This document shows, piece by piece, positions 1 through 64,000 of a stretch of 64,000 nt of DNA (positions are counted from its first letter, which is position 1; each line of letters begins with the position of its first letter). Source of the stretch: Cyanidioschyzon merolae. Its lineage: Eukaryota. The notes beneath the pieces are model-generated. The model searched no databases, was not told the DNA's origin, and was given only the letters and a program-made list of their open reading frames with translations. The DNA is taken from assembly GCA_000091205.1 (NCBI GenBank), contig AP006491.2; one strand, written 5' to 3'. A program made the position numbers and the translations under genes.

Positions 1-1251
1 CAGACATGGAATGCCTCCGGGCTCGTTGCCGCTCTCGTTTCTGCAGGGTAGGACGGCATGGGCGCACCGCTCGGAGCCGACGCATCGGAAAGCATGGCCT
101 GTGTAGATCCCCGATGCACTGGGAACGGATGCGCGCCTCCGGAGGCCTCAGCATTATCAAAAGGAACCCGCACAGAGCAGAAGGTTAATGAAAGTTTCTT
201 TAAATAAAACATTCCGATTTAATCTTGTTCAGGTCTAGGGTCAAATCGAGCAAGTTTCTGAGCAAACAGGTGCTCGTGAGCGAGCACGGCGCATGCTTTG
301 CCCCGTGCAAGGCGTATACAGCGCGTGAAGCTGCACTGAAGCCGCGGAGCGATGCAGTGTTCGGCAGGCGCCGTCGCTTCCGATATTTGCAGCGCCACTT
401 TCGGGTTTATTTTCCATAACGAACCGCTTTACCCTAACTTAAGTGGCATCCGGGCTGATTCACGTCGGATTCAAACCGTGTCCAAGCAGTTGCTTCGGGA
501 AAACGAGGACTACGGCCCACCGCTCGCTTACGCTAATGGCGGCGTTTCCACGAAAGAAGCATATATTTCTCTGCCTAGCATGCCCTGGGCAGTATCTGCG
601 CACATTTAACAATCTGAAAAGCTTCGCAGCTACATATCGGCGAGTGATACTCCGCGACACTCGTGCCGGACGACAGCCTCTGTCAACAACCGAGATCGTC
701 TTCCGTGGATGCAGGATGTGCTCAAAGGCCAAAACTTCAACGATTCTCGGAGAGTGCTCATTGAGACCTGCTCGGGAGACTGAATAAAATGCTCACGGAC
801 CATGCGAGCGGCCTCTGAGACGCTCGCGATTTCGTCAACCACTTCCATCAGTCGCGTCAGGTTCAAAGGGAACAAAAAGCCACTCATTCTAAGACTGAAT
901 TTCGTTCTTTCCGAGCTTTTTGTCAGATGAGCAGCCTCGACACCCGAAGTGCATCAGTAAGGACACTGCGGATTCATGCAAAGCTTGAGGAGTTTCGGGC
1001 GTGTTTCCGGAGTGACCCCTTCGACGCTCTGCAGCCAGAATTCGTCCGTCATCGGTACCAGGACGATTCGCGACGGCCTCGAAGAAGGACCCCTAAACTA
1101 AGCGACGGCACCATTGAATTCACATGTACGAGACTCCAGGCCGCTCGTTTCCATGCGTTCAGGGTGTCCTACTCACGCATGCCTCGCACGCTCGACCTTT
1201 CTGTTCCAGGGCAACTCGTAGGCACAACAACTCGCGCTCCTTCGTTGACGG

Positions 1252-1396
1252 GTAAGTAAATCGACTTTATGCGTTGGCGGCATGCTCACAAGATCATGCG
1301 CAAACTTCACCGAAATTCTCGCTTCGAAAAAATGGACTCCGTTCAAACGACACATCCGGCTCTCTTTGGAGCCATCTAGGCATCGGCTTTGCACAG
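1252..1396 (+). repeat. Short member (146 nt) of a GTAAG...CAG-bounded intron-like element family (introner-like candidate)
   Basis: Starts GTAAGTAAA and ends TTTGCACAG. Shares ATGCGTTGG, CATGCT, a gaaa(a)ttcgaaa-like motif and an ATCGGCTTTGCACAG-like 3' end with the elements at 24271-24584 and 52281-52585. The 5' GTAAGTAAA terminates ORF 927..1259, and removing the element joins that frame to the frame of ORF 1282..1548. Confidence 0.45.
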
Positions 1397-1456
1397 AAGC
1401 AGTTTCCCGTCGACGGGGCATGCTCCCAGAGGCTCCCGGCTCTTGTCATCGGAAAC

Positions 1457-1480
1457 CGGACTCGGACTCGGACTCGGACT
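1457..1480. repeat. (CGGACT)4 hexanucleotide microsatellite
   Basis: Four perfect tandem CGGACT units are read directly in the sequence. Confidence 0.9.
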
Positions 1481-2813
1481 TTAGTCATCGCGGAGGTCGC
1501 TTCTGGTACGGTCTGCATCACTGCCTTGGACGAGCGCAGCGGACATAGATCGAATTCTCTGGGCTTGTTCACCAACCGGGATTTCCCTTCCTGGGCTTGT
1601 TCACCATCGACATCATCGCATGGCACAAGTCCACTGTCGACTGGGACAGCGTGCGTCTGCGTGTCCAGCGCGCAGGGCACTTGCCCAGCGCATGACCCAG
1701 AAGAAGCCCGTGATCGTCGAGTGCAGCACCGGTCGCGCAAAAGCATGAGAGCATCGAGGCGAGCGTTCTGTGCACGCTCACGGCATGTATCTGGCGCAGG
1801 AACAAGTGCTCAAGCAACACAGGGCCTCTTGTCTGAAGAGACTGCGTTGTAGTCACGTGGGATCACCTGATGACGGAGACAGGTCACCGCTGCAACAAGG
1901 CGCACAGAGTCTGTATACAACGAGGATGGAAATGGCAAACGCAGCGTAGATCGCAACCTTTGCGTGTGCTCGAAAGACGTCAACAACGAGCCGGAAGCGG
2001 CGAAATCGGGACTTGAGCGCTGCTATCAACATGGTTCGTCTGTCGGCACCTGAGCTGGTGGGAAAAAGATAGACCAGCGCGTTTGAAGCTGGATAGCAGA
2101 GTTAGGAACAGTAAACACGTGCAGAGACATCCTGTAGCGGCTTGTGTTGATGATAGCGAGAAGGGACCCAAACCTGAGCGTGTACTTCTGTGTTAGATAA
2201 GTTGACCCGTTCCGTTCTATTCTGACATAGTTGTAGAGGCTGCCCACTTGGTTAATTGGATCATCCAAATTTATTCTCACGGTGATGGAAGCGCATCCAG
2301 GTGTGTGTTCGCAGCCGCGGCTTGACAGGCTTCATTAGGTGCATCCGCGAGTGCCGCATCAGTGTGCTTTGGGGCGCAGCAGCTGGTGGCGCAAAGCGGT
2401 GGAAATTAAACTGCCGCTGTGGATACAGGTATACCGTTCTATACCCCGTTTAGCGGACGCAGGTTGGCTTGCGAGCTTTTGAACTCTTAGTTTGAACAAT
2501 TTGCACGCCCACGGAAATTGGCCTTGTCTACTCTGGGGAACGCGGCTGGTTTTCACGCTGGCTGGTTTTCGTTCAAAGCCCCAGGTAACCTGGCGTGCTG
2601 CACGTTTTCACCTGGCTCACCGAGCGGGAGACGTTTAGCGAGGAGGAGTGCAAACGAGCAGTGTTCGCACCGCTCTGGCAGCGCCATCGTAAAGATTGCT
2701 TTCGGCGGTGAAACTGGGGTTGCGCTCGAGGCGAAGAGCGCTACCTTGTGACCAACTTGTATTCGTTTCTGAGCCAGGTTCACTTGTGGTTGCTCGCGCT
2801 GCAACGGCTACTT

Positions 2814-4781
2814 ATGAACACCCCAGAGCGCACAACGTCAGAGGTCGAACGGCGGCCGAGCGCCACCTCTTCTGTCTTTTTGGACGCTGAGGAGAGTGTC
2901 ACTGGTTGGGACTCGGAGACGGCTACCCCCAGGCAGCAACTATCCGTTGATGTCGAAAACCTGAACAATACGGAGCTGTTAGCGGACGAGAGAGCGACAT
3001 CAGTATCGAGTGCTCCTGAACAAGCTGAACGGCAGACCGCAGGATTTGCCTATGATGCCGAACTACACGACCAGTACGTGCAGCGCATGAACTGGTGGTG
3101 CATGATTTTCTGTTGTCAATGCGGTGGTGCATGCTGTGGCTGCTTCTCGAAGAGCGATGTGCGTAAGAGTCGCGAGAGTATTCGTCGGGAGACCTTGGAG
3201 CGCCAAGCGGTCATGATCGGTGAGTTGCTCTCAGCCTACGAATATGACTTATTCAACAAGGAGAAAGAGAACGAGACCTCCTCGACCCAGCGCACACCTT
3301 TTCTCTCGCTGTTTCCATTTTCGCCGCGTTCAGGTAGGCGCCAGGAACAGCCAGACGAGCTCGTCGTCCGCCGTGAGCTCATGAAGCGTTTTGCGCTTTT
3401 ATTCGATCGTTCCCCGGGTTCTCGAAAAACTCGCAAATCGTACCCTGTCTTGCTGCCGCAGGACTGGCTACGCGGCGTTCAGCTCTACATCCTGCTTGGT
3501 GCTTTTGCTGATGAACCTGACCGCATGCAGAGACTGTGCATGAACTTGCCCCCTGTTTCGGTTGCACGCATCCAGTGGCTTCATCACTGGATGCGATTTG
3601 CAGCAGCCCCGCTGGGTCAGTATCTCCTGATGTTGGAAAGGCCGGCATCGGCTTTCATGAACTACCCAAAGTCGATGATTCACGCTCTAAGGATGCGCTC
3701 CGTCCCAGACTCGGCATTGCTAGCGGTTGCGCGACGCTGCAGAGTCGGTCTTGACCGGATTCTGCTCGCCCAGATGCGGTCGCGTACCTTTCTACCCGCT
3801 TTCATCATCGTAGAAGATCCCGTGACGGACAGCTTGGTAGTTTCCGTGCGCGGAACAATGTCCGTCAGCGATGCCTTTACGGACCTTGAAGGAACCCCCG
3901 AGCACTTTGATGTGCGCTGCTGCGAGGGATCGCCCGTGGGCGCAGGCGTCACGATAACAGGTACTGCGCACGGTGGTCTACTGAGATCAGGCGGGAACCT
4001 CTGCAAACGAATCTTACCAGTTTTGAAGCGCGCCGTCGAACGCCGGGGCGGGAACACGCGCATTATCATCACTGGTCACTCTCTCGGCGGCGGTGCTGCT
4101 GCACTGCTTGCGATCATGCTGCAGGCCCACTTGCCGAATGTATATGCGGTTTGCTTCGCTCCACCGCCAGCAGTGAGTATTGAAGCGGCGGAGAAATGCA
4201 AGGCGTTCATGGAGTGCGTTGTACGGGGGAACGACAGCGTTCCAAGAATGTCTTTGCCTGCAATCGCTCACTTCTTGCGCATCGCTTATTTGGGGAAGTC
4301 TCGCCTGAGCCGGCTGCAGAAGCTGGCATTGTTTTTCCGTTGTGGCTGTTTGTGCAAGTTTCCACCAGAGATCCGCGACGCCGTCTCGCACGTGACGTAC
4401 TCGCTTGAGAACCGGCGCATGTTTGTGCCGGGCCGAGTATTTTACATAACAGAGCCGTCAACGAGAAACACATGTGGAGACAATTCATGCTGTGGGCCTG
4501 TCTGTCTCATTGGAGCATGTGAACGCCAGTCCGCCGAGGCTGAAGCACAGGAAAGCCTCCTCCACCGCCGTCTGATTCGCGAAATTGATGCCAAGGAGCT
4601 CCGATGTCTGGTTGGCAGGAATGGCATTATCGAGCATCACATGCCTTGGGGTTATGAACGCGCGTTGCGAGCGCTGCTTCGTGAGGCGAATGCACCATCC
4701 CTCCGACGAAAGGAGCTAGAGGAGCGCAAGCGGATCAGCGAGCCTGCGAATCCGGATGATCTCCCCCTGGAGTCTCGTTAG
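2814..4781 (+). CDS. Class 3 (fungal-type) lipase domain protein, sn-1 diacylglycerol-lipase-like alpha/beta hydrolase
   Basis: A long uninterrupted ORF with the GHSLGGGAAALLA nucleophile-elbow motif (GxSxG) typical of lipase_3, preceded by a Cys-rich stretch (CMIFCCQCGGACCGCF). The ORF-track start at 2748 is GTG, and the first in-frame ATG is at 2814. Confidence 0.75.
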   Translation: MNTPERTTSEVERRPSATSSVFLDAEESVTGWDSETATPRQQLSVDVENLNNTELLADERATSVSSAPEQAERQTAGFAYDAELHDQYVQRMNWWCMIFCCQCGGACCGCFSKSDVRKSRESIRRETLERQAVMIGELLSAYEYDLFNKEKENETSSTQRTPFLSLFPFSPRSGRRQEQPDELVVRRELMKRFALLFDRSPGSRKTRKSYPVLLPQDWLRGVQLYILLGAFADEPDRMQRLCMNLPPVSVARIQWLHHWMRFAAAPLGQYLLMLERPASAFMNYPKSMIHALRMRSVPDSALLAVARRCRVGLDRILLAQMRSRTFLPAFIIVEDPVTDSLVVSVRGTMSVSDAFTDLEGTPEHFDVRCCEGSPVGAGVTITGTAHGGLLRSGGNLCKRILPVLKRAVERRGGNTRIIITGHSLGGGAAALLAIMLQAHLPNVYAVCFAPPPAVSIEAAEKCKAFMECVVRGNDSVPRMSLPAIAHFLRIAYLGKSRLSRLQKLALFFRCGCLCKFPPEIRDAVSHVTYSLENRRMFVPGRVFYITEPSTRNTCGDNSCCGPVCLIGACERQSAEAEAQESLLHRRLIREIDAKELRCLVGRNGIIEHHMPWGYERALRALLREANAPSLRRKELEERKRISEPANPDDLPLESR

Positions 4782-6480
4782 CTGGCTGGTGGCACCGCCG
4801 AACCAGCATATCGAATCGGTCTAGATGACCCAGCGCCTGGGGGCCTGTGTCCGCTGCAAGCAGCTGAACATTGACAGATTTTGGTGTGGATGCGAGAGCT
4901 TAAGCACACAAACCATTTCTGTGGAGTTCGCTTCGCAAGTCTAGCGAAAATGAACGGAGACTCCATATCTCTGCAGCGGCTTGGTGCAGTGACTCATCCG
5001 GCAGTCCGCGGGGCGTTCCAGTTACACCAGCCGCGTGCTGGAAAGGGTGCACATGGGCGAGCCGTCTTTATGGAGACGCTTTTTATTCACTCAAATGCGC
5101 GTTGGAACGCCGGAGAGGGTTTGCACGACGGCACCATTTCATCTTGGTGCATATGGACGGATTCTCAGAGAGATTCTGCGAAATTATTTTCATCGATGTT
5201 TCATGCTCGTGTTCGGAGCGCACACATGCATTGCTGGTACCGAGTTTCTGCGGCTGCGCATGCACTTATACGTTGCGAGCGTACAACATCATTGTGCACG
5301 GGCACATTCTTCGACATTGTGCGCCGTTTTCCTCTAGCATAGAAACATCTCGTCAAGTCGATCGTGAACGCTGACAGACATGCTTCATTTTGCATTGCTT
5401 TCATTCTATATTTTAATAATTTGGAACGAGTTAAAACTTGAATTTCAGGACCCGCTACCGTTGAACGGGTCAGCGAATACATCAGAAGCAGCGCGTGCCG
5501 CTACTTCGATGCGATCGCGGAGGATGAGCGCAGCTCAGCCTGAAACAGAGGCCCCGCACGACATGATGCGGTGGCAGGCTCGATCATAACAACGTGCTAT
5601 CGGGGCCTCGAAATGGTCTTATTTCGGACGCTCGGAATCGGAACCTAGACCCGGGAGCACGATTGCCATGACCATAATTTGACGCAGAGGGAGAGTTTCG
5701 ATTTGTGCCTTGTTCACTTTTCATGTGCGCCGCCGGGCGTGGCACCTTACTGGCCCGTGCACGCGATGGACACGCCTTGAATCGAGGCTCTGAATACTGA
5801 AGAAACCACGGACGCCTACTCGTGAGCGATGCGGTGAAAAGCTTTTGCATTGTGAACGTCTAGAATGGAGGTCATGCGCTGGCGGAAGCGTCCTTGATAT
5901 CAAGAGTGCTGCAGCATATATCTTCGCCCAGATTGCTGTCCGAAGCTTGCGTTTCAGGAACCGAAATGCTTCTCCGGCAACATCCATGTCTAGCGCTGCG
6001 TGGTGCCGGCGAGAATGTCGCAGTCGTCCGCTCGTACCATCAAGACAAAGAGCCTGTCGAGGCCCGTAATACTAGCGGATCCTGGTTCGTAGACTCGCGA
6101 CCAGTACCAAAAGTCAACGCTCTCGAAGACGCACCGAGGCTGCCTCGTTCCAGTGCGACAGGTGCGTCAAGCTTGGCGCCAGAAGTGCTATTGGTCGTAT
6201 CAAGCCTTGCATCCACGAGGATTGCTGCCCTGAAGCACAGATCTCGTTGAGGCATCCTTGAAGAAACGACGGTCTAATCTCTGGCAGACGGCAACAAGTT
6301 TGCTTTCGGAATCGTCTGATTCATGTCATCACGCATCCAGCATGGAAAAGAATGGACACGTACACAGACGCAATCCGCGGAAGCGAGCAGCGGGCAGCAA
6401 AGCTCCATCCTTGGTGTGCAGACACAGCACAGTTGGATCTTCCCATAGGGCGGGCTCAACGCATGCGCCCAGCGATTCAC

Positions 6481-6743
6481 GGCACTGCATGCTGTATTTT
6501 TTTGTGGACAAAACGTTTACTTAGGCCAGCGTTCTCCGATTATGCGCTTTTTTCTTTTCTTCCTTTTTTGTGTGTTTTTCAGTGCGCGGTGAGGTATCCA
6601 TCAACCCCCTACTCCCATGTTCCATTACCTATACTTCGTCTCGGATATTCTGGTCGTTTCATACGTCCTATCGTGTGCCGAGCCTACCGAAAGCGACAGC
6701 AATAGCGCCTATAGCGCCGGTGCGGTCACTGCATGCTGTATGT
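6481..6743 (-). mobile_element. 5'-truncated copy of the 3' end of a non-LTR retrotransposon (LINE 3' UTR plus poly(A)), with a 16-bp target-site duplication
   Basis: Bases 6497-6727 are about 85-90% identical to 33228-33470, the 3' UTR of the LINE at 33.2-37.5 kb. On the minus strand it ends in A7 (TTTTTTT at 6497-6503 on plus). It is flanked by near-identical direct repeats GGCACTGCATGCTGTA (6481-6496) and GGTCACTGCATGCTGTA (6727-6743). It lies about 170 bp upstream of the POLA1 ATG. Confidence 0.6.
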
Positions 6744-6913
6744 GCGGCAAGTTACCGTTTGGATCGCATCCATCCCATATCAGACTAAAACTGTTAATAA
6801 TTAGATAAAGTGTATCAAATGGGAAACTCGGTCACTAAGCCGCGGCGCGCTCGAATTGGCGCGAAAACGCTCCGCAGTCGTTGCCGCAACATTTGGTTCT
6901 AACGCCAGTGGCC

Positions 6914-9900
6914 ATGCCAAGAGCCAGTCGAGGTGCAAACGGCAAAGCAGCTGAAGCGCTGCGGAGGCTTGCTGAAGCTCGTGAAAGCGGTAGGCGACCA
7001 AGTGAGGACTATGAGCTCGAAGAACCTGAGCGGGTATACGAGGCGGTGGACGAGGACACGTATCGATCGCGTCGGGCGGAAGAACGCCACCAGGTACGAA
7101 GCTTCATTGTCAAGGACCGGGCAACGTTCTCGGGCAGCTCCGAGGACGAAGACTGCTTGACGTATTCAGAGGAGGAGAGTGAAGGGCGAACAAGCGCTCG
7201 ATCACGTGTGCGCGCGGGACGACAGCGAAGCAGGGAGCGAGGCTCGAGTGCTACAGTGGCGCGGAACCTGCTCAAACCGACTCAAACTCGTTTCCTGGGG
7301 CAGCCTACAGTACCGGGGACGCTCAAAATTGAGCAAGCCGCTCTGGCTACTTCCGTTGCGTCACATGGGCGTGTGCAGTCAGCCTCAAGCTCTGGTCGAC
7401 GCAAAAGCTTGGTTGACGAACTGCTCGCTGAGCAAGATGAATGGGCAGCGGGCGAGGAACGCACGTTTGTCGCCTCGAGAGCGCGCGGAAACGATAGTCG
7501 CCCGCTAGATGCACAGCCAAATCAGCATCCGACATCGGGTGTGATATCGGCACCACGACGGCGACGTGGCGCCCAAGATCTGCTCGTGGAGAGTGGCCCG
7601 CAGATCCCACTCGAAAGCCGTTCAGATACGGATCACGATCACGAGCATGATCCGAGAACACCCAGTACCCAAGAAAAATCTTGGACGACTCTCCAGGCTG
7701 CAAATGCGAGCGATTCTGAAAATGACATGGAGGTGAACGACGTCGACGCCGACCTCCTCCTGGATCGCGTACTTGAACTCGAGGCCGAATACGCCCACGA
7801 GGCAACTGAAAACGGAGTAACTGCCGTAGAAGGCGATCTTCCTGGTGATCGCGTTCCCGCGCTAACCTTTTTCGCGCTCGACATGCAGGAAATTTTGGAC
7901 AAAGTCTTCGTGTTCGGTCGAGCTCTGTTGCCGGAAACAAGCTCTTCAACTGCGGTTTGTGTTCAAGTTTGCGGCATTGAAAGGGAAATCTTCTTCTTGC
8001 CTCGAATGTACGTAGACTGCCCCGACGACGAGCAGGCAACACCACGTCCCTACCCGATCCTTGCGTCCGAGCAGGAGCCAAGATTGGCCCCCATCTCAGA
8101 AGGCATTGCTTTCTCCTGTGTCTACGAGGAAGTCAAGTCAGTTTTGCTGGCTCGCGGCATCACCGAATTCACCGCCCGTCGCGAGGAACGTTGTTTCCTT
8201 ACGAACCAGATCGATCGTCGCCGGGCGGAAGTAACATCGTGTTTGCGTGTGCGATACCCGGCAAAGTATCGAGCTTTGGAAACTGCTCTCGAGGGCCAGA
8301 CTTTCTCCCAAATCGTTGGTTCAAGAAATTCACCGCTAGAGAATTTCATACTTGAGCGATGCGTGCCAGGTCCGTGTTGGGTACAAGTCTCGAACGCAAG
8401 CCGCGTCACTGGGATATCATCATGTCGTTGGAGCCTTAACGTGGACTCGCCAGCTCAGTTCAGAGTGCTCGCGGCGGAGGAGATTCCAGCGTCGCAACCG
8501 CCAGGGCTGCGCGTACTGACGTTTTCCTTGCGCACGATCGCTGAGGCATCTCCTACATCGTTCGAAATAGCGATAATCTGCGCGACTGTATTCGATAATG
8601 TGCCCACGAACCGGAACTTGGGCGAAACGCCGCACCCTTCCATGCAGTTTGGCATCGTTCGGCCGCCAGCGCATGAGGCATTCCCTTTCGGTTTCGAGCG
8701 AATGATTTCGGGAAGAAGAATTCTTCGCGAGCGGAACGAGCTCGCCATGATCGAGCGCTTTCTCCGCGAAATCAATCAGCTAGATCCAGATGTCATCATT
8801 TGCCACCAGCTCCTCACGAGCCAATTCGATGTGTTCTTGAAAAGAATGCGTGAGCTGCGTCTCCGTGACTGGTGGCAGCTCGGCCGGCTTGTTCAGCGAC
8901 GTCCTTTGCAAGATTTTCGAAGTCATATGCAAGCATCTGGTCGCGGTTTGAATCCTGCACTGGCTCGGCAAATTTTCGCCGGGCGGCTCTTATGCGACAC
9001 AGAGGAGGCGGCTCGAGAGTACTTGCACAAGGAGAAGGACTATGGGCTCCGTGTCCTCTGCCGGGCGCTCCTCGGCTCCTACAAAAGCGCCGCGACGGGT
9101 AGCGATGGTGAATGGTCAGCCCAAGCCATGCGTTCAGTTTATCGCGAGGCGAAGCATCTCGTGGGGGCCATCGACTCATGTCTGGAAGACGCCAAGCTCA
9201 GCTTCCTCTTGGCAGACCGACTGGCGGTCATTCCGCTTACGAATGAGCTCGCCAGCATATGTGGATACCCTTGGGGTAAGACGATGCTTGGAAATCGAGC
9301 TGAGCGCATTGAGTATCTGCTGCTGCACGAGATCCACCGTTCTGGCAAGTACGTTGCGCCTGATCGGAGTTCGGGCCAAAGAGCCAGCATCCGACCGAAA
9401 CGCCCAAGCTTCGACCCGACAGCGCAGGCAAGCGCCGACAAAAGGCTGGACGCTGCGAGAACTCCCTCCAGTACACAGAGAGGTGCCTCAACACCGACCA
9501 CAACTGAGGGCAGCGCACTCGAGCTTGCGTCTTCAGCCAAACGGCGCAAACCTGCCTACCAAGGGGGATATGTGCTCGAGCCAAAGCGCGGTCTTTACGG
9601 GACTTGCGTTCTGCAACTCGACTTTAGCTCCCTCTACCCGTCCATCATTCAGGAATACAACATAGACTTTACCACCGTCACATTGGACTCTGAGGGAAAC
9701 GCCCTCTTGCCCAAACATAGCAACGAGCTGGGCATTCTTCCAACCGTGCTTCGGAGGCTCGTTCAGCGACGAAGACAGGTTCGAGAAGCGGCTCGCAACG
9801 AGTCGAGCCCTGTCCGCCAGCAACAGCTGCACACCAGGCAGCTAGCGCTCAAACTGACAGCGAACGCCCTGTATGGTTGTTTGGGATACGTCCACTCGCG

Positions 9901-11497
9901 TTTCCACATTCGCGAACTTGCGGAACTGATCACACGAACTGGACGGGAAACGCTTGAGCGTACAGTAGAGCTCGCGGAACAAGTTTTGCTTCGAAAGCTC
10001 GACGACCTGGTTGCAGCGTCAAACGTACCGGATCGTGCTTCTGGGGTCCAGCCTCGCGTTATCTACGGCGATACGGACTCGATCTTCATCGACAGCGGGA
10101 TTCCTTTTTCCTCTGATTCCGTGCAGCGTATCATGGAGCTGGGCCATGCTATTCGCCGCGAGGTTAATAAGCAGTACCATACTTTGGAAATTGAAATCGA
10201 AGCGTTGTATGTGCGTATGTTATTACTGAACAAGAAGAAATATGCCGCGCTCAAGTACCAGATCGATACCGGCTCATTCAGCAAGGAGGTCAAAGGCATC
10301 GAAGTCGTTCGACACGACTGGTGCGCGCTCGTCGCCGCAGCGGGCAACTTTGCCCTGGATCAGATTTTGGACCCAACCTGTGTGGCCACGGAAGCGAAAG
10401 ACCGCATTTGCAAGTACTTGTCGGAGCTGGCGACGCGCATGCGGCAAGGACGCGTCGACCTAGATCAGTTCGTTATCACCAAACAGCTGACCCATGACCC
10501 GGATGCCTACGATGATGCAGCGATCCAGCCGCATGTGCAGGTCGCCCTGCGTCGGCGAGAACGTGGATACGTCGTCGCAGCTGGCACCTTTATCCAGTAC
10601 GTTGTGTGCCGGGAGCCGTGCGATACTCGGCTTCGACGAGGAGAGGCAATCGATGGTGCTCGCGCACCCATCGATACCGTTGCACGTCGGGCGTGCCATC
10701 CGGATGAGTACCGCGAAGCACAGGGCATGCTGCATCTCGATATCGACTGGTATTTAGAGAATCAGTTGCATGCGGTGCTGAGGCGTATAACGGAGTCTGT
10801 TCCAGGCCTTGATGCCGCTGCACTGGCGTGCTGTCTTGGTCTGAACGCCCAACCGTTCCTGCGAGCTCGAATCATGGCCGACCAGATGACACCCGGAAGC
10901 ACCGCGTCGAGTCAAGACCAACGTCGCAAGCTTCTTGTCGAGGATCTTTTTGGTGCGTTGTCCGATCCGCTCGTGGTGCCGTTCACAGCCCAGTGTCCCG
11001 CTTGTGATCAGCGGTTTCCCATCGATTTCCGCTTCGAAGGCGAACACATCAGACCGGCCATTCATATTGATCGTTGCCCACGACCAGCTTGCGGTGCCGT
11101 CATCCCAGTCACCGTGCTTAAGCAGCAGTTAATCGTGTTCATTCGCCACGTGATCCGTCGGTACTACACGAGTCCCGAACTGTTGAGAGGCCATGCTTGT
11201 CGAGCCGCCGACGACGACTGGCTCGCGCACCAAGACTCGGATGTTACGTCGTTCCCGTTGTCAAGTGAATCGCTTCTCCAGGAGGGAATCTCTGAACGCG
11301 AATATGGCGAACGCACGCTCTATGCGCAATTGGAGCGATTACAACTTGCCTTGGGCAAAAATTCCGACGATCCAGATGCGGAGAAGCCGTCCGGGGGTTC
11401 AGCATCCACAGCTGCTGTGGCGTTGCAAGCCCTTGTTCAGTCGTATCTAGATGCATGCGCGTACCAGTACGTTGAGCTCAGAGCCTTGTTCTCCTGA
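6914..11497 (+). CDS. POLA1: DNA polymerase alpha catalytic subunit (family B polymerase)
   Basis: The ORF carries Pol B motif A (DFSSLYPSII), motif B (KLTANALYGCLGY) and motif C (YGDTDSIF), plus C-terminal CysA/CysB zinc modules (CPACD...CPRPACG). The N-terminus MPRASRG...ALRRLAEARESG resembles the Pol alpha N-terminus. The track start at 6881 is TTG and the first ATG is at 6914. No introns. Confidence 0.9.
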   Translation: MPRASRGANGKAAEALRRLAEARESGRRPSEDYELEEPERVYEAVDEDTYRSRRAEERHQVRSFIVKDRATFSGSSEDEDCLTYSEEESEGRTSARSRVRAGRQRSRERGSSATVARNLLKPTQTRFLGQPTVPGTLKIEQAALATSVASHGRVQSASSSGRRKSLVDELLAEQDEWAAGEERTFVASRARGNDSRPLDAQPNQHPTSGVISAPRRRRGAQDLLVESGPQIPLESRSDTDHDHEHDPRTPSTQEKSWTTLQAANASDSENDMEVNDVDADLLLDRVLELEAEYAHEATENGVTAVEGDLPGDRVPALTFFALDMQEILDKVFVFGRALLPETSSSTAVCVQVCGIEREIFFLPRMYVDCPDDEQATPRPYPILASEQEPRLAPISEGIAFSCVYEEVKSVLLARGITEFTARREERCFLTNQIDRRRAEVTSCLRVRYPAKYRALETALEGQTFSQIVGSRNSPLENFILERCVPGPCWVQVSNASRVTGISSCRWSLNVDSPAQFRVLAAEEIPASQPPGLRVLTFSLRTIAEASPTSFEIAIICATVFDNVPTNRNLGETPHPSMQFGIVRPPAHEAFPFGFERMISGRRILRERNELAMIERFLREINQLDPDVIICHQLLTSQFDVFLKRMRELRLRDWWQLGRLVQRRPLQDFRSHMQASGRGLNPALARQIFAGRLLCDTEEAAREYLHKEKDYGLRVLCRALLGSYKSAATGSDGEWSAQAMRSVYREAKHLVGAIDSCLEDAKLSFLLADRLAVIPLTNELASICGYPWGKTMLGNRAERIEYLLLHEIHRSGKYVAPDRSSGQRASIRPKRPSFDPTAQASADKRLDAARTPSSTQRGASTPTTTEGSALELASSAKRRKPAYQGGYVLEPKRGLYGTCVLQLDFSSLYPSIIQEYNIDFTTVTLDSEGNALLPKHSNELGILPTVLRRLVQRRRQVREAARNESSPVRQQQLHTRQLALKLTANALYGCLGYVHSRFHIRELAELITRTGRETLERTVELAEQVLLRKLDDLVAASNVPDRASGVQPRVIYGDTDSIFIDSGIPFSSDSVQRIMELGHAIRREVNKQYHTLEIEIEALYVRMLLLNKKKYAALKYQIDTGSFSKEVKGIEVVRHDWCALVAAAGNFALDQILDPTCVATEAKDRICKYLSELATRMRQGRVDLDQFVITKQLTHDPDAYDDAAIQPHVQVALRRRERGYVVAAGTFIQYVVCREPCDTRLRRGEAIDGARAPIDTVARRACHPDEYREAQGMLHLDIDWYLENQLHAVLRRITESVPGLDAAALACCLGLNAQPFLRARIMADQMTPGSTASSQDQRRKLLVEDLFGALSDPLVVPFTAQCPACDQRFPIDFRFEGEHIRPAIHIDRCPRPACGAVIPVTVLKQQLIVFIRHVIRRYYTSPELLRGHACRAADDDWLAHQDSDVTSFPLSSESLLQEGISEREYGERTLYAQLERLQLALGKNSDDPDAEKPSGGSASTAAVALQALVQSYLDACAYQYVELRALFS

Positions 11498-11644
11498 CTC
11501 GGGGCCAGGAGCCGGCTGCTCCTTCGTGCCATTATGGCAGTGCTAGCACGACGGTGCTGCGATCGCACACCAGTATGCGAGACCGGTCGTGTACGCGCTC
11601 AGTGGTTCACGTTGATGACTTGATACATAGCTGGTCGTGCCGCG

Positions 11645-12817
11645 CTACCTCGAGAAGCTGATTCCCTCGCTCTCGAGGAACCGCATTAACAGCTGGGTCG
11701 ATACGCTGACGTGCTTTGCTGCCAGCGTTTCCATAATTGCTCGTAACGGCACGCAGTCAAGTAAAAGAATACGCTCGTAGAGTGCAGAATCGGCTTTGAT
11801 TGCATCGCGAATGCTTCGGAAGCGGATGCTGTCTCGGTCGAGAGAAGCAGGCACTGCAGCATCTGGGGCAGTCGATGGCGCCTCGGTCGCACTGCAGTCC
11901 GATATCGGGTTCTCGGTGTGCTCCAGCGAACTTGAATGGAGTGCCGCCTCAGTGCTCGCCTCGTGCCCAGAAAGGTCACTGGCGTCGTCGCAGAGGTCGA
12001 CAACCTCGACGGCGTCTTCAGGGCGTGTCGGGATCGTCTCCGTTGGAGCGGGTAGCGTGGCGCCTCCGGTACCAGTGCGGAGCATGTCCCGCCCGATTTG
12101 AAGCGCACCCGCCAGTTGTGTATAGCCATTTCGATACAGTTCTATATCCTCGCATGAATCACTGGCGCAAACAGTCTCACGCTCACATGACTCCTGTGCA
12201 CTGCATCCGTCGTGGTCGCTCGAGTAACGTGGCATCCGCCGCTTCTTCACGCACGCGAGCCGATCCAGTGCAGGTTCCTCGACAAAGCAAAGCGTTTGCT
12301 TTCGCCGCTTCTCGTTCTGTTTCCCCAGGTTTGCAAGGGAAATACGGTATGCAGGTGTACGTAGTGCTTCCCAGAGCCGTTCGGCGCTTGATCGCGGAAT
12401 CTTCAGAAGCTCCAGGTCCGGCTGTTTGAGCAGGAAGAGCCGCTCGAGCGTCAGCTTCTCGCTGACAAGCAGTTCTGCGTAGCGTGCGACACCGTGTGCA
12501 GCCAGAAAGCGTCTCAGTGGTCCAAAAAGTCGCTCTTTTTGAATGCGTCTTTTCAAAAGCTTTTTCTCTTCCAGGGCACGTAGACGTTCGAGATCTGCGC
12601 GAAAACTGCAGCGATCGACGTGACGCCAGCGCCAGTCGAGCGCCCACGAACCAATCTCACGTCCACAGAACGGACACTTGACCTCCTCGTTACCAGAAAC
12701 TTCCTCGGTTTCGGAAACTGATGCAGGTGCTGTAGTAGGACAACAGGTTTCCAAGTGGTGCAGCTGCTCGTAGAGGCACAGAGAATCCAGCGGTGTCTGG
12801 CACTTGCTACAGTGCAT
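11645..12817 (-). CDS. SLX4-like structure-specific endonuclease scaffold candidate, with N-terminal UBZ-type C2HC zinc fingers and a C-terminal SLX1-binding-like helix-turn-helix
   Basis: Two UBZ4-like fingers (CSKCQTPL..H..C and CPFCGREI...HVDRC), a SAP/SAM-like helical segment, and a C-terminus (LYERILLLDCVPLRAIMETLAAKHVSVSTQLLMRFLESEGISF) that resembles the conserved C-terminal domain of Slx4. An ATG sits at 12815-12817 on the minus strand. The assignment is by motif resemblance only. Confidence 0.45.
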   Translation of the reverse strand: MHCSKCQTPLDSLCLYEQLHHLETCCPTTAPASVSETEEVSGNEEVKCPFCGREIGSWALDWRWRHVDRCSFRADLERLRALEEKKLLKRRIQKERLFGPLRRFLAAHGVARYAELLVSEKLTLERLFLLKQPDLELLKIPRSSAERLWEALRTPAYRISLANLGKQNEKRRKQTLCFVEEPALDRLACVKKRRMPRYSSDHDGCSAQESCERETVCASDSCEDIELYRNGYTQLAGALQIGRDMLRTGTGGATLPAPTETIPTRPEDAVEVVDLCDDASDLSGHEASTEAALHSSSLEHTENPISDCSATEAPSTAPDAAVPASLDRDSIRFRSIRDAIKADSALYERILLLDCVPLRAIMETLAAKHVSVSTQLLMRFLESEGISFSR

Positions 12818-13170
12818 ACATGAAAGGAAACCACACTCGCGCTGGGACGAACACCGGACTTGAATTTTTTTGAACGGCAGCGATTGGCAGCGACTCGGCA
12901 GGCGCCGAACTCGTAGTCGTTGCGGTATCTCCGAAAAGGAAGCAGACAGCGCCCAGATTCTGAACGGAAAACGAGTGACGCCGCTTAGTTTTTCCAGAGC
13001 TCATAATTCACGGGAGTCAGGTTCCATGGACAAGAGGAGTCATCCCCACAAATTGAATGACGGCATCAGGACCCGTTTTTGCGTGCCGAGCACCGTGCCG
13101 TGCAGAGGCGAATGCTCCGCACGCGGTTTTCAGAGCGTCCATGTGCGTGCGGACGACACTCAGCAAGCGA

Positions 13171-13450
13171 GCATGAGCATAATCATAAATATAAATAAGC
13201 TTGAGCACGAGCACGAGCACGAGCATAATTCTAAATATAGACATAAGCACGAGCATGAGCATGAGCATAATCATAAATATAAATAGAAACATAAGCACGA
13301 GCACGAGCATAATTCTAAATATAGACATAAGCATGAGCGTGAGCATGAGCATAATCATAAATATAAATAGAAACATAAGCACGAGCACGAGCACGAGCAA
13401 AAGCATGAGCATAATCATAAATATAAATAAGCTTGAGCACGAGCTTGAGC
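13171..13450. repeat. AT-rich minisatellite of about 3.3 units with an ~84-bp period, built from (AGCAYG)n runs alternating with AATCATAAATATAAATA or AATTCTAAATATAGACATA modules
   Basis: Read directly: the period between 13246, 13330 and 13414 is 84 bp. The block is bounded by AATAAGCTTGAGCACGAGC at both ends. Confidence 0.8.
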
Positions 13451-15222
13451 TTGCACTGAGGCCGCCAACGATTTCGGTTGAACGGCGGCAAGCAGCGTGC
13501 ACTCTCCTACTCTTTCACTGACTTGGCAACGTAACTGACCGATACTGCGCGTCGCGTGGTATGGTGGTGGTCGTGTATTGCGCGGCATGTTCTGTAGCAC
13601 GCAATGGTTGCCCGCCTGCTCGCTCGATGGAGGCGCGCAACAAGTGGAGGCACCGATTCTGCTCGATTCTCGTCGATGCGCTCGGGACGGCATGTGTGCA
13701 CGACGAGCACGAGTACACGCTGGAAAATATAGAGAGGAAGAGTGTGGAACGTTGATGGGCGCACGAGGTCTTGTGCGGGAAGTTTATCGAACGTCAGATG
13801 CCGAGCCAATCGCAGGCGTGATGCTCGCTATGATGCATCTCCATGAGCAAGGAGGCACGCGAGCACCCTCTGCACCACCGAGACGTCAACGCCTCGAAAC
13901 AAGTCTGGAAATGTCTCGCGCTTGGGGACCATCCAACGACTGTGTGCTCGATGGAGCCTCCTGAGGGAGTCACTCTGCGCGCAGTGCGAGATTTGTGGTG
14001 AAACGCTGAGGAGCTCTGATGAACAAGTCCGTGACCTGGAGAAAGGAGTTTTTTGATTCTCGCCTGGAGCAGAGCGGTAGTATTGAACTGTGCAGGAATG
14101 CAGAGAGCTCGGTATACCGCATATTCAAGACCGGAACGGTTCTCCTGGGCAATTGTCGAAAGATAATGGTGGTCTGTTTGTCGATATCACCGAGTATAGC
14201 CTTATACCATTCGTGGACGCTGACTAGATCCATTCCTCACTTACCATAAACAATACCTGCCCAAGTCCAGCAGTATTCCATGCCACCTGCGGCGCGTTGA
14301 ACCACAAGATACGCGGCATTTGGCGTCGTGTCAACAATCGTGCGCCCACAGAGAGCTGATTTCGACCTCTCCAATGTTTCGGAGCGGTGCCGATGCCGGA
14401 GCAGATGACAGCGCTCTCGGCTGCGGTGCTTGTCCACAAGGCATCACCCTGGCACTCTTCCTGGTACGCGTGATCCGAATAGAAGGCTACAAAGGATCAA
14501 ATGCGCTGGCGATGTTCTGCATTGCTTCCTGTCCACCTGCGTTCGATGCAGCGAAAAGTGCAGAAGCGCATCGCGCTGTCACTACGTTCGGTGCATTCGC
14601 CTGTATCCGGACACATGGGCACAAGATTTCGTCTGATGGTGGATATTTCGCAAATATCGATACATGCGTTCATGAGTGGTTTGCGAGCTCACCGCGCACG
14701 CATTCGCTAGCGGACTTTGCGGTGTTCACACGCAAGAAGCGCCCTGAGTGTCAAACATGCACGTACTGAACGCGATCTCAGGGTGCTCTCTAAGCGTACA
14801 CAAATGATCATCTTTGCGATCTTGTGACGGAATTGGGATGTTGACGCGGACGCCTGCCCTCTGGAGGCATCAAAACAGCGGTGCTCGTTTCATACAGGTA
14901 ATGATTGCAACAGAATAGCCCATACACCGTCGTAATTCCCACCTGCGGCTTTCACCGCGTAATAGGTTACAGATTCGAACAGCGAGATCGCCACTGCCTG
15001 GTATCGGTGCGGATTGAATGTTTTCAACAAGAGCGCACTCGCTGTTCGAGCTCCCGCGGAAAATCCTCGATCTGGATTCCGCGAAGTTGACCAAGCGCTT
15101 TGAGCGAATCGGCTGGAGACAAGCTCAAGTGCTCATTGATGAGCCCGTCTGCCTCTCTGTGGCACAAGATAACTGCACCGACAGCGTATCGTTCCGCGTA
15201 GGAGACTCTTTCCACGAAATAG

Positions 15223-17607
15223 ATGGTGCTTATTTCGTTCGTGCTCCACAGGCAGCGAACGACACGTCATGAGAAGAAACTGCAGCTGGATGAACGCCAG
15301 CGCTGCAGTCGGCGCGTATCGACCGCTGTCGTGGCCGGGCGCCGCTGCCTGCCGGCGCTGTGCGGCGCTGACGCGAAGATCGCTTTTCTTTCCGGTACTC
15401 AGGAGCACGACGTGGTGTGTGTTGGGTGGATGGGAGCTTCATGGACGCTCTGGCGGGCGGAATACCTGTCCGATAACCGACTTCACTTTGGATTTGTGCC
15501 TGTTGGCTTCCCTTGCCGTTCCCGGCAGCGATGCGTCGGGAAGAGTCTGCGCCAGTGCGGTGCTTTGCGAACGCGACAGCGGCTGCTGCAGCCGCCACCG
15601 CCGCTCGACTACACCAGCGTTGCTGCGCTGGTTCACTCTGTAAAGCAGCGGACTGTTCCCGGTAGACTGGAAACTGTTCTACAACCGGACGCTCGAACCC
15701 TTTACCTTGGCCTGAGAACGCTCGAGATCCCACGGGTGTGGTTGACACTGTCGTGGCACCCGCAGCTCGCGCGTCTAACTGCGGTTCCGGAGCGCAAGGG
15801 CTCCGGCAACCAGAACGACGCACTACGGTATGGTGTGCCCAAGGCGTTCCAAGCCGAGAGCATGCCGTATTCGGTGTCGAACGTGCTGCGCTCAAGAGAG
15901 TTCCGAGACTTGATTCTCTGCGATTGTCGCGCCCCACTTGCTTTTGAGCGCCTCGTGGAGTTCGACTTGGCACGACGACCTGGAGAAGAGCCCATTTTGC
16001 GCATAATTCTGGAACTTGTTGGAACTAGAAGCAACCTCGTTGTACTTGGTGGCATGGATCGACTGGGCGGTCGCGATTCTGGCGATATCCTCGCGTGCGG
16101 TTACCAGCTGGCTGAGGGCAAGAGTGATCGGCCGTTTCGAGTCGGCGATCGTTACGTGTATCCTGCAACAGTACAGGCGAGTTCATCACGTATGCCATCG
16201 GTTTATCGGGACGAGGAGCCGTGGCGCGAGCGACTTGTGGCGACTGCGAGCGGGGATCTCATCTGGCGGGGCCTCACGCGAGCCTTCGTCGGACTCAGTA
16301 GTGCACTGGCGCAGGATATGGTTTCCAGTGCGCTCGGGTCGGATGCACTCGAGCGTTGCACTGAAGAGCTTGAGGCGTCTGAGTGGCACGCGCTGTTTTC
16401 AAACTGGCTTGCGTGGTTAAGTGCGTTGGAGCGTCACGACTTTGCTCCTCATCGAAAAGTTGGCGGCGCTCTTGCAGAAAAAGCATCGGGCCGCACCTCT
16501 TACTCTATGGTGCGTTGGCCAAATGAGGCTCCGTTTGTTCCCACTGATGCGTCTGATCTCATCGCAGACCTGTTCGATCGCTATGAGGTTTGCGTCTACG
16601 CGGAATCTATGGGGAAACGACTGCGCCGAGAACTCGCCCCAAAGCTGAAGCGGGTGCGCAATGCTCTCGCCCAGTATACGAATCGACTCGCTGAAGCGGA
16701 GCACGCTGACCAGTTGCGGGCACGTGGAGACTTGCTCATGGCGTGGCAGCATCTGTGGCAACCTGGCGAGACCTCCCTGAGACCTCCGTCCGAGGCCGCA
16801 TCGGCGTTCGAGTCATGGAAGGGAGACGGCCTGAACGCGGTGTTGGAGATCGCTCCGGGGCGGACGCCCGTGGAAGAGGCTCAAGCGTGTTACCAGCGCA
16901 GTCGCAAACTGCGTCGGGCGGTGCAGGCGCTCGCTCCACTGGAACAGGCCGCGCGCAGAGAGCTTGAACACCTGGAACATTTAGAGTACATGATTTCCGT
17001 AGCGCTTGACTACGGGCAGGATCCAGACTTGGAGCTGCTTCAAGAAGTTTTCAATGAATTACACCTTGCGCAGGCACCAAAATCCGGCAAGTCTGTACCG
17101 TCCAAGCGTGGCTCGCCGACCCGTCGTGACGCAAAGGCTAAGGGCGCATCGAACGCCCGTCTGCTAGACCGTTGCATCCAGTTGCAAGCTGCAACCGAAG
17201 GTTCGAGAATCCTGTGTGGCAAGAGCCAGCACCAGAATGATTACTTGACATTTCGGGTTGCAACGGAGAGTGATCTGTGGTTCCATGCGCAGGGATGTGC
17301 GGGATCGCATTGTATTCTGCGAATGCCGCCCGGATTTGTAGCCTCCACGGACGATGTGCAGCTCGCCAGCGACGTCGCTGCCTACTTTAGCAAGGCACGA
17401 CTCCAAAAATCCGTGCCGGTCGTTTACACTCAGATCAAGTACGTGCGCAGAGCCGATGCCCCGGGTACTGTGAAATATGCAAATGAACGAGTCATTTTCG
17501 GTGAGCCGGATCGAGCTCGGGCGTTCGTGGAGGAACGCAGCGCCATTGAGTTGAGCTCTGCGAGCTCTTCAGCGTCCAGCGCTGTTGAGTCCGGAGACGA
17601 AACGTGA
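15223..17607 (+). CDS. NFACT-family ribosome quality control protein with bacterial RqcH/FbpA-like architecture (NFACT-N, coiled coil, C-terminal NFACT-R), with a ~125-aa Arg-rich N-terminal extension
   Basis: NFACT-N-like region from LDYTSVAALVHSVKQ...ILELVGTRSNLVVLG, a long coiled-coil middle, and a C-terminal NFACT-R/DUF814 signature (ESDLWFHAQGCAGSHCILR). An ATG at 15223 is immediately preceded by an in-frame TAG. NFACT-R at the very C-terminus is the bacterial or organellar type, not the NEMF type. Confidence 0.7.
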   Translation: MVLISFVLHRQRTTRHEKKLQLDERQRCSRRVSTAVVAGRRCLPALCGADAKIAFLSGTQEHDVVCVGWMGASWTLWRAEYLSDNRLHFGFVPVGFPCRSRQRCVGKSLRQCGALRTRQRLLQPPPPLDYTSVAALVHSVKQRTVPGRLETVLQPDARTLYLGLRTLEIPRVWLTLSWHPQLARLTAVPERKGSGNQNDALRYGVPKAFQAESMPYSVSNVLRSREFRDLILCDCRAPLAFERLVEFDLARRPGEEPILRIILELVGTRSNLVVLGGMDRLGGRDSGDILACGYQLAEGKSDRPFRVGDRYVYPATVQASSSRMPSVYRDEEPWRERLVATASGDLIWRGLTRAFVGLSSALAQDMVSSALGSDALERCTEELEASEWHALFSNWLAWLSALERHDFAPHRKVGGALAEKASGRTSYSMVRWPNEAPFVPTDASDLIADLFDRYEVCVYAESMGKRLRRELAPKLKRVRNALAQYTNRLAEAEHADQLRARGDLLMAWQHLWQPGETSLRPPSEAASAFESWKGDGLNAVLEIAPGRTPVEEAQACYQRSRKLRRAVQALAPLEQAARRELEHLEHLEYMISVALDYGQDPDLELLQEVFNELHLAQAPKSGKSVPSKRGSPTRRDAKAKGASNARLLDRCIQLQAATEGSRILCGKSQHQNDYLTFRVATESDLWFHAQGCAGSHCILRMPPGFVASTDDVQLASDVAAYFSKARLQKSVPVVYTQIKYVRRADAPGTVKYANERVIFGEPDRARAFVEERSAIELSSASSSASSAVESGDET

Positions 17608-18687
17608 CCAGCGTAGCCAGATGCTTATCGTCAGGTCAGGAAAAGTGCATGTCGATGTGTGTCTGTTGAGAACCAGTGACTGGGCGTGGTATCGTGAGCT
17701 CAGCATGACCAACTCTTTCGGCAGATGCTGCACGAGGCGCATCGATACAAAAACTGTTCGGGTCCATCAGAAGCATAAGGAAGCTGACTGGCACTCTCCT
17801 TTTAGTGAATTCGTGGGAGACTGGGTGTCAAATGATCTCTGGGTGACCGTGGGACGTATCAGCGAGAAAGCACGTGACTTTGCCACTGGTTTCTCTGCTT
17901 CCAGCGTTCAACGCGGAACCCGCGAAAGGGTTTTATTTCGGATACCGCCGCATCTAGGCGTCAGCGGCTGCACGGATGTAATAGTCCCCCCGCCAGCGTC
18001 GTGCCCCATGCTTCGCACGCTTTGGCGCTGTGCTGAAATCCACGCTCTGTCGTTGCCCTTGTCGTTTGCGAAAAGCCCATCTATTGGACGAGGCCTGTTC
18101 ATCCTGGCAATGATGTTTCAGGAGCCAATCTTGATGTGCGGGTGCAGGAGCGCGCCGCCACTTCATGAAACGCGCCTGGCATGTCGACTGCGATGCACCG
18201 GCATCAGCGTAGCGAGATCGGCGATAGATATGCACGCTGGGGCACCCAGCGCGACATACCACCGACTGATGCAACACCAGCGCAGAGGTTACGAGTTTAA
18301 CGCAAAGCCCGGCACAGAAGACGTTCACTATGATACTCGGTACAGGGGGGGGGGCGCGTGCCTAAACCAACGAGTTTCCCCTCAGTGGTGCGACGCGCGC
18401 GTCTGGGGTCTCTTCACCGGAAGCGCATTGCCCCGCCTAAACCTGCCGTCCATCGTTCACGCAATGGATCAACCTGCCGTTCACGCATCACTGCCGCGAG
18501 CGCGTGCATCCATGCATGCAATCTGCTGTCCATCTTTTACCCCATCGATCAATATCGCCGTGCACGCATGCGTCGTCGCTTTGCATCACCGGGCGCGCGC
18601 ACGAAGCAGATGCTCCAAATGTGCATCATCTTCGATCGATGCGTGTGCATTGTGCGGACACGTTGCGTAGATCGCGATCGGCAGCGC

Positions 18688-18723
18688 GCGGCTGCGGCTG
18701 CGGCTGCGGCTGCGGCTGCGGCG
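18688..18723. repeat. (GCGGCT)5-6 hexanucleotide microsatellite
   Basis: Read directly. It lies in a GC-rich gene-free interval that also contains a G10 run at 18345-18354. Confidence 0.9.
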
Positions 18724-18898
18724 GCCGTGCGGAGATACGGCGGTATCCAGGCTGGCGCAGCGTGTCTGCGTGTGCGAAACGCGCACCATCCCGAGGCGAA
18801 CTGTCAGACAAACGCGGTGACGTCGACTCAAGGAACCGGGCTGTGAGTATAGCGCTCTTTTGTGCTCTGGTATAGTAGGCGCAGACTTGGCTTAGCGA

Positions 18899-20509
18899 AT
18901 GCGTGAGCGCCTCCCCAGTCCAGGCCGTTCGGGAACGCCTGCGCTGCAGTCTACGCGTGGGCACGATTCGCTGCAGCGGCTGCGCGTTCGGCCGGCGAGT
19001 TTTTCACAAACTAGCAGTGCAGCCGACGTACCAACTAGTCCTTTAGTGCTACCACCACTCGTTGGTGGCATGCAGCAAGGTGTTTCGGATTTTGGAAGAG
19101 CCTCAACTGGTCGGGGCCCTCTGTCTAGTGACGCGCCGCCTCCAAGCAATCGAACCGTCGGAATAGGCGGATCCGAAGGGGTACAGAAAGGCGATGACGA
19201 GGGCCAGGACGGCTTTTTCATAGGTAACAACCTGTTTCTCGCAAAAGGCCTCACAACAGCCGCCGCTTTGGCGGACGAACAACTGACGGGCGCGGCGCCT
19301 AGCCGGCTGGGCCCCAGCGGAAACGGCGAAAATAACCCACTGACGCTGAGACGAACGCTTTCCTGTATAGAGATAGACCCGTTTGGAAAAGCACAAGTAC
19401 GCGTTTACACTCGAGAGGAACTCATTCGAGAGCTGCGTTCAGAGTCCGTTACCGGGAACACTGCGGTCGACGTGGTCGAGCTTGCCTTCATCCGAGGCGA
19501 TGCCCGCGAAGAGTCGCAAATGTCTGGCGCGCTGGATCTGGCGCCGGTGACTGGTGGAAATCGACGCACCAAGTCATCAAAATCGAAGAAGAGGACCAAG
19601 TACGGCCCGATCCAGTCTCGCGATCTACGGTTGTTGGACCCGGCGTTCAGTGTGGAGCCGGCCTTGCATGTACGCGATCACGTCATTCTCGCGGTTTTCG
19701 ATAATCATATCCGAGCTGCAATCCAGTCGCATCGCCTGTTTATTTTTGATCACGAGTCCAAAAGAGCGCGACGGGCTACTGAGTTCGTTGTGCAACGACT
19801 CTCCCGAGTGTCAGCCGAGGAGGCGGTGCCCTTTGAGTTCGTTGCGCTGGAGGCGCTTCTCATGGCCACTTGTGCGGACATAGAATGGATGATGAGAAAC
19901 GTGGAGCCATTAATTGAGCGTGAACTAGGAGTTCTTTCAAGAGATCTGCGACGGAGTAATATCGAACGGCTCCGGGTCGATGAGCGCAGGCTCTCTCTTC
20001 TGCTTTCCCGAGCGCGGAATTTCGAGCACCTGCTCGAGGACATCCTCGACGAGGACGAGGACATGAGCCACATGTACTTGACCGAAATGCGTTACCATCC
20101 GGAAAAGTATCGTCTTCCTACCGATCACGAAGATGTGGAGCTGTTGCTCGAGAACGCGCTGCAGACGGTGCAGAGTCAGGTTCGTCGATTGGAGCTGCTC
20201 GATGCCGGCATCAATAACCTTGAGGAGATTCTGGAAATCAAACTGGATATATCTCAGAATCGCATCTGGTCGTTTAATATTTTCGTGCACCTTTGCGTGG
20301 CGACATTCTTCTTAGCTGCAATACCTGCTGATTTTTTCGGAATGAACTTGCAAATACCGCCTGACAAGGATCCGAATGTATTCTGGCCGTGGTTGCTGGT
20401 TTTTGGATTGAATATGGGCTTGGCGGTGGCCTTCTTTTCGCTTGCCATGCTGTTTCTTAAGCGACGACGATTGCTCTTTGGTCTCTTTAAGCGCCATCCG
20501 AGTGACTAG
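18899..20509 (+). CDS. Mrs2/CorA-family Mg2+ transporter (GMN motif)
   Basis: A C-terminal two-TM region with FFGMNLQIP (the canonical GMN), preceded by DEDMSHMYLTEMR and coiled-coil segments. An ATG at 18899. A low-complexity N-terminus could act as a presequence. Confidence 0.8.
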   Translation: MRERLPSPGRSGTPALQSTRGHDSLQRLRVRPASFSQTSSAADVPTSPLVLPPLVGGMQQGVSDFGRASTGRGPLSSDAPPPSNRTVGIGGSEGVQKGDDEGQDGFFIGNNLFLAKGLTTAAALADEQLTGAAPSRLGPSGNGENNPLTLRRTLSCIEIDPFGKAQVRVYTREELIRELRSESVTGNTAVDVVELAFIRGDAREESQMSGALDLAPVTGGNRRTKSSKSKKRTKYGPIQSRDLRLLDPAFSVEPALHVRDHVILAVFDNHIRAAIQSHRLFIFDHESKRARRATEFVVQRLSRVSAEEAVPFEFVALEALLMATCADIEWMMRNVEPLIERELGVLSRDLRRSNIERLRVDERRLSLLLSRARNFEHLLEDILDEDEDMSHMYLTEMRYHPEKYRLPTDHEDVELLLENALQTVQSQVRRLELLDAGINNLEEILEIKLDISQNRIWSFNIFVHLCVATFFLAAIPADFFGMNLQIPPDKDPNVFWPWLLVFGLNMGLAVAFFSLAMLFLKRRRLLFGLFKRHPSD

Positions 20510-20668
20510 GGTACTGGCACGAGACATGCGCCAGCACCAGACCTCTGCGGGACAACGCGTGGTACCGCAAGACGCGCGACCGTTGCCGTGCTCGGGCGCT
20601 CTCGTCGACGTTAATCGGCGGATTCGTGGTGATGCTTCCCGAAGGACGCAGTTGATCTCGCTGAAACT

Positions 20669-22783
20669 TCATACGGTAAGGATACCAACCCGCCGCGCCC
20701 ACCAAAACATACACAGAATCGTGAGCGGCACCGTGAATGCCGTGATTGCCACAAAGCCGATGAACCACGAAGCATTGGTGCCGTAGATCGGCAGTTGCAG
20801 ATTCATGCTAAAGAATCGATTCACAACACCAGCGCCAGCGAAGACACAGGTCAGGACGGTCATTAACACACTGATGCGCAAAAGGCGATTTCGCATCGAG
20901 TCCAGTTGCAGATCCACTAAACCCTCGGTATCATCGATGGTGGCACCGAGGAGCCGTGCTCGGCCCGCCAGATAGTCCAGCACCCGCAGGTACGACTCGA
21001 GCAGCTCCTCCACCTGTGTGTGGGCTTTTGTCGGGCGCTCAGTGTCGGGGTGCTTCCGCATTTCGGTTAAATACATTCGAGCCATATCTTCGTCCTCGCT
21101 GAGCAGGTCTTGGAGCGCGTCTCGCACTCCGTCTACTCGAGATGAAAAGTTGCTCAACATTTGCTTCAAATAGAGCATTTCTTCCAGCTTCCTGCCGCTG
21201 ATCTTGTGTGTCAACTCATTCAGGAGGCGCGTGAGACTCGGCTCGATACACGCGAGATCTCGTTCGAGTGCGACGCACACCTCGATCAAAACGGATTCCA
21301 GCGCGTGAAGTTCAAAGGGAATCTCCTGTTCCTCATCACTCTGGGCAGCGATGAGCCGCTCTTCGATGGATCGGGCACTCTGACGCACACTCTGATCATT
21401 GGGATTGAAGAGCAACATATGATCAGCGAAAATGACGGCGCGCAGATGCGCAAGACTCACAATGATCACATGTCGCCGTACGAGAATAACGGGCCGCGGT
21501 TTTGTGGTCGGATGGATTTGTCTCAGGTCGCGGCTTTGAAGGATACCACGCAGCTCAGCCTGGAGCTTTCTGCGTTCCTTCTTGCGCTGTCGCCATACCG
21601 CGTGATGAAGCGTCTCTTCGGACTGGGAGTCTGCTGGAATGCAGTTGGCGCTGCTCGGTGCACGGATCTGATCGTTCGCCCGCGCTGCCGCCAGAATCTC
21701 TGTTGTGGTGATTTTCTCAACCGTGGCATGTCCGTTAAACCCAAACCGGAAACAAAGCAATGTGTTCAGGGCGCGTTTTGGTTTCTTTTGCTCGGCAGGA
21801 GTGTGTTGTCCAAATCCGGCGTATGGTGTTGTCGCGATGGGTTCCGGCGCCTGGCCCCGAGCACGCCCGCTAGGGCGCAACGTCGGTGGCTGCGGAAACT
21901 CCTCATCGTGGCTGTCGCGGTGCTCAGGAGACACGTTTTCCGCACTCGAGGGCAGCGCGCCTTGTCTACGCTCACTTACAGGCGAATCCTCCGCACGGCC
22001 AGAATCTCTGTACAAGTCCCGCTCGTTCGTTGTAAGCGCTCCGTGCAGGTTCGTCTCGTGTTCGGGTCCGGAACTACTGCTAGGTTCAGCGTTGTCTGGG
22101 CGTTCGCGTGTGTGCAAGCTATCCGGGGTCGCGCGTTGCGTCGCACGCTGCAACAAAAGTTGGTTGCGAATCGACTGCTGAAAGAGTTCCAGAGTCTGGT
22201 TTCGAGATCGGAGGCCCTCGAGCGCACCGCTCGAAAGAGAACGTCGGAAATTCGTTTCCTTCGACGAGTACAGTCCCGACTCTGGAGCAGGCTCGAAAGG
22301 TTCCGCGGCAACTGGTGGCGGGCCAGTCTCGAGCAGGGGCGAAGAACCCGCCACCGCCACCGTCACCGCGGACTCCCGAGCGTTCGCCTCGCTCTCGGAG
22401 CAAGGTGGCGCCGGGTGCAAAATCGTCTCATCGTCCAGGCCTTCAGAAGCGTTTAGCGGTAGAATGGGAACTCCACCGTCGCTTTCAGAGTCTGACGCTT
22501 CCATGTTGCCGAGGCGCGAGCAGCGTGTGCCCGAATGCCAACCTCGATGCGCCAGCAGCCTTGCATAGCCGCATTTGGAGCAGGGGCAATGGAGCGGGCG
22601 CGAGGGCCGGGCATGTAGACGAAGCTGCATATTTTGGGACTCTGTGGACAGGGTAGCATACAGCTGATCGTTCTGCTGCGGCACGACAGCGTTGCTGGAC
22701 TTGTGAGCACTGGGCCTTAGGCAAACAGCGCTATGCGCATGCACGTGGGTGCACAGCACCGCAAACCCATGAAAAGACTCCAT
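20669..22783 (-). CDS. Mrs2/CorA-family Mg2+ transporter paralog with a variant SMN motif
   Basis: Shares DEDMARMYLTEMR and a C-terminal two-TM architecture with the upstream paralog, but the signature reads FFSMNLQLP instead of GMN. It has a long low-complexity N-terminal region. It is convergent with 18899..20509, with the stops 160 bp apart. Confidence 0.65.
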   Translation of the reverse strand: MESFHGFAVLCTHVHAHSAVCLRPSAHKSSNAVVPQQNDQLYATLSTESQNMQLRLHARPSRPLHCPCSKCGYARLLAHRGWHSGTRCSRLGNMEASDSESDGGVPILPLNASEGLDDETILHPAPPCSESEANARESAVTVAVAGSSPLLETGPPPVAAEPFEPAPESGLYSSKETNFRRSLSSGALEGLRSRNQTLELFQQSIRNQLLLQRATQRATPDSLHTRERPDNAEPSSSSGPEHETNLHGALTTNERDLYRDSGRAEDSPVSERRQGALPSSAENVSPEHRDSHDEEFPQPPTLRPSGRARGQAPEPIATTPYAGFGQHTPAEQKKPKRALNTLLCFRFGFNGHATVEKITTTEILAAARANDQIRAPSSANCIPADSQSEETLHHAVWRQRKKERRKLQAELRGILQSRDLRQIHPTTKPRPVILVRRHVIIVSLAHLRAVIFADHMLLFNPNDQSVRQSARSIEERLIAAQSDEEQEIPFELHALESVLIEVCVALERDLACIEPSLTRLLNELTHKISGRKLEEMLYLKQMLSNFSSRVDGVRDALQDLLSEDEDMARMYLTEMRKHPDTERPTKAHTQVEELLESYLRVLDYLAGRARLLGATIDDTEGLVDLQLDSMRNRLLRISVLMTVLTCVFAGAGVVNRFFSMNLQLPIYGTNASWFIGFVAITAFTVPLTILCMFWWARRVGILTV

Positions 22784-24270
22784 GTGAACTGAGGTGTTGG
22801 CAAGAACAAGACTAAAAGTAAGAGCGTCTGCGAAAGTCCGCTGGGTGGAAGCCTCTGCCCACCGAGCGATCGAGAAAACTGCAAGAGGGATGCGGGCCTC
22901 CGTCGCGCTCTACCTGCACGCACCGACAACCGGGGCGGTGCTTCGCTAGACGAGCGGGTGGAGCAGCGGCGCGCTCGATGTCGCAACACACACAGACCAA
23001 AGCATGCTGTATCCGTTAAGCGCTAGGAATTTCGTATGCACGTTCAGATGCCAACATGTCGCGGGGTGGTAGAGTCGAATGCGCTGCTGGCCGGACGGCA
23101 CAGCATCGCCGCATGATCGCGGAAACGGCGACGGCCAGCAGCTTCAATCTGTAACCTGTCTCCGTTTTGATGAATTCGCGCCAACTTGCAACGAGTTTCT
23201 GTTCTCTTTAAGCCTATGATAGAACAAAACGGAACAGGTTGTCCAATTCGCAGGTACACGCAAAAATTCTGGGTCTCCTCCCGCTGCGATCAACGCTGGC
23301 ATTTTAGGGTATTATTCGGGGTCCGCTTCCTTTTCCTCTCTAGTCTCCGGTTCAAAATACGCTGGACTCTTCTGTCACTCCTGCGCCGTGCTCACCATTC
23401 GAAGGACGCTGATGGCAGCGTGAGAGCACCGATGTCGCTGGATATGGCTGTTGTCGACTCTTTCCATGAAGAGACGGGAGCAGCGGTCGACCTATCGCTT
23501 GCAATTCTCGGCTTTATACACAGCCTGTCGATGTGCGCTTCGCAGCGGTGATACAAGAATGTGGAGAGGTGATTCTACATGTCCACTACATGTCGTCCTC
23601 CGGGGGCCACTATGCGACATACGAATGCTTGCTTGATCGCTCGGTACATGGCCTTGACGGGTACAGAAGGCGCCGCTCGATGCCCCACGCCATAACCGTG
23701 CCCGATGCGGTTCGCGACGATCACGGGCTTCATCTGGAGGATGTCTTCGAACATTACTCCGGTCGCTGTACGTAGAAGCGCACACTGTTCAACTAGATTC
23801 AAGATCTGAGGAACGCGATGTTGTTCATGTTGCAGCGAGTACCGGAAAGAGAATGCGTGTTGGAGAATACGTCGAGAGATTGACATGCCTCTAGGTTCCA
23901 GTCGCGTCAATCGGCGACCTACGATTCAACGTTAGAGAGACAGCTGCGATAACACAAGCCGAGTCCGCGACCATTTTCGATGCAAAAAGAAACAACGGGA
24001 GTCTCTCGAAGCATAACTCGTGCGGCCTAACATGCTACTTCCGTCGAATGCCGCTCCGTAGCTTGCCAAAAAAAGACAAGGATTCGGCTCTCGATTCTCT
24101 GACGTGAGACGCTCGATGAACTTCCGCAACGCACTTGTAAAGAATGCGTCAAGGGGCGTTGTCTGCTTTTTTTCTTCGTCAGTCGTGCAATACGAATTGC
24201 AGCGCCCACGAGTTGCATTGAAAGACGTAGATAGAAAACTGAACTAATGCGAGATTTGAGCGTGCTACAC

Positions 24271-24584
24271 GTAAGTAAAGAACAAGTCTGGAGGCTTTTT
24301 AGTACGCTTTGGGTAATCATATCGGTTCGTTTACGCACCCTTTCTCAAGCGCGTCATGAATCAGCTTGATTCCGGTGACCTAACGGATTCCGGTGCGAAC
24401 GAGTCGCAGGAGCCACTTCGCAAAGACAACCGAGAATCCTAAAAGTACCCACGAACCAGTACACTCGTAATAGTGCATGTCGTACGTCGAGGCTGTACAT
24501 CTAAGAAATATAGGTCGGAAAAATTCGAAAGATGGGAAGGAATCGAGCTGCTCCGTGTTTCATTCTAATCTGGCATGGCTGCAG
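24271..24584 (+). repeat. Member (314 nt) of the GTAAG...CAG-bounded intron-like element family (introner-like candidate)
   Basis: An AT-rich island in GC-rich DNA that begins GTAAGTAAAG and ends GGCTGCAG. An internal block of about 200 bp (24329-24530) is about 70% identical to 52383-52570, including ttgattccg.tgac.taacggat and gaaaaattcgaaa. Removing it joins a short ATG-containing frame to ORF 24477..24938 in frame. Confidence 0.45.
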
Positions 24585-25096
24585 CGGGGAATCGCTCACG
24601 GTTGCGTGCCTTGTATACGGCGCTCATCGTCAGCTGACATCGACACGTGCCCTATGACGACAGCGGCCTTGGCGCGGGCACGAGCTCGGGACCCTCTCGA
24701 CTATTCCTTGAAGGCATTCTCGCACAAGCAGGCAAGGTCCCCTGGCGTAGTGTCATCAGAGCATTCACTACGTATGCCGTGCGGTATGACGCAGGCGCTG
24801 CGACGTGCGTGCTCTGCCTGCGTTCCCCGAAATGCAGGCCGGGAGGCGCGCTCGCGGATCGCCAGTAGCAGCACAGCAGCGTCTCACCGTTGTTGTGCTG
24901 TCCAAATATATCTTATTTATTACATGATTGATCTCTAGCGTTCAGGCTGCATCGTTGCCGCCGTCGACCTCTTCGCCATAAAGGCGACCGCAACGCGCGA
25001 AACTCGGCCAGCACCCGCCAGGAGCTGCAGTCCCAGTAGCCGAATGCTGTCTCTTGATCGCTACTATCCAAACAAAAACAGTGGTCGTTTTTTCTG

Positions 25097-25687
25097 ATGC
25101 GCCAGCGCGGATCGTTCGTTCGTGGTGGAGCGTTCTCAGCGCGAGCGACAGGGCGCGGCCACGGCGGTGCAGGGCGCACTAGCCGTGCCGCAGATCCCGC
25201 GGACGCGGACCTCCTGTGCTTCGGAAGTTTCGTTCATGCCTGCGAAGGCGAACTTGTATACAAAGCGATCGTACCGGATAAAGTTCCGTATTTCAATGCG
25301 CCGATTTTTCTCGAGAACAAGGCGCAGATCGGACGCGTGGAGGAAGTTTTCGGTCAACTTAGTCAAGTTATGTTTAGCGTCAAACCTGTGCCGGGTGTAA
25401 TTCCTGAGAGCGTTCGGCCTGACGACCGAGTCTACATATCTAGCAATAAACTCCTACCCGCTGCTGTGTTTACCAAGAAGGGACAGCAGGGCAACGCCTC
25501 AGGTGGCGCAAAGGCGAAACAGCGCAGGCCACTGAGGACACCCGCGACCCGCGGCGGGCGTGGCGGCTCTCGGCCATATCGCGGACGCGGCGGTGCCATG
25601 AGCACTCGGGGTGCGGGCTTTCGTCGACCGTCGTCCAGCTTTAGTGGTGGTGGTGGTGGTATCTCAAAGCGCCCGTACCGCCGGTGA
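25097..25687 (+). CDS. GAR1: H/ACA snoRNP protein Gar1
   Basis: Core Gar1 domain (FVHACEGELVYKAIVPDKVPYFNAPIFLENKAQIGRVEEVFGQLSQVMFSV...YISSNKLLP) flanked by Gly/Arg-rich N- and C-terminal tails. An ATG at 25097. Confidence 0.85.
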   Translation: MRQRGSFVRGGAFSARATGRGHGGAGRTSRAADPADADLLCFGSFVHACEGELVYKAIVPDKVPYFNAPIFLENKAQIGRVEEVFGQLSQVMFSVKPVPGVIPESVRPDDRVYISSNKLLPAAVFTKKGQQGNASGGAKAKQRRPLRTPATRGGRGGSRPYRGRGGAMSTRGAGFRRPSSSFSGGGGGISKRPYRR

Positions 25688-26149
25688 TATGGTGAAGCGG
25701 GCTCGCGATGCGTCTGTCAAGAACGGCGCTCAGCGTCTGTGCGTATTCCACGTATGTGCCTGTGCCTGCCGTGCAATCCCTCGACGCATAGGATTTTGCG
25801 TGACAGGAAGCGTGCGGTCTCGGACAGGAAGCATCGACGCAGACGAGGAATATCTCCTTCTCTTACGCAGGACAGCTTCCCGAAGCATCCAGGACTCTTG
25901 TGGGGTCTGAGTTCCAGCACCCGCGATTCGACTTTGCGAACAGACCTCGACGTGTGTCTCGACACGAGCGGTGCGGTTGCACTGCTGATGCTGGTTGCTG
26001 AAACACGCGCTGTCCCAGTTGCTCGAGAATGCTCTCATTTACGCCTATCCATTTGATCGGTGATATACTCGATATGCCAGTGTTGCGCATTGTTCGGTGC
26101 GTTTTGCAGAATACCTTTCGAAACGTTCATGGAATTCGGGTTCACCTGA

Positions 26150-27831
26150 TCAACCACGGGCGATTCCTTCGACGAACTCGACAAGCGTACGAGTAGGAAC
26201 ACCTGTCGCCATGCTCTGCTTCTCATTCCACACGGTTCCCGCGATATCCAAATGTGCCCAGGGGACTTCCTTTTTCACAAATTCCTGAAGGAAGAGGGCG
26301 GCGATAATTGCCCCGCCCCATCGACCTCCTGTGATATTCTTGAGATCGCTAATTTTGCCCTTCAGTCCCTCGCGGTACTCAGGTGCAAGTGGCATACGCC
26401 AGACGCGCTCGCCGACAAGTTTGGCGGCAGAATCCAGCCGTGCGGCGATATCATCATGAGCGGTCCACATGCCCGAGTACTCCGTGCCGAGCGCGACAAT
26501 GCAGGCCCCGGTCAGCGTCGCAATGTCGACCAGGGCATCCAAGTTAGGAATATTCTGCTGGGCGTAGAGAAGTGCGTCCGCCAGCGTTAGGCGACCCTCG
26601 GCATCCGTATTCAACACTTCAATGGTTTTCCCATTGCTCGCCGTTAGAATGTCCCCGGGATGGTACGCTTTCCCCGAGATCATGTTTTCACAGCATGCCG
26701 TAATGACGGAAAGCTCTAAATTGGGCGGCTCCAATGCCATGATGGCCTTCATCGTGCCGAAGCAAGCCGCCGCGCCGCCGCAGTCGAACTTCATCAGTTC
26801 AATCATCGAGCCGGCGGTCTTGAGGTTGTAACCGCCAGTGTCATGCGTTATGCCCTTACCAACGAGACACACGCGCTTTTGAGTCTTTCCCGGTGTCACG
26901 ACGGGTGAGGTATATTTCATATGGATAAACTTGGGAGGGAGCTCAGAGCCCTGGGCAACTCCTAGAAAAGCGCCCATGCCGAGGCGCTCGCAATCCTCCT
27001 TCTCGAGGATGGTGCAGGTTATCGATCCTCGGGAGCTTTCGGCGAGGCTCCTTGCGGTTTCCGCGAAGAACTCCGGCGTCGCTACGTTTGGTGGCGCGTT
27101 CACGATCTCGCGCGTGAGGATAACGCCGCTGGCCATCGCTTCGCCGCGCTTCACTGCGGTCTCGTCCGCACCGAGGAGATCGATGAAGGCACCGCTGGGT
27201 TTCGTTGCTGCGCCCTTTGTCGCGCCGTCCTCTTCCTCCGATGAACGGAATCGATCATCGGTAAAAGCTGCGAGCAGAACGGCTTCCGCGAGGCGCTGCG
27301 TGAGTACTTCCGGCGCTAGCGATGCCTTTCCTTGCGGCGAAGCGATGACGACGCCCAAACGATCCGGTTGGGAGCTGTCGGATTTCAACTGCGTGCTCAC
27401 AAAGGCACCAAACTGTTCAAAATATCAGTGTTGAAGTCGTCGTCCTTTCCAAGACAGTAAACGGCCACGCGCCGCACTCGCACGGTGATGGTATTGCTAT
27501 CTCCCAGCACCAGGAGGTGTGTTGTGACAGAGCTTCCGGACTTTAACCTCGGCTCCGCGTCTTCAACGAGCTTTTTCACGATTCGAGCAAGATCTGGGCC
27601 CAGTAAACGATTCGCCCGTTCAGAAAGCTCGTATATCGTGGCACCAGTTCCGCCGCTGGCACTGGATGCACTGCCAGCCGCAGCGCCACGGGTCAAGTCA
27701 GCCGAGAAGAGGCCAATGACCAAGGTTTCCCCTTCGAAGGCGTGCGAGCCCTCCGACGGCAGCGGTCTCGCTCTCAACGTCGGTAGTTGCCGTCGCTCGG
27801 ACGCCGGCCTCGGTCTCGTGGGTACAGTCAT
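26150..27831 (-). CDS. M17 leucyl aminopeptidase (cytosol aminopeptidase family) with an apparent -1 frameshift near 27411
   Basis: The catalytic domain carries the M17 signature NTDAEGRLTLADALLYA in ORF 26150..27400. The N-terminal domain (LVIGLF..., AVYCLGK) is in ORF 27397..27924, in a different frame. The frames overlap across gatattttgaacagtttggtgcc, and one extra T in the T4 run (A4 on plus at about 27411) would give a continuous ...NTDIFEQFGAFVSTQ... ORF. The first ATG of the N-terminal ORF is at 27829-27831. Confidence 0.8.
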
Positions 27832-28705
27832 AGCCAGTGATCGGATAGGCGCAAATGGAAAGACGCTTCGCCGAGCAGCGGGACGCAAACGAGCTCTCTC
27901 CCAGCACGGCCCAGCCACAAACAAACAATTGCAGAGTGCGTCCCCTTTGGTGCTAGGGCGAAAACCAGCGATGAATTCCTGTCCGGAAGCAACGTTGCAA
28001 CAGGAAAGATAAACCTATTGAAACGAGTCGCTGCTTCATGGGAGCGATAGCTTCAGCAGCGGGCGCAGCTGCCTCCAGCGACGACGCCCTGGCGCGCATC
28101 GACGCGCTCTGTTGGCCGCGGCGTTGCAGCGCTGCTGCCGATCCGGCCGTCGGTTCGTGAAGGCGTTCCCGGGGGGGCGGTGCGCGCGGCGCGGCTGTGC
28201 AGCATCACCGCGATGCATTTCCCTAGGAGCGGGGCTAGTCGAGCGAGCCTGTGTGTGAACGGTGTATGCGGCTGTATACTTGTCGTGTGGTTGCTCTTTG
28301 ATAGGGTCGAACCGGTGTCGTGACAGTTGCTGGTACGGCTTTTCGTGCATTCGTTTTCGTGCAAAAGCACGGTCTGATTTGGCTCAATTCTCCTGCGTGC
28401 TGTGTGATCATAGGCAGTGAGCGTGCTGGAACGAGGCAGGGCAACGGAGGTGTAGCGCACGCGAGGCTGGGCGGTGTGCTCGGTGCAGCCGGCTCGATAC
28501 CCTGGGGTGGCGAAACTATTAAGCTGTTGGAGCACGGTTCTCTGTTCTGGACTATCCGAACGCACGCGGGAGCTGTCGGGCTCGAGCGGGAAACTTTTTG
28601 AGCTTGGGAACTGCGAAAATGGCCATACGGCTTTCCTGAACCTGTTGCAGTAGAAGTTTGTACTGAACGCAGTTGAAGCTTGAAACAGACATCGTTTCTA
28701 GCAGA

Positions 28706-29458
28706 ATGCGGTTTGCCTGCTGGGAGCGACTCCTCGCAAGCGCGAGACAGTCTGTGAACGTGCTTACGTCCGCTCGAGGTACGCGGTTTTGTCACAGACG
28801 TGCCTTCTCTGGACGCATGCCTGTCGGTTGGGACACAACGGCACGCAAGGCACTTGCGATGAACGACATGTTTATGAGGTTTCGTTTTCAGTATCGGAGT
28901 GGCGCTATGTACAGTTCCTTCTCGACATCACAAGGAGAAACCCTATTCAGTGCAGAGCGAGTTTCAGACGCAGCAGTCTGGCGACGACGTCTGGAGCAGC
29001 GTCGGCGCCGACAGTTTTACAGCGCGTTGGGCGGCGTTGTTGGCGCAGCGTTGATGACGTTCGCGGTGATAAAAACAATGGAAGACAGCATGATCTTCTT
29101 TTACACGCCGACGCAAGTATTGGAAGAATTGCCGCCAACAACTGCAAACAGACGGATGCGTCTGGGCGGGCTGGTTGTCAGCGGTAGCCTGCAGCGCCAT
29201 GGCAACGGAGATGTTGAATTTGAGATCACGGACTTGGAGAACGAAGTTCTTGTCACGTTTAATGGGTTTCTACCAGACTTGTTCCGCGAAGGTCAGAGCG
29301 CTGTGGTTGAAGGATATATTTTGGAGCGGGAGAACGATGGACGACCGCTGCGATTCAAGGCCACTAGCGTCCTTGCAAAACACGATGAGAAGTACATGCC
29401 GGCTCAGGTTCGCAGTATGCTGGAAAAGAACCGGCCGACTCGCAGTGACACGCCCTAG
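28706..29458 (+). CDS. CCME: Cytochrome c-type biogenesis heme chaperone CcmE (System I), with an N-terminal presequence-like extension
   Basis: A TM anchor followed by a CcmE domain (FFYTPTQV...RLGGLVVSGS...FEITD...VLVTFNGFLPDLFREGQSAVVEGY...RFKATSVLAKHDEKYMPAQV) with the heme-binding His in the KHDEKY context. The track start at 28673 is TTG and the first ATG is at 28706. The N-terminus is Arg-rich. Confidence 0.8.
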   Translation: MRFACWERLLASARQSVNVLTSARGTRFCHRRAFSGRMPVGWDTTARKALAMNDMFMRFRFQYRSGAMYSSFSTSQGETLFSAERVSDAAVWRRRLEQRRRRQFYSALGGVVGAALMTFAVIKTMEDSMIFFYTPTQVLEELPPTTANRRMRLGGLVVSGSLQRHGNGDVEFEITDLENEVLVTFNGFLPDLFREGQSAVVEGYILERENDGRPLRFKATSVLAKHDEKYMPAQVRSMLEKNRPTRSDTP

Positions 29459-30500
29459 TGTCGACATCTCGCACTCCATGAAAGCTTAAATGCACAAGAG
29501 CACGGGAGAAGGAAGCAGCGTGAACCCCGAATGGTGAGCATTGCGTGCCGCTACTGGCGTTCTGCTGCTATGGAGCCAAATCCGCAGCCACGGAACCTAT
29601 TCCGGCTGCATCCTCTGAAACATATGTCGCTCACACAGCACTAGTTCTCAAGGAGAGGCCTGCGTCCTCAAACAGCGACAGCGCGTATTTTCTTAGAAAA
29701 CATCCGGACTTTCGACTGATCAGCACCGCGGGATCGCTGGCGAACTGCTGGTATTCTGCGCCCGGCTTGATCGTTATCAACTGCATCCGCAAATCTCTTT
29801 ATTCGATGTGACGCCATGCGTAGAGCAGTTTCAAATAGGAAACTTTGCGGATACCTAGAGTAAGCCGAAACTTGTTGGGCGTATTCGCGCAGAAAATAGC
29901 GGTATCCAATGCTTTCAGGGCTGTAATCTTTCAAGTGTTTCTCAGCGTGGCTTCAGAACGACAGGAATATGCAGGGCAAACGAATGATTAGGGTTGCAGA
30001 GCACAAGGAAAGGCCTCTGTGCTGTTTCCGCTGTGCGTGGATGCCTCGCGCACGGGCCATGCTTTCCGCGCCGACGCAAACACTATCGTTCGTCGCGGGT
30101 CACCGCTGTCGCACTTGTTGGAGAAAACGGCGTATTTTCCTCGTCACGCACTGGAACCGAACGAACCACGTTTGGAATCGCTGGCGCGACGCTCCCAGAC
30201 GCAACAAACTTGATGGGAAACCTTCGAAAGGCTCCGCAAATTTTGCAGTGAAGCACTAGTCGTTGTCGGCGAACGCGTACAAACGTGTTTCTTCCAGGTT
30301 GGAAGATGCTGCCACAGCGCTTACAGGTGTGCCGCTTGACATTCTCACAGTCCAGTTGAAGGTTCACCCTCGTAGCGATCTTTCGCATGAGCAGCACATA
30401 CGAGCGCGAGACCGCCGATAGGCTCTGTTGCAACGCCCTGGCAGCGCGCCACAAGTGTGCGACTCGGGCTTCTGCATCCCGTGAACGAGTGTTTTTGTAG

Positions 30501-30545
30501 TTGTTCTGCTTGTTCTGCTTGTTCTGCTTGTTCTGCTTGTTCTTC
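30501..30545. repeat. (TTGTTCTGC)n microsatellite with a 9-bp unit of about 4.5 copies
   Basis: Read directly. It lies about 100 bp outside the outer end of Fanzor-like copy A. Confidence 0.9.
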
Positions 30546-30639
30546 TGGGATGAAGAAGAGCATTGCTTCGCCATGCAGTGTCCCTACTGAGCGGACTAGA
30601 AGCGGCAGTTTTCAAAGCGTCGTTGGTGGTCACAGCGAA

Positions 30640-33225
30640 ACGCTGTTCGAAAGTCGCACGTCGCCGACCGTGCACGGTAGTAGCGGGAAACGCGCGTTCG
30701 ACATAGCGTTTCCAGCTGACGTGTAGACGCCTCCCCGTCTTTCTCGACCGGCCACCGACTACTGGTTTCAACTTTTTCTCATATAGTTCCACTTTGAGAG
30801 GTTGCCCCACAAGTCCGCTCTTGTCGTCTCTGGAGGTCTTCTCTCCAGCACCGCACATCTCCTTACATTGATAGCGGCATTAAAGTCAAGATTCACGAAC
30901 TCCATACGTTTCTTGCCATCGTTCGTTGTACTTACTAGTGCAAGTAGCCCTCGCACTTTCGCCCTCCTTTCCATTTGCTCTTCGGTCAGCGGTCCGTACT
31001 TTTTTATATCCTCAGGGCTCCGCTGACACTTTTCCATCTCGACCCTTTGAAGTGTACATCCCAGTTCATGGTGTGTATAGGATGTTCGGAACTCATCTAC
31101 AGTTACTGTGACGAAACGCCATGCACACTCTTTGTACGTTCTTGTCGTTGGAGCTGGTGTAGTTCCTTTTTGGGTCATCAAGCGCCCTGCTCCGTACGCT
31201 ATTACAAGCCTCTGACTTTAATCCTCCTTCAAGGCGCTCAACTCATTGAAACAATTCACGAATGAACGCTGCTTCTGACAATACAAGTTCATACGCAGAC
31301 GAGCCCACCGGGGCTTTGTATACTCTTTCCACAGGGCATCCCAATGCGCCATGCGAACTTCCATGAATTTCCAAAAAGCATCAAGGTCCGCTCCTCGGCT
31401 CGTCACCTCGCTCAAAGCTTCCAGGTGCTCCTTCATTCCTGCATTCCATGTCTCAGTTTTTTTCCTTGCATTCATGATTTCCGATTCTCGATCGTATCTC
31501 GCTCTCGAGAAGCTCAAAATTCGCATGTCTTTCTGACGTAAGTTACCATCAGTATCATCTTCCACACGCCTGGGCAAAGCGATGGTTATGATATTTGTGT
31601 TTCCAGGGTCCGCGTCAACGACAAGGTCGTTATGCTCCACCTCCTGCGTCGCAAGTTCCGCTTCCTTCTTATCTTCATGCTTCGCCGCGGCAGCCATACA
31701 GTCGTTATCCTCCACTTTCTGTGTGGCAGGATCCGCCGTCTTCATATCTTCATGGTTCGCCGAGGACGGAACTGGACGATCTCTCTTCAACCGCCGATAG
31801 TGTATACACAAGGCTACTCCATCGGTTTCGATCAACCCAGTAAGTACCTTTTGTTTGCTGGCTTTGAGACGTTTGAAATCGAAGAGACTCTTCCAGTACG
31901 TCTCCCGGTTTTCACCGGAGAATTCCTCCCTGCTAACACTGAACTCCGGACTGATCCCCTTCATGATGCCGTAAAGGATTCTGGAGTCGACAGTCACAAA
32001 ATGTGACTTGATGTTGCACATTGGAACCAGGTTGAAGCGCTTCCCCATTAGGACAGCCTTCCGTCTCTCCCACTCTTCATTGTTTTCCCCACTCAGCTTC
32101 ATCTCCGCTTTGCGTTCGAGTTCACGGTCCAAAAACACGAAGTACCTCAAGATGAGGAGGCAGTATCTTTCCTTATCTTTTTTCAACTCTGATACCTTTT
32201 CTGATGGATTCACCAGCCCCAAGACTGCACGGTGCTCTTGTATAACCGCACGGATCACAGAAGCTTCATTCGTGCTCTCGTTTGACGCCTTCTTCTCGAC
32301 AAATTCGACCTCATCTTCACGCTTGCGATCTTTCATGATGCCATTGATAATCGCCCATTTTCCATTGCGGGATAGGCCCGGGTAGAGTGCAACCACGGCG
32401 CGTATTAAGAAACGTTCGAGGTTCGTTGTCAAATGGTTCTTCAGGTTCGTGATGCACTTCATCGCCCCATAGTCGTAAATATCGCGGTCACCCCTGCATC
32501 GAGTACCGTTGAAGCTGTAGAAGGGATGTTTTTCGTGGAGGGCACGCACCAGCTAATGTTCCGTCCGCGCTCTCTCTGTGCCAAGCATCAGGTGACGAAT
32601 AAACGTCTTGTCGAGAAACTCGTCCGCAACCTCGACTATTTCCATGTGCGTCACGTCTTCGTACATCTCCCTCGCGCAATGCATCAGTTCTGACGACGCC
32701 TTGACAATACTCTTGGAGTACGAATCGAGACGTTTTTTGATAGCGTCTCGCAACTCTTCCCTGTAGGGATCCTTGATATGTCCAAGAAGGAAGGATTTCA
32801 CCGCCTTCTCGTTGTACAGCCGTCTTTCTTGCCGCCTTCGACGTAGGGCCTCCCCCCTTCGGTTCCTCTTCTCTTTCTTTTCTTCTGGACTCGGCACTGT
32901 TTTTTGTTTTTTTTCTGGCAGCCGGCGACCTTGGGCCCCCAGGATCGTGCACTTTCTTTTCCATAACTTTCCTTTTTAGTATTTTTGAGAAAGAACGCTC
33001 TTTGAACCCTTCTGTTATATGCTGCGAAAAAACACTTGACTAGACTTGTTTGAGAGCTGACACAAAAATGAACTGAAAACTATACGTTGCCAAGATCTCA
33101 ACGGGAATCCGACTTTTACAGCTGAACAACACGCTACTGATCTCAATCGAGTTTCCCTTCAACGGCGACATACGCGTCGTGTCTCATGCCTGCCAGATCC
33201 CCCAGGTGCACTCACCGGGCGCGAC
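30640..33225 (-). mobile_element. TnpB/Fanzor-like element, copy A (decayed), forming the left arm of a large inverted repeat
   Basis: This is the reverse complement of 37493-40100, with about 95% identity across the ORF and about 80% in the 3' flank. The inner boundary at about 33222-33225 matches B's inner boundary at about 37493-37495, and the outer homology fades at about 30640. Confidence 0.7.
30768..32964 (-). pseudogene. TnpB/Fanzor-like RuvC nuclease gene, copy A, disrupted by a frameshift, TAA and TAG stops and a 6-nt deletion
   Basis: Compared with copy B it has an extra A in an A7/A8 run near 32905 (an N-terminal frameshift), the shared in-frame TAG at 32550-32552, GGG to TAA at about 31215 (the ALKED* site), and an in-frame 6-nt deletion (RWASKKGT to RLMTQKGT). 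The RuvC-like motifs are retained: [16 protein letters not shown] and LDFNAAINV. Confidence 0.7.
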
Positions 33226-33227
33226 TC

Positions 33228-36200
33228 TTTTTTTCATAGACAAGACGTTTACTTGTGCCCGCATTCTCCGATTGTGCGCTTTTTCTTTTCTTACTTTTTT
33301 TTTCAGTGTGCGGTGACGTATCCATCAACCCCCTACCTCCATGTTACATTACTTGTACTTCGTTTTGGATATTCTGGTCGTTTCATACGTCCTATCGTGT
33401 GCCGAGCCTGCCGAAAGCGACAGCAACGGCGCCTAAAGCGCCGGTGCGGTCGCTGCACGGAGACAGAACGGCTTTTCCATACCACAGAGGGCGTCGGCTC
33501 GAGGCATGGTTCACCCGACGTAGAATCGGGTCTCGTCGTCAGTTTGAGCTCGGATAGTCTGCGGATGCAAGCTTGTCTTCGCTGCACGATACGCTGGAGA
33601 AACTTGGCTGTTAGGATACATCCTAGGAGCCGCCTCTCTCCTTCCTGGTCATGCATGGAATGCGTTGTTGTCGGTTGGCAATGCGAGTTTGTGCTTGACA
33701 CCCACCACTGTGGGTAGGCGCAGAAAGCGCACTGGGCCCGTGTGCGCATCCGATACGCTGGACCTCATGCCTAGAACGTAGCATGTGAGTTTGTTCGCCA
33801 CTAATGAGCGCTGAGGCTCGGTTAGCGGACCATCAGTTACCAGTGCTACACTCCGAGTGAGTGTCCGGCCTTCGACAATCACGGTGATGTCCAGCTGCTG
33901 CTGTCCCCCAAGGAGCTCGCTGCGCTCCTGCTTCCAGCGCGGGCAATGTAGGCCTAAATGTGTCAGCGTCTCGGGTATCTCGTCTCGACAGCAGGGACAG
34001 TGTGATTCCCAGTGCGATTCCAGTGTTCCTATACGGCTTAGAGCCGGTGCTGCCAGCCGGAAGCCACCAACGCGGATTTTGGCGAGCCACTGGGTACCTC
34101 GAGCAAGTCCCGGGAATTCCAGCCTCCTACCAGTACTTGCATGTGTATGCTAGGTTGTAGTTCCGGTATAGAGTCAAGCCGGCGTTACTGGCGCGACTGG
34201 TTCCGTGTATACGTTCCCATATGGTTGTTTGGACCGTTCGCTTGAGGCGGCGGGAGCCTTGTGCATTTCTGGGGAACGATTCGAGCGCATTTTCGCCTAA
34301 GAGGCGCTTCAGCCAAATATGCGTTGATTTCATCCAAGTGTTCTTGCGGTGCGTTGGGGTTTGCATGAAACTCCGACTGAACCAGGTGCGCATGGTGGGC
34401 CCTTTGGCCCATATGCGTGCCCGGCAGCCTGCTGCTATCGCTTCTGTCGAGGGTATTTGGAGTTCAAGTCCGAGTGCCAGCGCGGTGGTTGCTCTGCTCT
34501 GCACTGAGCATCAAACAACGACAACGAGTCGCATTGCCCTGTTGGCGGCTGTCTGCGGACGCGAGGCATTTGTGTGCTTCATGCCGCACCACCCAGCACC
34601 CCAGGTCGCAGGCTGGATGATACACATCCTTCGTGCGCTGGTACGAATTGCTATGCAGATAGAGGGGTCGGATGGGACTGGGCGTGCGATCGCTGTACGT
34701 CTATGCATCTTGGCGATCATCTCGTCAACGTGTGCGTTTTCGTCGAGCGTCGGCGTTAGACAGACCCCCAGGTAGCGATAGTTTTCCCCGATCGGAATTT
34801 CCTGATTCTGCAACCGCCACGAGCGATTGCGAATGCGCTGCGAGTCTCCATGGATGGCCATGACGCCGCACTTCGATGCTCCTACGTTCATCTCCCAGCG
34901 ATCGGCCCAGGCGCTGGCTTGTTGCATGCTACCCGCAAGCGTTTCCGGGGCGGGTGCCAACAGCACTATATCGTCCGCAACTAGACGGCCTGCGAGGCGG
35001 TTCCTATGTGAGGGCTCCTCATCGGGCATCTCCCCAGTCTATCCACGGCACCTCAAGCCCGTATTGTCTGCAGTTTTTCAGCGGATCGTTGATGAAGATG
35101 TTGAAAAGGAGCGGGGATGCGCGCTCGCCCTTTTGTAGTCCACGGCGTATTCTTATACAAGGGGTTCTTGAGCCGTCGCCCAGTCGGATGCGCATCCACG
35201 AGTCTGCATAGAGCGCACGGAAGAACGCTAAGCACTTTCCGGAGACTCCGGCTCGTTCCATCTTCAAAAATAGAGCCTCGTGCGGGACCGTGTCAAAGGC
35301 CTCTTGGAAGTCGATGAAGCATACGTAAGTTGGTTGTTGGCCGCTAATGGAGCGACGTTGCGCCACTTCAATGAGGGTCAGGGCATGGTTCATGCACTCA
35401 TCGCGGCTCCGGAATCCAGCCTGTTCTGGGGCGAAGAACTTGCGTTCCTCGAGGCCTCTCTGGATCCGGTTCGTGAGGTTGGCGCAAAAGTAGCTTCATG
35501 ATTGACGGGATGAGGCCGATAGGCCGGTAGATGTTCATGTCTTTGTGTGTAAGAGTCCTTTTTGAGGATCGGTACGACCTCGGCAGTCCTCCGTACATCT
35601 GGGATGCACGCTTCTTCAAACATGCGTTGAATGAGCTCCAGAAGGCGTTTGCATAAGATTGTGTCAGGTTCATCTGGTATCGATGGTGTCCCTGTTGTCT
35701 CGTATTTTGGGGTCACCAGTTTCATCCACTCCGCAGGGATACCGTCGATGCCAGGTGTTTTGCGGTTGCTTGAGCATAGTAGGGCCCGAACAGATTCAGG
35801 CCAGAAGATTGGCTCGTTCCATTCCGGTACCGGGTCGAGGCGCGGTAGTTCTGCAGCATATTGGTGCCAATAGATTCGGTCTTGGCAGTTCCCAGTTGCG
35901 TCTTCATGCAGCTCTATCCCGTGGTCCGTCCAGGCCTCATTCACTGAGGCACGCTCCGTCCTCAGCGCTTCCTTATAAACGATTGATGTGAGCCGCAAGC
36001 ACTTTTTTGGTGGGTCCAGTCTCGATCGAATGTAGCGCTAGGTCTCATCTTCGTTGGTGCCCTCGAGCATAAATTCCGTCAGGGAGTCGATTTTGCGGTT
36101 TCGATCCTCTCGTTTGTCTTCTCTGGAACGTTTCTTCTTTCTTTTGATAGCGTCCTCATGTTGCGCCTGTAGCGCCGGTAGCGCTGCCTTCGCTTCCTTG

Positions 36201-37470
36201 TCTCCGGCGTTGGCGCGTATGGCGGTGCGGTTGACGATCTTATAGAGTCGGTGGCATTCATCATTCCGAGTTTTGGTACGTCATTCCAGGTACCGCGGTT
36301 TGCAACTGTTGTGTTCTGGTGCAAGCAGTCCCAGTTCTCTGGCAATCTTCTGATTCCCATCTACATACTCGCGTGCCAATTGGTCAAAAGATTTGTATGC
36401 ACGGCTTTTCGGATCTTCAGCGCTGTGAGCAGGTGCCTGGGTTTGGCGACGTTTTTCTTGGGTTCCCGCTGGGGTGCCCTTTCGGGGGATCACTTGCGAT
36501 GGGCTCGTTTGGGGGGGTCTTCTTTCTATTCTTCTGTTTTTTCTTGTCGGTCTTCCTCGTCTTCTTCGGGCTCTTTCCTGAGCTGCTTTCTCTGGATATT
36601 TTGCATCTAAGTGGATCATGAGGTTTCTGTGCCTCCTTCTCCGTATCTGGTTGGGTCTCTTTACCTAATGCAGAGTCCTCCACTTGTATCAGTTCTTCGT
36701 TACAGTACTGGTAATTCGAAATCTCGTCGTCTAGTATCGAGGCCGTCCCACAAATATTCCATGATACGAAACCTATCGAGTCATAGCGCATACGGGAATA
36801 GGAATAGCGCTACGGTACTCCAGAGATACGTTGTCGATTTAGATACACGCTTCACGAGGTGTGTGAACGTACATGCCACCATTGCCCTCTGCATTCCAGT
36901 CGTTCATTGAGTGTCTGCCGCAGCGCTAGCGCGGAATCAGAAGTACATTAGTAAAGGTCGATTCGAATGCGACCTTTATCTTGCCGGACGCGTGTACCTC
37001 TCCTCAACCACAGGGGATACTCTACGAACCAACCTTTCAGCGGCTTCGTATCCGCTCCCCAAATACATAGGCGGGCAAGTCGCTTACTCCACCTTCGACA
37101 GTGAACATACTGGCAGCCGTCTTCAAAAGTATCCGCCGAGATTGTTTCCAAAGTTGAGGTAGGTACGCAAGGTAGGAGGTACAACTGAGCCCGAGTTCGA
37201 GGATAGATCCAGTATTTGCGCCGAAACCTGCAGCGTTGATTCGGGAGGGGCGAATGACTGCTCAGAACTCTCGTCAATATTTTCTGGTGCTACTGCCTCC
37301 GCCCCTCCGTTCGTTGCGGTCAAGGTCCCTGGCGTGGGCTTCCTTCCCCGTCGCTTAAACACCCCGCGTTAACCCATTTTCAGAGCTTCTCTGGAAAATC
37401 TAGACCTCTTAGGCGAGGGTGGTGTGTGGGGCTTTTAAGATAGTGGTTCTTTGATAAATAGTTTGCGACT
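33228..37470 (-). mobile_element. Non-LTR retrotransposon (LINE) of about 4.2 kb with a decayed single APE+RT ORF and poly(A)
   Basis: Read on the minus strand from 5' to 3'. It begins with an APE-like N-terminus (FVSWNICG at about 36760). RT motif 0 follows (KTPGIDGIPAEWMK), then motif 1 (VVPILKK) and motif 2 (YRPIGLIPSIMKLL). Next come motif A (FIDFQEAFDTVPH), motif B (RGLQKGERASPLLFNIF) and motif C (FADDIVLLA). These lie in at least three different frames, so the ORF is frameshifted. A C-terminal CCHC (HCPCCRDEIPETLTHLGLHCPRWKQER at about 33900) and a ~420-bp 3' UTR end in A7 at 33228-33234. The flanking hexamers GCGACT(C/A) at 33221-33227 and 37464-37470 are a possible short TSD. Confidence 0.7.
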
Positions 37471-37492
37471 AGTTTGCATCACGCTCGGTGAG

Positions 37493-40100
37493 TGCACCTG
37501 GGGGATCTGGCAGACATGAGACACGACGCGTATGTCGCCGTTGAAGGGAAACTCGATTGGGATCAGTAGCGTGTTGTTCAGCTGTAAAAGTCGGATTCCC
37601 GTTGAGATCTTGGCAACGTATAGTTTTCAGTTCATTTTTGTGTCAGCTCTCAAACAAGTCTAGTCAAGTGTTTTTTCGCAGCATATAACAGAAGGGTTCA
37701 AAGAGCGTTCTTTCTCAAAAATACTAAAAAGGAAAGTTATGGAAAAGAAAGTGCACGATCCCGGAGGCCCAGTGTCGCCGGCTGCCAGAAAAAAACAAAA
37801 AACAGTGCCGAGTCCAGAAGAAAAGGAAGAGAAGAGGAACCGAAGGGGGGAGGTCCTACGTCGAAGGCGGCAAGAAAGACGGCTGTACAACGAGAAGGCG
37901 GTGAAATCCTTCCTTCTTGGACATATCAAGGATCCCTACAGGGAAGAGTTGCGAGACGCTATCAAAAAACGTCTCGATTCGTACTCCAAGAGTATTGTCA
38001 AGGCGTCGTCAGAACTGATGCATTGCGTGAGGGAGATGTACGAAGACGTGACGCACATGGAAATAGTCGAGGTTGCGGACGAGGTTTTCGACAAGACGTT
38101 TATTCGTCACCTGATGCTTGGCACAGAGAGAGCGCGGACGGAACATTAGCTGGTGCGTGCCCTCCACGAAAAACATCCCTTCTACAGCTTCAACGGTACT
38201 CGATGCAGGGGTGACCGCGATATTTACGACTATGGGGCGATGAAGTGCATCACGAACCTGAAGAACCATTTGACAACGAACCTCGAACGTTTCTTAATAC
38301 GCGCCGTGGTTGCACTCTACCCGGGCCTATCCCGCAATGGAAAATGGGCGATTATCAATGGCATCATGAAAGATCGCAAGCGTGAAGATGAGGTCGAATT
38401 TGTCGAGAAGAAGGCGTCAAACGAGAGCACGAATGAAGCTTCTGTGATCCGTGCGGTTATACAAGAGCACCGTGCAGTCTTGGGGCTGGTGAATCCAGCA
38501 GAAAAGGTATCAGAGTTGAAGAAAGATAAGGAAAGATACTGCCTCCTCATCTTGAGGTACTTCGTGTTTTTGGACCGTGAACTCGAACGCAAAGCGGAGA
38601 TGAAGCTGAGTGAAGAAAACAATGAAGAGTGGGAGAGACGGAAGGCTTTCCTAATGGGGAGGCGCTTCAACCTGGTTCCAATGTGCAACATCAAGTCACA
38701 TTTTGTGACTGTCGACTCCAGAATCCTTTACGGCATCATGAAGGGGATCAGTCCGGAGTTCAATGTTAGCAGGGAGGAATTCTCCGGTGAAAACCGGGAG
38801 ACGTCTTGGAAGAGTCTCTTCGATTTCAAACGTCTCAAAGCCAGCAAACAAAAGGTACTTACTGGGTTGATCGAAACCGATGGAGTAGCCTTGTGTATAC
38901 ACTATCGGCGGTTGAAGAGAGATCGTCCAGTCCTGCCCTCGGCTGCGCCCGCGACGAAGGATGAAGATAAGAAGGAAGCGGCTCCTGTAACGCAGGAGGT
39001 GGAGGATAGTGACTTTCTCGTTGACGCGGCGAAGGATGAAGATAAGAAGGAAGCGGCTCCTGCGACGCAGGAGGTGGAGCATAACGACCTTGTCGTTGAC
39101 GCGGACCCTGGAAACACAAATATCATAACCATCGCTTTGCCCAGGCGTGTGGAAGATGATACTGATGGTAACTTACGTCAGAAAGACATGCGAATTTTGA
39201 GCTTCTCGAGAGCGAGATACGATCGAGAATCGGAAATCATGAATGCAAGGAAGAAAACTGAGACATGGAATGCAGGAATGAAGGAGCACCTGGAAGCTTT
39301 GAGCGAGGTGACGAGCCGAGGAGCGGACTTTGAAGCTTTTTGGAAATTCATGGAAGTTCGCATGGCGCATTGGGATGCCCTGTGGAAAGAGTATACAAAG
39401 CCCCGGTGGGCTCGTCTGCGTATGAACTTGTATTGTGGGAAGCAGCGGGCGTTCGCGAATTTGTTCAATGAGTTGAGCGCCTTGAAGGAGGATGGGAGTC
39501 AGAGGCTGGTAGTGGCTTATGGAGCAGGGCGCTGGGCGTCGAAGAAAGGCACTACGCCAGCTCCAACTACGAGGGTGCACAAGGAGTGCGCAAGGCGTTT
39601 TGTTACAATACCTGTAGATGAGTTCCGAACATCGAATACAAACCACGAGCTGGGATGCACACCCCAGAGAGTGGAGATGGAAAAGTGCCAGAGGAGCCCT
39701 GAGGAATTTGCAAATTACGGACCGCTGACGGAGGAGCAAATGGAAAGGAGAGCGAAAGTGCGAGGGCTACTTGCACTATTAAGTACAACGAACGATGGCA
39801 AGAAACGTATGGAGTTCGTGAATCTTGACTTTAATGCCGCTATCAATGTAAGGAGATGTGCGGTGCTGGAAAGTAGACCTCCAGAGTGGACACGAGAGAA
39901 CTTTTTTGGATAACCTCCCAAAGTCGAACTATATGAGAAAAAGTTGGAAGCAGAAGTAGGTGGCCGGTCGAAAAAGGCGCGGAGGCGCCTGCGCGTCGAC
40001 TGGAAACGTTTCGTGTAAGGCGCGGTTTTCCCGCCACTACTGTAAACTGCCGACGTCGTTCGACTTAGAGCGGCGTTGGCGGCTGTCCGTTCAGGGTGGC
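37493..40100 (+). mobile_element. TnpB/Fanzor-like element, copy B (the more intact one), forming the right arm of the inverted repeat
   Basis: A 246-bp 5' region, an ORF at 37739-39913, and about 190 bp of 3' flank that is still homologous to copy A. Homology ends about 35 bp upstream of the SMC1 ATG at 40135. Confidence 0.7.
37739..39913 (+). CDS. TnpB/Fanzor-like (IS605 OrfB-like) RuvC-fold nuclease candidate, 725 codons, interrupted by one in-frame TAG at 38147-38149
   Basis: A RuvC-I-like motif ([17 protein letters not shown]....DG), a segment resembling the TnpB strand that precedes the zinc ribbon ([20 protein letters not shown]), a degenerate zinc-ribbon region (H..GC...C), and a RuvC-III-like DxNAAxNI motif ([12 protein letters not shown]). 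A basic NLS-like N-terminus ([31 protein letters not shown]). An internal 75-bp tandem duplication ([15 protein letters not shown]...) sits just before RuvC-I. The ATG is at 37739. The assignment is by motif pattern only. Confidence 0.5.
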
Positions 40101-40134
40101 CTCCTGTGCGAGCTTGGCGTCGATACTTGCACAT

Positions 40135-43100
40135 ATGGGTCGCATACAGCGCCTAGAGGTAGAAAACTTCAAGTCTTACGGTGGCAAGGTGTGCATCGGA
40201 CCTTTCGTGGAGGGGTTTACGGCTGTCATCGGACCTAACGGCGTTGGTAAGTCGAACTTATTAGATGCCTTGGGGTTTGCGCTAGGCTTGCCCGCCCGCT
40301 TTCTTCGGGCGCAGCGCTTAGCAGAACTTATCTATCGCAAATCTGACCATGATGTTGTTCATGGGCAGGAAGTTGCTGGTGAACATAACGTGGACGGTGC
40401 AAACCAGTCCCACCGTGAAACGGCGGTGGCAGGGCACGCAGACGGCTGCGCTAGCGTTCGTCTCTTTCTGGAGGTTGCGCCCGACCAGGTGCTCATTTTT
40501 GAGCGTTCCATCGAAACGAAAGGTGTTGCGAGCTACCAGGTGAACGGTCAACCGCTGAGCTCCGAGGAATATGCGGATAAGCTGGCAGAACACTCGATCT
40601 TAGTGAAAGCTCGCAACTTCCTCGTGTTCCAAAACGAAGTGGAAGATATAGCGACAAAGTCGGGAAAAGCGTTATCTGCGCTCTTCGAAGAGATATCGGG
40701 ATCGGCCGAGTTACGCAATGAGTACGATTCGGCCTTGGCGGAGGTTCGCAAGGCCGAGCAACGGCTCCATTTGTGCGCCCAGAAAAAGAGGGGCCTCCTG
40801 GCCGAAAAGAAACAGTGTCGCGCGCATTGCGATGAAGCTGAGCGTTACAACCAGCTGCAGCAACAGATCGCGAAGATCAGGAAGCTTCGCGTGCTGTTCC
40901 AGCTGTTTCATTTGAAGAAGGATGATTCCGAAGCTGAAGAAAGCACGCAGGGACTCGAACGCGAGTTGGAAGCTCTGCGAGCACGAAGAGTTACCATCGC
41001 CAGCGACCTGGAAGACCAGAAACGGGCTCTCGCCAGCATGCGCCGCGAACAAGCCGCCCTCGAAAAGCGGCGGCAAGCACTCGAGTTATCCCTCGAGAAG
41101 AATCTGATACAGCAAGCAGCTAAACGAAGCGAAGCTCGCGCTGCGGAGAAGCGGCTCTCGATGGAGCAGAAGGCCCTCGACAACCTTCGCACCAATCGGA
41201 CGCGATCCAGGGAGGAGATTCATGCGCTGGAAAAGGCGCTTGCCGAAGTTGGAGAAGCGCTGCGTGCTTTGAACGAAGAAGAGGAGCAGGCGTTGGCAGA
41301 ATTGCAAGCCGCTCACGGAGTGGATTCCTCTGCAGTTCGCAGGTTACGTGATGAGGCGGTCGCGAGCACTGCGAGCATGCGTGAGATGCTTACCACGGCC
41401 GAGAGAGCAACGGCTGCGCTACGCGCCATGCACAAGACGGAGGCGCAGAAGCTCGCGGCCTTAGAACGACGCTTTCGCGAGCTGGAAATCGATCGTGATC
41501 GTCTTTCCATGCAGATCGAGAAGATTCGGGCAAAAATCCAAGACGCGGAGAGAAATTTGGAAGAGGCCCGCATCGCAGACCAGAAGGCGCGACGGCGGTC
41601 CAGCGAACAGGCACAGAAACGCGAGGCGCTCGAGAGGGCGGCCCAGCAGTATCGCGAGCGTCTGCTAGAACTTCGCTGTGCACGAATGGAGTCCGAAAGA
41701 GAGCGAAGATTCCACGAAACCTTAGATCAAATCATGCGTCTGTTCCCTGGCGCTCGAGGTCGCATCGTGGATATCTGCCGGCCCGTCCAGCGACGCTACG
41801 AAGAAGCCGTATCTGTCATTCTGGGCAAGCTTGGAGATGCGATTGTCGTCGATGACGAACGTACAGCAAGCGAATGCATCGCTTACTTGAAACAGCAACG
41901 TGCGGGCACGGCTACGTTCTTGCCCCTTGCTGAGATTCGTCCCGCGCCCATTGATGAGAGCTTGCGTGGTATTGGTGGCACTGTGCGGCTCGCAATCGAT
42001 GTACTCGAGTTTGACAAGTCATTCTTCCCGGCCATTCAGTATGTTGTCGGAAACGCCTTAGTTTGCGACAGTTTGGATGAAGCACGCCATGTTGCGTACG
42101 GCGGCAGTCAGGTTTCACGCATCTGCACAATCGATGGCACGCTGATCCACCGTTCTGGGTTCATTACCGGCGGCGCGGAATCCGATCAGGGTGCGTCGCG
42201 CACGCTCTGGGAGAATGAACAGGCCGTCTCTCTCAAGCGGGAATTGGATGAAGTTTTGCTGGAGTTAGCGAAACTTGGTCCAGTAGATTCGGCACAAGAG
42301 CGCAATGAAGCTGAGCAAGCCCATGAAGTGCTCCTCAGTACTCAAAGACATCTCGAGTATTTACGACACGAGCTGCAACAAAATGAGGAACGTGCTGTCA
42401 AAGTCAGCTCCCAGCTGAATGCGCTTCACGAACAAGTCTCCAAAGCCAAGGTCAGCGAGGAACAATGCCGGCATCAACTCGAACAAGGCGTCGCAAATGT
42501 ATCCCAGATCAAAGAAAGAATCGAACGCGCAGAGCGAGAAATACTCGGAGATATTTCCCCGCAGAGTATTCACCGAAACGAAGAGTTCCGCGAGCGTCGC
42601 CTGGCGCTGACCTCCCAGCAAGCCAAACTGCGCGCTCGTTTAGAATACGAATACGCCAGAGAAGCAGAAACCAGCGAGCAGGACCTCGTCGAGCGCGTCC
42701 AAAAGGCCACCGCAGCCAGAGCTGAGCTGGACACCCAGATTGAACGCCTAGAGCGTGAGCAGGAAACACTCGAGCACAGTATCCGGGAGGCACTGCAACA
42801 ACAAGAGCATATTCAGCAACAACTGGCAAAAATAGAGGAAGCTCTGGAAAAGATGCGCGAAGAAGAGAAGCAGCTGGCAGAAGACATCAGTTCCAAGGAA
42901 AACGCCCTGAACACGCACCGCGCAAACAAGGAGGATATCGCCGAGCGTCTGCGCGCCCTGGAGACTGCGTGTCGCATCGACCAGATCGATGTGCGTGCGC
43001 CCGCGACAGCAGCAGAGGCGGGTCGGGGTCAGGGCCGCGGCGCTGGGCATTCGAGCGATCGCGCACGCGCTCGGACGCGCACCCGTGGTCCATCTGGTGC

Positions 43101-43938
43101 GCAGTCCGAAGACCCTGTCCTATTTGCAGAGGATCTGGATATGTCGCTCTTGAGCGAAGAGCATAGACATGCGAGAAGCCACTCTGAGCGCATGGCCATA
43201 GAGTCGTCGTTGAATGAACAGGAACAAAGTCTCGTGGCAGAGTTGGAGCGCATGGCCCCAAATCTGCGAATCACGCAACAGCTCGATGATATCCAGCAGA
43301 GGCTCGACCTTGTTGCCACCGAGCAGGAGGTCGCTCGTGGCGCGCTTGCGGAGGCAAATCGTCGATGGTTGAACGCGCGCGATGAGCGTACGCGGCGCTT
43401 TCGGGAGTGCTTCGATCATGTCGCCGTCTCCATCGATGGCGTATTCAAAGAGCTTACACGATCAGAGGTACATCCCGTGGGCGGAAGTGCCTCGATCAGC
43501 CTCGAGTCCGCGTCGGAGCCGTACCTAGGTGGCATTCGCTTCAGCGTCATGCTCCCCGCAAAGCGCTTCCGCGAGGTGGATCAGCTCAGCGGGGGCGAAC
43601 GCAGCCTGGCGGCACTGGCACTTGTCTTTGCACTGCGTGACTTTCAGAAGTGTCCGTTTTTGATTATGGACGAGATTGACGCTGCACTGGACCCCGCAAA
43701 CTTAAGCCGCGTGGCGACTTACATTCGAGGGCGTTCCGTACAGTCCCATCCATTTCAAACGATCGTCATTTCGCTTAAGGACCAGTTCTTTGAGTTCGCC
43801 AATGCCCTGGTTGGTGTTTATCGCAACCCTCTCGAAGGTCACTGCAGTCGCATGCTCACCCTAGATTTGGATGCCACTGTCGCAGCGACGAACACTGCGG
43901 ACGCCAAAGAGACGCCTGCAGACTCGTCGCCCAGTTAG
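40135..43938 (+). CDS. SMC1: Structural maintenance of chromosomes protein 1 (cohesin SMC1)
   Basis: An N-terminal Walker A head (MGRIQRLEVENFKSYGGKVCIGPF..FTAVIGPNGVGKSNLLDALGFALG), long coiled coils, a hinge, the ABC signature QLSGGERSLAALALVFAL, Walker B FLIMDEIDAALD and an SMC1-type C-terminus (VISLKDQFFEFANALVGVYR). An ATG at 40135; the track start at 40096 is not ATG. No introns. Confidence 0.9.
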   Translation: MGRIQRLEVENFKSYGGKVCIGPFVEGFTAVIGPNGVGKSNLLDALGFALGLPARFLRAQRLAELIYRKSDHDVVHGQEVAGEHNVDGANQSHRETAVAGHADGCASVRLFLEVAPDQVLIFERSIETKGVASYQVNGQPLSSEEYADKLAEHSILVKARNFLVFQNEVEDIATKSGKALSALFEEISGSAELRNEYDSALAEVRKAEQRLHLCAQKKRGLLAEKKQCRAHCDEAERYNQLQQQIAKIRKLRVLFQLFHLKKDDSEAEESTQGLERELEALRARRVTIASDLEDQKRALASMRREQAALEKRRQALELSLEKNLIQQAAKRSEARAAEKRLSMEQKALDNLRTNRTRSREEIHALEKALAEVGEALRALNEEEEQALAELQAAHGVDSSAVRRLRDEAVASTASMREMLTTAERATAALRAMHKTEAQKLAALERRFRELEIDRDRLSMQIEKIRAKIQDAERNLEEARIADQKARRRSSEQAQKREALERAAQQYRERLLELRCARMESERERRFHETLDQIMRLFPGARGRIVDICRPVQRRYEEAVSVILGKLGDAIVVDDERTASECIAYLKQQRAGTATFLPLAEIRPAPIDESLRGIGGTVRLAIDVLEFDKSFFPAIQYVVGNALVCDSLDEARHVAYGGSQVSRICTIDGTLIHRSGFITGGAESDQGASRTLWENEQAVSLKRELDEVLLELAKLGPVDSAQERNEAEQAHEVLLSTQRHLEYLRHELQQNEERAVKVSSQLNALHEQVSKAKVSEEQCRHQLEQGVANVSQIKERIERAEREILGDISPQSIHRNEEFRERRLALTSQQAKLRARLEYEYAREAETSEQDLVERVQKATAARAELDTQIERLEREQETLEHSIREALQQQEHIQQQLAKIEEALEKMREEEKQLAEDISSKENALNTHRANKEDIAERLRALETACRIDQIDVRAPATAAEAGRGQGRGAGHSSDRARARTRTRGPSGAQSEDPVLFAEDLDMSLLSEEHRHARSHSERMAIESSLNEQEQSLVAELERMAPNLRITQQLDDIQQRLDLVATEQEVARGALAEANRRWLNARDERTRRFRECFDHVAVSIDGVFKELTRSEVHPVGGSASISLESASEPYLGGIRFSVMLPAKRFREVDQLSGGERSLAALALVFALRDFQKCPFLIMDEIDAALDPANLSRVATYIRGRSVQSHPFQTIVISLKDQFFEFANALVGVYRNPLEGHCSRMLTLDLDATVAATNTADAKETPADSSPS

Positions 43939-44656
43939 CCGCTGCAGCAGTCTGGTGTCGCACCTGTGACGCTCTAGGGCCCTGCTCGAGTGCACCAGGC
44001 TCCAGGAGAAAGCGTGCACCCGCCTCTGACTTGCGGAGACAATCGCAACCGGCTTGCTAGTCGTTAGACGACTCACGCAAACAGTTCTAAGCTAAAAAAA
44101 TACACCCGCTCCAGAGACTCGCAGAGTTTCCCCAGGTCCATAGAGGTGCCCACGACACGGGGTACCCCCGAGCGCACCTCGGATATTGGCGTGCGGGCAA
44201 GCGCGCACCACTCCGCATCCAACCTGCAAGCTCCACTGGTTGCCACCGAGAGTTGCATACGGAGAAATTGGTTCACTCATATGAAACGCTGCAACGCCAA
44301 GTGCCTACCGTGAGCACCCATACCGACACCTATGCTGTCGCTATGGACGCTCCATGGAGACGACGCGCGGCTTTGCCATATCCGTGCAGCTGTCGACTCG
44401 AGGTGCCTTGCACTAGCAGCAGCCCCAGCTGCAGCAGCAGCAGCACTGGATTGCGTCGAACGCGGATCAGAGCGGATTCGTGCGGCCGTCCACCGAGACC
44501 CGTGTCCGTTTCCGAACGCGCGCCGCCCGGCCGTCGCCGGCGTCGTCCGCCTACCTGCCACCAAAGGCGGGCGCACGTCTCCGTTCCCGAGCACTCCCCG
44601 TGCGAGTGCAGGTGTTGGTTCAGAGTTTTTGCCAGTACACCGGCTCTACTGGGGGT

Positions 44657-46099
44657 ATGTTTGGTTCAAGACCGCACACTGAACGCAGGCAACGCGCTGG
44701 CAGAATAATGTCGGCATCAGTGTCTTTCGTGGAGTCAGTTCAATTTCTGCAGCGTGGCTTTGGCTCGCGTCTGTGTCGCGGGGTAGGGTGTCGGCGTCGC
44801 AGCTGCGGCCGCAGCACGCCCGACTTGCGTTTACCGTTCGAGCGCATGCTTGCGAGCGAAACCCGAGTTCGACCTCGAATAGCTGTTGTCGTGCAGCGGC
44901 AGTACGTTGCCGCTGCAGCGCCAGCGATCGATCCCCGGAGGCCCACCCGTCAGAGCCGAACCAGTGAACCACAGCGTCAGCAACAGAGCTTCGAGGGTTT
45001 CGGTACGGGTACGGTTTCGCGCCCCGTCGGGCGCACCTCGGCGGGTGTAATCATAAGCGTGATCGTCGTGAGCGCTGCACTGGGCACAGCCGGGTACTTC
45101 GGCGTGCAGCGTTTCTTGAAGCAGCGCGAGCAGCTTATCGTTGAGTTTGGCGAGGAAATGGTCCAGGCCCTGCAGTTCGTTGAGCGACGCTCTGCAGATG
45201 ACATCCCTGACGAGGATCGACTGCGGAAGGAGCTCACTCATGTAACCCGCGTCTACAGCGCAAAGGCGCCACTCTGGGGACAGAAACGGCGAATGTACAG
45301 CTCGTTTTTGTACACGCTGATCCGAAACGTGAAATTGACGGTGGGCGGGATTATGGCAGCACGCATTGCGCAGCAAATGCTGGGTGTATCGGAGCGTACT
45401 GCAGAGCAAGTGATGAACGCGCTCACTGAAGAGCGACTCGCATCAGCGCCAAGCTTGCTGAGCAAGCTGCTCTTCCTTAGCGAGCGACTCGGAATGAACA
45501 GCAAATCCCTACGCATTCGCGACAAGCTCTCGTTCAGTGCCGAAGCTGTGAGGAGTTTGCAACAAAACTTATGCGAAAGCTGTTATCGGGACGTTATAGA
45601 GGAAAGAATAAGTCGTCTGAAGGAGGCGCGTGGCGAGCAAACGCTGACCGCGGCGGGCCTGCCGGGCCCCGGTCAGGACGCGGAGCTTGAGCGCTTCCGA
45701 AGGCGTCTAACGCGGCTCTCGCTCGATATCGAACTCGCTAGGGATATGCTGCAATCGAACAACATTCCGAAAGGGTACGAATTGCTCGGACTCGGTGAGC
45801 GCGATGCGCGCACGATCATCGAGAATTTCATCGCGGACAAAGAACGCGCAGTGGACGCCACAGCTCGCGACATTGAGGCTCGCGAACGCTCCATCATGGC
45901 TCGCCAGCGCGAATCCGCCGCTGAGGCATCTGGCAGCGGGGGCGCAAAGCCCGCAACCCACCGCTTCGAGTGCCAGCGGTGCGGTTACACCCTGTTTCCA
46001 GCTGCTGGGAGGGAGTGGAAGTTTTACGGTGATGATTTCAAGTGCCCGCAGTGCGGTGCACCCAAGTCGGACTTTCGGGATACCTCCGAGCAATCGTAA
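44657..46099 (+). CDS. Hypothetical coiled-coil membrane protein with a C-terminal rubredoxin-like zinc ribbon
   Basis: An Arg/Ser-rich N-terminus, one predicted TM segment (GVIISVIVVSAALGTAGYFGV), coiled-coil-prone regions, and a C-terminal FECQRCGY...x22...CPQCGA motif (two CxxCG knuckles). The track start is GTG at 44480; the first ATGs are at 44657 and 44708. Confidence 0.4.
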   Translation: MFGSRPHTERRQRAGRIMSASVSFVESVQFLQRGFGSRLCRGVGCRRRSCGRSTPDLRLPFERMLASETRVRPRIAVVVQRQYVAAAAPAIDPRRPTRQSRTSEPQRQQQSFEGFGTGTVSRPVGRTSAGVIISVIVVSAALGTAGYFGVQRFLKQREQLIVEFGEEMVQALQFVERRSADDIPDEDRLRKELTHVTRVYSAKAPLWGQKRRMYSSFLYTLIRNVKLTVGGIMAARIAQQMLGVSERTAEQVMNALTEERLASAPSLLSKLLFLSERLGMNSKSLRIRDKLSFSAEAVRSLQQNLCESCYRDVIEERISRLKEARGEQTLTAAGLPGPGQDAELERFRRRLTRLSLDIELARDMLQSNNIPKGYELLGLGERDARTIIENFIADKERAVDATARDIEARERSIMARQRESAAEASGSGGAKPATHRFECQRCGYTLFPAAGREWKFYGDDFKCPQCGAPKSDFRDTSEQS

Positions 46100-48205
46100 A
46101 TCCCTGGAATCTCTCTATAAGGGCATCTGCTGAGCGCGCCGCCGCACTTGGAAAGCCTACACCAGAGCCTGATCCGCAGCCGGGGAACCGCATCGCATAC
46201 GACCCGCGCACAAGTGACGCTGCACGCCGCGTGAGTGGCGCGGTTTTCGGAAGGGAAGAAGGGGCAGGTGCGAGGCGTGCCTCATGGACGTCGTTACAAG
46301 TCCAGCGCGTCGTGCATCGCAGCGAAGCGGTGCGTCTGCGAGTGGGCGCTCTGCATGCCAGCCTCTGGGACACTCGGTCTCAGCAGAAACGAACAACCCG
46401 CCTGCGTAGGAGCTTTTCATCGCTGTATCGGTTGCATCTGAGCCTGAAAACAAAAACCCCATTTTAAATGTTGCGGCGTTGGTTTTGGTGACGTCTGCGT
46501 AGCGAGTCCCAACTCGGATCTCGATACCTAGAAACTCGCTCTGAGCTTGCAGATAGCACACACATGCCGAAAACGCGCTCCAGACACGATTGATCACCTG
46601 CTGTGCCATTTCATGTCATCCACAGGTCATCCACCGACGGCTTGGAAAAGTTGCAGTGGCGCGGTAGAGGGTCAAAGTATGGCGTGGACGCAGACGATGT
46701 TGCGCGGCAATGACAAGCGCTGCCCGGGCATTTTTTCGCACGTGTCTGCATTGAGTGGAGCGAGTCGCCGTAGAAAACTCGGACGTGCGCGTGAAAGCTT
46801 TTCTTTTGCTTCCCATGGCCATCAACACCAGTCTCTGCGGGCTTTTCATGCGACTGCCTCTTTATCCGCTCTCTTATCTCCGGATTTGCGTACGGCTATC
46901 GCTGCTCTCCGACAAGCTCCGATATCAACAGTCGAATATTGTTGATGGCAGCGTTATTGTACAGATATCATCGCTTCCGGCTATTGTCGACGCCTATGAT
47001 GCAGATGAGGCAGTTGCGAATTACGTTTCAATAGCCATTTTCATGTTCTTTGGCTGCAGCACCGATGCGTCCGTAGCAGCGGTGGCGCTCGGCTGAACTC
47101 AGGGATTTTCACGTGTCCACTATATATCCTGGTCCGGGGCCTGCACTGTGGCGCGTAAACGCTTGTTGCATTGCTCGGAATGTGCACATAACGGATACGA
47201 AAGGTGCCTCTCGATGCACGCCTCCGTTTCCGAGCCCGGTGCCGTACCCAACGATCTCGGGCCTCTTTTAGGCGATCTCCTCGGCGTGTGCTCTGTCCGC
47301 TCCGAGTACAAACGCACGTTGCTCCGTTCGATAGCGGATTCGAAGAACGCGGTTTGGTTCTTGATGAAATAAGTAGCAGAAGGGGCACCAAGAATGCGGA
47401 ACAACTCGAGAAATATCGATCTCCCTACGCTGCGTTCGTGGAAAGCGTCGACGAACCCTCTATTGGATGCGATCGCTCCGATGATTCAGGTTTGAGTCTA
47501 AGACACTGTTCCATGCAAACAGAACGGACGGGAGCCTCTGGGAGCTCATCTCGCGAGAGGTATAAAGTTAGAATTTTAGTGAACTTTCTGCTTGAGCTTC
47601 TGAACAAGTCGTCATACGATGACATCGAATGTTTCCCCCAAAAAAGAATAAGTCCGACCACTGACAAGCAATTCGATAAAAGTAGCTTTCCAGCTCTATG
47701 TTAAGCATTGAAAGGGAGAAAAGGTTGCCGCATCTTCGAAACTTTAACTTCTAGACGCAAGGTCCCGCGAGCCGGTCGAGTGTGCCGGGCTTGCGCTCCA
47801 TGTGCCTCTGCAGTGGCGGATGCTGCTGTGAGCCTTGAACAACTCGTCCGCAATGCAGTGTACTCTCGGACTCGGAGCGGCCAGGCCGTGTCTGGGCGTT
47901 GCCCTGGTCGCGGTGGACTCTTTGCATATCGCTCCGCGCTGCCGCATGCAGCGCGTCTGTCCGCGCGGCTCGCAGGCTCCCAGAATGAGTACGTTCTCCG
48001 ATTCTGCCACTGGTGAATCACACCTCGAGGTACCACTCTCTAAGGTATGGCAAAGCCGTTCTCTCCCTATGATGCATACGCACCAGCGATATAAGCACTA
48101 GTGCAGGTGCAGCAAGGCAGGTACTCAGCACTCGATAGAACCTAAGAAACGACCAGTCTCTCCGAGAGAAACAAAGGGTAATGGAACCTGAGCGCAGGAT
48201 GCAGC

Positions 48206-49573
48206 ATGATAGACAATTTCCCAACCCCCGATGTACATCCTGCAAGCCAGGGTTCACGGTCAATCTTAACGATTTGTCGAGCAAAAAAAATCGTGTATCC
48301 GGGAAGCAGCGATCCCCAGTTGCGCGCTGATGCTAGGCATCTGGTACAGGCTCCCGCACGGTCATCGTTGCCCCAGGGCGCGATCGTTGCCACTGCGCCG
48401 CGCCCTTGCATTTTGTCGCACTCACTGGAAGCCGCTGGCGCTGTTTCGCCGCAGCGTTTGCGTGGCGCCTGCGCCTTCGCTCGCCACGAGCGCGTGCGCA
48501 CGCATGCGCCTGCGACCTCAGAGGCGCGCGCACGTCCGGCCCTAAAGGGTAACAGTGCTCGCAGATACGCTGCGAACGGTGGGCACGTGAGGATGACTGC
48601 TTTATCCGCGGCCTTTGTAGGGTCTTTGGGACCTGGTACACGAATTCAATTGCGCTGTACGCGTCAGCAGTCAAGAGTCCCTCTGGGGAGCGGTGGAGCG
48701 AGTGCTCGGAGCAGTTTGCGCGCGGGACGTCCACGGCGCCTCGCGTGCTGCGCGCCGGAGGCCAGCGGTCTCTCTGAGCCTATCTTTCAGACGAGGACCT
48801 CAGCTGATGCTGAGCACGCCAGTTTTCCAAACGGTCGCAGTGTTCCGAGGAAAGAGTCTGGAGCCGCGTTGCCGGAAGACACCGGCGAGCACGCTGGGAG
48901 CCTACCAGCTTCGTTGCCTGTCGACGTGCCGTCACTTGGGACCGCCCCAGAGAGAACCAGTTACTCTGTTTGTCCCGAGCTGTTGTCGTCGACCGCAAGC
49001 ACTTTCCGACCGTTTACTCCGACCGAGGCGTTTGGTGGCCTTGGCGTCTCGTGGGACGAGCTGGAGCCCCCGCAGCTCGGGGAACGGCTCTCGATTTTCC
49101 AGCGGGTAGCCGCTGACGTCGGGCCGGAAGCGTGGGCGCGAATTGCCTCTGCTGAGAAAATGGACGGTGACGAGGATGAACAGCTCGCCACGGCGGAGGG
49201 CTTCGACCGACTGCGGAAGCACCAGTTGCTGTTTGATTTCGAAATAAACCCCTGCCGCAAAGAAGAGGCTCGCGAGATGCTCATCCATCGAATGCGCAAA
49301 ACGCGGCAGCGCATACTGTATTTGCAGAAGGAGATTGACAAGCTTCCGGAGCGACTGGAGAAACTCATTGCCGAACTGGATGTATGCACAGAGCGCGGCG
49401 ATCGACGGCGGCGTCAGGACGTGCTAGCGCTCGGGAACCGCCTCTGGGCGCGACATCATGAACTGATCGACATCATCGCACGGGAGGAAGTGCGCATGGA
49501 AGAGTACTTGTATGTCTGGGGGCGTCTGCGTTGTAGCGATGACTCGGCGGATGTAACTCAAATTGGGGTGTGA
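48206..49573 (+). CDS. Hypothetical protein with a C-terminal coiled-coil region
   Basis: An ATG-initiated ORF. The N-terminal half is low-complexity and may be non-coding. The C-terminal ~150 aa look protein-like (EINPCRKEEAREMLIHRMRKTRQRILYLQKEIDKLPERLEKLIAELD...). I see no recognisable family. Confidence 0.25.
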   Translation: MIDNFPTPDVHPASQGSRSILTICRAKKIVYPGSSDPQLRADARHLVQAPARSSLPQGAIVATAPRPCILSHSLEAAGAVSPQRLRGACAFARHERVRTHAPATSEARARPALKGNSARRYAANGGHVRMTALSAAFVGSLGPGTRIQLRCTRQQSRVPLGSGGASARSSLRAGRPRRLACCAPEASGLSEPIFQTRTSADAEHASFPNGRSVPRKESGAALPEDTGEHAGSLPASLPVDVPSLGTAPERTSYSVCPELLSSTASTFRPFTPTEAFGGLGVSWDELEPPQLGERLSIFQRVAADVGPEAWARIASAEKMDGDEDEQLATAEGFDRLRKHQLLFDFEINPCRKEEAREMLIHRMRKTRQRILYLQKEIDKLPERLEKLIAELDVCTERGDRRRRQDVLALGNRLWARHHELIDIIAREEVRMEEYLYVWGRLRCSDDSADVTQIGV

Positions 49574-49979
49574 ATATGGTTTCCTCTGCCGGTGGTTTTG
49601 GTGTGGCACCGAATTGTACCATCGCGGGTACCGTGCGTGTCTAGGCGGCTTTCGGATGGATGCTGACACAGAAGCACGGAGCCATTCCGAAACAAACACG
49701 GCATTGCAGAGCTGCTATCCATAAAAGAGCATGAGCTTTTCAGGAATCGGACGAGTAATGGCGCGGGAATGTTCAGCATTACGATGCACTTGTTGAGGAC
49801 AGGGAACTGGAATGCGACTGAATCGCACAACCCCGGCCGAATACAAAACGAACAGACACATTCCATGGACCATTCTCGATCGATCCCGTGACACTGGGCT
49901 TTCCAGCAAGTTATCGCCGCATGTGCACACGCACACGCAAAGCAATGACGCTGGCAAAGGGCCTCGACTCAGTCGTATT

Positions 49980-51122
49980 TTACTTCATGTAGCGCTTTCC
50001 AACGAATTCATTAAACCTGGCAACCTCTCCTTTGGATCCGTAGCAGACCTGAGACCGGACGTCGGTGCCAGGAATCGGGATGTCCAGTGCACTCCGTTCA
50101 CCGTCACTGGAGGCACCGCCGGCGCGCTCGATTAGGAAGGCAACTGGAGCCACTTCGTAGAGTACACGAAGCTTTGCCGGCGCCGACGGGGATGCCGGGT
50201 TCGCAAACACTCCTTTGCCTTTGATGAGAATTTGATTACAGTCCGGCACCATGCCGCCTGTATAGCGTAGCTGATACTTGTTCTCCATCCAGTACTGGAC
50301 GAGTTTCGCGTACCCGGGGTTATCCTGGGTCGCCTTCAGATTACCTGGCGCGAACAGCTTACCCTCATTAATTGTGTAGAATGATTGCACAAGTACCCAC
50401 ATCCCATGGTTCCCTGAAAAGTTATCGACAAGGAGAAACTCATGCGTTCCGGGGATCCCTCTCACGGAAACCGATATTGAGGTTCTTGGCCCATAGACGG
50501 CCATACCGGCAGCTTCGAGTTCCCGTCCTGTTATACCAGTGAGACGCTTACCTCTCCAGACGCCAAAAATCGTGCCGACGGAAAAATTTGTATCCACGAT
50601 GGAGGACCCGTCGAGCGGATCCCATGCCACGGCAAACGTCGAGCCGCCGAGGTCCTTCTCAATGGGCTGCTCCTCGGAACTTCCGATAGCGACGACACGA
50701 GACGCCCGGAGCGCAGCCTCGATGGTTCGGTCCGCCAGCAAGTCAACTGCCAGCTGCTGGTCGCCGAACGCGTTCACGCACTCTTCCTTGTTGCAGGATG
50801 CAGTACGAACCTCGTAGCCGACGACTTTGCAAGCCATGAAGAGAGCCTCAATCGCTTTTGCCAGCTCCTTGTCCTCCTCCAGGGCTAGAAACTCGTGCAA
50901 ACGCATGCCTTCCACGACGCGGTCGTCAATTTTTGGCATGGACACGATGCGCGAGCCCTCTGCGGACGGTACCACCGACATGCGAACGAGCCGGCATGCT
51001 CGCTTTCCTGTTTGCGGCTGGCTCAAGCGCCGCTGCTCAGTGATGCACTTGCGTGCACTGAACACGAACCTCGACGAATGAGTTAGGAAACTCGACGCAA
51101 ACGCCAAATTAGCAGCCTTCAT
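49980..51122 (-). CDS. Sedoheptulose-1,7-bisphosphatase (FBPase/SBPase family)
   Basis: A strong match to SBPase across the mature protein: CVNAFGDQQLAVDLLAD, AWDPLDGSSIVDTNFSVGTIFGVW, YGPRTS, GTHEFLL, YTGGMVPDCNQI, KLRVLYEVAPVAFLIERAGGASSDG. The track ORF runs up to 51806, but the SBPase-like protein starts at the ATG at 51120-51122 (MKAANLAFASSFLTHSSRFVF...), which looks like a presequence. Confidence 0.85.
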   Translation of the reverse strand: MKAANLAFASSFLTHSSRFVFSARKCITEQRRLSQPQTGKRACRLVRMSVVPSAEGSRIVSMPKIDDRVVEGMRLHEFLALEEDKELAKAIEALFMACKVVGYEVRTASCNKEECVNAFGDQQLAVDLLADRTIEAALRASRVVAIGSSEEQPIEKDLGGSTFAVAWDPLDGSSIVDTNFSVGTIFGVWRGKRLTGITGRELEAAGMAVYGPRTSISVSVRGIPGTHEFLLVDNFSGNHGMWVLVQSFYTINEGKLFAPGNLKATQDNPGYAKLVQYWMENKYQLRYTGGMVPDCNQILIKGKGVFANPASPSAPAKLRVLYEVAPVAFLIERAGGASSDGERSALDIPIPGTDVRSQVCYGSKGEVARFNEFVGKRYMK

Positions 51123-52280
51123 TCTACGTGGCACTGAAACAAGCGTCTGCGCAGAAACTGGAGGAGCGGCGCTTTGCTGCTCGCGTAGATCGCAGTCGTC
51201 GCCCCTGAAGGGGCGCAGCGGCCGCGGCGCGGACCCCGCCCAGCGACTGCCAGTGCCGCACCCATGCCGAAGCGACAGCTGCTGGCGCTCGGTTGCACGG
51301 CGCCCTGGACCGGCAACTGCGTGCGCGCATGGCATTGCGTGACAGTCACGAAGTTCCGCAATTGCCGCGGGTACCCGCAACTGTTTCCGTTTGCGTGCGA
51401 GCACGTTTCCACGCAGACCAGCGATCCGCGGTTGTGCGACGGGTATCAGCGCGCAGTGAAGCATCCGTCGTGCCACCAACATCCAAGCACCATCGACCGT
51501 ACGTGATCTCGGGAGGCGCTGTTGCCTAGCCTCGCAGTTTCTCGGCCGTGTCCGAATACTATAGAACGAGTCCAGTTTTGCTAACTCGGGCGTCAACATG
51601 AGAATTTCGTGACGCTTCGCACTCTCGAGAGTACGAACGTTTGCGGGATTCTGATACGACTGCTTCCTTTGCCCCTCTATTATTCGAGGCTGTCGATGCG
51701 TCTGTCTCTGCTTTCCCTCCAGTCCCGTTATCACCACCTGAACGATAGGCATGACAGCGTTCACGTTCCGTCGTCGCTGCGTTCGGCTGTTTTCTAAGCA
51801 TTTCATGCACAGAAGAAAGTTGATGTCTACGCTTCAAGTGCGATTTTCACCTTATTTGGGTTCGGCCTCGTCGCGTCCTTCGCAGAAGGTAGACCTGGGT
51901 GCGGTCAGATATTCGCATTCGGTCGTCGAACGCTGCTCGTCCAAGGGTCGCCCTGCGCCACGTGAACGCTCACTTCACTTGAAGCGATCGCAGCGATGAC
52001 TCGAGTCCGAGCCGAGGACGTTTTCCATAAAAACGCAACTGACGGGAGCCTCGGGGAGCATACCTCATGAGCGTGCAATCATAGTGCTGGTGTCGCGTGC
52101 AGCTTCGTCGATGGCAAAAAGACAGCTAGATCCATCTTTGAAACGTAGTCGATTATTTCACAAGTTCAGAGAACTTTTGGGCATAAGCTTGTGATCGAGT
52201 CGTTAGAAAAACGACGTCGCGTTTCCTTCGTCGTCGGTCCAGCGGCGCGAATTGCTGCGCGTGTCAGTTGTGTTGAGAAG

Positions 52281-52585
52281 GTAAGATCCAAAAATTGAAG
52301 GATGCGTTGGTTTAGCATGCTATTCCTGAGGAAAGGAGATGATTGTAGGATTGTACGTGCGCATTGCAATCCAATATGTGTTGTTTTACGTACCCTTATT
52401 CGACGGCGCCGCAAATCAAATTGATTCCGATGACGTAACGGATCCATGGTGTACTGAGTCGAAGGGGCAACTCAGAAAACACGACCGAGACTCCTGAAAC
52501 CACTCATAGATTTGCAACTTGTTATCGCCGTATCTGGAATGTCCAAAATGTATATCTGAAAAATTCGAAACAAATCGCTGTGCAG
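52281..52585 (+). repeat. Member (305 nt) of the GTAAG...CAG-bounded intron-like element family (introner-like candidate)
   Basis: Begins GTAAGATCC and ends AAATCGCTGTGCAG. It is homologous to 24271-24584 and 1252-1396. Removing it joins a 44-codon open frame (52149-52280) in frame to ORF 52580..53119. Confidence 0.45.
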
Positions 52586-54201
52586 GAACAAATCGACGAG
52601 TACAGTGTTCCATTTGAGCATCGACGGTTCGTAGAGCAGGCGCTTATGCGGCAACCGACGCGGTGTGCAACGCTTGTCGCAGCGAGAAGCCGCTCGCCCA
52701 TACGGGGCGTGCTCCGGTGCCGCACCAACGCGTCCGTGCCAACGGACAGGCCACAGTCCCACTGGGCTTTCCGCTCCAAAGTCGCAGCGTGCGTGGCTAG
52801 TGTCGAACGCTCTCCGAGGCGCATCCGGGGCAGTCAGAGCTGGCAATCGGGTGTGCTGCGACATTTTCGTATCGCTTGCCGCTGGGTTATCGCAAGCGCC
52901 TCGCGGTGTCAAAGACATGTGCGTACTGCGCACTGCATGCCTGAGGAGCGCGCAACCCCTGCCAGCCTGGACCTAGTGGTTGCATTCCGTATTGGCCGAG
53001 GCTCTGTTCGCGAGAGCAAAGCACGTGTGCGCCCATGGCTCGATAACCTATTGCTTTTCACACTATTGCATTCCGTGAGAGCCGTGTTCGAAATGGTTGT
53101 GGATAGAAGTTCTTGCTGAACGCGTCCAGAACTTCGCTGCGAACAGAGACTCATTTTATCCAAAGGCGGGCATGCAGTGTACTTTTGGCGCCGATGAAGA
53201 CCCCACACACATGCCACGAATGAAAAAGGTCACTGAGCGTAAACAAAAATCGTCACTTGTTTCCATTCACGATCAAGACTCGGAGGGCGTCGCCATCTGG
53301 ACAGCCCAGTTTGGTGCATCGGAGAAACGCTTCAGCATTCGTCCCGTCTACCAGCTCGGGGCGTTGTCCAGTCTCGAAACCAAATCCATGAACAACGATG
53401 GCGTTGCTGAGCGCTCACGAGACAATATCCGGAGGCGCCATTGACGTCCCATGGAGCAGCGCGCGCATTACCTGGAGTGTGCGGCAGCGCATTGAGTGGT
53501 GCGCACGTCTTCGAGCAACTGGCTCGGCCAAAGCATGTTTCTTGATCGGCGGCGTCGGCGTCGATAAGCTGTCTGCCGCTGCCCGCGGCGATATATCGCG
53601 AAACCCGAATGGAGCTCAGAGCGCTGCCTCTCGCATTACAGTACAGACGACCGAAGCACATCGGGCACAGGTCGAGCACATCCCCAAGCGATGAAGCATC
53701 GCGTCCTCCATCGTCGAGAACGCGTCGGAATAACCCTCAAACCAGAACTCGGATCCACGCTCACGAGAATCCAATCGATCGCGCTGGACTTGTGGTCTGC
53801 GAAGTAGTACCTGCAGTCGCTCACCGTGAATAACTCCAATGCACCATTTGGATGTCATGACAATACAGTCCAAAAAGAACATGTGCTGCATCGGTCCATA
53901 CGCTAGCGCGATCAGCCTGGGTGCCTCACTCAGGTCGATGAGATGGAATGACCGATGCGTAGCACATGTATGGGCATCCACGAAAGCTCGCTCCATATCA
54001 GTGAGAACACTGGATCCCAGAAAATGAACGCGATGATCAGTCGGCGGTAGCGCAGTTCCCGGCAAGCACAGCGCCACGATGCGTAGCGATCGCGTTGCCC
54101 CACCAGGAACGGAACCCTGAGACCTGCCAGGAGGCGCGAGTAGAACACCTTTCGTTTAGACCTAAGACTGCCTGGCGCAGCGTTCACAACCGAACGCGCT
54201 T

Positions 54202-55995
54202 CTAGATGTTGATGTTGAACGACACACCAAGGTTCCCGGGCCCGACTCCGCTCGTGAACCCGTTCGGGCCCAGCAGACCCGCCTGCTCATCGGGTACCAT
54301 GCTCAGCTGGACCTGCGTCCGGCCCTGCTGATGCAGCAGCGACATGTTCACATTCGTATCCGGAGGCCGGTACGCCAGCCCAATGTTCCAGTTGCCGAGC
54401 GCACCACCATACTGCTGCTGCTGAACCGCCTGCAGCTGCGCCTGCTGCAGCTGCATGTACTGCATTGCCTGACGCTGCTGCTCAGCCGCCTGGATCTGCA
54501 CGTGAATAAGCTGCTTCCGCCGTGCAGAGATCTCCGCCATGGTCTGCTGCAGGTCGCTACGCTCATTCGCATAGGACCAGTCGGATCCGGGCCGCACGCT
54601 CTCCTCCGCCTCGCGCTGGAAAAGCGCATCCGCTGTGTAGAACGCAAAGTCGCCAGGAATCTCCTCAGATGAAGACGCAGTCTTAAAGTGCTGCAGCGCG
54701 TTCTCCCGAACTATCTGCAGCTGCTTCAGGAACAGCGACTGCAACGACGCATCGAGCACAGTCTCGAGCTCCGCCAGTTTCCGCTCGCGCACTTCAGTTC
54801 CCGCATACGCCTCCGTAGCCGATTCAAAGCCACTCAGGTACTTTTGCAGAAGCTCCTCCGCCCGGCGTCCAAAACCACTGATCTTCTCGCCCTCGTCCAG
54901 TTGACTCGCAAGCTCCCCGAGCTCCTCGGCGCTGTTCCGAAGCGCCTCGGAGAAAGCGGCATCGCAGTGATACGCTGCAGCCAGTGCCTCTGGCGTGAGC
55001 GCTTCCCCAGCGGCTCCTTCATCCGCCGCCGCCGCCGCCGCCGCCGTAGCGACACGCATGGCCAGCGGCTTCGCAGCACGCATCGCCCCAGCGGGCTGTG
55101 CACGAATGCCCTCCCAGAGGCGTCGACTGAAGGCACCGAATCCATCCGCAGGCAGACCCTTGCTGTATTGCGAGGACAGCAGGCCGCCATCGCCACTGCC
55201 ACTGCCACTGCCGTCTAGGAGGTCCCGCCGCAGACGCTGCACAGCGGCGTCGTAGGCTGAACGCGACGTGCGCGGCGACGGCAGCAGAGCTACGCGCAGC
55301 TCGAGGGCAGCGCGCAGCGCCTCCACCGAGTGACTCGCTGCTGTCGGTGCTGATGCTGCTCCGTCGCCGATTTCGCGCTGCCAGTGCTCCTCGGCGTCCA
55401 GCCAGAGAGACTCCGCGATCAACGATGCAGTGCTCTCGGTGGTATCCGCGTCCGCGCCCGTATCCGCGTCTGCGTCGCGCACCACGAACACAACGCAGGT
55501 GCGCAGGAGAGGGCCCTCCGCGTGAGCCAACTCGCGCACGATCGTGCTCAAGTACCACTGTGGGTCTGCGTCGTAGCGTCCCAGGTCGTGGTACCAGACG
55601 TTGCACAGAACAACATCGGACACACTGGACACGTAGCGGAGGCAGCGCTCCTGCAGCTGCTGCCCCGTCGCACCTCCGTCCCCGCCGTCGATCTCCAGCA
55701 CCAGAAGCGTCTCCTGGTTTGCTGCCAGTGCTGCAGAGACGCCGCGGGTCTTCCAGCGCCGACGCTCAGTCGCCCGCGCGTGCGACACCGCGAAACGCGT
55801 CCCGAAAATGTCATTCAAGAGACTCGACTTGCCTGATAGCGGGCTCCCGATGCACCCGACGACACGATAGCATTCAGCGCCGACATCGAGCTCGCTTGGG
55901 AACCAGGGCGTGCGCTCCAGCATCACGCCATGTTCATCAATGATCTGCAGCACGCCCGCTGGCGCACTGGCAGATTGCGCTGTTCCGTTGCTCAT
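54202..55995 (-). CDS. RHD3/Sey1-family dynamin-like GTPase domain protein (a short form without the C-terminal TM hairpins)
   Basis: P-loop GCIGSPLSGKSSLLNDIFGTRF, then LLVLEIDGGDGG...VVLCNVWYHDLGRY, resembling the RHD3/Sey1 GTPase domain. An ATG at 55993-55995. The C-terminus is Gln/Ala-rich with no predicted TM. Confidence 0.6.
   Translation of the reverse strand: MSNGTAQSASAPAGVLQIIDEHGVMLERTPWFPSELDVGAECYRVVGCIGSPLSGKSSLLNDIFGTRFAVSHARATERRRWKTRGVSAALAANQETLLVLEIDGGDGGATGQQLQERCLRYVSSVSDVVLCNVWYHDLGRYDADPQWYLSTIVRELAHAEGPLLRTCVVFVVRDADADTGADADTTESTASLIAESLWLDAEEHWQREIGDGAASAPTAASHSVEALRAALELRVALLPSPRTSRSAYDAAVQRLRRDLLDGSGSGSGDGGLLSSQYSKGLPADGFGAFSRRLWEGIRAQPAGAMRAAKPLAMRVATAAAAAAADEGAAGEALTPEALAAAYHCDAAFSEALRNSAEELGELASQLDEGEKISGFGRRAEELLQKYLSGFESATEAYAGTEVRERKLAELETVLDASLQSLFLKQLQIVRENALQHFKTASSSEEIPGDFAFYTADALFQREAEESVRPGSDWSYANERSDLQQTMAEISARRKQLIHVQIQAAEQQRQAMQYMQLQQAQLQAVQQQQYGGALGNWNIGLAYRPPDTNVNMSLLHQQGRTQVQLSMVPDEQAGLLGPNGFTSGVGPGNLGVSFNINI
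55023..55043. repeat. (CCG)7 trinucleotide repeat, inside the RHD3-like CDS where it encodes poly-Ala on the minus strand
   Basis: Read directly. Confidence 0.85.
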
Positions 55996-57596
55996 GGGCA
56001 GTGTTCAATGCTTCGCTGAAGGCACCTGGTGTCCCCACAGTTCAGCTCTGTACCGTATGAGGCTTTGTAAAGACTTGACTCCGATCCACTGTAAAGTGTA
56101 TTCGGTTGGGTTCCGGGCGCAGCACTGCGTGGAACGCCGTCCGCGTTTCCAGCTGTGTACGCGTGTCTAGCTACAAGAGCGCTGCTCGCCACGGTAGTGA
56201 CTCCGGTTAGGCGCGAGGTGACAGCACGTGCGCACGTTTGGTATTATTTGGGCAGAGTTCCCGTCAGCAGGCTGCTGTGCCTTTAGGGCTGGGCCTTCTG
56301 GCTGCGCTGCACACCCAACAGGAAGCTGAACTGCCGCAGTGCGCTCGAGTACGCCTAGGTCGTTGCGGTGCGCGCCGGCGTGTGCTGCTCGCGCTCAGGG
56401 TAGTTGCCGTAGACCGCGCTGGAAACCAACTAGGCACGCGCCTCGCCGTCCTTCTACTCGCAGGGGCCTCCTACCGCACTGCGCTTCTCGCTCGCGCTGC
56501 AGACTCGGGTAGGCTTCCGCGGCGCCGTGCTCAGGATGCGCACAGGCTATGAAACCTTGGTGCCTGAGAGCACGAACCTGTCTCCAGATGCGGTTGGGGC
56601 TCACCGGCTCAACGCGCTGGTGCTTTCCTCTCTTGTGGGTGCGCGCACGCGTAACTGGTCAATAGTGCTCGCAAGGCGTGTTGGTATGCAGCCCCTTCAA
56701 ACTCCCCGTTTCACCAGGCAGAGACTCGGACTCGCTCACGCGTTTATGATCTGCGTACCACGGGCAAAGCGTCGAGTTGCACGCGCACCTAGCGCTCGAA
56801 GCTATCTATAAGAAAAGAATGTTCACGACACGGCGCGACGCTAACGGCGACGTCCTGCAGCCTGGATTCGTCTGCGCGCAGCCAGCGGTCATTTGGCGAC
56901 GGCGGGGCGGGCGACGCGGCGGCTGCGCGCTGGTGCAGCGCCCTGCTGGTGTCCGTATTGTCGCAGAGCGCAATCGCCGCACCAGCGCAAGGCGCGCGCA
57001 TCCCAGCGGCAGTGCACGCCATCACTCAGGCAGGCAACCTGGCGCATCGTGCAGCGCACCCAGCGGCAGCGCACGTCTGTTGCCCATCCAGCTCGCTGAG
57101 CCTGGGAACGGCCAGGCCGCACGCCGGACGCTTCGGGCGCGCGCCTCTCGCGATTCGCACGAGCGTTCCGTTTCGACGCGAGACGTCGACACTCGCGTCA
57201 GCACACGGTGAATTCCGCGTACTGGACAGCATAAGGAGACGCTCGCTCTCGCTTGCTGGAGCCGTGTGCAGCGCACAAGTTGCGCAGCAGAAGAGCTGCC
57301 TTGTACAGACCGAGACAGTATCCGACACGTCGAGCAAGCCACAGAGCTGTCGGAAATACACAACGAGGAAGCAGTGTCGCGAGCTGTTATAGCGCTACAC
57401 CTGACACGTCGAGCCTTGGGGGTGCTACGACCTGCACGAGGGCAACGACGGCGCACGGCATAACAAGCACGGGTAGACGCGTGCTGGGCACGTTCGGCTT
57501 GCTGCGACGCTGGTAGGAACCGAACGGGGTGCTCGTACTCGCACCGCTCGCCACTCAGGGTCGCGATCGACACGAGAAGCGCCCACAGGGGAAACG

Positions 57597-58850
57597 ATGG
57601 CACCACGAGCGCTGGACGCATCGTCGGTGATCTCGGAACCGCTGACACCGCCGCTGACGGGCCGCGCCGCACGAGACCGGGACGCGCTCTTTGGAGCAAG
57701 CGCGGGCACTGCGCCTAACCCTGCGCCTGTGTCGAGGCGCAAGCAACCAGTCGCTGGTGCGGAGAAGCGCCCGCGGCCCGGCCGACCGTTGAACGGAGCC
57801 GCTGATGCGGCCGTTCGCGGGCTGGAAGTCGCAGGGGAAGCGGCTCCACCTTCCACATTCGCAGCAAGCACCAGTGCGCCGGACGCCGAGCTGTTGCAGA
57901 GCCGCCAAACTCAGGTTGAGCAGCTGCGGCGCCAGGCTACGGACGCTGCGCTGCGGGGGCGTCAGTCATCGCGCCGGGCGCTGCAGCTTGCACGAGAGGC
58001 GCGAGCGATAGGCGTCGACGTTACCATGAGGCTGGGCGAGCAGGACGAACAGCTGGATCGCGTGCAAAACGATCTGGACGAGATTCACGGCCACCTGACG
58101 CACAGCGACGAAATCATTCACGACATGCAGAGTTTCTGGAAGAAGATGTGGCCTTGGGCGCGCGATCGGAATCGGCGGCACGAGCGCTACGCCCCGGTGC
58201 TGGGGGCAGACGGGCCCTCGACGTCAGCGACGCGGCACGAGATTGCATGCCTGCAGCGCCAGCGCGAGGCGGGGACACTGAACCTGCGGGAACGGCCGCC
58301 AGCTGCTTGCTCGTCTGAGCGTTCGGCGGATGAAGCGCGAGCAGCTGACGATGCGCAGGTCGGGTCATCGCCAGGGTCGGTACCGGCGCACGCGCTTCTA
58401 CAGGACGCGGTGGATGGCGAGGCGGCGTCGCTCGATGGCGACAGCGAGCGTCGGCGGGGTCTGCTCTCGTCGCTGCGGCGCGTAACGCGGCGGGTACGCG
58501 GCGTCGACGAGCCCGAGGACCGTGTGCGGCGCGAGCGGGCTGCGCTGCTCGCAGAGGGTACCGCTCCGACGGCTGCTGCTGGTGCTGCGGCAGCGTCGCC
58601 TGCGGACGCAACCGAATGCGCGGATGCGTCTGCGCAGGCCTCGGCGGCGCCGTGGGAAGAGCACGTTCAGGCACAGGATCGGGACCTCGACGAGCTGAGC
58701 GTTGTGGTGTCGGACCTGCGGACGCTTGCAGTTGGCATCGGAGAGCAGGTGCGCCACCAGAGCACCAAGATCGACGTGATTTCGAAGGACGTGGACTATG
58801 GGCGCGAGCGCATCCACGAGAATAACCGTCGCATTCGACGCATGCTCTAG
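57597..58850 (+). CDS. SNAP-25-like Qbc-SNARE with two SNARE motifs
   Basis: A Qb-like motif (RRALQLAREARAIGVDVTMRLGEQDEQLDRVQNDLDEIHGHLTHSDEIIHDMQ) and a C-terminal Qc-like motif (DRDLDELSVVVSDLRTLAVGIGEQVRHQSTKIDVISKDVDYGRERIHENNRRIRRML), separated by an Ala/Arg-rich linker. An ATG at 57597. Confidence 0.6.
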   Translation: MAPRALDASSVISEPLTPPLTGRAARDRDALFGASAGTAPNPAPVSRRKQPVAGAEKRPRPGRPLNGAADAAVRGLEVAGEAAPPSTFAASTSAPDAELLQSRQTQVEQLRRQATDAALRGRQSSRRALQLAREARAIGVDVTMRLGEQDEQLDRVQNDLDEIHGHLTHSDEIIHDMQSFWKKMWPWARDRNRRHERYAPVLGADGPSTSATRHEIACLQRQREAGTLNLRERPPAACSSERSADEARAADDAQVGSSPGSVPAHALLQDAVDGEAASLDGDSERRRGLLSSLRRVTRRVRGVDEPEDRVRRERAALLAEGTAPTAAAGAAAASPADATECADASAQASAAPWEEHVQAQDRDLDELSVVVSDLRTLAVGIGEQVRHQSTKIDVISKDVDYGRERIHENNRRIRRML

Positions 58851-59608
58851 AGCTACGGGTGTGGCGGCAGCGAATGCCGCCGCCGCCGCCTGGACGCACG
58901 CACGCATGCAGGTGTCTGTTCGTGTGCGCGGTGCGTGCGATCGAGGCCTGTATGTGAGGCCGGCGAGCGCTGCTGTTGTGTTTGGCGGGAAGCGCGAAGC
59001 GCTGCATGCGCGCAGCGCCTCATCGATCTCATCGAACGATGGACAGGCGCGCTTGCGCACTGTACGCCAATGCGGGAGATGGAGGATGAGCGGTGAGGCC
59101 AGGGGCGCCTCGGTGTCTTCGGGGTGCGTCTGGGGTGCAGAGCTGCGAGGCAAGCGGCTGGCGCGTCCAACGCGAGATCGTTGTGTGTCAGTGTCGGGCG
59201 TTTCGTGGCGTGACTTGGCGGTGCTTCAGGGAGTTATCCACGTGCGAGGTATCCGTTGTCGATCGGCGGAGGACGCTGGTTCTGGTTCGCGCTTCTCTCT
59301 GTGCAATACGCCGATGAATCCGAGGTGTCTGCACCGGGATACAACCAGTGCCTGCAACATCCACGAATACGAATACATCGCTCGCGACGCCTGTCGTCGT
59401 CAACAAGCACTCGAGCCACTGCCTGTATCCACTGCGGACATCATCGTCAATCGCCTGCGATGGGCACGTTCACGTTGCGTGAAAGCGCACCCGAGGTTGT
59501 ACAGCGCTCGCGACTGCGCATGCCAGTGGTAAGCGCAAGCACTCATTGGTGATCACGACCAGGCCTGGTCTCGTCGGTTCCCTTCTTCGGCATTCGTTTC
59601 TTTACCAT

Positions 59609-62600
59609 TCAGGAGAGATCAAACGAATTTTGTCCTTCTCGTATCGTATACAGTAAACGATCCAAAAGTATCTCGAAAGAGCTATATTCGGGTAGCTTGA
59701 CGTAGTTGGTGCAGGTCATGACCGTGGGCAGACACTCGTCCGGCGTCAGGCCTGCTTCGGGGGTACGTTTCACCACAGTCATTGGTGGCAGGAGGGCGTG
59801 GAATCCACCCATTGGCAGACGCGGTGAACCAGTGGCGAAGAGCAGGAAATGACGACGGTCGTCCTCGTTGAGGCTGCACAAAGCACGTACAAAGTTCCGT
59901 GCCGCCACATTTTCGCTCGTATATCCGTGGTCGAAACGCAGCGCAGACAGCAGCTCCTGTTCCGTCCACGGATGCAAGTCGGGTCCACAGAGCACCACAT
60001 TGACTTCTTCGTTCGGGTTGAAGATACCCAACAGCGCCCAAATCGAGCAGATGCTCTGGAACCCTTCGAGAAACGCGTAAGCTGGTCGTGCCGCACAATC
60101 AAAGAGCACGTGCTCTTTGACTTGTCTAACGTAGTCTGCAAGATTATCCTTCGACACCGTCATAGAGCGTCCCCGAGGCCGCATTTCAATATGCGGTTGC
60201 CCAGGCAACGTCCAGTCGAGGCAGAGCGCGGCGATATCGCATGCATCGGCGTCGCGCATGCATGCAATCGAGTGCAGGGAGCGTGCGAGTTCCGCATCCA
60301 CTTCTCCGAGTCGGCGGAGCGAAAAATCGAGGCGCTTCTTTGCGGCTCGGAATATAGCTCTATGCCCGTTCAGTCCTTCAGAAACGAGGAACCGCGCCTC
60401 TGCTAGCGCCCGCACCAACCGCCAAAACGCTGGGGAGAAGCGCAAATCCAAAAGGCGCCCGTCTAAGAACGCCTTGGCACAAAAGCGACCAATGAACTGG
60501 AAACGCTGCAGGCGCTCCTGGACGGGGGCTCCGCGCTCTCTGGGACCGATCGGTGCGGGATATAGGCCAGCGCCCGCGGAGACAACATAGCAAAGTCGCT
60601 CACGCAGCTCAGGTGGAAGCGCCTTGCCCGAACGGAGCAAGCGCTCCCTTTCGGCGGCCTTCGACGAGTCCTCCCACCAGAGTTTCAGATCCACGCGCTG
60701 CAGCTCCCGGGAGACCATGGAATAGAATTCTAGCGTTGGACCCAAACCCGTTCCTGCTTCATTAAAGTATTCAACTTCAATTAGCGCTTTCTGGTCGGCA
60801 AAGTTCTCCATAATCAGTTCGGCAGACTCGAGCAGACGTGCCCGGTGCACACGCACTTTCTGGCGCTGAATACGCCCGATACGGGCCTCTTGCTCAGCAC
60901 CCGATGTGTGCGCTCCCAGGTCCGAGCGGCCCGTCGATGAACTCGCAGTGGCATGCTGCTGCCGTTGCGTGTCAGCACGCGTCTGCACCGCGCTCAACGC
61001 TCGAGCAATCCCAAAGCTGGATACTTGCACGAGCAGCCGTCGCGTCTGCAGCGAGAACAGCCCCGGACAGACACGCGGTACAATGAAACACCATGGCGGG
61101 AGCGCGGCTGCTGCTACCGCCAGTGGATCACTAAGCTGGGCGCCCAGCTTGTTCTCTAAGCTGGACGAGGCGAAAATATCTGCTTCTGGCACGAGCGGGT
61201 CATCGGCAGGCGGCCAGTGCACATTGTGGCTCCAGGCGGCGTCCAAGGTCGAACCGCTCTGGGTACGCGAAGCCTGGATCCAGGCGTGCAGTTCGGCATG
61301 GTGGTTATTCATCCAGTACAGCTTACCTAGGAGTGAGAGATACGAGCTCACATCCTGCGCTACGGTAACCTCATTCAAATGAAAGCTCCGTGGTACTTGG
61401 AACTGTAATTCTGCCACTTGGACGAGCTCGAATTCCGCAAAAGGCCCCTCAAACTGGTGCCCGCCAGGCTTACCGTCTCCGTTGGAGATTGGCTGGCTCG
61501 AGACCTGCCCCATTCGTGATGACTGGCAATCTGCATACGTGAGTGCATGGGTTTCGGACCAGAGACGAGGGCCCAGTGCTTGTCCCCCGAGTGTGGTTAC
61601 GAGCGCGTGCAAGATTGTCTCCTGCGGAAGTAGCGTGTGTCCTCGAATACATAGAGAGAGTCTGGCTCGCCGGCGTTCCCCGTCGCGCTTCAGCCTGATG
61701 CCTCTCGAACGACGACCGCGGTCGATTTCCGAGCTAGGACATGGTGCGCCTGCACAGCGCCCAGCTCGTGCTGCATACGTTTCTGAAGCTGAGCGCCTCG
61801 AGTCGCGCCCGCTGTGCTCCTGTTCGCGCACAGGGCTCCCAGTCCCAGATACCTCGTCCGAGAATTCAATATCTACCGCCGGTAATGAACCGGAGAGGTT
61901 TGGATTTTCCAGACCATGCTCCGGACCAAGTTCATCAAAAGTCTCACCGAGATCGGAAAACTCGTCTGAGTCCTCCTCAGAGCCTGATGCGGTTTCTTCG
62001 GCTGCAGCTAATGCCGTTTCACCTGCGAGCGACGGGCGGGAACCAGCCTGTCGGCGACGGGTGCGATGCTCACCGGGTTCGTCCGACTCGACGGAGCCGC
62101 TCAACGCATCCTCATCAAAGAAGATCGCATGCTCGTCGTCGCTGGTGTCCGCTGTGGACTCCGTTGCGACCTCGAACGCTCCACTATCGTCGGAGCCATT
62201 TTCATCAGTTCCGGTCTCGAATACGGGTTCATCGCTTAGCTCATTGAGTTCCGCAGCGTCGCCTGTTACGCGTTCGTACAAAAACTCCTCAATAGTCTGC
62301 GCGGATGCGAGAGGCTCCACGAGCACCAAACTAGCCGGAAAGTCACGTAGCCGCGAGCCACTGCATCCACCTCCGCGCTGGAGCTGCAAGCGGAAAGGCT
62401 GCGATAGTAGACGTATGCCCGCAGATACGCTTCCATTTGCTGCCATATTCCGGACAACCTGGAAGCGCTCCGTATTCGTGAAAATCGCCACCAAACTGCG
62501 CACCAGACGACGCAACGCCCCAGGGGCTCTTATCGCAGCAACCAGGAGGTGACTGTATCGCGTTGCAAGCTCAGACGCAGCGCCCGGCTGAACGGAAAGG

Positions 62601-63999
62601 TACGCGTCCAGTGCCCCGGCCAGACCACACATCTGGACCTCGAAAACAGAGCAGTGCTCGAGCTCTGGAAACAGCGCTATGAGCGACTCGTGGTCGCCCT
62701 TTTTGATGCGCTCGACGAGCTCACAGAGCTTCCGTATCCGCTGCCGTCCTGAACTACGCAACGTATCCCCGAACCTGTCGAGAATTTTCTGCGCTGCATC
62801 CGTTTCAACGGCACTTTGCTCTAGCACGTGCAGCACGCCCTCTTTCACAAATAGTTCTCCAAGCGGTCCAAGGTCCTGTACGCGCTCGAGCATATGCTCA
62901 ATCATACACATCACGGAAGCCCGTTCATCCTCATCAATAGGGTCATAGAGCACGTAGCCCAGCGTTGGCACAAGCTGCATAGAGAAACTCTGTATCTCTT
63001 GCTCGGATTCAAGAGCAAAAAGTGTCTTTTTCATTGCAGATATGGCGCGACGGCGGCCTTCCCTGGAGGTCTGATCATGCATCGGTGCACGAACGTTCAA
63101 CTCAAGAACCGTTTGGAGGCGCTGTACCAGCAAACGATCCGGGGCGAGAGCATCCACGAGCATCAGTGCACTGCCAATCAGCGTTTCTGTCTGCGTAGCA
63201 CGGTTCAATGGCACTGCATGGACATCAGCAGCGCCCAGTAGCTGCCCAGTCGAAGTAGATTCCTCTGCGTCCGATGCCACTCCAAGCAGATTTGCCAGGA
63301 TGGCGCCAATACCCAGGCCGCCCTGAGCTGGCGACGTGAGCATTCGCGTTCCCAAACCCTCATCCGCTGAAGCTAAACTCGAGAGCGTGCTCAGTACGAG
63401 TCCTCTGTGCCGTTTGTCAAGCGATGCTTCACCAGCAGCGAGAACAGCGACAAGTTTCTCCATGGCGCCTCCGTCGTTTGCAATTCGCCTGAGAACCTCC
63501 TGTGCGTTACTCGATGCGCTAAAGTTGGCTACTAAGCGCGCATATGCGGTCACTCCATGCTCCCGAATGCGCGTATCATCACTGTCCAACAGATGACTGA
63601 GAAGCTCAAGGGCATCCTCTACCTGTGAGAGCGCCGAATCGTTCACTCGTGCGCAGCAGTTTGCGGCAGCCGAAGAAGCCATGCGCTGTATACTGGTCGG
63701 AAAGAAGTCGAGATGCTGCAGAATCGCGCGAAGGCCTCCGCTGCGCACAATGTGATTTGGAAAATTGTAGCTAAGGCGCTCGAGTGCCTGAAGGCACTGC
63801 TCCGCTAAATCAATGTATTCAACATGGAGGAGGAAGCCGCAGAGCGCCGGTACGGCCCTGCTCTGCGCGATACTCGCACCAACGCTCGGGCTAATTTCAA
63901 CCATGTACGCTAGCGCCCGAGCTGCTAAAATCAGGAGCTCCGGCAGCTCTGGACAGTTCTGCAGGATCCAAACTAATGGACTCACCAGCTGCTCAAAGG
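59609..63999 (-). CDS. HECT-type E3 ubiquitin ligase (UPL3/TRIP12/Ufd4-like, armadillo-repeat N-region), 5'-truncated by the window edge
   Basis: A C-terminal HECT domain with the catalytic Cys context ([37 protein letters not shown]) and ARM-like repeats upstream. The reading frame stays open to the last base of the window (...[11 protein letters not shown]), so the N-terminus lies beyond 64000. Confidence 0.85.
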   Translation of the reverse strand, partial: [1462 protein letters not shown]

Positions 64000-64000
64000 A

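Follow-up and report, generated by a model that had tools for sequence, protein, structure and literature searches.

The window, by which we mean the whole 64,000-nucleotide stretch of DNA analysed here, belongs to Cyanidioschyzon merolae 10D, and its SMC1 ORF is 100% identical, over the full length, to the annotated SMC1. It holds two Fanzor modules lying head-to-head, copy B on the plus strand and the more decayed copy A on the minus strand (Table 1). The two form inverted repeats (37479-~40070 versus 33224-~30650) with 93.5% identity overall, and chance cannot explain this match or the accompanying in-frame features. Alignment with 56 other copies places the limits of copy B at ~37475-37482, where homology begins, and at ~40078-40089, where it stops. 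Between the two copies lie ~4.25 kb of other repeats, among them a degenerate reverse transcriptase. We rejected the reading of this spacer (33226-37478) as a single non-LTR retroelement with a poly(A) abutting copy A; it is composite, since the consensus alignment places a TE-N2_CMe fragment at 33332-33530. Elsewhere in the window, a solo TE-N2_CMe copy lies at 47640-48278, and a weak tblastn match at 12939-13148, considered as a further Fanzor, proved to be a His/Glu low-complexity stretch.

Table 1. Features of the two CMe-1A copies, in window coordinates
Feature	Coordinates	Strand	Basis or remark
Copy B, Fanzor module of a CMe-1A element	37479..40085	+	blastn versus consensus, copy homology, covariance-model match 40032-40085
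Copy A, second CMe-1A Fanzor module, head-to-head with B, more decayed	30633..33224	-	includes covariance-model match 30633-30685, minus strand
Small 5' hairpin (CGCTCGGTGAGTG)	37482..37494	+	sequence reading and 5'-junction alignments; where all-copy homology begins
N-terminal 136 codons: basic NLS-like stretch, then first strand and helices of the fold	37739..38146	+	ORF list, model
Nonsense TAG (ancestral GAG, Glu)	38147..38149	+	copy census, consensus
Nuclease body, REC/WED/RuvC	38150..39910	+	catalytic D 39104-39106, alternative E 39620-39622 and D 39827-39829 kept
Two in-frame 75-nt tandem repeats (25 aa each)	38950..39099	+	disordered in model
Premature TAA (ancestral CAA, Gln)	39911..39913	+	copy census, consensus
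Ancestral C-terminal 34 codons and family consensus stop (40016-40018)	39914..40018	+	census, dN/dS, consensus
Conserved 3' untranslated stretch: GC-rich short-stem candidate and near-invariant CCACTACTGTA(A/C)AC	40019..40046	+	copy alignments
Terminal hairpin, 15-bp stem, loop GACTTA	40047..40082	+	similarity among copies stops at its base

The element in the window is already known, as its family was described in 2013 in the C. merolae genome. Bao & Jurka (2013, Mob DNA 4:12; PMC3627910) defined CMe-1A / CMe-1 there as ~150 copies, about 80% identical to their consensus, without TIRs and with TSDs given as undetermined. Using the 3169-bp CMe-1A consensus and its protein, both taken from the Additional files of that paper, blastn aligns copy B at 84.9% over consensus positions 670-2196 and at 87.0% over 2117-3140, and copy A at 84.2% and 87.3%. 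Both copies fall within consensus 670-3145, and consensus 670-3140 corresponds to 37503-40050 of copy B. The nucleotide similarity of both copies fits the level of the family (~80%), and the window ORF is very probably a dead copy of CMe-1A, a Fanzor1-encoding transposon family of C. merolae.

Neither window copy aligns by blastn to consensus 1-669, the TE-N2_CMe-like 5' module of ~645 bp (the 5' 635 bp of the consensus are the same in kind as TE-N2_CMe; PMC3627910), and A and B are therefore 5'-incomplete CMe-1A members. In full-length copies the true 5' terminus lies ~645 bp further upstream, in sequence that is absent from the window copies, whose 5' hairpin adjoins other repeats and not the TE-N2_CMe module. 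In the consensus, this hairpin sits at position 647, the boundary with TE-N2_CMe. Other subfamilies carry GCGCGGTCGATACGCGC in its place, with different letters and the same shape.

The original prediction held that the same in-frame TAG interrupts both copies, ending a 136-codon segment that opens at ATG 37739, with the first methionine thereafter ~30 codons on. This is borne out, and the codon is correctly placed in copy B; in copy A it lies at 32553-32555, as the position given before, 32550-32552, is the next codon, CTG. The family does not share this stop. Among 37 distinct copies other than the window pair, the TAG site is occupied by GAG in 25 and GTG in 7, and TAG occurs in 0/37; the site of copy B's premature TAA is CAA in 30/37 and TAA in 1/37; and 25/37 copies have a stop (TAG or TAA) at the site of B's second TAA. 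An intact frame from the ATG to the consensus stop is found in 0/37 of these sampled copies. The published 734-aa CMe-1 protein, whose N terminus reads MEKEVEDPGGP, has Glu at the window TAG and Gln at the window TAA and ends in ...QPLKVELYEKKLEAVVGGRSKKTGRRLHVSWRRFV (...SWRRFV), so that the reconstructed ORF is the known consensus; protein start, C-terminal tail and stop are all shared with the window copies. The ancestral gene is thus shown to be a single uninterrupted ORF that opens at ATG 37739 and closes with the stop at 40016-40018. Its length is 759 codons in the window, against 734 in the published consensus, where there is one 25-aa repeat less: the 75-nt unit varies in number within the family, from one in the consensus through two in copy B to up to five elsewhere.

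Both window copies are disabled. In copy B, two point mutations created stop codons (GAG->TAG and CAA->TAA), and F->L, Y->D, F->L, L->P, R->L and I->V changes have hit positions whose conservation among 75 distant homologues is 85% or higher. The R->L change (39824-39826) adjoins the catalytic Asp and replaces an Arg that is 100% conserved in those homologues; this RuvC-III Leu (LDFNAAINV) is found in both window copies and in their orthologues. Copy A, besides its TAG at 32553-32555 (minus strand), has an extra stop, TAA 31218-31220, an additional nucleotide in an A-run near 32914 and a -1 frameshift near 30812. We infer that neither copy is expected to yield a working protein.

Could the TAG, and perhaps the TAA, nevertheless be functional, through programmed readthrough or through two products, a 136-aa peptide and a nuclease started downstream? 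Both copies, and the orthologous loci L082 and L085 of other strains, retain the TAG, and copy B still has the catalytic D/E/D residues. However, the neighbouring genes of the strains that share the TAG are only ~0.3% apart, which makes its sharing among strains little informative; it is seen in none of the other 37 copies, and the published consensus has Glu. It also lies inside a high-confidence folded region, the residues matching the N-terminal segment having pLDDT values >90 in the model of a related copy (P0004; see below), and no ATG follows for 30 codons; a body-only product would therefore be predicted to lack the first strand and helices of the fold. To our knowledge, the UAG-CUG-GUG context matches no known readthrough motif. 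The invariant residues changed in B, and the frameshifts and additional stop of A, speak further against function, and we regard it as highly improbable. We also rejected a recoding of TAG or TAA to sense, since long host ORFs translate normally and the SMC1 translation is the annotated protein: the genome uses the standard code.

The codons beyond the TAA of copy B had been predicted to stay aligned with copy A and to belong to the ancestral ORF. We find 34 such codons in frame (39914-40015) before the second TAA, and B's two TAA codons correspond to CAA and GAA in copy A. The ancestral ORF was indeed 34 codons longer, as shown by the CAA of most copies at the first of these sites, by their common stop at the second, and by the published tail. 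For the extension, dN/dS is 0.47 in frame and 0.71 and 1.13 in the other two frames, the in-frame value lying between those of the RuvC half (0.24) and the N terminus (0.71). Distant homologues (37-39% identity) keep the C-terminal tail as G[QR]PLVHxVGxTxxR; in the model, the first ~10 aa of the extension have a pLDDT of ~71 and the remainder falls below 45. Conservation of these codons as a guide RNA or a cis-acting transposon end, never translated, is improbable in our view. Such a reading has a precedent in TnpB and some Fanzors, in which ORF and guide RNA share sequence at the ORF's 3' end (PMC10432273, figure legend), and the element does end ~65 nt after the ancestral stop, in a structured tail. 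Against it, variation at the three codon positions of the extension is 0.236, 0.174 and 0.273, the third being the most variable. Moreover, its dS (0.45) is as high as that of the body, arguing that there is no extra nucleotide-level constraint, and 30/37 copies are open at the TAA site while 25/37 stop together 35 codons later. The suggestion that a guide RNA overlaps the ORF gains no support: synonymous divergence in the extension is not lowered, and the conserved structured module lies after the ancestral stop.

The presence of one TAG in two copies can be understood from the uneven relationship between the arms. A and B are ~99% identical over the 5' 2 kb (about two-thirds of their length) but 80-90% identical at the 3' end, where their last thirds are as diverged as unrelated family members; pS is 0.015-0.023 across 37739-39430 and 0.315 across 39431-39910. 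Across 39431-39760, the nearest relative of each copy is another locus and not its partner, and the 3' end of copy A has a 1-nt deletion in common with L043, L044 and L011. In other strains, the orthologues of B match A at 38-40 of 41 sites in 39479-39679 but match B at 46 of 47 sites beyond 39879, and they differ from B at 82/1761 nt in the Fanzor body but at 13/3801 in the neighbouring SMC1. These strain comparisons use metagenome contigs, in which repeats that are 99% identical can give rise to chimeras; L084 appears to be one, whereas P0001 was assembled identically from two samples.

A single inverted duplication of an already disabled element, with the identity gradient produced by uneven divergence, would be in line with both copies beginning at the same element nucleotide and carrying the TAG. 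We consider it quite unlikely: pS rises from ~0.02 to 0.315 within a single ORF, the closest relatives of the 3' portions are other loci, the strain orthologues show differing A/B patchworks, and the same 5' junction types occur at unrelated loci. A and B are thereby shown to be separate old copies and not one duplicated unit. From these sequence patterns we infer that recurrent gene conversion between the inverted arms has probably spread the TAG to both copies, and homogenisation of the arms would explain why they have it in common. Of the three readings first proposed for the TAG (two products, readthrough or an element disabled before duplication), the disabled state is therefore retained, whereas simple duplication of a disabled element is not.

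The assignment of the ORF to the Fanzors, also predicted at the outset, is confirmed at the level of profile and fold. A profile of 78 sequences matches the solved structures of PpFz1 (E=7.3e-24), SpuFz1 (1.4e-17) and GtFz1 (4.5e-13), while a profile of only 9 sequences had matched nothing in the PDB at E <= 10; a second, word-indexed search for homologues contributed hardly any further diversity. The AlphaFold model of P0004, a copy with 71% identity (model pLDDT 83.8), retrieves Fanzor1 proteins at Foldseek ranks 1-7 (E 1.6e-16 to 5.6e-14, target-normalised TM 0.51-0.72), with SpuFz as the best match (E~1e-16, TM 0.72) and Cas12 and TnpB matches at E 5e-3 or worse. Scans of the window body against Pfam and NCBIfam, and of ten homologues against Pfam, returned no family at E <= 0.1 and no TnpB/Fanzor model; the precomputed annotation is a weak PF26935 (DUF8286). 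At RuvC-I, copy B reads DADPGNTN, containing the DPG motif that marks Fanzor1 (Yoon et al. 2023, PMC10711439), and among the 75 distant homologues D and G are 100% and P 93% conserved. The alternative RuvC-II Glu, 100% conserved, is present six residues before the first zinc-finger Cys position, and the RuvC-III Asp of the RDxNAAxNI-like motif is kept.

Between EFRTS and RuvC-III, the ribbon region indeed reads H-x2-GC-x10-C without a CxxC pair, as first described; its interpretation as decay of the copy is not upheld. No CMe copy has a CxxC in the zinc-finger stretch, and only 2/71 clade members do. The Cys1 position is H, Y or D (a His at E+7 here, where Cys1 sits in PpFz and SpuFz), Cys2 is D or T, Cys3 is kept in 52/78 and the Cys4 region is deleted. 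The lack of the finger thus characterises the entire clade and is no sign of damage in this copy. The SpuFz1 finger is CCCC (PMC10432273), and Bao & Jurka list CMe-1 as Fanzor1 under a motif with a C4 finger between RuvC-II and RuvC-III (PMC3627910). Since they do so, and since the finger is found in 'many' Fanzors and not in all (Yoon et al., PMC10711439), we treat its absence as a clade variant that does not exclude these proteins from Fanzor1. Pfam's DUF8286 may be regarded as a Fanzor1 clade without the zinc finger, numbering thousands of members; in the CMe-1/DUF8286 clade there are at least 3,563 clusters at 50% identity, most of them from metagenomes and from chlamydomonad algae.

The CMe protein thus shares with the solved Fanzor1 enzymes, SpuFz1 (8GKH, 9CEU-9CEZ), PpFz1 (9CF0-3) and GtFz1 (9CER-T), a eukaryotic, transposon-borne setting, the fold, the DPG RuvC-I, the Glu just before the TNB and an RDxNAAxNI-type RuvC-III. 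It differs in its low sequence identity (11-15%), in a helical insert that replaces the NUC/TNB CCCC finger, and in a disordered 25-aa tandem-repeat insert before RuvC-I. Its nearest named relatives come from the chlamydomonad alga Haematococcus. In Chlamydomonas reinhardtii, Fanzor1c (CRe-1/2/3, CrFNuc) resides in non-autonomous Helitron2 elements (PMC3627910; PMC10530073), and its strongly conserved 3' UTR gives a small guide RNA; CMe is likewise algal with a conserved 3' UTR, but its genes have no introns, unlike Fanzor1c. Hairpins at both element ends, a feature of non-autonomous Helitron2, are also present in the window copies. With TnpB (IS200/IS605, IS607) the family shares the RuvC fold, as reflected in a weak Foldseek match to ISDra2 TnpB (8H1J, E=0.03, 271 columns), and its subterminal hairpins resemble IS200/IS605 ends. 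Unlike TnpB, it has a much larger protein, a eukaryotic host, no Pfam OrfB_IS605/OrfB_Zn_ribbon match and no TnpA.

A conserved module of ~65 nt follows the ancestral stop and closes with a covarying hairpin (RNAfold -27.3 kcal/mol, z = -4.1). In a covariance-model alignment of 47 matches, 84.5% of the cells are paired, versus 30-56% when the pairing is slid; compensatory changes occur in 10/17 pairs, and 0/500 shuffles attain the covariation score. A candidate 7-bp stem across the consensus stop is 87% paired without covariation. When the 3' ends were aligned with MAFFT, RNAalifold returned no structure, since that alignment matched the hairpin subtypes by sequence and not by structure; per-sequence folding and the covariance model took its place. 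Rfam at gathering thresholds found no family in the window. The published CMe-1A consensus breaks off within the 3' arm of the hairpin, and the conserved end therefore extends a few nucleotides beyond it. By analogy with the guide RNAs of other Fanzor1 systems (PMC10530073, PMC11423790), the module, with its short stem, CCACUACUGUACAC motif and long hairpin, is the best candidate for an RNA scaffold, a transposition signal or both.

Intact family members would act as Fanzor1 RNA-guided DNA endonucleases. They would enter the nucleus through the N-terminal basic signal, and the untranslated sequence at the 3' end of the element may supply their guide RNA. The predicted catalytic residues are the Asp of DPG, the repositioned Glu in DEFRTS and the Asp in RDxNAAxNI. 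We propose, tentatively and with more doubt than conviction, that CMe-1/DUF8286 is a large, still-active Fanzor1 branch that lacks the CCCC finger and keeps the invariant D-E-D, of which the window copies are dead relics. Its compact guide-RNA scaffold would lie wholly in the ~65 nt after the stop, and the terminal hairpin would double as the transposon end signal.

The locus itself is of little weight, as it is a pseudogenised copy whose reconstructed ancestral ORF is the published consensus protein. The inverted pair provides a clean example of a nonsense mutation that would have spread between transposon copies by gene conversion. For the family, the covarying terminal hairpin, cut short in the published consensus, offers a concrete candidate for a guide-RNA scaffold or an end signal.

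The two head-to-head Fanzor modules of the window, copy B and copy A (93.5% identical overall), belong to CMe-1A, a Fanzor1 family of the C. merolae genome (Bao & Jurka 2013, PMC3627910) with about 150 copies, each ~80% identical to a 3169-bp consensus, without TIRs and with TSDs undetermined by those authors. The Additional files of PMC3627910 supply both the consensus DNA and its protein, CMe-1 (734 aa). To this consensus we aligned copy B (positions 670-3140, 85-87% identity) and copy A (670-3145, 84-87%). At its 5' end the consensus has 635 bp that equal a separate element, TE-N2_CMe (PMC3627910), and this module is absent from both copies in the alignment. Across the TAG position the consensus protein reads ...GETSRRNERVHALHE..., and it ends ...ENFVGQPLKVELYEKKLEAVVGGRSKKTGRRLHVSWRRFV, with its stop at the site of copy B's second TAA; it therefore includes the C-terminal extension of the original prediction, the 34 codons following the first TAA. 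The finding is real and the reconstruction correct, but it is the published CMe-1 consensus rediscovered from a decayed copy, and the family was already known. The predicted coordinates were accurate apart from one codon: the in-frame TAG is present in both copies, but in copy A 32550-32552 is the neighbouring CTG.

Features of the two Fanzor modules and related repeats (window positions)
Feature	Position	Strand	Remark
Copy B	37479-~40085	+	inverted partner of copy A
Copy B start	ATG 37739	+	opens 136 codons
Copy B TAG	38147-38149	+	after 136 codons from ATG
Copy B first TAA	39911-39913	+	586 codons beyond TAG
Copy B second TAA	40016-40018	+	34 further in-frame codons past first TAA
Copy B terminal hairpin	40047-40082	+	-27.3 kcal/mol, z = -4.1
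Copy A	33224-~30633	-	inverted partner of copy B
Copy A extra A	A-run near 32914	-	
Copy A TAG	32553-32555	-	counterpart of copy B TAG
Copy A TAA	31218-31220	-	
Copy A 1-nt deletion	near 30812	-	
In-frame tandem repeat	38950-39099 (B), 31610-31762 (A)		75 nt / 25 aa, acidic, just before RuvC-I
Spacer between copies	33225-37478		composite
TE-N2_CMe fragment	33332-33530		in spacer
Degenerate reverse-transcriptase ORF fragments	34511-35998	-	orthologue in L082 matches RVT_1, E=8e-15
Solo TE-N2_CMe	47640-48278	-	76% identical to CMe-1A consensus 5-639
TE-N2_CMe module fragment	6608-6711		~100 bp

Pfam and NCBIfam scans of the ORF gave no match, and a shallow profile found no relative among solved structures. 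A homologue search returned 83 proteins precomputed as PF26935/DUF8286, with hot-spring metagenomes the source of nearly all; an exhaustive profile search (E <= 0.001) gave 3,563 clusters at 50% identity, all unnamed or "hypothetical", the named ones being annotated in the green alga Haematococcus as "hypothetical protein". A profile built from 78 such proteins matches the Fanzor1 of Parasitella (E=7e-24), the Spizellomyces Fanzor (1.4e-17) and the Guillardia Fanzor1 (4.5e-13). Structure prediction for P0004, a 752-aa copy 71% identical to copy B, gave a Fanzor1 fold (AlphaFold pLDDT 83.8, pTM 0.81): Foldseek against the PDB puts Fanzor1 structures in the first seven places (E about 1e-16; TM 0.72 to SpuFz), with TnpB and Cas12 ranking far lower. 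The RuvC-I DPG motif and a Glu six residues ahead of the first zinc-finger position, both given as Fanzor signatures by Yoon et al. (PMC10711439), are present, and so is the RuvC-III Asp. The Fanzor-like assignment is thereby confirmed, and DUF8286 (P0084-P0231; Haematococcus lacustris KAJ95xxxxx proteins) corresponds to the Fanzor1 clade of CMe-1. Some Haematococcus members carry a fused hAT dimerisation domain (P0082). At 13000-13500 lies a His/Glu-rich low-complexity coding-like repeat (HEHEHE...), which gave the Fanzor query a spurious tblastn match.

A CCCC finger is common to SpuFz1 and TnpB (PMC10432273); the CMe family has His, Leu, Leu and a deletion at these four positions. Among 78 clade members, the Cys1 column holds H/Y/D and the Cys2 column D/T, and Cys3 is present in 52; any CxxC between EFRTS and RDxNAA occurs in only 2 of 71, and the catalytic D, E and D are conserved at 100%, 100% and 99%. 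The CxxC pairs are missing, as originally described, but this is not damage to copy B in particular: the zinc-finger loss is old and clade-wide. The acidic 25-aa repeat ahead of RuvC-I, predicted to be disordered (pLDDT 29-41), is also found at four other loci (L001, L002, L007, L034); its number is 1 in the published consensus and rises to about 5.

The shared TAG had been read as separating two products, as a readthrough codon or as a disabling mutation. We fetched 80 related metagenome loci and reduced them to 37 copies <97% identical to each other; the position is GAG in 25/37, GTG in 7/37 and TAG in none. P0001-P0003, apparent sharers of the TAG, were ruled out as further transposed copies: they adjoin SMC1 or CcmE at about 98% nucleotide identity and represent the B and A orthologues from closely related strains. 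The equivalent residue lies inside a continuous high-confidence stretch of the P0004 model, so a product begun downstream would be missing the first strand and helices. Copy B also deviates at six positions that are >=85% conserved among 75 distant homologues, including a 100%-conserved Arg beside the catalytic Asp, and P0004 retains all six. The absence of the TAG from the 37 copies and the changed near-invariant residues favor the disabled element over two products or readthrough; the TAG and the copy B substitutions are ordinary pseudogene decay.

As to the extension, the first TAA site is CAA in 30/37 copies (TAA in one other locus only), and the second is TAG or TAA in 25/37. Family-wide dN/dS in the extension is 0.47 in frame and 0.71 and 1.13 in the other two frames. 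For comparison, the RuvC half has a ratio of 0.24, the first half of the body 0.51 and the N-terminus 0.71; A versus B alone (7 synonymous and 11 non-synonymous changes, pN/pS 0.51) offers too few sites to decide. Homologues at 37-39% identity retain a shorter tail, G[QR]PLVHxVGxTxxR. Taken together, these codon counts, rates and tails show that the ancestral ORF extended to 40018. At 0.45, dS is no lower in the extension than elsewhere, which gives no hint of extra RNA-level constraint. P0007 reads through, and in its model pLDDT is ~71 for the first ~10 tail residues and <45 for the basic remainder.

Past the consensus stop, all copies carry a GC-rich short stem candidate, a near-invariant CCACTACTGTACAC and a long hairpin, at the base of which inter-copy similarity stops; the published consensus breaks off within the 3' arm of this hairpin. 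Folding gave z below -2 in 19/44 copies. A covariance model of the module, built from 12 copies and run over 53 sources, found 47 instances, within the window only at the ends of A and B. In the alignment to this model 84.5% of cells are paired, against 30-56% with slid partners, the model-fitted alignment inflating pairing somewhat; compensatory changes affect 10/17 pairs, and the covariation score was reached by 0/500 shuffles. A candidate guide-RNA scaffold would fit the Chlamydomonas Fanzor1c guide RNA, which maps to a conserved 3' UTR (PMC10530073), and Fanzor1 scaffolds as small as two stem-loops (PMC11423790). The module may equally well act as DNA, serving as a transposon end like those of Helitron2 or IS200/IS605. 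Further covariance-model matches to the module, lying away from a recognised Fanzor body (L026 2565-2619, L056 2139-2216, L073 1897-1974), may represent isolated ends or small non-autonomous derivatives.

The junctions of the spacer with the 5' hairpins recur at unrelated loci, on the A-rich side at L034, L004 and L075/78 and on the other side at L005, L010 and L031-33; since both recur, site-specific insertion or co-amplification is suggested. Fanzor1c associates with LINEs, per Jiang et al. Upstream of the 5' hairpin, full-length members of the family have a stretch of ~630-700 nt, of which at least three mutually divergent versions occur: class 1 (L008, L014, L026, L029, L037, L043-L046, L048, L062), class 2 (L011, L023, L049, L055, L058) and class 3 (L019, L047, L081). 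The L047/L081 class has an inverted consensus 5' terminus that lies directly against the Fanzor module.

One reading of the shared TAG was an element disabled before duplication. A and B differ at synonymous sites by 0.015-0.023 over 37739-39430 and by 0.315 over 39431-39910; across 39431-39760 the nearest relative of each copy is another locus, not its partner, and a 1-nt deletion at the copy A 3' end is common to L043, L044 and L011. Strain mosaics were scored at 186 sites separating window A from B: in other strains the B orthologues resemble A at 38-40/41 sites in 39479-39679 and B at 46/47 beyond 39879, one being A-like in the repeat region too. The ORF neighbouring copy B (40135-43935, 1267 aa) is the cohesin SMC1 of C. 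merolae 10D (100% over full length); between the window and the orthologous L082, SMC1 differs at 13/3801 nt and the Fanzor body at 82/1761. Over 37479-40090, L082/L083, L085 and L084 carry differing A-/B-like patches in the Fanzor body, with flanking genes ~99.7% identical; L084 appears chimeric, and repeats of this kind can give rise to chimeric metagenome contigs. With that caveat, the simplest reading is that the inverted arms have repeatedly undergone gene conversion, the TAG lying within the converted tract, rather than disablement before duplication. Chimeric assembly aside, the patchwork across strains resembles gene conversion still under way between inverted transposon copies.

Follow-up and report, generated by a model that had tools for sequence, protein, structure and literature searches.

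Right end and 3' tail of a CMe-1A Fanzor1 element upstream of SMC1 in Cyanidioschyzon merolae, a plausible omegaRNA scaffold

In Fanzor1 systems that have been characterised, the omegaRNA scaffold occupies the right end of the element and the guide is drawn from the flank (PMC10432273). CMe-1A was catalogued in Cyanidioschyzon merolae in 2013 by Bao and Jurka, who described ~150 copies, some of them intact, that are ~80% identical to a ~3-kb consensus, lack terminal inverted repeats (TIRs), and have target site duplications (TSDs) that could not be determined (PMC3627910). The 5' part of CMe-1A is shared with other repeats, TE-N2_CMe among them, and Fanzor1 is known within Chlamydomonas Helitrons (PMC3627910). 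C. merolae is absent from the supplements of Saito et al. (PMC10432273). Since both the element family and the Fanzor omegaRNA layout were already known, the core of what we report is expected biology; new relative to Bao and Jurka are the exact right end, a terminal hairpin, and the position of the element relative to host genes.

The window analyzed here is a 64,000-nt stretch of C. merolae 10D that holds two CMe-1A copies, A and B. Copy B ends upstream of the cohesin subunit gene SMC1, as the preliminary description of this DNA had stated: its open reading frame (ORF) ends at 39913, the SMC1 ATG is at 40135, and the 1,267-aa SMC1 product is identical to C. merolae BAM80064.1. The copy B frame spans 726 codons, contains an in-frame TAG at 38150 to 38152, and stops at TAA (39911 to 39913). 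By its reading frame the copy B ORF is dead, so any RNA from this copy would need Fanzor protein supplied in trans. All three RuvC residues are kept (D at 39104 to 39106, E at 39620 to 39622, and D at 39827 to 39829), and a Leu at 39824 to 39826 takes the place of the family-invariant Arg that precedes the third Asp; this residue is R in 36 of 39 copies and L solely in the two window copies, which also share the nonsense codon. Only 11 of the 39 copies have an open frame across the last 250 codons. Copy A is inverted (about 30639 to 33224), carries additional frameshifts, and has its right end 65 nt upstream of the ATG (30574) of a co-oriented gene for the RNase P subunit Rpr2 (Pfam). The only ORF neighboring the copies is a reverse-transcriptase fragment on the opposite strand. 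Coordinates of the features are collected in Table 1.

Table 1. Features of copy B, the copy A tail, and SMC1 in the window, with the evidence for each
Feature	Coordinates	Strand	Evidence
Copy A tail	30639..30809	-	nhmmer 163 bits, alignments
Copy B Fanzor1 ORF remnant (pseudogene)	37739..39913	+	translation, family profile
Zone of fading codon periodicity and nucleotide-level conservation	39854..40018	+	stop positions, pairwise identity
GC-rich hairpin AGGCGC-GGAG-GCGCCU (GGCGCGGAGGCGCC)	39975..39990	+	MFE and centroid structure
Hairpin GGCG(CGG)-UUUU-(CC)CGCC	40019..40035	+	alignments, fold
Terminal hairpin GACGUCGUUC-GACUUA-GAGCGGCGUU, 10-bp	40052..40077	+	alignments, arm-swap test
Right end (immediately after ...GAGCGGCGTT)	40077	+	BLAST end points, multiple alignment
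Host flank, 57 nt, right end to SMC1 ATG	40078..40134	+	alignment, strain contigs
SMC1 cohesin subunit gene	40135..43938	+	Pfam SMC_N and SMC_hinge; BAM80064.1 match

The Fanzor identity first assigned to copy B was borne out by profile searches. A profile built from 43 diverse family members matched only Fanzor1 structures in a PDB search, namely, PpFz1 (E = 8.3e-23; 9cf0), SpuFz1 (1.6e-16; 8gkh), and GtFz1 (2.2e-10; 9cer); a single sequence and a 10-sequence profile gave no match. The RuvC motifs of CMe-1A line up with those of the three structures in the profile alignment, and the catalytic D-E-D triad is present in the family, with D484, E656, and D725 invariant across the 43 members (motifs DPG, VDEFRT, and NRDxNAAxNI). 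No CxxC...CxxC was read between RuvC-II and RuvC-III in the alignment or family consensus, and this Fanzor1 clade appears from its sequences to have lost the CCCC zinc finger. Since SpuFz1 has that finger and the family lacks it, the RNA-binding surface may differ. Local Pfam found no domain in the copy B ORF or in 10 distant members, and an AlphaFold model from a 10-sequence alignment was too poor to use (pLDDT, 42.7) and was set aside. The family is large: 83 close relatives were found, together with more than 426 matches in a few hot-spring metagenomes, and the clade comprises 3,518 clusters at 50% identity.

The right end was placed from the homology of copy B to other insertions. In a BLAST search of 39500-40300 against 84 loci, the largest class of matches ended at 40077 to 40079 and none extended past 40089 except at orthologous loci. 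Alignment of 43 distinct tails showed conservation falling from 0.7-0.9 to 0.3-0.45 right after ...GGCGTT, and the family as a whole has a conserved zone running from near the ORF 3' end up to the right end, followed by variable flank. Homology of copy B with copy A and ~40 other insertions thus ends at 40077, which leaves a gap of 57 nt to the SMC1 ATG and makes 40078-40134 host flank. The preliminary description had put the right end ~35 bp before the ATG, near 40100, within a segment marked as 39914-40134; the ~40 insertions move the boundary to 40077, 57 nt from the ATG, so that only 39914-40077 of that segment belongs to the element. Its view that the adjacent flank is the SMC1 upstream region was correct. 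The alignments identify 39914-40077 as CMe-1A Fanzor1 sequence, made up of the element's 3' tail and its right end. The 57-nt flank is unlike the flanks of other copies in the alignment and is near-identical in nine other strain contigs. Element flanks show a T/G-rich motif with a 3-periodic K-G-K bias. On the left side, the core common to all copies begins near 37463-37478 with a small hairpin, and upstream of it are several recurrent sequence types with fuzzy boundaries. Neither a left end nor a TAM motif was definable across copies, because on the 5' side the copies have fuzzy limits or lie within other repeats. Some loci carry tandem or partial tails.

Copies A and B are 97 to 99% identical in the 5' part, 90% identical in the 3' half of the ORF, and ~80% identical after the stop. 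The last figure matches the conservation noted at the outset, which had been taken to mean that any RNA function may be lost; that part of the argument did not hold, since the family profile gives the copy B tail 158 bits, at the family median of 159, and the tail is therefore not degraded. The 80% identity between A and B is typical of family members compared in pairs and is no sign of decay.

The GC-rich inverted repeats that had been noted as able to fold do so in the minimum-energy structure, where the GGCGCGGAGGCGCC hairpin is nested in a helix formed by 39964-39971 and 39996-40003 of copy B. The family consensus version of this hairpin is weaker, with 4 bp (GACG-GGGAGG-CGTC). The next hairpin, at 40019 to 40035, has a conserved GC stem and a hypervariable loop, and its stem positions pair in 92.5% of cells, with departures that are mostly G-U. 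The terminal hairpin finishes exactly at the right end and was found in nearly every copy, although it differs in both sequence and register between two subfamilies. When arms were swapped between subfamilies, the native hairpins (-15.9 and -10.1 kcal/mol) were more stable than the chimeras (-7.6 and -5.7 kcal/mol); as judged from these folding energies, the arms of the terminal hairpin have co-evolved between the subfamilies. This hairpin has an energy of -14.5 kcal/mol in copy B, where the hairpin set of the tail is intact, and of -4.9 kcal/mol in copy A, where it is broken, and it is more stable on the sense strand (-9.8 kcal/mol) than on the antisense strand (-6.4 kcal/mol). The whole copy B tail folds at -61.9 kcal/mol (z = -2.29 versus 200 shuffles; antisense z = -1.59). 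Over 39 copies, mean z was -1.69 for sense and -1.08 for antisense (ORF controls, -0.84 and 0.00), and the sense strand was the more stable in 28 of 30 copies.

Comparative support for a particular RNA fold was weaker. The covariance check suggested in the preliminary description was run on the family tails and gave no signal beyond shuffles, with no column-wise covariation above shuffled controls in the family alignment for either of two explicit candidate structures. RNAalifold returned a consensus with one weak stem only, and Rfam gave 0 matches at E <= 1 over 29000-42000. A raw column-pair covariation scan was set aside as confounded by the two subfamilies. The family alignment and folds offered several candidate stems for SL1, the conserved 7-bp first stem-loop to which RuvC/TNB binds in Fanzor omegaRNAs, no single one of which was assignable. 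RNA structure in the tail is plausible from the predicted folds.

The boundary between coding and noncoding sequence varies among copies. In copy B, the tail is a post-ORF segment, as had been described; in many other copies, much of 39914-40018 is read by the ORF. The TAA at 39911 of copy B is CAA in most copies, and stop positions fell at 40016 (eight copies), 39887 (seven copies), 39911 (three copies), and 40001 (three copies), with no stop before the end in eight. Many copies read through a C-terminal extension, whose length varies, as far as a stop at the counterpart of 40016-40018. An earlier view in our own analysis, that the whole 164-nt tail is noncoding and conserved above synonymous sites, was revised in light of this read-through, and TATATGAG as a TATA box is no more than speculation, since it is located in the C-terminal coding extension. 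Codon periodicity fades over the same region: majority frequencies at codon positions 1, 2, and 3 are 0.93, 0.94, and 0.81 upstream and 0.90, 0.88, and 0.89 from 39854. Pairwise identity was 0.83 in 39854-39964, compared with 0.70 at four-fold degenerate sites (P of about 1e-5). Constraint was modest in 39965-40047 (identity, 0.75 to 0.79), within which 40019-40047 reached 0.79 (P = 0.03), and the last 30 nt of the element, at 0.58, fell below the four-fold sites (0.70). Constraint above the four-fold level thus spans 39854-40047. At the nucleotide level it overlaps the ill-defined C-terminal extension, an overlap with the ORF end that fits an RNA or DNA element of the kind seen in TnpB and GtFz1. 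Conservation in much of 39914-40018 may also stem from coding in many copies.

Taken with the anatomy of characterised relatives, an omegaRNA scaffold in the copy B tail is plausible. The expectation of a scaffold at the right end, raised in the preliminary description, is sound for Fanzor1 (PMC10432273), and neither covariation nor Rfam supports one here; we keep the assignment at plausible because covariation equals shuffles, Rfam has no match, and 39914-40018 is partly coding in many copies. The reading that we lean toward, with moderate confidence, is that the CMe-1A tail is the scaffold end of an omegaRNA, with a guide from the SMC1 flank and the tail doubling as a promoter or leader. The last ~75 to 220 nt of the element would be transcribed on the sense strand into a scaffold overlapping the variable ORF 3' end. 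The transcript would cross the right end, and its guide would be the first 15 to 20 nt of the SMC1 upstream flank (GGCGGCTGTCCGTTCAGGGT), an assignment made by analogy with SpuFz1 (PMC10432273). Fanzor protein for copy B would have to come in trans from intact copies at other sites. Because the insertion is fixed and 57 nt separate its right end from the ATG of an essential gene, SMC1 transcription would most likely start in, or run through, the copy B tail. This would give the tail a second role as promoter or 5' leader, as appears true for most family members.

Other readings fare less well. It is possible, but in our judgment unlikely, that the tail is a cis-acting DNA end only, used in single-strand or rolling-circle transposition (Helitron- or IS91/IS200-like), in which case the hairpin would act as a signal in DNA and guide RNA would not be made. 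Such an end would account for the lack of TIRs and TSDs (PMC3627910) and for a sharp 3' end with a terminal hairpin as opposed to fuzzy 5' ends, yet the terminus is ...GCGTT and not CTRR, the hairpin abuts it, and G-T wobbles are common in the stem. The occurrence of Fanzor1 in Chlamydomonas Helitrons also points this way, as do the further hairpin with which the common core begins and the T/G-rich motif in the flank, but the flanks of copies contained neither a Rep/helicase nor an HUH gene. The strand asymmetry of folding would be expected of a top-strand single-stranded DNA hairpin as well; ~100 nt of extra nucleotide-level constraint upstream of the hairpin would not. Every Fanzor1 protein characterised so far works with a right-end omegaRNA, and DNA-end and omegaRNA functions can coexist. 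A Helitron-like end in the strict sense (a hairpin ~10 nt before CTRR, with a Rep/Hel gene) was not found at copy termini or in their flanks.

Just as improbable is that the tail has no present function and represents a decaying 3' end (the variable C-terminal extension plus 3' untranslated region [UTR]) whose similarity reflects common descent, with SMC1 driven by a promoter of its own within or near the 57-nt gap. A pseudogene ORF in copy B, an open frame in only 11 of 39 copies, and a tail that is partly coding in other copies are what decay would leave, but 39854-39964 is conserved beyond four-fold sites, and the copy B tail stands at the family median. Similarly, the absence of covariation suits a tail without function, whereas a terminal hairpin kept through differing sequences does not. 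Strain comparisons were examined at the same locus. Diversity (pi) among strains was 0.004 in the tail, 0.010 in the gap, and 0.007 at SMC1 third positions; near-neutral diversity in the tail is in line with a lack of function and makes the strain comparison uninformative as a test of constraint. The SMC1-upstream insertion was present with an identical junction in all nine other strain contigs examined, and no empty SMC1 site was found among them. For an essential gene, a gap of 57 nt would be short to hold both promoter and 5' UTR. The family-wide association with gene starts described below would be hard to get by chance.

Co-oriented gene starts lie within 200 nt past the right end in 21 of 36 distinct insertions, compared with a baseline of 18% (binomial P = 9e-8). 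Counted as gene starts were co-oriented ORFs of >=200 aa, whose first ATG fell 2 to 186 nt past the right end (median, ~55 nt). Clear housekeeping domains were found in 8 of the 10 downstream ORFs checked; the domains were those of G3P dehydrogenase, translational GTPase, NusB/RsmB methyltransferase, phosphoglucomutase, a TPR protein, XPD-like helicase, ATP synthase alpha/beta, and FtsZ. Two explanations offer themselves: targeting of gene 5' ends by the element, or survival of just those insertions whose tail gives promoter or leader activity. Under either one, the promoter suggestion made for SMC1 in the preliminary description turns into a hypothesis about the whole family. For copy B, presence in 9 of 9 strain contigs and the family-wide pattern lend indirect support to the suggestion that the insertion acts as an SMC1 promoter or leader. 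A bacterial-type promoter and terminator scan, with models unsuited to a eukaryote, returned nothing. A broader and more speculative idea, which we regard as rather doubtful, is that CMe-1A elements are placed systematically, and co-oriented, a few tens of nucleotides before the start codons of housekeeping genes and that their right-end tails are outward promoters or 5' leaders, such that housekeeping mRNAs, including that of SMC1, would begin in or be co-transcribed with an omegaRNA scaffold whose guide would be the 5' UTR of the gene itself. If true, this would tie essential genes to an RNA-guided nuclease element in a mutualistic or addictive relationship.

The association of CMe-1A with gene starts is apparently previously unreported. 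Should it arise from targeting or from the donation of promoters, it has a bearing on the persistence of RNA-guided transposon nucleases in a eukaryote whose genome is very compact. The gene-start idea is directly testable, since C. merolae is amenable to genetics and its transcriptome sequencing (RNA-seq) data are public. The analysis also fixes the right end exactly and maps structure for an uncharacterised and very large Fanzor1 clade that lacks the zinc finger.

The locus compares most closely with CMe-1A as published (PMC3627910): the organism is the same, there is a single Fanzor1 ORF, and the copies are ~80% identical. Unlike the present analysis, that account describes no RNA, exact right end, terminal hairpin, or host-gene position. 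SpuFz1, PpFz1, and GtFz1 (Saito 2023, PMC10432273; Xu 2024, PMC11423790; 8gkh, 9cf0, and 9cer) have a homologous protein with an aligned RuvC D/E/D and share with CMe-1A a single ORF and a structured region from the ORF end to the right end, with flank immediately after. SpuFz1 differs in having 30-nt terminal inverted repeats, a CA/TAM by the left end, and the CCCC zinc finger, none of which was detected in CMe-1A. In IS200/IS605 TnpB-omegaRNA systems, as in CMe-1A, the scaffold is expected over the nuclease ORF 3' end to the right end, and hairpins mark the ends instead of TIRs. In contrast to those systems, CMe-1A has a eukaryotic host, no TnpA, and a larger protein of the Fanzor1 type. The Tc1/mariner-type Fanzor1 elements of the distant relatives P0073 and P0072 encode a DDE_3 transposase and have ...TATA as their terminus at a TA-like site, whereas CMe-1A is without a transposase, yet they belong to the same protein clade (~38% identity) and likewise show conserved sequence, ~205 nt long, between the stop codon and a sharp right end.

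At 21 of 36 insertion sites, the CMe-1A right end preceded the start codon of a housekeeping gene in the same orientation by 2 to 186 nt, compared with a baseline of 18% (p ~1e-7). These sites comprised those in loci L005-L084 plus window positions 40077 and 30639. The first 9 nt past each right end (window positions 40078 to 40086 and their equivalents) contained little A and had G at positions +2, +5, and +8, as in the flanks TGTTGTTGG, GGTGGTG, and GATGATG. This pattern may reflect a target motif or the addition of a short tail.

Copies A and B, the two Fanzor1 elements in the window, are inverted repeats with 4.2 kb between them. They were 97 to 99% identical in their 5′ parts but only ~80% identical in their tails (ORF end to right end). 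Furthermore, L003, the Rpr2-linked copy of another strain, had upstream sequence of the copy-B type that was 98.5% identical to window 36396-37800. Inversion of the intervening segment through recombination between both copies, or gene conversion, would fit this. Fragments of reverse-transcriptase (RVT_1) ORFs lie between the copies on the opposite strand. The block upstream of copy B (window 35649-37478) was found again beside other Fanzor copies, e.g., in L058, L017, and L057. The 195-nt direct repeat is part of a repeated block adjoining copy A that recurs in L004, L017, L068, and other loci.

Repeats and elements located in the window and at related loci
Feature	Location	Strand
Copy A	window 30639-33224	(-)
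Copy B	window 37478-40077	(+)
75-nt tandem duplication within Fanzor ORF	window 38950-39099	
195-nt direct repeat, 84% identity	window 6539-6733 and 33263-33457	
RVT_1 ORF fragments	window 34895-36791	(-)
RVT_1 ORF fragments	L001 742-2638	(-)
Second full or partial tail	L067/L082 1873-1957	
Second full or partial tail	L074/L075 975-1328	
Second full or partial tail	L071 1461-1628	
Second full or partial tails	L028 4307-4476 and 6684-6859	

The tabulated second tails, full or partial, lie 0.7 to 2.4 kb from the main tail, indicating tandem or nested insertions. Copies of one 5′ type had differing 5′ boundaries, at -440, -565, and -640 relative to the start of the core common to all copies.

The 75-nt duplication codes for a 25-aa acidic/Lys repeat whose unit number differs among Fanzor copies, with approximately four units in P0004, an intact CMe-1A Fanzor. 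Among strains, the 3′ half of this ORF (window 38944-39913; compared with L001, L002, and L085-L089) had a pi of 0.064, about nine times that of the adjoining tail, gap, and SMC1 third positions. This excess suggests either ectopic conversion between paralogous copies or chimeras in the metagenome assemblies. Elsewhere, window 13189-13438 holds a complex tandem repeat (spacings of 12, 30, and 42 nt; an overlapping 106-nt unit, seven times) that is probably a coding low-complexity repeat.

Distant Fanzor relatives (~38% identity; L092-L098) reside in elements with an upstream DDE_3 (Tc1/mariner-like) transposase. In these elements, ~205 nt after the stop codon are conserved, terminating in GAGTATA, and in a hairpin of this region two base pairs differ between the families by compensatory changes (AAGGG/CCCTT versus TAGAG/CTCTA).
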